From the human T2T-CHM13v2.0 reference genome, Homo sapiens, in assembly GCF_009914755.1 (NCBI RefSeq), contig NC_060941.1: a DNA stretch of 64,000 nt; one strand, 5' to 3'. Below the pieces are notes generated by a model. The model saw nothing but the letters and a program-made list of their open reading frames with translations, had not been told where the DNA came from and did no database searches. This document shows positions 1 to 64,000 of this stretch, piece by piece. The position numbers and the translations under genes were made by a program. How positions within the stretch are numbered: the first letter of the stretch is position 1; each line of letters begins with the position of its first letter.

Positions 1-150
1 CCTTACTCCTACAAGAATGGCCATAATTAAATTGATGTCGGCATGGATGTGGTGAAAAGGGAACACTTTTACGCTACTGGTGGGAGTGTAAACTAATAAA
101 ACCACTATGGAAAACAACATGGAGATTCCTTAAAAAACTACAAGTAGGTC
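1..150 (+). mobile_element. L1 (L1PB-like) ORF2 3' fragment, sense orientation
   Basis: Matches L1 late-ORF2 sequence (GGATGTGGTGAAAAGGGAACAC...ACCACTATGGAAAACAACATGGAGATTCCTTAAAAAACTA); abuts an antisense L1 segment at ~150. Confidence 0.8.
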
Positions 151-3100
151 TTTTGACTCCTTGGTTCAGTATATTCCTAAGATTTTTTTGTTTTTGTTTT
201 TGTTTTTTTTGCAGCTATTGTAAAAGGGGTTGAGTTCTTGATTTGGTTCTCCACTTGGTCACTGTTGGTGTATAGAAGAACTACTGATTTGTGTACAGTA
301 ATCTTGTATCTGGAAGCTTTGCTGATTCTTTTATCAGTTCTAGGAGCCTTCAGGAGGAGTCCTTAGGGTTTTTGAGGTAAACAATCATATCATCTGCAAA
401 TAGTGACCGTTTGACTTCCTCTTTACCAGTTTCGATGCCTTTCTTTCTCTTGCCATATTACTCTGGCTAGGACTTCCAGTACTATGTTGAAGAGGAGTGG
501 TGAGAGTGGGCATCCTTGTCTTGTTCCAGTTCTCAGAGGGAATGCTTTCAGCTTTTTGCCATTCAGTATTATGTCGGCTGTGGGTTTGTCGTAGATGGCT
601 TTTATTACATTAAGGTATGTCCCTTGTATGCCTATTTTGCTGAGGGTTTTAATCATAAAGAGATGCTGGATTTGTCAAATGCTTTTTCTGCATGGTCATG
701 TTATTTTTGCTTTTAATCTGTTTATGTGGTGTATCACATTTATTGACTTGCATATGTTAAACTATCCCTGCATCCCTGGTACGAAACCCACTTGATCATG
801 GTGGATTATCTTTTTGATATGTCGTTGGATTCGGTTAGCTAGTATTTTGTTAGGGATTTTAGCATCTACATTGATCAAGGATATCAGTCCGTAGTTTTCT
901 TTTTTGGTTATGTCCTTTCTTGGTTTTGGTATTAGAGTGATGCTGGCTTCATAGAATGAATTAGGGAGGGTTCCTTCTTTCTCTGTCTTGTGGAATAGCG
1001 TCAAAAGGGTTGGTACCAATTCTTCTTTGAATGTCTAGTAGAATTCTGCTGTGAATCATCTGGTCCTGGACTTTTTTTGTTGGTAATTTTTAATTACCAT
1101 TTCAATCTTGCTGCTTGTTATTGGTCTGTTCAGGATACCTAATTCCTCCTGATTTAAGCTAGGAGAGTTGTATTTTTCCAGGAATGTATCCATGTCTTCT
1201 AGGTTTTCTGATTTATGTGCGCAAGGGTGTTCATAGTAGCCCTGAATGATCTTTTGTATTTCAGTGATGTCAGTTGTAATATCTCCTGTTTTGTTTCTTA
1301 GTGGGGTTATTTGGATTTTCTCTCTTCTTTTCTTGGTTAATCTCACCAGTGGTCTATCAATTTTATTTATCTTTTTAAAGAACCAGCTTTTTGTTTCATT
1401 TATCTTTTGTATTTTTTTTTTTCAATTTCATTTAGTTCTGGTCTGATCTTTGTTATTTCCTTTCTTCTGCTGGGTTTGGGTTTGGTTTGTTCTTGCTTCT
1501 CTAGTTCCTTGAGGTGTGACCTTAGAGTGTCAGTTTGTGCTCTTTCAGTCTTTTTGATGTAGGCTATGAACTTTCCTCTTAGCACTGCCTTTGCTGTATC
1601 CCAGAGGTTTTGATAGGTTGTGTCATTATGGTCATTCAGTTCAAAGAATTTTAAAATTTCCATCTTGATTTCATTTTTGACCCAATGCTCATTCAGGAGC
1701 AGGTTATTCAAATTTTCTTGTATTTGCATGGTTTTGAAGGTCCCTTTTGGAGTTGATTTCCAGTTTTATTCCATTGTGGCCAGAGAGAGTGCTTGATATA
1801 ATTTCAATTTTCTTAAATTTATTGAGGCTCGCTTTATGGCCTATCATATGGTCTATCTTGGAGAAAATTCCATGAGCTGTGAATAGAATGTGTCTTCTGC
1901 AGTTATTGGATGAAATGTTCTGCATACATCTGTTAAGTCCATTTGTTCCAAGGTATAGTTTAAGTCCATTGTTTCTTTGTTGACTTTCTATCTTGATGAA
2001 CTGTCTAGTGCTGTCAGTGGAGTATTGAAGTCCCCCACTATTATTGTGTTGCTCTCCACCTCATTTCTTAGGTCTATTAGTAATTGTTTTGTAAATTTGG
2101 GAGCTCCAGTGTTAGGCACATATATGTTTAGAATTGTGATATTTTCCTGTTGGATAAGGCCTTTAGCATTGTATAATGTCCTTCTTTGTCTCTTTTAACT
2201 GCTGTTGCTTTAAAGTTTGCTTGTCTGATGTAAGGATAGCTACCCCTGCTCACTTTTGGTGTCCATTTGCATGAAATGCCTTTTTCCACCCCTTTACTTT
2301 AAGTTTATTTGAGTCCTTATGTGCTAGGTGAGTCTTCTGAAGGCAGCAGATGATTGGTTGGTGAGTTCTTACCCATTCTGCAGTTCTGTATCTTTTAAGT
2401 GGAGCATTTAGGCCTTTGACATTCAGTGTTAGTATTGAAATGTGAGGTATGGTTACATTCATCATGTTCTTTGTTGTCTGAGTACTTTGGTTTTTTGTTT
2501 TTTGTTTTTGCTTTTTAACTTGTATTTTTGTTTTATAGGTCCTGTGTAATTTGTGCTTAAAAATGTTCTGTTTTGATGTGTTTCCAGGATTTGTTTCAAG
2601 ATTTAGAGCTCCTTTTAGCAGTTTTTGTAGTGGTGGTTTGGTAATGATGAATTCTCTTAGCATTCATTTGTCTGAATAAGACTGTATCTTTCCTTCATAT
2701 ATGATGCTTAGTTTCACTGGATATAAAATTCTTGGCTGATAATTGTTTTGTTTGAAGAGGCTGAAGATAGGGCCCTAATCCCTTCTACCTTGTAGGGTTT
2801 CTACTGAGAAATCTGCTGTTAATCAGATAGGTTTTCGTTTACAGGTTACCTGGTGCTTCTGTCTCACAGCTCTTACGAGTCTTTCCTTCGTCTTAACTTT
2901 GGATAACCTGATGACAATGTGCCTAGGCGAAGATTGTTTTGCTATGAATTTCCCAGGTGTTCTTTGTGCTTCTTGTGTTTGGATATCTAGGTCTCTAGCA
3001 TCTTGGATATCAAGGCCAGGGAAGTTTTCCTCGATTATTCCCCCAAATATGTTTTCCAGGCTTTTAGAATTCTCTTCTTCCTCAGGTACACCAACTATTC

Positions 3101-3510
3101 TTAGATTTGGTTGTTTAACATAATCACAGACTTCTTGGAGGCTTTCTTCATATAGTCTTATTCTTTTTTTTTTTTTTTGTCTTTGTTGGATTGAGTTAAT
3201 TAGAAGAACTTATCTTCGAGCTCTGAATTTCCTTCTTCTACTTGTTCAGCTCTATTACTGAGACTTTCCGGAGCATTTTGCATTTCTAAAAGCGTGTCCA
3301 AAATTTCCTGAATTTTTGATGGTTTTTTCTTTATTCCCTTGACTATTTCCCCCTTCACTTCTTGTATCATATTTTGGATTTCCTTGCATTGGGCTTTGTC
3401 TTTCTCTGGTCCCTCCCTGATTAGCTTAATAACTAACTTCGTGAACTCTTTTTCAGGTAAATCAGGGATTTCTTCTTGGTTTGGATCCATTACTGGTGAA
3501 CTAGTGCGAT
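151..3510 (-). mobile_element. Degraded LINE-1 (L1PB-like): ORF1, ORF2 endonuclease and part of reverse transcriptase
   Basis: Minus-strand ORFs give L1 peptides: ORF1 (MDPNQEEIPDLPEKEF...), endonuclease (ILTLNVKGLNAPLKR; SKIDHMIGHK), RT ([21 protein letters not shown]; [15 protein letters not shown]). Many stops and frameshifts. Confidence 0.95.
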
Positions 3511-3839
3511 TTTCCTACCAAGCTTTATGTAATACTATTCACTTTCAGAATCTGTCCTGTACCCAGGTTCTAATATTAATTTCTGCTTCCCTCATATACC
3601 ATCTCAAGACTGCTATCTTTGGCCTCCTGTATTTCCAAGCTTCTTTCTTTTATCTCCCCAGAGGTTAAGGCTTTCATCCATCAGCTCTCTGACTTGTTCT
3701 TAGTATTTCCCTACACAGCAAGGGGACTCTCTTCTTATGGGTAAACTCTCATTGATATTATCCATGTTCTGTATTATAAAGATATTTCCTTATTCTTTCT
3801 TCTATGAAATTGCCACCTGAGTTTCCTCTTTGTTTTGTT

Positions 3840-4145
3840 TTTTTTTTTTTTTTTTTTTTTTTAGACAGATTCTTGCTCTGTCGCTCAGGCTGGAGTGCAG
3901 TGGCACATTCTCGGCTCACTGCAACCTCCGCCTTGAAGGTGCAAGCGATTCTTCTGCCTCAGCCTCCTGAGTAGCTGGGATTACAGGCTCCTGCCACCAC
4001 CCCTGGCTAATTTTTGTATTTTCAGTAGAGACGGGGTTTCACCATGTTGGCCTGGCTGGTTTGGAACTCCTGACCTTAAGTGATCTGCCCATCTCAGCCT
4101 CCCAAAGTGCTGAGATTACAGGCATGAGCCACCATGTCTGGCCTG
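3840..4145 (-). mobile_element. Alu (AluS-like) with target-site duplication
   Basis: Poly(T) plus Alu consensus; CTGAGTTTCCTCTTTG occurs on both sides. Confidence 0.9.
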
Positions 4146-4359
4146 AGTTTCCTCTTTGGTGTAGGCTCTGAAGCTGACTGCGCTGGTCCTAAATTTTTAT
4201 TTCCTGACTTATATGCAAATACAAATGTTTAATATTCTGCCTCTTAGTTACACTGTAGGCATGGACTATAGGTTATTTTACTTGCCTTACTTGTTAATTT
4301 GTATGGATTTTTGGAGACCACGTGGAGAGATTAAATTTATGTGTCTACTGTCATACTAA

Positions 4360-4590
4360 AGCAGTGTTTCTAACCTTTTTTTCTCTTGCTCCCCTAAGAA
4401 GCCTTTATAGACATTTTAGTTCCTAATTATCCCCCACCCCCATGAAAATTTAATACCACAGATATACCATATATCTGTTTAAGTACTATGGCCAGAAACT
4501 ATTGTAATATCTGAGATTTTTTTTTTCTCCTAAGAACCAGTTTTACCCCTTGAGAGCAGTATCACTCTCAATGAGAATGTATGTTCTGAA
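4360..4590. mobile_element. Probable hAT/MER-type non-autonomous DNA transposon remnant
   Basis: Starts with a CAGTGTTTCT terminal-like motif typical of hAT-Charlie MITEs; family not determined. Confidence 0.4.
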
Positions 4591-5097
4591 AGTATCTTGA
4601 ATTTTTTTTTCATTGTTGTACTGCCGAATCCTATAAGTAGTATTTTACTTATACTTTAACACATGTATGAGTAATATTGGTCTATAATTTCCCTCCCTCA
4701 CCTCCTCAGTATTATATTTATTCTGTAGTTTTGTAGGCAATTAGGAGCTACTGAAGGGTTTTATGCATGGGAATAATCAATTTTTTTAAAGAGGAATACA
4801 TCCCTTGACATACTGTGGAAAATAAATAGAAGATGAGACTGGTGGCATAGGTTTTTAAAGATGCCATTGTAATAATAAAGGTATTAGTTAATGCAGTAGT
4901 AAATTCAAGAAGTATTTGGAAATAAAATGAGCAGAAATTGATAATCATATGCATGCAAGAGGTAAGGGAGAAGAAATAGCCCAGCCTTACTCTCAAGCTT
5001 TTAACTTCTGTTATAATTTGACTATTAGCTTCAGCTATATTATTTAATTCTGAAACAATAATTCTTTCTTTTAAGTAAATTATGCTTTGCCTTACAG

Positions 5098-5381
5098 AAA
5101 GTGGCAAGGTTAGCATTCAAGAATTTATGACTAAATTATCCGATATATTGACAATTCCTAAAGCTGCAGGTAAGTTTTATTTAATATGTACTTATTGCCC
5201 AGATCTAGAAAGGCAAGCAGTGGTTTACATGTTAAAAACAATACAGGATTCGATAGTTAAAGCACAGGTAAGTAAGAAGCAATACAATATGAATATAAAA
5301 CAACACAAGATTAGTTTACATAACTTCTGTTTGAATTCTAAGGCAAATATTGCTAAGCTTAACCCAAACTCAAAATTTTAG
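5098..5381 (+). CDS. EFCAB13: Terminal coding exon of EF-hand calcium-binding domain protein 13 (rest of gene is upstream, outside window)
   Basis: Acceptor TTTGCCTTACAG|AAAGTGG at 5097/5098 (phase 1); open frame ESGKVSIQEFMTKL...NPNSKF* ending TAG 5379-5381. GKVSIQEF fits the second half of an EF-hand loop. Gene name from recall of the protein C-terminus and the neighbouring MRPL45 pseudogene. Confidence 0.85.
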
Positions 5382-5569
5382 GTAGTCTTACTTGATAGTG
5401 CTAGAAAATTACTAGATTATATATTATTCAGTATGCATATTTGACTTCTGAAATTATTAGAAAATAATTTTTAAAACTTTTGACAAATCCAGTAGAATTT
5501 TTATCACTATCTGTTATGTTCTCATGTATCTTCAGCGACTCTCTTGATCACACTTTTTAAACATTCATG

Positions 5570-5850
5570 CTTTTTGAGGTATAATGTACATATGGCAAAA
5601 TTCACTCTTTTTAGGTATACAGTTCTTTGGATTCTTAAAAATAATGTAATGTAACCCTTACTATACACAACATATAGACTATATTATCCCCCAGAAGTCT
5701 CTTATGCCCTTTTGGTAATCCATTTCTTCCTCTACCCTGAGCCCCTGGCAACTACTGATTCATTCTTTGTCCCTCTAGTTTTGCCTTTTGTGGAATATCA
5801 TGTAAATGATTAAATATGAAGTGGTTTGAGTTTGGCAGTCATTGCATGCA
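5570..5850 (-). mobile_element. Old L1M 3'-end fragment within the EFCAB13 3' UTR region
   Basis: TTGAGGTATAATGTACAT...CCCTGGCAACTACTGAT...TTTTGCCTTTT is typical antisense L1M 3' end. Confidence 0.7.
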
Positions 5851-5951
5851 TATACCTTGAATTTACTTTGTTTATACTCTCATTTATACTACCAACCCTC
5901 CCTAGAAAAAATGGATTCTGATTGGTTCTGGTTGCAGTATTACAAATTCCA

Positions 5952-5957
5952 AATAAA
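5952..5957 (+). terminator. Candidate polyadenylation signal for EFCAB13
   Basis: AATAAA ~570 nt after the stop codon, followed by GT-rich sequence; cleavage site not determinable from sequence. Confidence 0.45.
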
Positions 5958-6020
5958 GCTTTATTTGAGGACCCCCAAAGTTGAGGTACTGATCCCTTTG
6001 GCTGTTTGTTTCCCACTAAG

Positions 6021-6021
<1 letters not shown>

Positions 6022-6070
<49 letters not shown>
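6022..6070. repeat. (TG)n microsatellite
   Basis: Direct observation. Confidence 0.97.
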
Positions 6071-6071
<1 letters not shown>

Positions 6072-6390
6072 ACCAACATTTTGTTGAATCAACAATGTAC
6101 CATTAGTAAAGCTGCTGTGCAAAATTATCCCTCAGATCTGTTCTAAACTTACAGTTTAACTGATTTTATTGTCCTCACCTAAGGTTATACAATTCATTTT
6201 TTGGAAGAAAATACTAGGACATTAAATCAAGATGGTTACTTTTGCTATTTTGCTGAAGTTCATATTTAAATATAAATGAAGAAGTTAATCTACACATTAG
6301 AAGTGTTTTAAAAAATGTTTAAATTGATACATAATTGTACTTTCATTTATACATTGTATAATAATCAAATCAGTGTAAGTAGCAACCCAT

Positions 6391-6825
6391 TGTGAACCCC
6401 AAATATCAGAAACAGGATTCAATTAATTTAGAAAGCTTATTTTTGCCAAGGTTAAGGGTGTGCCCATGACACAGACTTAGGAGGTCCTGACACATGTGCC
6501 TAAGGTGGTTGGGGCACAGCTTGGTTTTATACATTTTAGGGAGACATGAAATATCAATCAATACATGTAAGATGTACATTGGCCAGAAGGGCAGGGGAAA
6601 GACAATTTGAAGCGGGGAATTTCCTTATGGGCAAATTGTGAGGGAGTTAATGTAGCTTCTTCTTTTATTTTATTTTATTTTATTTTATTTTATTTTATTT
6701 TTTATCTCTGTTGCTATCTCCTTTAGGAATAGAATGGGAGGTAGGTTTGCCTGACACAGTTCCCAGCTTGACTTTTCCCTTTGGCTTAGTGATTTTGGGA
6801 TACCGAGATTTATTTTCCTTTCACA
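6391..6825 (-). mobile_element. ERV1 solo LTR (MER4-like) containing a (TTTTA)n tract
   Basis: TG...CA termini, 4-bp TSD CCAT (6387-6390, 6826-6829), MER4-like internal motifs (TTTGCCAAGGTTAAGG, TTATACATTTTAGGGAGACATGA). Confidence 0.8.
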
Positions 6826-7129
6826 CCATCAGCTCAAACATTTATCATTTCTTTGTAGTGAGAACATTCAATACATTATTAACTATAGTCACCCTTTAAT
6901 TTTTAAATAGACAAATACAAATTGTATGTACTGTATATTGCATGATTCAAAATATGTACATACATTGTGGAATGGCTAAATTGAATTAATTAACGTGTTT
7001 TACCTCACATACCTATTTTTGTGATGAGAACACAAAATCTTTTCTCTTAGCAATTTTCAAAAATATTATACATTGTTATTAACTGTAGTCACCATGTTAT
7101 ACAACAGAGCTCTTAACCTTATTGATTTT

Positions 7130-8844
7130 CTAATATTTTATTAAAGATTTTTGAGAGTATGTTTATGAGGGATATTGGTCTATAGTTTTCTTTTAGTGTC
7201 TTTTCCAGATTTTTTTGTTAGGGTTATGCTGACCTCATAAAATGAGTTGGGAAGTCTTCCCTCCCTTTTTTATTTCTGGTTGAGTTTGTGCATTAGTTGG
7301 TTCTAATGCTGCTAATAAAGAAATATCTGAGACTGGGTAAGTTATAAAAGAAAGAGGTTTAACTGACTCACAGTTCCATATGGCTGGGGAGACCTCACAA
7401 TCATGGTGGAAGGCGAATGAGGAGCAAATTCACCTCTTACATGGCGGCAGGCAAGAGGGCTTGTGCAGGGGAACTCCCATTTATAAAAACCATTAAATCT
7501 CGTGAGACTTATTCACTTATGGGGACACTGCCCCCATGATTCGATTATGTCCACTGGCCCCACCCTTGACACTTGAGGATTATTACAATTCAAGGTGAGA
7601 TTTGGGTGGGGACACAGCCAAACCATATCAGTTTATGATTATGATTAGGATTATTGTTTTCATTAAATGTTTGGTAGAATTCACCATCTATTCCTGAAGA
7701 TTTAAAATATTGAGCTCTATTTATTCAATGGATATATAGCTCTTTAGAGCCTCCCTCTTCTAAATCTTTCTGTAGTTGTCACTATATCTTTCTGTAAGTA
7801 TCATAAAGAAGAAATATACTTTCTATAAGTGGAACTGTGTCTTGTCAAAGTTTATTTTATGTAATTTGTCAGGTTTATTGTCATGAAATTGTTCATAATA
7901 TCCCCTTATTATCCTTTTAATGTCTATAGTGTGATGTCTTATTTTTCATTCCTGATGTTTGTAATTTCTATTTTCTCTTTTTTGTTTGTAACCAGTCTTG
8001 CTAGGGAGTTATTAAATTTATTAATAATTTTACACAAATGGTGATTTTGTTAATTTTTGTTAACTTTTCTCTTTTGTTTTTCTTTTTCATTGGTTTATAT
8101 TTTTATTGTTACTATCATTTGGTCTTTGTTTACTTTGGGCTTCATTTACCCTTCTTTGCTAGCTTGTTAAGATAGAAGCTTAGATAACTGATTTTTATCC
8201 TTTTCTAACATTAAAACTGCAAATTTTCCCCTAATATGTCTTTCATTGCATCTCACAAACGTTGTTATGTTGTGCTTTTTATCATTTACTAAAATATTTT
8301 CTAATTTACCTAATGATTTTTTCTTTGAAGTGTAGGTTATTTAGAAATGTAGTCTTTAATTTCCAAATATTGGGACATTTTCTAGATATCTTAATTATTA
8401 TTGATTTCTAATTTATTTATTTCTTTTAGGGAGAGGGTCTTGCTTGTTGCTCAGGCTGGAGTGCAGGTGGCATGATCATGGTTCACTGCAGCCTCCAACT
8501 CTTGGGCTCAAGCAACCTCTTGCCTCAGCCTTGCAAGTAACTGGGACTACAGGCACACACCATTACACCTGGCTAATTTTAAACATTTTTTCTGTAGAGA
8601 TGGGGTCTCATTTTGTGTTCCAGGCTGGTCTTGAGCTCCTGGGCTCAAGCATTTCTCCTGCCTTGGCCTCCCCAAGTGTTGGGATTATAGTTGTGAGCCA
8701 CTGTGCCAAGCCTGATTTCTAATTTAATACATTTGGCCAGAGAATATATTTTGCATGATTTAAATTCTTAAATTAATTAAGATTTATTTATAGCCCTGGT
8801 TATGGTCTATCTAAGTGAATGTTCCATGTGTACCTGAAAGAATG
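7130..8844 (-). mobile_element. Old L1M ORF2 fragment, interrupted by a THE1 LTR and an AluJ, ending abruptly at ~8844
   Basis: Antisense L1 motifs (ATATTGGTCTATAGTTTTCTTT, CCTCATAAAATGAGTTGGGAAGT, TATGGTCTATCT...GAATGTTCCATGTG). Confidence 0.8.
7289..7630 (-). mobile_element. THE1 (ERVL-MaLR) solo LTR
   Basis: Ends in GGGGACACAGCCAAACCATATCA (reverse of THE1 5' end); contains GACTCACAGTTCCA..GGCTGGGGAG. Confidence 0.9.
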
Positions 8845-8947
8845 GCTTGAACTCGCGGGGAGGAGGTTGCAGTGAGCCAAGATTGCACCACTGCACTCCA
8901 GCCTGGGCAACAGAGTGAGACTCCATCTCAAAACAAAAGAAAAAAAT
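8839..8947 (+). mobile_element. Alu right-arm fragment fused directly to the L1M
   Basis: AGAATGGCTTGAAC...GAGACTCCATCTC-A-tail; no TSD seen and the L1M does not resume afterwards. Confidence 0.85.
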
Positions 8948-11284
8948 TTTTTGGTTAAGAGTTTAGATAAAGGAAAAAACTCCATTTAAATGTTTCTGTG
9001 AAGAAAACCATAATGGATTACATGGCACAACAACAGTTTCAAAAAATTAAAACCAATTTGTAAACATTAATCATCACGGTTACTTATATGCCCTTAAAAA
9101 TGATCTATATGCTCCTAGTGTCACATAAGACACGTTAATCTAGGAGTCTACTTCACTCAGACTTTTTGCAACTAACATGCATTCTTTGTTTCTTCATCAC
9201 TGTGGGGAAGAGGTGGTACATACAAAAGGTTCTTGACATAACCCTATAAAAAGATGATCACATGGTGTATTATCTGGGAATTTAAATGGTCACAATTCCA
9301 GGATACGTCAATGCTATCAACTTTAAAAAATAAATAAATTTGACCTATAATGGGGGGGCCAGCCGGGGGTAGGGGAGAAAGAGGCAAACTGTGTATCCTG
9401 GAACTTTGTAACTGGAAAAAAATTAGCAGCAGCAGCAGCCTGATCAAAACTGCAACTTCTTGCCCACCTGGACAACCCAGCTCTCTTTTCTAGAAATTAG
9501 CATCTATGCTCAATTTCTAATAATGGAATGGTGCCTAGGTACTCATGTTTGTCTAGGTGAAAACAGCTTCTAAATCCAGGTGCTTACATCAGAATTGCTC
9601 TCCTGGAAATTTAGGACTGAGACATTGAGTCACTTACCTGTAGGGTAACCTGTAGAATCAGAGATTTCTCAAATTTGACCTGTCTTATTTTGATACCATG
9701 TTTCCCAGCAATGTAACCTCCCCTTAAGTATCAGTTTTTGTAAAATCTCCTAATCAATTTCTTATCAGATTATATTATATAAATACCTATCATCTAGAGT
9801 ACTCCAGAAGCCAAATGAACATTAAAAAAAAAATACTGAGATAGGGCCAGGCATAGTGGCTGAGTGTAATCCCAGCATTTTGGGAGGCTGAGTTGGAAGG
9901 ATAACTTGAGGCCAGGAGTTCATGACCAGCCTGGGCTATATAGCAAGACGCTGTCTCTCTACCAATTCTATAAATATTAAAAAAAAAAAAAACTGGGTGT
10001 GGTGGTGGCACTTGTACTCCTAGCTACTTGAGAGGCTGAGGTGGGAGGACGGATTGATTGAGGCCAGGAGTTTGAGGCTATCGTGAACCATAATTGTCCA
10101 CTGCAGTCCACCCTGGGGTGACGGACTAATAGACTCTGTCTCTAAATAAATAAATATTACAAAAAGAAAAGCACTGAGATAGGTAATGTTGGTAAGTGAG
10201 ATTATAGATTTTAATCTCATGAACAATTTTAAGTTAGCTACTATACACTCCCATTTCCAAAAGTTTAGATTGGAATGTTTGCTGCCTTTGGTAGCTAAGA
10301 GAAAAGAAATAACAATGAGGGATATTATAGTGCCATTCTTCCACAGTCCTTATCAAATAAATAGGCCTTTGAGTCTTGGAATTGTTGAGAGTAAGAAAGC
10401 AAATAATATATAAAGTTGACAAGCACAAAAGACACAAAGAGGCCAGGCATGGTGGCTCAAGCTTGTAATTCCAACACTTTGGGAGGCCAGGGCAGGGGGG
10501 TTGTCTGAATCCAGGAGTTCAAGACCAGCCTAGGCAACATAATGAGATCCCATCTCTACAAAAAATAAAAACAAAAGTAGCCAGACATGATGGTGCATGC
10601 CTGTAGTCCCAGCTACTCAGGAGGCTGAGGTGGGAGGATCACTTGAGGCTGGGAGGTCGAAGCTACAGTGAGCTGTAATTGCACCACTGCACTCCAGCCT
10701 GGGGAACAGTAAGACCATGTTGGAAAAAAAGAAGAGGGGAGGGGAAGGGGAGGAGAGACCACAAGAAACAAATATAATGAATAATAGTTTACTATTCCTG
10801 AGAAAAAGAGAATACCAAATGTAAGAGAATGTGTAACTAGGGTTGGGGAGAGCGGGCTGGAGAGAGACAGCACACAAAGACAACAGAGAGAAGTCAAATA
10901 GGAAATTTCAAAATGAGAATCAGCTGATGTATAAAAAAGAGCAAAATAATTTTTTTACCGATAGAACTGCAAGATTTAGCTTTCCAAAATGATTCAATTC
11001 TCCAGAAAAGAAAAATTAATTTAAGCACTCATCTAAGTAACTAGTATAAAGTGCCAAGCAAAAATAAACATTTATTAGATATAGACAAATGCAAATATAT
11101 TCAATGCTTTCGTACAAATGTGAATATCTGGGGGCCTTATTATCATCTTGTTAATATATGTCAGTGAACAATTTGTAGACACAAGACTTGTTTTACAAAC
11201 TGGGTAATATGTTCCATGAACGTAAGCCAGGAATTTAAAACTTAGTGTCTATCTCTTCATTCTAAGAAATGTTTCAGCTAACTC

Positions 11285-11286
<2 letters not shown>

Positions 11287-11336
<50 letters not shown>
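11287..11336. repeat. (TG)n microsatellite
   Basis: Direct observation. Confidence 0.97.
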
Positions 11337-11339
<3 letters not shown>

Positions 11340-12739
11340 ATGTTTTCTATCTCATGTGGTGGTGATGAGCCTAGTACTTATATTCTTGAAATGAAAATCC
11401 CATTCTGATATTTCTTCCTCCCTCTTCTCTGTCACATTAAACTGATCACCAGGCTGGTCAGCTGAAGCTCTTACATATTACCGAATGTCTCTGTCCCGTT
11501 GTTCCTACTACTTCAGATCCTCATTCCAGTGTCTGGGACACTGTCAGAGTCTAAATAGATTCTAGGTCTCTTGTCTCGTCTATCTTCCATCTCCCAATCC
11601 TCCTTCCCCCAATCCATTAGAATGACAGACCTAAGCATATCCTTTCTGAACATAAAAACCCTTCAATAACTTTAGGGATAAACTTTAGGCTCCTTAACAT
11701 TATGCATGAGGTGCTTGAACATCTGACCCTTGACAGTCCCTCTCAGCATTCTAGCACATTCAGGGTCCTAACAATACCACCCTTCTCCCTGCCACCATCC
11801 CAAATCCCTCCCCCTGCTCACCACTCTCCTTGTTATTTCCCACTTCAAAGCTTTTGCTCCTTCAATCTGTAAAATTAACAGCCACTCATGTGTTCCTTCC
11901 TTTCTCCTCTCTTCACAGCCAGCACCTGGAGGTTTCTTACTCTTAGGAAAAACTGCGACCTTTTCTAAGATACCTCCTCCCTCTTTCCTCAGTCCTGTTA
12001 AAGGTTAGGTGGACATTCACTGTACCTCGAAAATCCTTGCACATATTATTGTTTAACAATCACCGATTGATGCACGTCTATCCACCATACAGACCTGGTA
12101 CATATAAGAGGACATGCCAGAAATGAGGACGAGATCAATGGGCAGATAGATGAAATGTTTAGCTTCCTTATTTACCTGAAACCTCATTTTTGGAAGTCCT
12201 AAAACCCATAAAGAATATTTGGTGCTTTCAAAAATATCTTTTACTTGGCCAGGTGCAGTGGCTTACACCTGTAATCCCAGCATTTTGGGATACTAAGGCC
12301 GCTGGATCACTTGAGGTCAGGAGTTCGAGCCCAGCCTGGCCAACATAGCAAAACCCCATCTCTACTAAAAATACAAAAATTAGCCGGGCATGGTGGTCCC
12401 GCCTATAATCCCAGCTACTCAGGAGGCTGAGGCATGACGAGAATCGCTTAGACCTGGGAGGCAGAGAGGGTGCACTGGGCCAAGATCACACCACTGCACT
12501 CCAACCTGAGTGATGGAGTGAGAATCTGCCTTTAAAAAAAAAAAAATTAGCTGGGTGTAGTAGTGGATGCCTGTAATCCCAGCTACTCGGGGGCTGAGGC
12601 AGGAGAATCGCTTGAACCTGGGAGGCGGAGGTTGCAGTAAGCCAAGATCTCAGCACCGCACTCCAGCCTGGGCGACAGAACGAGACTCCACCTCAAAAAA
12701 AAAAAAAAAAAAAAAGTCCTGGCCAGGCGCAGTGGCTCA

Positions 12740-12987
<248 letters not shown>

Positions 12988-13768
12988 TTAATTGCTATCC
13001 ACTACTATTACTTTTGGAAAAAAATAAGGGGGAGACAGGTTAGCAATTTCTAAGCCTTCCATTAGGTTTAATCTTACAATTAGATGACATCATGTTTTTT
13101 GCTGTTTTTGTTTGTTTCTTTGGCCTATGATCATCCTTCCTATACTTATAAATAATCTTTACTTCAGGGCTATCCAATAAAGAAGGACTATTAAAAAAGC
13201 GTATATATATATATATATACATATATACACATATACATATGATATACTCATCATCTGCTAACTACTCTCTATGCAAATTGTAGCTTTCTAAAATGAATGC
13301 TTCCTTGACTCTGAAGAATACAAGCTTCTACCCCAAAAAAGTTCACAAGTCCCTTTGTTGCCACAATCTTCACATTTCTGAAAACTTATTAAAAGGTAAT
13401 TTTAACAAAACATGTCAGTGAAATGATGAGTTAACACGTTACAGAAGAAAATATTAGCAGTCAAAAATATAAAAATAGGATACAATGATTTAAATTGTAC
13501 AAAAACTGGCCACTGGCCAGGGATGCTGGCTCACGACTGTAATCCCGGCACTTTGAGAGGCTGAGATAGGAGGATTCCTTGAGACCAAGAGTTAGAGACC
13601 ACCCTGGGCAACATAGGGAGATCTTTTTCTATAAAACATAAATAGACCAGGTGCACTGGCTCACACCTGTAATCCCAGAACTTTGGGAGGCAGCCAAGGC
13701 GGGCAGATCACTTGAGGCCAGGAGTTCAAGCCCAGCCTGATCAATGTGGCGAAAACCTGTCTCTACTA

Positions 13769-14200
<432 letters not shown>

Positions 14201-16157
14201 AGTATTTTTAAAACTGGCCATTACATATTTAACGACATGTAGAAAATTTAACAGGTCAATACAGTAAATTCTTTGCTATTTAGATATACAATAAAGATAT
14301 TCTAGTAAATTTTTTCCCAGTACTCACAAAATTTCATTTTTTTCTAAATTCCACAATGTTCTAGCCACATAGGAGTATTTCTTATTCTCTGAACATGCCT
14401 ACCTGCCACCTCTTCCCTTTGCACCTGCTACCCTAGGTTACGTCACTTTCTCTGTCTGGAATTTTTAGTTGATCATTTTCTGCAAAGGTCAAATGCCTAA
14501 TTATTCTGCAAAGCCCTAGAAGCTCTTTGTATGCCTTACTCAATTCCTGAGACAAGAATAATTTCTCATTATTTGCCCATAATACTCCATTCAGCCTTAT
14601 TATTATGTAACATATATTTTAATTTTCATACATTTATTGACTTGTCTTCCTACTTGAGGAAACCCCCTATTTTATTTATCCTTGAATTCCTGGTGTCTAA
14701 CACAACACTTGATACAAAGTAGGTCCATAGTAAATGCCCAGTAAATAAATGTTCCCAAACTTATCCTTTATTACCTACCATCCATTAAGGACTGATGTCT
14801 TCAAGCCCATTTTCCAATCATTCCTGTCATTTCAGAATTGCATGCCCCATTATTAGGCATAAAGAATTTATATGAACAAAACCTTATTAACTTTTTTTAT
14901 TTTTTTGAAACAGGGTTTCACTCTGTTACCTGGGCTGGAGTACAGTCACACAATCATAGCTCACTGCAGCCTTGACCTCCCAGGCTCAAGAGATCCTCCC
15001 ACCTCAGCCTCTCGAGTAGTTGGGAGGGACTACAGGCGAGCACCACCATGCCCGGCTAATTGTTTTTCTTTTTTGCAGAGGTGGGTTCTCAGAATGTTGC
15101 CCAGGCTGGTCTGGTACTCCTGGGCTCAAGCAATCCTCTCACTTCAACCTCCCAAAGTACTGAAATTATAGGTGTGAACCACCACACCCGGTCCATTAAC
15201 TTTCTTTCTTTTTTGTTTTGTGTTTCTTTGCTTGCTGTTCTTTTCTGAGACAGGGTCTTGCTCTGTTGCCCAGGTGGGGGTGCAGGGCACAGTCACGGTT
15301 CACTGCAGCCTTGACCTCTGGGCTCAAGGGACCCTCCCACCGCAGCCTCTTGAGTAGTTGGGACTACAGACACATGTGCCTCCCCACACCTGGCTAAATT
15401 TATTCTTTTTTGTAGAGACAGGGTCTTGCTTGTTGTCCAGACTGGATTCAAACTTCTGGGCTCAAGCGATACTCCTGCCTGGGCGTCCCAAAGTGCTAGG
15501 ACTATAGGCATGAGCCACTGAGCCTATTCTAACCCTAAGTAGAACAAAACAAATCATCAACAACAAAAATCCGACAAACATAAAGCAATCACATATAAGA
15601 AAAGCTGTAAAAAGGAAAGAAATAGAAAGAAGAAAAAAATAAACTTGATAAACAGATACACCACGCTTCTGGAAGGAAGGATTCAATATTGTAAAAATAT
15701 ATTCATCCCTAAAACAGTATTTCACTGTAACTCTAATATAGTCTAAATTGTGTGCTTATTAGTCCTAATGTTCATCTAGAAAAATAGATGACAATATTTG
15801 TCTTACCATATACTAAAATGTATATAAAGCTATAATAATTTAAAATAGTGTGGCACCAGGATAAAAATAGACACACCAATGGAACACATAAAAAGTCCAG
15901 AAACATACTCAAGTATTCAAGAATTTAGTAATGATTCAAACAAGATTTCAAATCACAATGGAAAACATAGATTATTCAGCAATAGTGTTGAAAAAGTTGA
16001 CTAACCAGGTGGGAGGGGAAAGTTGGGCACGTATCTTACCATATTCTAAAATTAATTCTAGGCTAATAAAATATTTATATCTAAATAATTCCTTCTTTGG
16101 TCTACCCTCGCTCCTTTTCTGCTTCAACACTTTAGTCTTAAAGCCATGAGATGGGGC

Positions 16158-16256
16158 TAGGCATGGTGGCTCATGCCTGTAATCCTAGCATAGGCATGGT
16201 GGCTCATGCCTGTAATCCTAGCATAGGCATGGTGGCTCATGCCTGTAATCCTAGCA
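16158..16256 (+). repeat. Perfect 33-bp x3 tandem repeat of an Alu 5' end
   Basis: TAGGCATGGTGGCTCATGCCTGTAATCCTAGCA at 16158, 16191 and 16224. Confidence 0.97.
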
Positions 16257-16779
16257 TTTTGGGAGGCCAGAGCAGGCAGTTCACTTGACTCAGGAGTTCA
16301 AGACCAGCCTGGGCAACATGATGAAATCTCAACTCTACAAATAATACAGAAAACTTAGCTGGGTGGGATGGGTGCACCTTGTAGTCCCATCTACTTAGAG
16401 GGCTAAAGTGGAAGGACTGCTTGAGCCCAAGAGGTCAAGGCTGTAGTGAGCCAAAACTGCACCACTGCACTCCAGCCTGGGTGACAAAATGAGACCCAAA
16501 AGCCATGAGGTGAGTTCAAGCATAGTAATTATCCATGAGGGGGTCATGGATATTGGAGGGGGCAGTACAATACTAGTATAAGAGCCTGAATAAGGCTGGC
16601 TTCCCTAAGGGGTTGGGGATAGGGGTGAGGACAATCTCAGAGCAAGGTGAAAAGATCAACAAAAGTTGAAGCAGTGAACTGAGGCTGAATATCAAATCCC
16701 AAGAGGGGTGAAAAGGACTGGCATGCAGGAAAGTAGCAGCAACCCTGAACTGGGTTGGAACAGCATCTGCCTTAGGTGG

Positions 16780-19360
<2,581 letters not shown>

Positions 19361-20215
19361 AGGTTTTTAAAAATGAACTTCCAAAGCACTAAAAAAAAAG
19401 TGCATTAATATAAAGATTTTCTTTGCACGGCATCAAAGGCAGAAACAATAAAGAGCATTTGCATAAATTACCTCAAAAATGTAAACTTGTGCATTAGAAA
19501 AAATTAACCTGCTAGAATCCCAATAACAAAAACTATGAAGACATAATAAAATTAAACACCAAACGTTAAACTATGGGAAAAAACACACACAGCAAATATA
19601 CGAGACAAAAGAATATGATCTCTAATATAAAACACTTTGTAAAAAAAATTATAATATTAAAATAAACAGATATGGAAGGTCAATTAACATACATGAATAA
19701 TCTTCAAAAAAAAACTTTAAAATAACCAACCTTACCAGTACTCAAAGAAACTCATTCAAACATTTTAATATTTTTTTTACTAGAAAGAATAGCAAAGATT
19801 TTTTTAAGGGTAACACAGTGTACCTAACAAAATATAGAGTTATGAGCAATCTCACATACAGCTAATACAGTGTAAGTTCTAGAGGACAATTTCACACAAT
19901 GTATTTCTTGAAGCTTCCAAAATGTTCACACACTTTTACACAGATGCTAGCAGTGTATACTAAATGCCAGACACCAAACTAGGCCCTTCAACCACAAAGG
20001 GTTGCTTAATTAAATTTGCAGTTTGTTGAATCTCATGATATTCTGTATTACAGACCAAGTATCTATTAAAAATACAGCAGAAACACAATTTATTGACACA
20101 CAAAAGATGCTGTGTAATTTTCAAAAGCAAACAAAAAATATAAGCAAAACGATTCAACTTTTTCGTAAGTATATACTATAAGCAAAAATACACAGAAAAA
20201 ACCCCGTCTCTACTA

Positions 20216-20464
<249 letters not shown>

Positions 20465-20956
20465 TTAAAATCTTAAAGCTGGCTGCAATTTCTTCCACAG
20501 TTGGAATGTGTACCTTCAATTAAGTGGTAAAACTGTATTTAAAGGCACATTGGGTAATGGTGAAACCTAAAATGCAGAGGAGAATAAAACAATAACATAC
20601 TAAATGAAGAAAAACATACAGGAAAAAAGCAAACATTAAGTTTTTTTTTTAAGGCCAACAATAAAAACCGTATCTTGGGGTACAAATAACTTGAGGGGGG
20701 GGACAAGTAACATTCTAATATAGGACTGTTTTTTAAAAAAGAATGTATGATACATTGTAATGAATATTATGCAAAATAATAATTAATTCAAATTTACCAG
20801 ACTCTTGATACCTGAAAGAGCAAAAGAGGTCAGTAATTCATAAAGGGCCAATCTGTAAGGATTAAAATATCCTGTAAATCGTAGAATACTAAATACCTAG
20901 GTTACTATGAAAGGTAACACAGTTTTGCTTGCTTTGTACTCCTGTGACCTTAGTAA

Positions 20957-21325
<369 letters not shown>

Positions 21326-21340
21326 TAATATCCACTGTAC

Positions 21341-21450
21341 CTTATTACAATGATCATGTGGAACAGACTGTAAAACAATTGGTTCCATTGTGGAAACACT
21401 GGCAAATTGTACCTCCGGAATATACAGAGCACACATCTCATGGGCCCAAC
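21341..21450 (-). pseudogene. Orphan 110-nt MLLT10 (AF10)-like exon encoding part of the PZP domain (Zn-knuckle end and linker)
   Basis: Reverse strand: TTTATTTTTAG|GTTGGGCCCAT...TGTAATAAG|GTACAG; phase 1 to 0; translates GWAHEMCALYIPEVQFASVSTMEPIVLQSVPHDHCNK versus recalled AF10 GWAHVVCALYIPEVQFANVSTMEPIVLQSVPHDRYNK. VSTM/QSVP are AF10-type rather than AF17 (VLTM/QYVP). Neighbouring MLLT10 exons not found. Confidence 0.88.
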
Positions 21451-21948
21451 CTAAAAATAAATAAATAAATGTCATCTTTTCAGTTTTATCAAAAGCAAAT
21501 TAACATCATTAACTTCCTTAACAGATCCCTACAATGTCTATTGAAACAAATGCACAACAAGGACATTAACAAATTCTCATTGCTGTCTTACTTCCATTGC
21601 TTGAGAATACTCAAACCACTACTAAAAAAAAGCATTCTTAATCATTTCCCCAGTTATGATGTACACAAGCATAAATAAAGGGAAACATTTATAAATTCAG
21701 TTCTTGGCACTAACACTTCTTATACAGGCAGACTAAATATTCAGATCAACACTACTAATGACAACCACTATAAAAGGAGGTTTTTAAAGTTTAATACTTA
21801 TGATAAAATTTAATTATCTTAATCTTTTTAAATGTCAACATGAAATTATTTTTATCTTGGTGTCAATATTTTTAATATTAGTAATAATCATTTCACTATT
21901 TTAATTGGACAAGTTTTAAATTTGGTATTAAATATATATATTTTATGA

Positions 21949-22053
<105 letters not shown>

Positions 22054-22088
22054 TGACTGAAGGTATTAAGGAGCTGATGTGATAGTGA

Positions 22089-22522
<434 letters not shown>

Positions 22523-22670
22523 TGACAAACTCAGAGGCCCCACAGTACAGGGATGTACATTCACAAACAACCAAGAGAAAAAGAGAACAAGTAAACCCCT
22601 CTCCTCCTTTCAGATGCAACACTGAATGGCAAACCAGGGGTGAGAATACACTAAAAGTACATAGACCCTC

Positions 22671-23010
<340 letters not shown>

Positions 23011-23449
23011 TCAAACTCTGAAATTTGATGAAGGTAATCCGAAATTACAACCCCCAAGGCACGAAGCAGATGCAAATATACATCCTCTCTAAAAGAAAAT
23101 AGTATCATTTTGGCTACAAATTATTTCTACCTTTTTTTTTTTTTTTTTTTTTTTGAGACAAAGCCTTGGTCTATGGCCCAGGCTGGACTGCACTGGCGTG
23201 ATCTCGGCTCACTGCAACTTCCTCCTTCCAGTTCAAGCAATTCTCCTGCCTCAGCCTCCCAAGTAGCTGGGATTACAGGTGCCCACCACCACACCTGGCT
23301 AATTTTTGTATTTTTAGTAGATATGAGGTTTCACTGTGTAGACCAGGCTGGTCTCGAACTCCTGACCTCAAGTGATCCACCAGTCTCAGCCTCCCAAAGT
23401 GGTGGGAATACAGACATGCGTCACCACACCCAGCCTAAAATTTCTTAAT

Positions 23450-28340
<4,891 letters not shown>

Positions 28341-28350
28341 TGGCTGGGCA

Positions 28351-28723
<373 letters not shown>

Positions 28724-29299
28724 CTACTCAGGAGGCTGAGACAGGAGAATCACTTGAATCCAGGAGGTAGAGGGTGCAGTGAGCTGAGATCATGCCATTG
28801 CACTCCAGCCTGGGTGACAGAGTGAGACTCTGTCTCAAAGACAAAAAACAAAACATATGAGACCAGCAGTTTGACTAGGTTAAAACATGGCATGAAAGTA
28901 CGTAATGATTAGGGAATCAAACAACTTCTGAAATGAAAATTATTATAACAAGGCTGGGTGCAGTGGCTCATGCCTGTAATCCTAGCACTTTCGGAGGCCA
29001 AGGCGGGTGGATCACTTGAGGCCAGGAGTTCAGGAGTAGCCTGGCCAACATGGTGAAACCCTGCCTCTACTAAAAATACAAAAATTAACCAGGTGTCGTG
29101 GCACAGGCCTGTAGTCCCAGCTACTCCGGAGGCTGAGGCACAAGAATTGCTTGAGCTGGGGACGGGGAGGTTGCAGTGAACTGAGATGAGGCCACTGCAC
29201 TCCTCCAGCCTGGGCAACGGAGCGAGACTCGGTCTCAAAATAATAATAATAACAATAATTTTTTAAAGTAACACCTGATTTTAGGAGAGGCAAAACATA

Positions 29300-29880
29300 A
29301 AAAAAGAAAATTATAATATTTGAAAGTAGAAAATCAATGGAAAGATTAAACAGATGAATAGTATGAAAGAATAATTTGTGACCTAGAAGATAGCCCCAAA
29401 GAAGTTACCCAGAATGCACAGAGACAAAGAAATAGAAAGCATGAAAGATCATGGGTCATGGCCGATAAAGCGCAAAGATCCAACGTATATCTGGAGTTCC
29501 AGAAGGAGGAAATAGAGAAAATGGGGCAGAGGCCATATTTGAAAGGTTATGACTGATAATTTTCAAGAATTAATGAGACCCAAATTCTTAAAGAAACTCA
29601 GTGAACTGCAATCCAGAAAAATAAAAAGAAATCCACATCAAGACACATCAGAGTGAAACTACAGAAAACTGAAGAGAACGATCCTAAAACAGCTAGAGAG
29701 AAATATATCTTACCTACAAAGAAACAAATGAAAATGACAGCAGATTTCTCAACACCAACGGAAGAAGCCAGAAGATAGCAGAGTAACACCCCTAACATCT
29801 GAAAGGAAAATCATTGTCAAACTGGAATTATATCCTAGCGAAACTATTTTTCAAAAGAGATCTTGAAACAATGATATGTT
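29300..29880 (+). mobile_element. Ancient L1/HAL1-type ORF1 remnant
   Basis: GGAGTTCCAGAAGGAGGAAATAGAGAAAATGGGG...CAGATTTCTCAACACCAAC...TATATCCTAGCGAAACTAT. Confidence 0.7.
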
Positions 29881-30514
29881 TTTCAATTATTGGATGATGG
29901 AAGATACCAGCAGCTAGGAGTTCACATACCCTTTAGGTAATTCTTGAGGTTTCTAATGAGAAATTCCGAAGAACTGGGGTCTGTAGAACTGGCAAACACT
30001 CATAGGCTGAGAACATAAAAACACTAAGGAAACAATGACTCTTAACCATAACCACCATCAACCCCACCTCAATTTTTAATCTCAGTAGCCCTTTGGTTAC
30101 ACTAGAGGTATATGGTTCAACTTTGCAGATCTTGGGAGAGAACATTTCTGCTCCATTTTCTCAGGACTACCGCCCCAAAAGGCTTTCCTAGGCCCCTCAG
30201 CTCCTAGGAGGAGTAGTTAATATGATTGGTCAGAGTCCAAGGCATTCCTTGGGCCTTATTTATTTCTCTTTTGTTCTCTTATAGAGGCCTCCTCTGCAGT
30301 CTGTATCATGTCAGTTTCAGGGAGAAGAGAGAAAACATCGAATATAACAGAGCTGCATGGGGGAGGTACTGGATTTCCATTCCTGTGTATACCTCTCTGT
30401 AGCTCCCTCGATCTGGAATGCCAAAGAGAAGAGGGCACCCAGGGACCTAAGCATTACTTGGTCCCTGGATCAATACCATAATAATAACCTCGGAACCTCA
30501 TCCATGTCTTCTAA

Positions 30515-30766
<252 letters not shown>

Positions 30767-31776
30767 TAGCTGAGATTACAGGTGTGCACCACCACACCCA
30801 GCTAATTTTTGTATTATTAGTAGAGATGGGGTTTCACCATCTTGGCCAGGCTGGTCTTGAACTCCTGGCCTCAGGTGATCCGCCCGCCTTGGCCTCCCAA
30901 ATTTCTGGGATTACAGGCATGAGCCACCATGCCCGGTCAATTAACTTACCTTCTCTAGATTCACTTTCCTTATCTCAAAATGGAAGAAAAATGTGGAATT
31001 CACAGGGAATTGAACACTAAATGTTTTGATGAAATCACTTAGCACTCCAAAGAGGCTAAATGTTTATTGTATTAGTATAGAAACAGAACAAATTGCAAAA
31101 ACAAAAAGTGGACCCAAATACACACTGAATTCATGATATGATAAAACTAGCATTCCAGATCAGTGGGAAAAAGATGGCTTATGCAATAAATGTAATGAGA
31201 CAACTGGTTAGACTTAAAAAAAAAAAAAAAAAACCCAGATCATTACTTTATGCCAAAATAAACTACATATGTATCAAAAATTGAAGACAAAATATGAAAC
31301 CACAAAAGTACTAAGGGAAACGTGGATGAATATTTTTCTAATCTTGGAGTGAAAAAGGCCTTTTAAAGCACGTGTTACCAAATTCAGAAGCTATAAGGAA
31401 AAAATTTTTTATAAATTTGGCTACATAAAAATTCAAGACTTAGACCTTTTTAAAAGACATAAAAATCACACCTTTAAATGAAGGAAAAACATTCTGTTTT
31501 TGAATAGGAAGAATTAATATCATAAAGGTGCCAATTCTTTTATTAACATATAAATGTAACATATGAATCCAAATTAGCATATAAGTGCAATTAGAATCAG
31601 AATACATCAATTTTTTTAAAAACTGGACAGTAATTTTAACATTCATATAGAAGAATAAATGAGATGGTCAAGAATATTTGGAAAGGAATACCAACAAAGG
31701 GGACCTGTCTTATCATATATTAAACTTAAAATGAGGCTATGGTAAATAAAACAGTATGATATTGGCACAGGAATAG

Positions 31777-32184
<408 letters not shown>

Positions 32185-32592
32185 TGACAACAAAGTGAGA
32201 CCCTGTGTCTATAAAAATTTTAAAAATTAGGCCGGGTGTGATGGCTCATGCCTGTAATTCCGGCATTTGGGGAGGCCAAGAGAGTAGATCACGGATCACT
32301 TGAGGCCCAGAAGTTTGAGACCAGCCTGAGCAGCAAGGCAAAACCCCATTTCTACAAAAAATAAAAACAAATAAGTTACCCGGGCGTGCTGGCATGTGCC
32401 TGTAGTCCCAGCTGCCCAGGAGGCTGAGGTGGGAGGATTGCTTGAGCCCAGAAGTTTAAGGCTGCAGTGAGTTATGATCATGCCTTTATACTTCCAGCCT
32501 GGGCAACAAAATGAGACTCCATCTCTATTTTTTAAAAAAAGAAAAACAGAAACCCAAAACTGATCAAACTACATGGCAATCTAATAAACAAC

Positions 32593-32963
32593 TGATATGG
32601 TTTGGCTGTGTCCCCACCCAAATCTCATCTTGAATTGTAGTTCCCATAATCCCCACATGTTGTGGGAGGGACCCAGGGGGAGGTAATTAAATTATGGGGG
32701 CAGTTACCCCCATGCTGTTCTAGTGATAGTGAGTGAGTTCTCACGAGATCTGATGGTTCTATAAGGGGCTTTTCCCCCTTTGTTCAGCACTTCTTCCTGC
32801 CACCAGGTGAAGAAGGATGTGTTTGCCTCCCCTTCCACTATGATTGTAAGTTTCTTGAGGCCTCCCCAGCCCTGTGCAACTGTGAGTTGATTAAACCTCT
32901 TTCGTTTATAAATTACCCAGTCCTGGGCAGCCCTTTATAGCAGCATGAGAACAGACTAATACA
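32593..32963 (+). mobile_element. THE1 (ERVL-MaLR) solo LTR
   Basis: TGATATGGTTTGGCTGTGTCCCCACCCAAATCTCATCTTGAATTGTAG...GAGAACAGACTAATACA. Confidence 0.93.
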
Positions 32964-33098
32964 AGGACCAAGATGACTTTTTATTTATTTATATTTTATT
33001 TTATTTATTTTATTATTTTATTAATTTATTTTTTACTTTATTTATTTTATGGTGCTAGCATAATTGAGTATACAACTAGAAGAAAATAAAGCTAGTTC

Positions 33099-34200
<1,102 letters not shown>

Positions 34201-35120
34201 GCAAATTTGGGGCAATCAGCCACTATGTCATATAATGTAAGATAATATAACTTGAAATGCATTAGATATCTAAGTATAAAATAATAAAAATAAAAGTGAG
34301 GAGGTGTGTATGAAGAGAACTCGATTAAGAGGAATCATAAAGTGACTATATGAAAGTTAAGTTTTTTCCATCGTGAAAGCGTAAATGAAATTAAGAAAAA
34401 AACAATAGATTGGGAAAATATTTGTAACACATACGAATGAAAGCCTGTAACATATAAATAGTTTCTACAAATTAATTAGAAAGAAATTAATGACAAATAG
34501 AAAAATGGACAAAGGCTACAAATAGGCAAATTGCAGAAGAGGAAATTCAAATAGTTAATAAACATATAAAAAGATACTGCTCAGCCTCATTCAGGAAAAA
34601 GCAAATTAAAACAAAAAAGAGATGCCACTCTTCAATAACTGGCAAAAATTATAAAGAGTAACCATATCTGCGCCAGGCACGGTGGCTCATGCCTGTAATC
34701 TCAGCACTTTGGGAGGCCAAGGGAGGCAGACAACTTTGAGCTCAGGAGTTCGAGACCAGCCTGGACAACATGGTGAACCCCATCTCTACAAGAATTACAA
34801 AAATGGGCTGGCCATGGTGGCTCATGCCTGTGGTCCCAGCTACTTGGGAGGCTGAGGCTGGAGGATCACTTGAGCCAGGAAGTGGATGTTGCAGTGAGCT
34901 GAGATCATGCCACTGCATTCCAGCCTGGGTAACAGAGCGAAAGAAACCCTGTCTCAAACAAACAAATAAAAAGAGTAATCATACCTTATACTGAAAGCAT
35001 AAACAAAGGACACTCATACATGCTGGTGGGAATATAAATTGCTACAGCCAATTTGGAAAATAACATTTGAGCTAGCAGTGTGTTTGGGAAATCTATCCTA
35101 CAGAAATAAAAGCATCAATA

Positions 35121-36135
<1,015 letters not shown>

Positions 36136-36224
36136 TTCCTGGGCTTACAGGCTTGAGCCACTGTGCCGGGCCATATTATGTAATTTTTAAAGCCAGTGTT
36201 ATTGTCCTCATCTGTTAGTTCAGA

Positions 36225-37878
<1,654 letters not shown>

Positions 37879-37929
37879 AGTCTAGGGAAGAGTCCATGAT
37901 ACATCGACATTACAGATGCAAACGTATGA

Positions 37930-38226
<297 letters not shown>

Positions 38227-38244
38227 TGAGCCACCGCGCCCGAC

Positions 38245-38760
38245 CTGATCAATCTCTTAAAGAGAATCCAGCTTTATTACTGCCAGTACATGACCAAACT
38301 GCTTCTATATTTGCCCTGGGAAAAATGGACAAAGGGAAATACTGTTAATTAATGAACAAAAACTTTGCAGAAAATTAGCCAGTGTTTAATTTTCCAAAAC
38401 TTCCCTCTGTTCAGTAGATACCAGCTACTGATGACTACATATACTAGGTAAAGTTTAAAATTAGGAAATGCTGATTTCTCACATTATGAATTTCTAAATC
38501 CTGTGAAGAAAAGCTTAAAGAGCTTCTGAATATACAGAAGTTCCATTTAAGGACTAGGTCCTCCTTGTAGATGCATCAAAATATTACAAATTCCAAACTG
38601 AGACTTAATTCTCAAATGTGTTTTACTTGTTCTAAAACAATCTGTCCACAAATATAAAAATATAAGTAATAAATTATTATTTTCCTACTGTGAGAATCTT
38701 TAGTGTGAAAAAGTATTCTATAAAAGAATTTTTTTAAAAATAAATTATATAATAAAAAAT
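38245..38760 (+). other. Non-repeat AT-rich segment resembling an mRNA 3' UTR end (ITSN2/GOLGA6-GOLGA8-like)
   Basis: GAAGAAAAGCTTAAAGAGCTTCTGAATATACAGAAGTTCCATTTAAGG...TTGTTCTAAAACAATCTGTCCACAAATATAAAA...AATAAA matches my recollection of the ITSN2-derived 3' UTR in GOLGA6/8 genes; not verified by search. Confidence 0.5.
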
Positions 38761-38929
38761 ATGTACAAAATGGGTTACAGAGGACAGTTTGTATACACAT
38801 AGATAAAGATATGGAAGGTAACAACATAACTGTTAACAGGCCAGGCACGGTGGCTCACGCCTATAATCCCAGCACTTTGGGAGGCAAGGTGGGTGGATTG
38901 CTTGAGGTCAGGAGTTTGAGACCAGCCTA

Positions 38930-39148
<219 letters not shown>

Positions 39149-39630
39149 TCACAGTAGTTACTACTGAAAAATGGGATTTAGGATGAACAAGATAATTTTA
39201 CATTTTTAAAAATTCCCTACTAATTTGAATATTTTTATAATAAACACGTATAACTTAAGAATAAAAGTAAAAAAAAAGAGATCATATTCAGATAGAGTCT
39301 GAGTTTTCATTAAACTGTTTAATACATGAGTTCAATATTTGTCTAAAAAAGCAATCTCTAAAATTATGCATCATAAGGTTGGATGCGGTGGCTCATGCCA
39401 TAATGAAGTGGGAGGGAGAGACATATAGGAGCAGAGCGTTTGTATATTATTGAAACTAAGTTGATATTATTCAAACTAGGTTGAACTAGCTACCGCGCCT
39501 GGCTGTGTTTCTCTATTTCTGCAAAAACCACTGTTGAGGACAGGCGGTGGCTCATGCCTGTAATCCCAATGCTTTGGGAGGTCGAGGCGGGTGGATCATC
39601 TGAGGTCAGGAGTTTGAGACCAGCCTGGCC

Positions 39631-43310
<3,680 letters not shown>

Positions 43311-43604
43311 AAGCTATTATTAATCTTATGATTTTTAAAATAAATGATTGTCTTAGATTTTTCTAAAATATCTATTTGTTTAAAAAAAAATGCAGGAATA
43401 CAAAATGGCAAGAAAACTGTACCAACACTTTGGGAGGCTGAGGTGAGAGGACTGCTTGAGGCCAGAGTTTGAGACCAGCCTGGGCAACATAGCAAGACCC
43501 TGTCTCTACAAAAAATTTAAAAATTAGCCAGGTATGGTGGCATGTACTAAGTCCCAGCTACTTTGGAGGCTGAAGTGGGAGGATCACTTGAGCCTGGGAG
43601 GTCA

Positions 43605-43745
<141 letters not shown>

Positions 43746-43989
43746 TCACCTGAAGTCAGGAGTTCGAGACCAGCCTGACCAATATGGTGAAATGCCATCT
43801 CTACTAAAAATACAAAAATTAGCTGGGCGTCATGGCGTGCACCTGTAGTCTCAGCTACTCCGGGGACTGAGAAGGGAGAATTCCTTGAATCCGGGAGGTG
43901 GAGGATGCAGTGAGCGGAGATCACACCACTGCACTCTAGCCAGGGTGACAGAGCAAGACTCCATCTCAAAAAAAAAAACAAAAACAAAA

Positions 43990-45490
43990 ACAAAAATGAC
44001 AAGAACTAACCAAAACCCAAAAGAAACAAATAAGACAAGAGAAAATGGACCTATTGAAGACACAGATTTTGAAGTTATCAGACACAGGTTTTAAAATAAC
44101 TGTGATTAGTATGTTCAAGAAATTAGATGACAAAATGGAGAATTTTACCAGAGATCTGGACACACTAAAAAAAAAAAAAAAAAAAAAAAAAAAACAACAA
44201 TGAAAATTCTAAAAGCAAAAAACAGAAAATAAATAAATAAATATAAAATTAAGAACTCGATAAGTAGGTTAACAGCAGATTAACTACAACTGAAAAGAGG
44301 ACAGGAAGATAGCTCATAGAATATCCAGACTAAAGCTGGAGGGGTAAGAAAAAGGTTGGAAAGATATAGAAAAGAGCTGAAGACACATTTGGCACACAGT
44401 GAAAGATCTAACATATGTGTATTCAGAACTACACAAGGAGACAAGAAAGTGGAGCAGAAGCAACATCTGAAGAGATGAGTTCTGACTGAGAATTTTCCAA
44501 CACTGACAAAAAAAGCACCTAAAGATTTAAGAAGCAATATGAACCCAGAGCAGGATAAAAGACACACACATGGCCCAGTGTGGTGGCACATGCCTATAAT
44601 CCCAGCATTTTGGGAGTCTGAGGTGGAAGGATTGCTTGAAGCCAGGGATTCAAGACCAGCCTGGGCAACAAGGCCAGACCCTGTCTCTACAAAAAAAAAC
44701 TAAAAAAAAAATAAAAATTTAAGAAGACAGATACCCATAGATAAATCATAGTAAATTGCTGAATACTAAAAAGAAAGAAAAAAAATCTTTTTTTTTTTTT
44801 TTTCTGAGACGGAGTTTTGCTCTGTTGTCGTGGCTTGAGTGCAGCTGCACGATCTCGGCTCAAAGCAACCTCTGACTCCTGGGTTCAAGCGATTCTCCTG
44901 CCTCAGCCCCTCCCGAGTAGCTGAGATTACACGCATGCACCACCACACCTGGCTAATTTTTTTTTTGTATTTTTAGTAGAGACAGGGTTTCACCACATTG
45001 GCCAGGCTGGTTTCGAACTCCTGACCTTGTGATCCACCGGTCTTGGCCTCCCAAAGCGCTGAGATTACAAGCGAGAGCCACCACACCCAGCCTGAGAGAA
45101 AATCTTCAAAGCACACAAAGTTAGCTGGGCACGGTGGCTCACACCTGTAATTCCAGCACTTTGGGAGGCCAAGGTGGGCAGATCACAAGGTCAGGAGTTC
45201 GAGACCAGCCTGGCCAATATGGTGAAACCCTGTCTCTACTAAAAATACAAAAATTAGCTGGGCGTGGTGGCAGGCACCTGTAGTTCCAGCTACTCAAGAG
45301 GCTGAGGCAGCAGAATCGTTTCAAACTGGGAGGCGGAGGTTGCAGTGAGTCGAGATTGCGCTACTGCACTCCAGCCTGGCAACAGAGCGAGACTCTGTCT
45401 CAAAAAAAAAAGATAAATAAAAGCACATAAAGTAAAAATAAACTTTAACAAAATGAAAAAAAAAAGTTAATTTCTCAACAGAAACAATAG
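43990..45490 (+). mobile_element. Ancient L1M ORF1 remnant
   Basis: GAAGTTATCAGACACAGGTTTTAAAATAACTGTG, TTAACAGCAGATTAACTACAACTGAA, TTTCTCAACAGAAACAATAG. Confidence 0.65.
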
Positions 45491-45724
45491 TAACGCTGAG
45501 GAGGGCGGATCACCTGAGGTCAGGAGTTTGAGACCAGCCTAGCCAACATGGCAAAACCCCATCTCTACTAAAAATACAAAAATTAGGCCGGGCGTGTTGG
45601 CTCACGCCTGTAATCCCAGCACTTTGGGAGGCCGAGGTGGGCGGATCACTTGAGGTCAGGAGTTCAAGACCAGCCTGGCCAACATGGTGAAATCTGTCTC
45701 TATTAAAAATACAGAAAATAGTCA

Positions 45725-45859
<135 letters not shown>

Positions 45860-46906
45860 CTATCTCAAAACAAACAAACAAACAAAAAAACAATGTTTTG
45901 AGAAATAAAACAAGGCTGAGCATAGTGGCTCACATCTGTAATCTCAGCACTTTGGGAGGCTGAGGTAGGCAGATCACCTGAGGTCAGGAGTTTTAGACTA
46001 CCTGGCCAACATGGTAAAAACCCATCTGTACTAAACATACAAAAATTAGCTGGGTGTGGTGGCATGCAGTTACTTGGGAGGCTAAGGCAGGAGAATTGCT
46101 TGAACCCAGGAGGCACAGGCTGCACCACTGCACTCCAGCCTGGATGACAGAGCTAGACTCCATCTCAAAAAGGGGAAAAAAAAAATGACTGGCTTGCATA
46201 GCCTGGGCAACATGGTGAAATCCCATCTCTACAAAAAATATGAAAACTAGCAGGGTGTGGTGGTATACCCCTAGAGGTTCCAGCTACTCAAGGGGCTGAG
46301 ATGGGAGGATCGCTTGAGCCCCGGAGCTGAGGCTGCAATGAGCTGTGATTGCACCACTGCCCTCCAGCCTGGGCAACAGAACAAGACCGTCTCAAAACAA
46401 AAAACAAAAACAAGAACAGCCTGGGCAACATCGCGACATCCCATCTCTATTCAAAATAAATAATTTTTTTTTAAAGAAATAAAAGTAAAATGAAATAATT
46501 AATGGATTTTAGACTACAGGTTTTGGGTCCCACCTGAAGCCTAGCCACAGCAGCCACAGATCAAAGAATGCCAGCAACAGTCCACGGCTAGTACTTAAGA
46601 TATTCCAGCCTCCTAATGTTGGTTCTTCATCTTCCTAGCAGCCCTAACTTGGATGAATCAAGAAAAAGCTGGGTGGCCAGGTATGGTGGCTCATGCCTAT
46701 AATTTCTTCACTTTGGGAGGCCAAGGCAGGAGGATTGCTTGAGCCCAGGAATTTGAGACCAGTCTAGGCAACACAGCAAAACCTTGTCTCTACAAAAAAA
46801 AAGTTTATTTTAATTAGCTGGGTGTGGTGGCAGATGCTGGTGGTCCCAGCTCTACTTGACGGACTAAGTAGATTCCTTGAGAGAACCACTTGGGTCCAGG
46901 AGGTCA

Positions 46907-47391
<485 letters not shown>

Positions 47392-47691
47392 TCAGGATGA
47401 ATTCAGGGATCAGATGGGGTGAAAAAGGCAGCTATTCTGGCACAAGGTCCCAACACTTGCAGGTGGAACTGAGACAGACCAAATGGTAGAAATTCCCAGA
47501 AGCAGAGAGGGGAGTGAAAGACAGCTTCAGTCACTAATTACTTCCAATATAGGAAGTTCTCTCACTCTAGATCTCTTACCTGAAGGCAGAAAACAAATTT
47601 GTGCAAAACAAAAACAAACAAACAAAAAACTGTGCCTAAAATAATAGCTAACTGCTGAGAACAGAATGGGTAAAGGTAGGGAGTTCACTTA

Positions 47692-47799
<108 letters not shown>

Positions 47800-48443
47800 T
47801 TAAGCCTGAGTATTACTTCTAAAGGTCTTACAATTCCATAATTCACAGCCTACACTGACCTCCATTCATGTCCATCCACTTACTCAATAATTGTTTAGCT
47901 TTTTTTTTTTTTCTTTTTTTTGAGTCTCGCTCTGTCACCCAGGCTGGAGTGCAGTGGCATGATCTCGGCTCACTGCAAGCTCTGCCTCCCAGGTTCACGC
48001 CATTCTCCTGCCTCAGCCTCCTGAGTAGCTGGTACTACAGGCGCCCGCGACCACACGCGGCTAAATTTTTGTTTTAGTAGAGACGGGGTTTCACCGTGTT
48101 AGCCAGGATGGTCTCGATCTCCTGACCTCAGGATCCACCCGCCTCGGCCTCCCAAAGTCCTGGGATTACAGGCGTGAGCTACCACGCCCGGCCAATAATT
48201 GATTTTTTAATGTGTCAAGTCCTGGAAATTCAACCTTCTCCCTCTTAAATTAAGCACTCTAAAGAAAGACTAAGACTTCTCTCATAGTGAAATTTCAGAA
48301 TTCTAGAATCAAAGATAACATCTTATATGCACTAAAAACAGAAAAAACGGGTTTCATACAAATGCTCAAGAGTCAAAATAGGCCAGGTGCGGTGGCTCAT
48401 GTCTGTAATCCCAGCACTTTGGGAGGCCGAGGCAGGTAGATCA

Positions 48444-48707
<264 letters not shown>

Positions 48708-48786
48708 CTACTTGGGAGGCTGAGGCAGGAGAATACTTGAACTTAGGAGGCAGAGGTAGTGATCGCGCCACTGCACTCCAGCCTGA

Positions 48787-49083
<297 letters not shown>

Positions 49084-49251
49084 TGATCTGCCTGCCTCGG
49101 CCTCCCAAAGTGCTGGGATTACAGGCCTGAGCCATGGCACCTGGCAACACTGGGCTTCCTAACAGCAACATTAGAAGTTACAAAGACAGGCCGGGTGCAG
49201 TGGCTCACGCCTGTAATCCCAGCACTTTGGGAGGCCGAAGCAGGCAGATCA

Positions 49252-49503
<252 letters not shown>

Positions 49504-49506
49504 TCA

Positions 49507-49827
<321 letters not shown>

Positions 49828-50400
49828 TCATTCACTCATTCATTCATTCATTCACGGAGACAGGGTCTCACTCTGTCACCCAGGCTAGAGTACAGTGACG
49901 CCATCAGGGCTCACTGCAGCCTTGACCTCTGGGACTCATGCAATCCTCCCACTTCAGACTCCCAAGTAACTGGAACTGCAGGTGTGCACTACCACGCTTG
50001 GCTAATTTTCACTTTTTTTTAGTTTTTGTAGAGACAAGGTCTCACTGTGTTTCCCAGCTGGTATTCAACTCCTGCTCAAGTAAGTGATCCTCCTGCCTCA
50101 GCCTCCCAAAGTGTTGAGATTACAGGCATGACCCACCACGCCCAGACTTTGAGCAGTACTTTTAATTGAGGAAAAAATTATTTCTATCACAGAATTAAAT
50201 ACCTGGGCAAATTATAAATGAAGTGGGAAAATAAAAGAAAGATTTCTTTTTAGACTTGCAAGATCTTATTTATCCACCATGCAGCCTTTCTCAGGCAGCT
50301 GCTAGAAAATGTGCTCCACCAAAGTAATGAAATAGACTATGAAAACATAAAGACATAGGATCCAAGCAACAGGGAATACAACGTAAGAGGGAGGCAATCA

Positions 50401-50658
<258 letters not shown>

Positions 50659-50765
50659 TTAAGAGCAACTAGTCCAGATTAAAACAGGTAAGAAGACTCC
50701 AGGAAGGATTTCTTGAAAAAGATGAAATTAATAAAATATTTAATGTTGCAGGGCGTGGTGGCTCA

Positions 50766-51161
<396 letters not shown>

Positions 51162-51364
51162 TCATAATATACTATATAACTCAGCTGTCAACAGCATTTT
51201 TCCAAGTCATAACAATATAGAGAATTTGATTTAATCAAAGTATTAATTTAAGTGTGTTAAAGGAATTTATCCCAGGGATGTGAGGTTGGTTTAATATTTG
51301 AAAATCAATTAATAAGGCTGGGCACGGTGCCTCACGCCTGTAATGCCAGCACTTTGGGAGGTCA

Positions 51365-51947
<583 letters not shown>

Positions 51948-52948
51948 TGAGTAGCTGAGATTACAGGTATGTGCCACCATGCTTGGCTAAATTTTGTATC
52001 TTTAGTAGAGATGGGATCTCACCATGTTGGCCAGGCTGGTCTCGAACTCCCGACCTCAGGTGATCCGCCAGCCTTGGCTTCCCAAAGTGCTGGGATTACA
52101 GTTGTGAGCCACCGCATCCAGCCACCATCCCAACTTTAAATATCATTTCCTCAGGCAAGTCTTCTCTGATCTCCCAGACCAAGTTATCTTTTTTTTTTTT
52201 GAGACAGAGTCTTGCTCTGTCGCCCAGGCTGGAGTGCAGTGGTGCAATCTCGGCTCACTGCAAGCTCTGCCTCCTGAGTTCACACCATTCTCCGGCCTCA
52301 GCCTCCTGAGTAGCTGGGACTACAGGCGCCCACCACCGCGCCTGGCTAATTTTTTGTATTTTTAGTAGAGACGGGGTTTCCCTGTGTTAGCCAGGATGGT
52401 CTCGATCTCCTGACCTCGTGATCCACCTGCCTCGTCATCCCAAAGCGCTGGGATTACAGGCGTGAGCCACTGCGCCCGGCCATTATCTTTCCCTGTCATA
52501 TGCTCCCACGGCACTCCTACTTCACTACACCTATAATTATTTGTGTGCGATCAGTATTTAATGACTGTTTTCCTCCCCTAGAAGAGAACTGCATGGTAAA
52601 ACTGTATGTGCTTTGTTCATCATCACCATGGACCCTGCTCACAGTCCAGGAGAGAAATACATGAGAGGAAACATTGCAGTACAGAGTATTAGGAGAAATA
52701 AATACAAGTGTGCAATTACAATCACAGCAAAGGCAGCACCAAAAATAGTCATGGAGGCCTTAGAAACAAACATGATAGCCCGGCGTGGTGGCTCACGCCT
52801 GTAATCCCAGCACTTTGGGAGGCCTGAGGCTGGCGGATCACCTGAGGTCGGGAGTTCAAGACCAGCCTGACCAACATGGAGAAACCCCGTCTCTATTAAA
52901 AATACAAAATTAGCCGGACGTGGTGGCACATGCCTGTAATCCCAGCTA

Positions 52949-53056
<108 letters not shown>

Positions 53057-53309
53057 TCAAAAAAAGAAGAAAAAGTAGGAGGGGAAAAAGACATTTCAGG
53101 CAAAGGAAAGGATGTGCAAAGACAAAGAGGAATGGTACAGTACTGGCAAGGAATTGGCAATTAGTTTGGAAATGCTAAAATTTAGGATGAGAAAAATGGA
53201 ATAAGGACAAAGAATGATGGTGGAGAAAAAGGCAAGGACCAGATTATAAAAGCTTTGTATACCACTGAAGATATCTGGATTTTATTCTTTGGTTAACAGG
53301 AAGCCATAA

Positions 53310-53477
<168 letters not shown>

Positions 53478-54246
53478 TAGCTGGGATTACAGGCATGTGC
53501 CACCACGCCCGGCTAATTTTGCATTTTTAGTAGAGACGAGGTTTCTCCACGTTGGTCAGGCTGGTTTTCGATTCCTGACCTCAGGTGATCTGCCCACCTC
53601 AGCCTCCCAAAGTGCTGGGATTACAGACGTGAGCCACCGCACCCAGCCAATAAAATCTGTATGTAGAGAAATAAGTCATGGCCATGTGAAGAATTCATAC
53701 TTACTCAATATACTTATGCACATAAACCTATACATGATTTACATATAGTGACAGCGGCTACTCTGGGCACACTGGCCTATGGGGTAGCCCTGCTCTGCAA
53801 TGAACAGTACAAATTTAAAAAAAAAGATAGATACAGTCAGAGCTAGACTGGCTGGGTGTGACGGGTCACACCTGTAATCCCAGAATTTTGGGAGGCTGAG
53901 GTGGGAGGACTGCTTGAGCCCAGGAGTTCGAGACCAGCCTGGGCAACATAGTGATACCCCGTCTCTACAAAAATTTCTTTTAAAAATTAGCCAGGTCGGC
54001 TGGGCGCAGTGGCTTACGCCTGTAATCCCAGCAATTCAGGAGGCCGAGGTGGGTGGATCACGAGGTCAAGAGACAGAGACCATCTTGGCCAACATGGTGA
54101 AACCCCGTCTTTACTAAAAATACAAAAATTAGCTGGGCATGGTGGCATGCGTCTGTAGTCCAGCTACTCGGGAGGCTGAGGCAGGAGAATCTCTTGAACC
54201 CGGGAGGCAGAGGTTGCGGTGAGTTAAGAGTGAAACTCCGTCTCAA

Positions 54247-54248
54247 AA

Positions 54249-54287
<39 letters not shown>
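54247..54287. repeat. (TAAA)n Alu-tail microsatellite
   Basis: Direct observation; similar tracts at ~35803-35840 and ~26696-26722. Confidence 0.9.
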
Positions 54288-54469
54288 AGGGCTGGGCGTG
54301 GTGGCTCTCGCCTGTAATCCCAGCACCTTTGGGAGGCCAAGGCGGGCCTCCTGAGGTCAGGAGTTCAAGACCAGCCTGACCAACAGACCAACATGGAGAA
54401 ACCACATCTCTACTAAAAATACAAAATTAGCCAGGCATGGTGGCACATGCCTGTAATCCCAGCTACTCA

Positions 54470-54574
<105 letters not shown>

Positions 54575-54862
54575 TCAAAAAAAAAAAAAATTAAATATAT
54601 GATTAAAAAAGGATCCTATACACTCCAAAGTCAACTCCCTAACTGATATGACAAAAATTACCAATAAAGGCAGGGATGCTGAGAATCAGGAAGCCCACAT
54701 TATTCTGCATTAAATACAGACTCTAGTACAAAGGAGAAAATACCATCATGTTATTAAGAGAATGACACCCAACCCAATTAACCCAAAAAGGTCTCTTTGG
54801 GATAAAGTAGCAACAAAAAATTGTTATTCTAATACCAATACCCAATTGTCTCAGACACCTAC

Positions 54863-55012
<150 letters not shown>

Positions 55013-55689
55013 TTAAGAAAGTGTTGAAAGATTGAGAAAAACTCATAAAATTGAAGTAATGTAAAATTGGGAAGGATTGTGGATATGAAGTAGACTAATG
55101 AAACAGACTTCCATGTAGAGAGAACTATGTTACACTAGAAAAAAACAAAACAAGGCCGGGCACAGTGGCTCACACCTGTAATCCCAGCACTTTGGGAGGC
55201 CGAGGCGGGCGGATCACAAAGTCAGGAATTCAAGACCAGCCTGGCCAAGATGGTGAAACCCCATCTCTACTAAAAATACAAAAATTAGCCGGGCATGGTG
55301 GCAGGTGCCTGTAATCCCAGCTACTTGGAAGGCTGAGGTAGGAGAATCGCTTGAACCCAGGGGGGCAGAGGTTGCAGTGAGCCCAGATTGTGCCACTGGG
55401 CGACAGAACGAGACTCTGTCTCAAAAAACAAAACAAAACAAAAAAAGCCAGAAAGATTTAAGTCTTCTCTCAGAGCCTCAGTTTCTACTTCCACAAAATG
55501 GAGAAATTTCACTCTTGCCTTCTAGGGACAGTGTGAAAGTAAGTTCAAAGAACAACTTCATGATATATAGTGTATATAAGGTTAATCATTATTGAGGCTG
55601 AACTGACTTCGTGCTTAATTAAATATTATCAATCATAGTCCAAGTCATCCCAAGTTCCAGAAGATCTCTGACAGAAGGATCCCAGGTCA

Positions 55690-55914
<225 letters not shown>

Positions 55915-57001
55915 CTAGAAAAAAGATCTACTATCTTTTACAAACTCTAAGCAAAGCACTATAGAGAGGGAATATCCAAAGAATGCTTCAGGAACAATTA
56001 TAAAACAATATCACAGGGAAAAAATGCATTAGGACCTTAATACTTATGGGTGTCTCTAAATAGAAGACAGTTAGCAACCTTTATTAACATCACATTTACT
56101 AAAGGCTTTCCTTTAGAACTTCCCACAGTACAGGACTATGCTAACACCTACGGATACTGAGTTGATCAAAGCAAGTTTCAAAAACTGATGGTGATGGGGA
56201 AACACCAACTCAATACTGAAATGGGCAGAATACTATTCTTTATTATTTTTTGAGGCAGATCGCTAGCCTGGAGTGCGGTGGCACGATCACGGTTCACTGC
56301 AGCCTTGACCTCCTTGGGCTCTAGCTATCCTCCCACCGCAGCCTCCCAAGTAGTTGGGACTAAGGAGTGCGCCATCGCATCCGGCTAATTTTAAAATTTT
56401 TTTGTAAAGACCAGGTCTTATATGTTGCCCAGGCTCATTTCGAACTCCTGGGCTCAAGCCATCCTTCTGCCTCGGACTTTCAAAGTGCTGGGATTACAAG
56501 TGTGAACCACCGCGCCTGGCCCTGAATGCTATGCTTAAAGCATAAGCAAAGTCCTCTTGTAGGCATCTGCTCCATATGTACTCGTGATATTTTGCTCATC
56601 CTATCGGGAGTCTCGCTGTAAACTTTATTCTGTCGTTTTAGCACCCAACTGACCAATAAACCCTCGAAAGACCAGGAGACCTTTTCTCTCTGATCATGAG
56701 GTTTGCTCAGACGGGGCGGTGACAATATGGGACGCCCTCATTTTCGGCTACTCTTCAACGTAGTTCACTTATAAGAATCGAAGATTAGGGAGTCCACCTT
56801 CCAACCCATTACTTGTCTCTCCTTTAATATCTCCTCGCCAGACAGACCCAAACCAATCCGGAAAAACTTAATACCCGTTAATTCACTCGCTCTCATGGCC
56901 CTGTCTAGGCTATCCCCATTCGACCACTGAGCTCCGCAGCTAGGTCCTGTCCACCTAAGCCTCTTCCCCGGCCTAGGTATGACTCGTATTGTCCCAGCTC
57001 A

Positions 57002-57500
<499 letters not shown>

Positions 57501-57601
57501 TATTCCATTAGTTAAAAAAGGAAAAGGAGGCCGGGCGCGGTGGCTCACGCCTGTAATCCCAGCACTTTGGGAGGCCGAGACCGGTGGATCACCTGAAGTC
57601 A

Positions 57602-57781
<180 letters not shown>

Positions 57782-58371
57782 CTAAAAAAAAAAAATTAGT
57801 CGTAGGGTGGAACGCACGGTTGTCATGCGCCAGCAAGAGAGCGCCGGGCTTGGTGGCAGGCGGCTGTAGTCTGAGCTACTTGGGAGGCTAAGGCAGGAGA
57901 CTCCCTCGAACACAGGAGGCGGAGGCTGCAGTGATCCGAGATCCCGCCACTCTACTCCAGCCTCGGTGACAGAGAAAGACTTTGTCTCAAAAAAAAAAAA
58001 AGAGATTGACTACTATCTTCTACTATGTTTACTAAAGCAGAAGACACGTGAATTGACAAAAACATTTGTGATTTGTCATTTCGGAAAAGAGTCACAGAGC
58101 AATTACGTAATTTACTTAAGGTTAGATAGGTGATAACTGGCAGAACCGAGATTCGAATCTAAGCAGCCTAATTCCAGAACCCATGCAGGTAACTGCTACG
58201 TGCTGCTTCATGTTGAGTTGTTAAAGGATTCGTGATGTTGGGATCACCCTGGTAAATTCAGTAGCGTAAACGTTGCTGAAAGGCAGACACTTTCCACACT
58301 TAGCCGTTGGTTATTATTCTGCCAATTACAGCTTACAGAGTTCTTATCTACAATATTTTGCAATAAGTTAG

Positions 58372-58779
<408 letters not shown>

Positions 58780-59124
58780 TAAAGCTTGACTTCGCAGCTA
58801 TATCGTACATTCTTCTGTGGTAAGTATTTCCCTACAAGTTCCAGCCACAGTATTGAACCTATAGCACGACACATTAATAGTGTCATGAAATTAGTGCTGT
58901 ATGTATGTGTTGAAGAGTATGTGGGGTCGTGTGGGGTGGCTCACACTTGTAATCCCAGCACTTGGAGAGGCGGAAGTGGGTTAGATCCCTCGAGCCCAGG
59001 AGTTTGAGACCAGCCTGCCCAACATGGCAAAACCCTATCTCTACAAAAAATTAAAAAATTAGGCCAGGTGCGGTGGCTCACACCTGTAATCCCTGCACTT
59101 TGGGAGGCCGAGGCAGGCGAATCA

Positions 59125-59494
<370 letters not shown>

Positions 59495-59572
59495 CTATAG
59501 AAGCATAGGGAAACAAGAAAAAAGAAAAAAATAGAATATATGTTATTAAGCATTTAAATAAGCTATATCTGA

Positions 59573-59845
<273 letters not shown>

Positions 59846-60302
59846 TGACCTCAGGTGATCCATCTGCCTCGGCCTCCCAGAGTTCTGGGATTACAGGCGT
59901 GAGCCACCGCGCCTGGCCAAGATTATTGATTAATGCAGAACATTAATATAATTTATCTTAGATTACTTCCTCCACCATTGAGTTTTATGTTAGCCTCACA
60001 CAGTAGCCAACACATCCCACATCATCTCTGCCCACCCTCTGATCAGTTTCTCAGTTAATACAAACTTGTTCCATATCAGCCTGGATGAAATAATGATAGG
60101 GGAGTCAATATCATTTAATTGCTTAGAGATGAGCTATAAGTGAGTTTTGTTGTTTGATGAGCTACTGTTTTGGAAAATTCATATCTTCCTACCTCATCAG
60201 CTTCATGGAAAATTGGGAGCTAGCCAGGCACAGTGGCTCACGTGTGTAATCCTAGCACTTTGGGAGGCTGAGGCAGGCAGATCACCTGAGGTCAGGAGCT
60301 CA

Positions 60303-60867
<565 letters not shown>

Positions 60868-61247
60868 TTACAGGCATGAGCCACCATACCCAGCCAAAAA
60901 GGGTATTTCTTAATCCTACAATCTTCGTAGTTCACATTTCAGAAAAAGCAAGATAAAAAGATCTTGTCACGATGATGGGAGCAAGAGAAGAGAACTCATT
61001 GTGCAAGTAGAGGAAGGAATCGATTGTTAGGGGCTCAGTCTTGCAAAGAACACTCTTGCACATAGTAGACACTCCAATATTTATTTATACAATAAGCAGA
61101 TGTGAAGAATTCCAGTTGAAATATGATGAGGCAGGCCGGGCGCGGTGGCTCATGCCTGTAATCCCAGCACTTTGGGTGGCCAAGGCGGGTGGATCACGAG
61201 GTCAGGAGATCGAGACCATCCTGGCTAACACGGAAACCCCATCTCTA

Positions 61248-61568
<321 letters not shown>

Positions 61569-61636
61569 CTAATCCCAGCACTTTTGGAGGCTGAGGCAGG
61601 CGGATTGCTTGAGGCCAGGAGTTCGAGACCAGCCTA

Positions 61637-61840
<204 letters not shown>

Positions 61841-62616
61841 TTAAATAAATGGAGACCAAAGAGAATGAGACTCTTCCTATGTAAGCAGTGGAGCACACAC
61901 TTACATTTTTTCCCCTCCCAGTGGCAGATGACATCAGAGATGGAAACTTCAGAAATTCTGCGTAGTGACCTACTTTCTAGGAGAAGCACAGCTGATTTGA
62001 ACCAGGAAAATTCTTCTGGAGATCTGGGAAGAACCCAATTCTAAACAATATGATACTAGAATTGAAGCAAGTACCAGGCTTGCCATGTATTTATATTGTA
62101 CTTCCCTTCCCTAAAGTGAGACTATGGAGAGCAAAATAAGTGAATTGTCCAAAATAAGGTGCCGTAGAAGAAACAAGGATCCTGACTTTCTAAGAAATAT
62201 TCTCAACTGAGCTTTAGTTAATTAGTTAGTTAGTTAGAGATGGAGTCTCGCTTTGGCACCCATGCTGAGGTGCAGTGGTACCATCACAGCTCACTGCTGC
62301 CTTAAATTCCTGGGCTCAAGGGATCCTCTTGCTTCAGTCTCCCTAGTAGCTGGGACTACAAGAGCATGCCACCATATCCAGCTTTTTTTTTTTTTTTTGT
62401 AGAGACAAGGTCTTGCCATTTTGCCCAGGCTAGTCTCAAACTCCTGGGCTCAAGCAATCCTCCCCTCTCAGTATCCCAAAGTGTTGGGATTACAGGCGTG
62501 AGCCACCACGCTCGGCTTCAGCTGATCTTTAGCTAACAATATTATTAGAGCTTGTTTGTCACTCGAGTTGACTGTATATGGCTTTCACATAGTGAAAGTG
62601 GTTAAGAATGCTATAG

Positions 62617-62751
<135 letters not shown>

Positions 62752-62793
62752 TGAGACTATCCTGGACAACATGGTGAAACCCTGTCTCTACTA

Positions 62794-63361
<568 letters not shown>

Positions 63362-64000
63362 TTATAATTACTGCTTCCAAGCCCCATCATAGCCCTGAAA
63401 GGGATATAAGGAGCCTAGCAGAAACCTGGAAAGTGTAACTGCTCTTTGTGCTGGACACAGATAACATCCCTGCCCCCAGAGTCCACCCCAGTGCAGCGTG
63501 CCTAAAGCAGGAGAGTTCCTGTTGGATGGATGAACAAGAAGTCCACAGGAAGCCCTGAGCGTTAGCTCTCTTCCCCTAGAGAGCAGTTCTCGCCTTTGCT
63601 GAAGCTAAGACCACTGAAATGCAGGTAGCTTCCAAGCCCAAAAGTCATTCCTTATTCCTGTGCTGAAGGTCTTTCTTCTCTTAGCTGCTGTTCTTTCCCA
63701 TCTATCCTTCCACTCACCCCTGCTGCTGGGGACAAATCCTTTTCCTTTACCTCTTTCTGCTTGCTTGCCCTAGATTCCTTATTCTAAAGACAGGTTTCAG
63801 AAGAGATGTTGCTTGCTCACCTTGGCTGAGCCAGAAAAGAAGCCCATGCATCCCATTGCTCAAGCTAGGTCTAGAATTAATCCCTCACCTCTTCTTGCTC
63901 CACTTTCACCCCAGATGGCTAAATCAAGCAATAATCCTAAAAGGGAATTTCAGGCTATTTTCAACTCCCCACATCCCCCACCTCCCACACCACGTTTAGG

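What the first reader, a model, noticed from the sequence alone, without database searches (positions are those of the whole stretch)
5098..5957. EFCAB13 last exon looks like a former internal exon read through its donor (gene-fission scar)
Seen: 72 nt after the acceptor is a consensus donor CAG|GTAAGT (5169/5170), defining a symmetric phase 1-1 exon carrying the EF-hand-like part. The remaining ~70 codons are AT-rich and intron-like, include a second CAG|GTAAGT (5267/5268), and the 3' UTR runs into an antisense L1M remnant. Recalled, unverified here: in mouse the EFCAB13- and EFCAB3-like sequences form one long gene. Inference: downstream exons were removed by rearrangement and the C-terminus was recruited from intron.
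Basis: partly seen in the sequence, partly recalled or inferred. Interest (0 to 1): 0.75.

Follow-up and report, generated by a model that had tools for sequence, protein, structure and literature searches.

The report
EFCAB13 last exon: read-through internal exon
The last exon of human EFCAB13 is an internal exon of a much longer ancestral gene that now runs on past its splice site into the old intron; this is a tidy but ordinary consequence of a gene split that has already been published.

Summary
There is an acceptor at 5097/5098, a 72-nt phase 1-1 exon, perfect CAG|GTAAGT donors at 5169/5170 and 5267/5268, a 69-codon read-through tail ending in TAG at 5379-5381, and AATAAA at 5952.

Predicted long orthologues (orangutan, macaque, baboon, squirrel monkey, marmoset and non-primates) all leave this exon exactly at 5169/5170 (..PKA[A/T/P]|E-DKFYN..). 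So the exon was internal, and human EFCAB13 ends in a composite terminal exon.

The fission itself is already published (Lilue et al. 2018, Efcab3-like/Gm11639). I reproduced it. Orangutan residues 1-979 map to EFCAB13 and residues 2726-3786 map 14.9 Mb away at EFCAB3. About 1,750 residues in between have no human counterpart. Both edges abut 97-98% segmental duplications.

One part of the reading needs correcting. The tail was probably not recruited after the break. The same open frame, with the same stop in six of the seven, is present in seven monkey short-form models from species that keep the long gene. The frame is unlikely to be open by chance (48 of 20,000 shuffles). The first 68 intron bases are conserved in frame with tenrec.

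Whether monkeys actually use this end cannot be tested here. Low novelty.

The parts
5080..5097 (+). Polypyrimidine tract and AG acceptor of the last EFCAB13 exon
   Evidence: Sequence read (..ttatgctttgccttacag|). The exon start at 5098 agrees with the hub's RefSeq table.
5098..5169 (+). Ancestral internal exon: 72 nt, phase 1 at both ends, encoding (E)SGKVSIQEFMTKLSDILTIPKAA(G/E)
   Evidence: Of the 48 stored relatives whose alignment reaches the exon end, 31 continue into the next-exon motif right after this exon. tblastn of the long forms against the window matches only 5097-5180.
5167..5175 (+). Consensus donor CAG|GTAAGT with junction at 5169/5170. Long orthologues use it; human EFCAB13 reads through it.
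   Evidence: exact 9-mer; orangutan, macaque, baboon, squirrel monkey and marmoset long forms read KA[A/T/P]-E-DKFYN, which is G|AA, where human reads G|GT = Gly.
5170..5378 (+). Read-through coding tail: 69 codons counted from the split Gly codon, KFYLICTY..NSKF
   Evidence: Stop-free in 48 of 20,000 dinucleotide-preserving shuffles. The same frame is open in 7 of 7 monkey short forms.
5170..5237 (+). First 68 intron bases, conserved in frame with the tenrec model (15 of 23 residues, with one 2-residue indel)
   Evidence: No similarity is detectable beyond 5237.
5265..5273 (+). Second perfect CAG|GTAAGT (junction 5267/5268, phase 0). No sign that it is used.
   Evidence: No stored protein leaves the frame at this point. 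The idea that it is a tandem copy of donor 1 was rejected.
5379..5381 (+). TAG stop codon of the read-through frame
5382..5979 (+). 3' UTR of the composite terminal exon
   Evidence: The exon end at 5979 comes from the hub's RefSeq table. AATAAA lies at 5952-5957, 22 nt upstream of it.
5547..5836 (.). Old dispersed repeat inside the 3' UTR; family and orientation not determined
   Evidence: 33 of 39 non-self genome matches fall here, at 67-88% identity.
5835..5990 (.). Second dispersed repeat, which carries the AATAAA poly(A) signal
   Evidence: 6 of 39 non-self matches, at 72-80% identity. AATAAA at 5952.
5952..5957 (+). Canonical poly(A) signal AATAAA. An ATTAAA at 5809 is the only other hexamer between the donor and the transcript end.
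5980..8838 (+). Probable remainder of the ancestral intron: single-copy apart from dispersed repeats, up to the duplication edge
   Evidence: The duplicated block begins exactly at 8839 in both paralogous copies. That this is ancestral intron is an inference.
8839..28449 (+). Segmental duplication: 96-97% copy of C17:38848637-38868309 and 89-93% copy on C10 at 21.6 Mb. It is the candidate proximal edge of the rearrangement.

Best explanation
Window 5098-5979 is a composite terminal exon.

Its first 72 nt are an internal, symmetric (phase 1-1) exon of the ancestral long Efcab3-like gene. In species that keep that gene, the exon is spliced at 5169/5170 to a next exon encoding DKFYNNNIHKND...

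In human, that next exon and about 1,750 further residues' worth of exons are missing. No acceptor is left, so the perfect donor stays unspliced. Translation then runs 69 codons into the old intron, to the TAG at 5379. The transcript is cleaved about 22 nt after an AATAAA at 5952 that lies inside an old repeat.

Shown here: the exon anatomy, donor use in orthologues, loss of the downstream exons, the distal half lying 14.9 Mb away in the same orientation, and segmental duplications at both edges.

Inferred: the break lies at or after 8838/8839, and lack of an acceptor is what forces read-through.

The fission itself is the published hominine EFCAB13/EFCAB3 split.

The tail frame is older than the break, because it is intact in Old and New World monkeys. 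So the break most likely left a pre-existing intronic stop and poly(A) end as the only possible end, rather than creating a new C-terminus.
For: Anatomy.

Donor use:
- The long forms of Pongo (P0010), Macaca, Papio, Saimiri and Callithrix all read ..TIPKA[A/T/P]E|DKFYN...
- One search found 56 stored proteins matching the exon region. In 8 the alignment stopped before the exon end, and I dropped them.
- Of the remaining 48, 31 continue into the next-exon motif, 10 read through, and 7 do something else.
- Many of the 31 are isoforms from the same few species.

Loss of the downstream exons:
- tblastn of six long forms against the window hits only 5097-5180; the other hits are Alu-like matches.
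- Saimiri residues 9-986 map to C17:48197843-48303180. Residues 987-2029 give only one paralogous 56% match.
- Orangutan residues 980-2760 give 3 matches, none of orthologous grade.
- Orangutan residues 2726-3786 give 25 colinear + strand matches of at least 80% identity at C17:63173565-63286252.

Duplications at the edges: window 8839-28449 (96-97% identity), and C17:63160001-63168389 (98% copy of C17:61081756-61090175).

Published fission: passages of bioRxiv 10.1101/235838 and of PMC8662591.

Age of the tail: 7 of 7 monkey short forms carry it. Tail identity is 92.8-97.1%, no lower than the upstream exons.
Against: - All orthologue evidence comes from predicted protein models, not from transcripts or genomic alignments. 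No primate or mouse DNA was available.
- The genome searches used a stricter first look that can miss matches under about 60 bits. Loss of every intermediate exon is therefore well supported but not proven.
- The breakpoint at 8838/8839 is inferred only from a duplication edge.
- The hub's RefSeq table lists human EFCAB13 as a transcribed pseudogene (NR_189742.1), so translation of the tail is not established.
Confidence: 0.9

Rival explanations
1. An old alternative end. A short EFCAB13-type isoform, ending by intronic polyadenylation in this same intron, was already made in the simian (perhaps placental) ancestor. Its 69-codon tail was kept open by selection. The hominine break only removed the long isoform. 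This refines the best explanation rather than contradicting it.
For: - The tail frame is open in 7 of 7 monkey short forms, with the same stop in 6. The marmoset has a 5-residue in-frame gap and one extra residue.
- Only 48 of 20,000 shuffles are stop-free over 68 codons, and the median distance to the first stop is 5 codons.
- The tail is no less conserved than the upstream exons. For marmoset it is 93.8% against 86.0% (Fisher p = 0.088).
- Intron bases 5170-5237 are conserved in frame with tenrec.
- Three other stored models end at or just past this exon: P0038 (10-residue tail, closest to primates), P0040 (closest to a rodent, ends 1-2 residues on) and P0073 (distant, ends 3 residues on).
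Against: - Short models in other species may be projections of the human protein that simply stop at the first in-frame stop. No transcript or 3'-end data were available.
- 3.4% of 619 random starts in this window also give 68 or more open codons.
- The upstream exons themselves change fast (about 7% of residues differ from Old World monkeys), so similar conservation in the tail is weak evidence of constraint.
- Tail lengths differ between lineages.
- Conservation over 68 intron bases is also what splicing control elements next to alternative exons look like (recalled).
Confidence: 0.45
2. One reading: the tail is plain intron that became a C-terminus only after the hominine rearrangement removed the downstream exons.
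For: - The long orthologues splice at 5169/5170.
- The full tail was found only in simian models: 8 clusters, and one search added nothing beyond partial matches in tenrec and P0038.
- GC content matches the flanking intron.
- Pfam finds nothing credible in the tail (LemA E = 0.025, below its cutoff).
Against: - The frame and stop exist in monkeys that keep the long gene, so the coding potential predates the break.
- An open frame of this length is improbable by chance in sequence this AT-rich.
Confidence: 0.3
3. A remnant with no protein function. Human EFCAB13 is a transcribed pseudogene, and the tail frame is an untranslated leftover.
For: - The hub's RefSeq table classes EFCAB13 as a transcribed pseudogene (NR_189742.1).
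- The protein changes fast: 92.5-93.6% identity to Old World monkeys and 86.0% to marmoset.
Against: - A 925-973-residue frame is intact in human and in seven monkeys.
- The paper reports broad expression, highest in testis and thyroid (passage).
- This rival concerns function, not the anatomy of the exon.
Confidence: 0.3

Closest known systems
Efcab3-like (Gm11639) and its hominine split into EFCAB13 and EFCAB3 (Lilue et al. 2018; bioRxiv 10.1101/235838, passages read)
   Same: This is the same locus and the same event: one long EF-hand repeat gene, broken in the human, chimpanzee and gorilla ancestor by a rearrangement of about 15 Mb that also deleted internal repeats. My mapping agrees. The halves lie 14.9 Mb apart, and about 1,750 orangutan residues are missing.
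   Different: The passages I read give no exon-level account of how EFCAB13 ends. They do not mention that the donor is read through, that the tail frame is present in monkeys, or that duplications flank both edges. Their Supplementary Figure 13 may show more, but preprint supplements were closed.
Composite terminal exons made by intronic polyadenylation (general class, recalled from the alternative polyadenylation literature)
   Same: An internal exon whose donor is left unspliced, followed by an in-frame stop and a poly(A) signal in the intron.
   Different: In the usual case it competes with splicing. Here no downstream acceptor is left, so read-through is obligatory in human.
Suppression of intronic poly(A) sites by U1 snRNP bound at strong donors ('telescripting', recalled)
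   Same: Two perfect U1-complementary 9-mers lie 680-780 nt upstream of the poly(A) signal that is used. They could damp nearer cryptic sites or lower use of the end.
   Different: Nothing about this was tested here. It is only a mechanistic lead.

Membership tests
Composite terminal exon (intronic polyadenylation) | The 5' part is a genuine internal exon, spliced at both ends in other isoforms or orthologues | tested here: met
   Of 48 stored relatives that reach the exon end, 31 continue into the next exon. The junction is at 5169/5170.
Composite terminal exon (intronic polyadenylation) | The donor is read through, with an in-frame stop in the former intron | tested here: met
   G|GT read-through, then TAG at 5379-5381.
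Composite terminal exon (intronic polyadenylation) | A poly(A) signal and cleavage site inside the former intron | tested here: met
   AATAAA at 5952-5957. The transcript end at 5979 comes from the hub's RefSeq table.
Composite terminal exon (intronic polyadenylation) | Transcript evidence for this 3' end, in human and in species that have the long gene | not testable with these tools
   No RNA data were available here. Only the hub's BestRefSeq row supports the human end.
Gene fission by rearrangement (EFCAB13 / EFCAB3) | A single outgroup gene covers both human halves colinearly | tested here: met
   Orangutan P0010 reaches this exon at residues 955-983, and Saimiri P0027 residues 9-986 map to EFCAB13. 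Orangutan residues 2726-3786 map to C17:63173565-63286252 on the same strand.
Gene fission by rearrangement (EFCAB13 / EFCAB3) | The break lies in an intron, and the exons in between are lost | tested here: met
   There is no next exon in the remaining 58 kb of the window. Orangutan residues 980-2760 have no orthologous-grade match in the genome (stricter first look).
Gene fission by rearrangement (EFCAB13 / EFCAB3) | Timing in the human, chimpanzee and gorilla ancestor | not tested
   Taken from the paper's passages. The 97-98% identity of the flanking duplications fits only roughly.
C-terminus newly recruited from intron after the break | The tail frame is absent or closed in species that keep the long gene | tested here: not met
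   The frame is open in 7 of 7 monkey short-form models.
EF-hand | A calcium-binding loop with acidic ligands at positions 1, 3, 5 and 12 (recalled consensus) | tested here: inconclusive
   The loop reads P-E-H-E-S-G-K-V-S-I-Q-E, so only the G, I/V and E positions fit. Pfam's best EF-hand stretches lie elsewhere, and the exon-plus-tail peptide hits no EF-hand model.

The most novel reading that the evidence does not exclude
The hominine break did not invent the EFCAB13 end. A short isoform already terminated in this intron in the simian, and possibly the placental, ancestor, with a tail kept open by selection. On this reading the long gene broke along an existing isoform boundary, and the surviving 5' half was functional from the first day.
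Probability: 0.4. Interest if true: 0.45.

Novelty: already known. Interest (0 to 1): 0.27.

Why it matters
This gives an exon-level picture of a published human-lineage gene split. It shows which exon became the end, why its perfect donor is idle, and where the unique intron remnants stop against segmental duplications.

The one point that could matter more is timing. If the short isoform existed before the break, the split would be an example of a rearrangement fixing an existing isoform rather than making a truncated novelty. That bears on whether human EFCAB13 should be treated as a gene or as a pseudogene.

Tried and rejected
- **Donor 2 as a tandem copy of the exon end plus donor 1.** The local alignment covers only TAAAGC..CAGGTAAGT. 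With the 9-mer held fixed, 248 of 2,000 shuffles reach its score. Rejected.
- **'KFY' in both the read-through (G-KFY-LIC) and the next exon (ED-KFY-NNN).** I treated this as coincidence and did not test it further, because no orthologous DNA was available.
- **Paralogues of the tail in the human genome.** Only the self match and one chance hit (E = 1.05) turned up.
- **Pfam on the exon plus tail.** LemA (E = 0.025) and SLBP (E = 0.14) are both far below their cutoffs.
- **Shared duplications between the window and the EFCAB3 region.** Only dispersed repeats were found. The longest is window 197-3000 against C17:63216656-63219484, at 83%.
- **Naming the unnamed short models.** The protein atlas gave no usable taxa. 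Similarity to named proteins places P0040 nearest Peromyscus (54%) and P0038 nearest the primates (62-64%).
Left open.
- **Literature.** Searches for 'EFCAB13'+'EFCAB3', 'EFCAB13', and 'Efcab3-like'/'Gm11639' returned no paper whose listing or read passages describe the terminal exon. Only the listings and passages of four papers were read.

Full report
**What is in the sequence**

One search shows a good acceptor (..ttatgctttgccttacag|AAAGTGGC) at 5097/5098. Seventy-two bases later there is a perfect CAG|GTAAGT, with the junction at 5169/5170. A second perfect copy has its junction at 5267/5268.

The 9-mer occurs three times on both strands of the 64-kb window, against 0.61 expected. Three of 100 shuffles reach three matches.

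In the frame set by the upstream exon, the sequence reads (E)SGKVSIQEFMTKLSDILTIPKAAG, then KFYLICTYCPDLERQAVVYMLKTIQDSIVKAQ, then VSKKQYNMNIKQHKISLHNFCLNSKANIAKLNPNSKF, and then TAG at 5379-5381.

Between the donor and the annotated transcript end at 5979 (hub table) there are only two poly(A) hexamers: ATTAAA at 5809 and AATAAA at 5952.

Two descriptive points are weaker.
- The tail is no more AT-rich than the exon. GC is 0.297 in the tail, 0.333 in the exon and 0.306 in the upstream intron.
- The 3' UTR repeat could not be named. In one search, 33 of the 39 non-self genome matches fall in 5547-5836. Six fall in a second repeat at 5835-5990, which carries the AATAAA.

**Was the exon internal, and which donor was used?**

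A word-indexed protein search with the last 166 residues of human EFCAB13, restricted to longer proteins, returned 22 proteins. They include long forms from:
- orangutan (3,786 residues)
- Macaca thibetana (up to 4,007 residues)
- baboon
- rhesus and crab-eating macaque
- squirrel monkey
- marmoset

All of them read ..SDILTIPKA[A/T/P]-E-DKFYNN.IHKND... So the split codon is G|AA (Glu), where human read-through gives G|GT (Gly). The only GT that fits is at 5170-5171.

I then looked across everything stored, including the 150 best of 233 hits from an exhaustive representative search. Fifty-six proteins match the exon region. I dropped 8 whose alignment stops before the exon end. Of the remaining 48:
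- 31 continue into the next-exon motif
- 10 read through
- 7 do something else: one horse isoform skips the next exon, two end within 1-3 residues, and four are distant relatives

Many of the 31 are isoforms from the same few species. Even so, they span primates, rodents, a bear and distant vertebrate-grade relatives. The exon is therefore an old internal phase 1-1 exon, and 5169/5170 is its donor. No stored protein leaves the frame at 5267/5268.

**The fission is real, and it is already published**

Passages of Lilue et al. (bioRxiv 10.1101/235838) describe the following:
- a 188-exon, 5,874-residue mouse gene, Efcab3-like (Gm11639)
- full-length versions in orangutan, rhesus, bushbaby and squirrel monkey
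- a break in the common ancestor of human, chimpanzee and gorilla, caused by an intrachromosomal rearrangement of about 15 Mb that also deleted internal EF-hand repeats

A later paper repeats this account (PMC8662591, passages). I read no supplements. Those of the preprint were closed, and its Supplementary Figure 13 may show more detail than I could see.

I reproduced the picture on the human assembly.
- Squirrel monkey residues 9-986 map exon by exon to C17:48197843-48303180. Residues 987-2029 give only one 56% paralogous hit.
- tblastn of six long forms against the window hits only 5097-5180, apart from Alu-like matches.
- Orangutan residues 2726-3786 give 25 colinear + strand matches of at least 80% identity at C17:63173565-63286252. 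That is 14.9 Mb from this exon.
- Orangutan residues 980-2760 give three matches genome-wide, none of orthologous grade.

Searches ran with a stricter first look that can miss matches under about 60 bits. Loss of every intermediate exon is therefore well supported but not proven.

**Edges of the rearrangement**

Window 8839-28449 is a 96-97% copy of C17:38848637-38868309 and an 89-93% copy of a block on chromosome 10. Both comparisons start at exactly 8839.

On the distal side, C17:63160001-63168389 is a 98% copy of C17:61081756-61090175. It ends 5.2 kb before the first retained distal exon.

By inference, the surviving pieces of the broken intron are window 5170-8838 and C17:63168390-63173564. 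The two regions share no duplicated sequence with each other, only dispersed repeats.

The first search, using the 93 residues of the exon plus tail, found the full tail in eight clusters. One is human. The other seven are short forms of 967-973 residues from:
- Semnopithecus
- Rhinopithecus
- Mandrillus
- two Macaca species
- Theropithecus
- Callithrix

At least the macaques and the marmoset also have long-form models. So the 69-codon frame is older than the hominine break. Its stop is the same in six of the seven; the marmoset has a 5-residue in-frame gap and one extra residue.

Three further points fit this.
- The frame is unlikely to be open by chance. Only 48 of 20,000 dinucleotide-preserving shuffles are stop-free over 68 codons, and the median distance to the first stop is 5 codons. 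The other two frames are full of stops. A looser control is less striking: 3.4% of 619 random starts in this window also give 68 or more open codons.
- The tail is no less conserved than the upstream exons. Against Old World monkeys it is 92.8-97.1% identical, compared with 92.5-93.6% upstream. Against marmoset it is 93.8%, compared with 86.0% (Fisher p = 0.088).
- The first 68 intron bases are conserved in frame with a Tenrec ecaudatus model: 15 of 23 residues match, with one 2-residue indel. Nothing is detectable beyond 5237.

Three other stored models end at or just past this exon:
- P0038 has a 10-residue tail and is closest to the primates.
- P0040 is closest to Peromyscus and ends 1-2 residues on.
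- P0073 is distant and ends 3 residues on.

**What this does and does not show**

It shows that the coding potential of the tail predates the break, and that the start of the intron is constrained. It does not show that monkeys make the short isoform.

All of the orthologue evidence is from gene models. A model projected from the human protein would read through and stop at the first stop codon. The upstream exons themselves change fast, so similar conservation in the tail is weak evidence of selection on a peptide. Sixty-eight conserved intron bases are also what splicing control next to an alternative exon looks like (recalled).

The hub's RefSeq table lists human EFCAB13 as a transcribed pseudogene.

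**Mechanism**

With the next acceptor gone, the perfect donor cannot be spliced. The transcript runs on to the first usable poly(A) signal, and translation stops at the first in-frame stop. This is a composite terminal exon of the ordinary kind.

The two U1-complementary 9-mers may influence which poly(A) site is used. That is recalled biology and was not tested here.

**Verdict**

The core interpretation (an internal exon read through its donor, a scar of the fission) is supported. The event itself is already in print. The claim that the tail was recruited after the break is probably wrong in its timing.

The open question is whether a short isoform already ended here before the break. It is modestly interesting, and primate genome alignments and 3'-end data could settle it.

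Noticed in passing
window 8839-28449: A 19.6-kb segmental duplication. It is a 96-97% copy of C17:38848637-38868309 and an 89-93% copy of C10:21608107-21621965 (minus strand there). It overlaps the 3' exons of MRPL45P2. Both copies share the same left edge at 8839.
   Followed up: partly
C17:63160001-63168389 (locus L007:1-8389): A 98% copy of C17:61081756-61090175. It ends 5.2 kb upstream of the first retained distal exon of the old long gene, which makes it the candidate distal edge of the rearrangement.
   Followed up: partly
C17:63173565-63286252 (loci L008-L019): Twenty-five colinear matches to orangutan long-form residues 2726-3786. That is about 1,060 residues' worth of exons in and upstream of the EFCAB3 locus, which I recall is more than the annotated human EFCAB3 protein holds.
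   Followed up: no
window 6022-6069: A (TG)n microsatellite of about 24 units, starting about 43 nt after the EFCAB13 transcript end.
   Followed up: no
window 9632-9640 (- strand): The third perfect CAGGTAAGT of the window. It lies inside the segmental duplication.
   Followed up: no
window 5170-5180 compared with the next exon of the long forms: The read-through begins G-KFY and the true next exon begins ED-KFY, so protein alignments overrun the junction by three residues. This is probably chance.
   Followed up: partly
many window sites, e.g. 53873-53968, 10464-10559, 4022-4120: Residues 483-514 of the marmoset and squirrel monkey models match dozens of dispersed repeat copies in the window. 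Those models probably contain an Alu-derived exon.
   Followed up: no
window 197-3000: A 2.8-kb stretch in the intron before the last exon is 83% identical to C17:63216656-63219484 in the EFCAB3 locus, in the same orientation. It is most likely a long dispersed repeat rather than intragenic homology.
   Followed up: no
protein P0002 compared with P0003-P0009 (upstream of the window): The human 925-residue record lacks 48 residues that are present in the 973-residue monkey forms. A paper reports genotype-dependent skipping of EFCAB13 exons 9 and 10 (PMC9670805, passages). Whether this is the same event was not checked.
   Followed up: no

What the first reader, a model, noticed from the sequence alone, without database searches (positions are those of the whole stretch)
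21341..21450. Orphan MLLT10 (AF10) PZP-domain exon with intact splice sites far from its parent gene
Seen: a 110-nt minus-strand exon with a T-rich AG acceptor, AAG|GTACAG donor and an open frame GWAHEMCALYIPEVQFASVSTMEPIVLQSVPHDHCNK. Known: this is AF10/AF17 PZP sequence with AF10-type residues; MLLT10 is on 10p12 while the rest of the window looks like 17q21. Inference: exon-exact boundaries with intronic flanks imply a DNA-level duplication rather than a retrocopy. About five substitutions in 37 normally conserved residues suggest relaxed selection, though the HxxC zinc ligands survive.
Basis: partly seen in the sequence, partly recalled or inferred. Interest (0 to 1): 0.85.

Follow-up and report, generated by a model that had tools for sequence, protein, structure and literature searches.

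The report
Duplicated MLLT10 exon reused by MRPL45P2
A single exon of the leukaemia gene MLLT10, copied with its introns from chromosome 10 to chromosome 17, now drifts neutrally and serves only as a spliced exon of the noncoding pseudogene transcript MRPL45P2, an ordinary product of segmental duplication.

Summary
Window 21341-21450 (minus strand) is a 110-nt copy of one MLLT10/AF10 PZP exon. It keeps an identical acceptor and donor, and 31 of its 36 codons match AF10.

It is a DNA-level duplicate, not a retrocopy. Window 8839 to about 28680 is colinear with 13.9 kb of MLLT10 intron and exon DNA on chr10.

The copy did not come straight from chr10. A larger copy of about 54 kb lies at chr17:38.84-38.90 Mb (17q12) and contains the whole window block. 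The window differs from that copy by 2.1% and from chr10 by 6.5%. The window is therefore most likely a secondary sub-copy.

The exon is not unannotated. It is exon 5 of RefSeq MRPL45P2. That transcript uses a duplicated MRPL45 promoter and exons 1-4, then the MLLT10 exon, then an Alu-derived last exon.

The AF10 frame is not translatable in that transcript. All five amino-acid changes are derived, and the exon diverges as fast as its introns.

Verdict: a real feature of a well-known kind, and of low interest.

The parts
21341..21450 (-). MLLT10 (AF10) PZP-exon copy, 110 nt, which is exon 5 of MRPL45P2
   Evidence: It differs from the chr10 exon at 9 of 110 nt, and 31 of 36 residues match AF-10. 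Splice sites are identical to MLLT10. The exon coordinates equal those in the hub's RefSeq table.
8839..28680 (-). MLLT10-derived duplicon. It is colinear with chr10:21621965-21608107 and with chr17:38848637-38868309. The right end is approximate and lies in an Alu tail at 28650-28690.
   Evidence: chr10 matches, 88.5-93.7% identity; 17q12 matches, 96.2-98.3%; breakpoint alignments; 13386 sites aligned three ways.
11322..15673 (.). 4352-bp segment present in both chr17 copies but absent from chr10. It is Alu-rich and carries the last exon of MRPL45P2.
   Evidence: gap in the chr10 colinearity. (only the window itself and chr17:38851127-38855503 match at full length).
14883..15534 (-). Terminal exon 6 of MRPL45P2, largely Alu sequence. 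An AATAAA lies at 14896-14901 in an Alu A-rich tail.
   Evidence: Hub table. (acceptor ...ctacttag). (Alu-like matches over 14892-15525). (hexamer 13 nt before the annotated 3' end).
21042..21252 (.). Alu insertion 88 bp downstream of the exon's donor. It is shared with the 17q12 copy and absent from chr10.
   Evidence: query 399-510 matches only dispersed repeats; the chr10 match stops at base 398. (gap 21041/21253). (contiguous with 17q12).
28500..39400 (-). Spacer duplicon related to chr17:20731160-20747819 (17p11.2), 88-93% identity
39399..57400 (-). Partial MRPL45 duplicate: promoter and exons 1-4 (57089-57315, 55710-55887, 54863-54990, 47693-47791). It lacks the 3' Tim44-domain exon.
   Evidence: 99% to chr17:39159918-39169805. 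(97.2% as far as parent 39177884). (no match beyond that point). (the parent's Tim44 exon at 39185029 lies outside the duplicon).
54916..54925 (-). 10-bp net insertion in MRPL45P2 exon 3 that frameshifts the MRPL45 reading frame
   Evidence: alignment to the parent, which has a continuous ORF. (ORF ends at transcript nt 500)..

Best explanation
The exon is a neutrally evolving relic inside a mosaic segmental duplication.

A stretch of MLLT10 of about 46 kb (introns plus at least two PZP exons) was copied from 10p12 to 17q12. I estimate this happened 25-35 million years ago.

Much later, roughly 8-11 million years ago, a 19.8-kb sub-block with one exon was copied from 17q12 into single-copy DNA just past the 3' end of EFCAB13 at 17q21.32. 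Both donor breakpoints lie in Alu elements. That sub-block now sits next to a 17p11.2-derived piece and a truncated MRPL45 duplicate in the same orientation.

The MRPL45 copy has a promoter and exons 1-4 but no 3' end. Transcripts from it therefore run on and splice to the next good exon, which is the MLLT10 exon with its unchanged acceptor and donor. They then splice to an Alu-derived terminal exon with an AATAAA signal. The product is the chimeric noncoding RNA MRPL45P2.

The AF10-like peptide is not made. In the MRPL45 frame the exon gives a stop after three codons. In the AF10 frame, stops lie just outside the exon on both sides.

Shown here: the homology map, the divergences, the splice sites and the frames. 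Inferred: the direction and dates of the duplications, and run-on splicing as the reason the exon is used.
For: Copy number and map:
- The unique part of the region has three copies in the genome: chr10, chr17:38.86 Mb and the window.
- The window block is colinear with chr10:21608107-21621965.
- The 17q12 copy spans chr17:38843263-38897618, matching chr10:21626395-21580360, and contains the whole window block.
- At both window edges, homology between 17q12 and chr10 continues where the window diverges.
- The left flank, window 4200-8838, is single copy.

Divergence:
- Over 13386 sites aligned three ways there are 131 window-only, 132 17q12-only, 728 chr10-or-stem and 16 three-way differences.
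- That gives p-distances of 2.1% (window to 17q12) and 6.5% (window to chr10).

The exon itself:
- Its substitution rate, 9 of 110, does not differ from the block rate of 6.5% (binomial p 0.44).
- The changes split into 5 replacement and 4 silent.
- All 5 replacements are derived when MLLT6 is used as outgroup.

The transcript:
- All MRPL45P2 introns are GT-AG.
- The MRPL45 ORF is broken by a 10-bp insertion.
- The AF10 frame is open for only 39 codons, transcript nt 629-748.
- AATAAA lies 13 nt before the annotated 3' end.

Outside evidence: passages of bioRxiv 10.64898/2026.01.14.699559 date the neighbouring NPEPPS/MRPL45 duplication between the same two loci to 8-9 million years ago, at 98.2% identity.
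Against: - Direction is inferred from containment only. The window copy could once have been as long as the 17q12 copy and been trimmed later.
- No other primate genome could be searched, so the dates rest on rough rate scaling. Gene conversion between the chr17 copies could make the second event look younger than it is.
- Use of the exon in RNA rests on the hub's RefSeq annotation (NR_033934.1). No expression data were examined here.
- The 4352-bp extra segment has no identified source. Whether it is an insertion on chr17 or a later deletion on chr10 is open.
- The 30 splice-site bases are unchanged in all copies. At 6.5% divergence this happens by chance about 13% of the time (my arithmetic), so it is weak evidence either way.
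Confidence: 0.88

Rival explanations
1. The block was copied directly from chr10 to 17q21.32, or the 17q21.32 copy is the older one and 17q12 was copied from it, with the window copy trimmed later at both ends.
For: The two chr17 copies have equal private branch lengths, 131 versus 132, which does not show direction. Both window breakpoints lie in Alus, and Alus can also mediate later deletions.
Against: Direct independent origin from chr10 is excluded. The chr17 copies share the 4352-bp segment and the Alu at 21042-21252. They are 2.1% apart but 6.5% from chr10. The reverse direction needs two extra truncations. The left junction places a half Alu directly against single-copy DNA.
Confidence: 0.1
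2. The exon is kept for an RNA-level function, for example as the exon that stabilises or destabilises (through nonsense-mediated decay) a functional MRPL45P2 noncoding RNA.
For: Splice sites are identical in all three copies. MRPL45P2 is a curated RefSeq transcript (hub table). It turns up in eQTL and GWAS gene lists in 12 papers, of which I saw only the search listing.
Against: The exon diverges as fast as the surrounding intron DNA. The 17q12 copy has equally intact splice sites. Conservation of 30 bases is expected by chance about 13% of the time. None of the 12 listed papers carries MRPL45P2 in its title or abstract; I did not open them.
Confidence: 0.05
3. The exon encodes a functional AF10-like zinc-binding peptide within a chimeric protein.
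For: The frame is open over 36 codons, and the H and C of the HxxC motif are retained.
Against: The AF10 frame is closed by stops just outside the exon in the spliced transcript. The MRPL45 frame is out of phase and already broken upstream. The piece covers Pfam PF13832 positions 21-55 of 109 and scores 21.3 bits against a cut-off of 27. There are five derived replacements. With nine substitutions, my rough estimate is that the frame stays open by chance about two times in three.
Confidence: 0.01
4. It is a processed pseudogene (retrocopy) of MLLT10 or a fragment of MLLT6.
For: None beyond the protein similarity.
Against: Intron homology extends for kilobases on both sides. MLLT6 (chr17:39570847-39570954) gave no DNA match among the 54 reported, and its peptide differs at the AF10-type positions.
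Confidence: 0.005

Closest known systems
NPEPPSP1-TBC1D3 fusion transcript at 17q12 (bioRxiv 10.64898/2026.01.14.699559; passages read)
   Same: It involves the same pair of loci (17q21.32 and 17q12) and the same general mechanism. A partial gene duplicate with its promoter drives a transcript that splices into exons of a neighbouring, unrelated duplicon. The divergence is similar: 98.2% identity there and 97.9% here.
   Different: That fusion keeps long ORFs and is proposed to drive TBC1D3 expression in brain. Here both parental frames are broken and only one relic exon is borrowed. The preprint does not mention MLLT10 (0 occurrences).
CHRFAM7A and HYDIN2 type chimeric genes made by segmental duplication (named in the same preprint's discussion)
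   Same: Partial duplicates are placed next to each other by duplication and spliced into one transcript.
   Different: Those retain coding capacity or a dominant-negative function. MRPL45P2 is annotated as noncoding, and I found no usable ORF across the junction.
MLLT10 (AF10) PZP domain, PDB 5dag, 5dah, 7mju
   Same: The exon corresponds to chain residues 100-135 of 5dag, and 31 of 36 residues are identical.
   Different: Only about one sixth of the 208-residue construct is present, with no neighbouring PZP exons in the window. It cannot form the domain.
MLLT10P1 / MLLT10P2 pseudogene symbols
   Same: They are named MLLT10 pseudogenes. The symbol MLLT10P2 occurs in one paper's table.
   Different: I could not establish where either lies. 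That MLLT10P1 is a processed copy on chromosome 20 is recalled, not tested. Whether MLLT10P2 is the 17q12 copy found here is unknown.

Membership tests
Segmental duplication (non-processed partial gene duplicate) | Homology includes intron DNA and is colinear with the parent locus | tested here: met
   colinear matches from window 8839 to 28448 against chr10:21621965-21608107.
Segmental duplication (non-processed partial gene duplicate) | At least 1 kb at 90% identity or more (the usual database criterion, recalled) | tested here: met
   13386 aligned sites at 93.5% identity by substitutions; individual BLAST matches at 88.5-93.7% with gaps counted.
Segmental duplication (non-processed partial gene duplicate) | Mosaic of duplicons with junctions in Alu repeats | tested here: met
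   (both breakpoints in Alus). (neighbouring pieces from 17p11.2 and MRPL45, and a single-copy left flank).
Processed pseudogene / retrocopy | Introns absent, with exons joined as in the mRNA | tested here: not met
   there is a single exon with kilobases of intron on each side. The next MLLT10 exons lie outside the window block.
AF10/AF17 PZP-domain protein (Pfam PF13832 zf-HC5HC2H_2) | Score over the family cut-off and coverage of the whole extended PHD finger | tested here: not met
   21.3 bits against a cut-off of 27, covering model positions 21-55 of 109 only.
AF10/AF17 PZP-domain protein (Pfam PF13832 zf-HC5HC2H_2) | Translatable open reading frame in a transcript | tested here: not met
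   the AF10 frame is open only over transcript nt 629-748, and the MRPL45 frame stops three codons into the exon.
AF10/AF17 PZP-domain protein (Pfam PF13832 zf-HC5HC2H_2) | Zinc-ligand residues retained | not tested
   The H and C of HEMC are present. That they are ligands is recalled from the HC5HC2H pattern; I inspected no structure.
Chimeric transcript created by segmental duplication | Promoter and 5' exons come from one partial gene copy and downstream exons from another duplicon, joined by canonical splice sites | tested here: met
   (exons 1-4 derive from MRPL45). (exon 5 derives from MLLT10). (all introns GT-AG).
Chimeric transcript created by segmental duplication | The transcript is observed in RNA | not testable with these tools
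   This rests on the hub's RefSeq row NR_033934.1 (BestRefSeq). No RNA data are available here.

The most novel reading that the evidence does not exclude
The relic MLLT10 exon may be what turns the truncated MRPL45 duplicate into a stable, spliced and polyadenylated RNA. That African-ape-specific chimeric RNA, or the roughly 113-residue MRPL45 N-terminal peptide it could still encode, might then have a regulatory effect at the NPEPPS/MRPL45 loci. Such an effect could underlie the eQTL and GWAS signals that list MRPL45P2.
Probability: 0.05. Interest if true: 0.45.

Novelty: new member of a known kind. Interest (0 to 1): 0.18.

Why it matters
The finding mainly serves as a tidy worked example. 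It explains the last two exons of an annotated pseudogene transcript. It also shows that MRPL45P2 is assembled from four sources: MRPL45, a 17p11.2-like spacer, MLLT10, and Alu sequence.

There are two practical points. First, two chr17 copies of an MLLT10 PZP exon, 92-93% identical, could attract mis-mapped reads or capture probes aimed at MLLT10. Second, the 17q12 and 17q21.32 duplication blocks now being studied for TBC1D3 and NPEPPS also contain an older MLLT10-derived duplicon that could help date and order those rearrangements.

It does not open a new biological question.

Tried and rejected
- **More MLLT10 exons in the window.** I looked for other MLLT10 coding exons in the block by comparing MLLT6 reading frames with 100 kb of chr10. 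The neighbouring PZP exons are at chr10:21605427-21605486, 21631475-21631582 and 21634007-21634057. All lie outside the window block. The first of them lies inside the 17q12 copy only.
- **Same boundaries in both chr17 copies.** at first suggested that the two chr17 copies share the same ends. Comparing 17q12 directly with chr10 corrected this.
- **A fourth source for the extra segment.** I searched for a source locus for window 11322-15673 and found none.
- **The rest of MRPL45 in the window.** The 10 kb at chr17:39180001-39190000 has no match in the window.
- **Literature.**
  - MRPL45P2 occurs in 12 papers; I saw only the search listing, and none has the name in its title or abstract.
  - MLLT10 with 'segmental duplication' and 17q12 gave 0 papers.
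  - TBC1D3 with MLLT10 and duplication gave 4 papers whose titles concern other topics; I did not open them (one search covers MLLT10P, this search).
  - The library lacks most subscription journals and all supplements of bioRxiv preprints, so a description elsewhere is possible.

Full report
**1. The observation**

On the minus strand, window 21341-21450 is a 110-nt segment. It is preceded by a T-rich tract ending in AG and followed by GTACAG. Read from its third base, it gives WAHEMCALYIPEVQFASVSTMEPIVLQSVPHDHCNK without a stop.

The equivalent segment at chr10:21614458-21614567 translates to a peptide that is 36 of 36 identical to Protein AF-10 in PDB 5dag, 5dah and 7mju. The window peptide matches 31 of 36.

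The three genomic copies have identical sequence over the 20 bases before the acceptor and the 10 bases after the donor.

**2. What the surrounding DNA is**

A 510-base query around the exon found three places in the genome that share its non-repeat part: the window itself, chr17:38860974-38861482 (98%) and chr10:21614258-21614655 (94%, query bases 1-398). The other 51 of the 54 matches cover only an Alu at query bases 399-510. The MLLT6 exon at chr17:39570847-39570954, located by Pfam PF13832, was not among the DNA matches.

I fetched 100 kb around each of the two other copies and compared them with the window. The window is colinear, in reverse orientation, with chr10:21621965-21608107 from window 8839 to 28448, at 88.5-93.7% identity per match. 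The interruptions are a 4352-bp segment (11322-15673) and several Alu-sized gaps.

This is intron-and-exon genomic DNA, so the copy is a segmental duplicate and not a retrocopy.

I used MLLT6 reading frames as probes against the chr10 stretch. The neighbouring PZP exons of MLLT10 lie at chr10:21605427-21605486, 21631475-21631582 and 21634007-21634057. All are outside the part copied into the window. The window therefore holds exactly one MLLT10 coding exon.

**3. Route of the copy**

The 17q12 locus matches the window only over 8839-28449, at 96.2-98.3% identity. That first looked like two copies with identical ends.

Comparing 17q12 directly with chr10 changed the picture. The 17q12 homology runs from chr17:38843263 to 38897618, matching chr10:21626395 down to 21580360. 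That is about 54 kb on chr17 and 46 kb on chr10, and it contains the whole window block.

At the window's left edge, the 17q12 and chr10 sequences continue together through a full Alu. The window has only the last 114 bases or so of that Alu, joined directly to unrelated DNA. That unrelated DNA is single copy in the genome.

At the right edge, the three sequences stay together to the end of an Alu at about window 28650-28690. After that, 17q12 and chr10 continue together and the window diverges.

The two chr17 copies share the 4352-bp segment, which has no other full-length match in the genome. They also share the Alu at 21042-21252, which chr10 lacks.

Over 13386 sites aligned three ways, the differences break down as follows:

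| Class of difference | Sites |
|---|---|
| Private to the window | 131 |
| Private to 17q12 | 132 |
| On the chr10 or shared-chr17 branch | 728 |
| Three-way | 16 |

These give p-distances of 2.1% (window to 17q12) and 6.5% (window to chr10).

The simplest history has two steps: first 10p12 to 17q12, then a later sub-copy from 17q12 to 17q21.32.

For dating, I scaled against a preprint on the neighbouring NPEPPS/MRPL45 duplication between the same two loci. It reports 98.2% identity and an age of 8-9 million years (passages read). On that scale the second step falls at roughly 8-11 million years and the first at roughly 25-35 million years. These dates are inferences. No other primate genome could be searched here.

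**4. The rest of the mosaic**

- Window 28500-39400 matches chr17:20731160-20747819 at 88-93% identity.
- Window 39399-57400 matches the MRPL45 parent locus at chr17:39159918-39177884, at 97-99% identity and in inverted orientation.
- Nothing matches beyond that point.
- The parent's Tim44-domain exon at chr17:39185029-39185160 lies outside the duplicated part.

So the window carries the MRPL45 promoter and first four exons, but not the gene's 3' end.

**5. How the exon is used**

The hub's RefSeq table lists the exon as exon 5 of 6 of MRPL45P2 (NR_033934.1). I spliced the six annotated exons in a script. Every intron is GT-AG.

Exons 1-3 match the parent with 5 substitutions, plus a 10-bp net insertion in exon 3 at window 54916-54925. 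That insertion frameshifts the MRPL45 reading frame, which is continuous in the parent. The frame ends at transcript nt 500.

The original MRPL45 frame resumes downstream of the insertion as a short ORF from an internal ATG at transcript nt 505. It reads into the MLLT10 exon as Leu-Gly-Pro-stop.

In the AF10 frame, the open stretch is only 39 codons, transcript nt 629-748. It is closed by stops just outside the exon on both sides.

The last exon (14883-15534) lies in the chr17-only segment and is mostly Alu. It ends 13 nt after an AATAAA in an Alu A-rich tail.

My reading is as follows. The truncated MRPL45 copy lacks its own 3' exons and polyadenylation site. Transcripts therefore continue through about 26 kb of other duplicons. 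They then use the first well-formed exon in the right orientation, the MLLT10 relic, followed by an Alu-derived terminal exon. The splice-site and frame facts are shown. The causal account is inferred.

**6. Selection**

The exon differs from chr10 at 9 of 110 bases. This does not differ from the block-wide rate of 6.5% (binomial p 0.44). Five changes are replacements and four are silent.

At all five replaced positions, MLLT6 agrees with MLLT10 or carries a conservative variant (F for Y). The replacements therefore arose on the chr17 lineage. Three are shared by both chr17 copies (V to E, R to H, Y to C). Two are private to the window (V to M, N to S). The 17q12 copy has one private change of its own (V to D).

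The two chr17 copies have equal private branch lengths.

All of this fits neutral drift. An open 36-codon frame after nine substitutions is unremarkable. My rough estimate is that it stays open by chance about two times in three.

**7. Comparison with what is known**

The mechanism is the standard one for mosaic segmental duplications that yield chimeric transcripts. The closest case is the NPEPPSP1-TBC1D3 fusion described for the same pair of loci. That paper does not mention MLLT10.

Full-text searches gave the following:
- 12 papers mention MRPL45P2. I saw only the search listing, and none has the name in its title or abstract.
- No paper combines MLLT10, 'segmental duplication' and 17q12.
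- One paper's table uses the symbol MLLT10P2 without a location.

I could not consult the public segmental-duplication tracks. The chr10/chr17 pair almost certainly appears there, given its length and identity.

I therefore rate this as a new member of a known kind, of low interest.

**8. Limits**

- No RNA data, primate genomes or genome-browser tracks were available.
As a result, the MRPL45 parent locus was sampled in pieces rather than mapped end to end.
- The zinc-ligand role of the retained H and C is recalled, not tested.

Noticed in passing
L027 region, chr17:38870871-38871033 (17q12 copy): The 17q12 copy also keeps the upstream MLLT10 PZP exon (peptide RCELCPHKDGALKRTDNGG). Its exon sequence and both splice sites are identical to chr10, although the flanking intron has diverged. 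That locus therefore holds two consecutive splice-competent relic exons.
   Followed up: partly
window 22671-22963: This Alu is present only in the window copy. It is absent from 17q12 and chr10, and the subject coordinates overlap by about 17 bp, which suggests a target-site duplication. It would be an insertion younger than the second duplication.
   Followed up: no
window 28343-28541: A 92-bp unit is repeated 2.2 times at 99% identity inside the Alu at the right breakpoint. The repeat is absent from 17q12 and chr10.
   Followed up: partly
window 11322-15673: This 4352-bp segment is found only in the two chr17 copies. It could be an insertion after the move to chr17, or ancestral MLLT10 intron DNA later deleted on chr10. 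Which one is unresolved.
   Followed up: partly
window 39399-57400: Identity to the MRPL45 parent is uneven: 99% over the promoter and exons 1-4 but 97.2% over 39399-47293. The second figure counts gaps, so part of the gap between them may be a counting difference. If real, this could reflect gene conversion or two events. The preprint treats the promoter region as part of an 8-9-million-year-old NPEPPS duplication.
   Followed up: no
window 28500-39400: An 11-kb spacer between the MLLT10 and MRPL45 pieces is related to chr17:20731160-20747819 (17p11.2) at 88-93% identity. It is a third duplicon in the mosaic.
   Followed up: no
window 54916-54925: A 10-bp net insertion, apparently a local tandem duplication, lies in MRPL45P2 exon 3. 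It is the lesion that disables the MRPL45 reading frame.
   Followed up: yes
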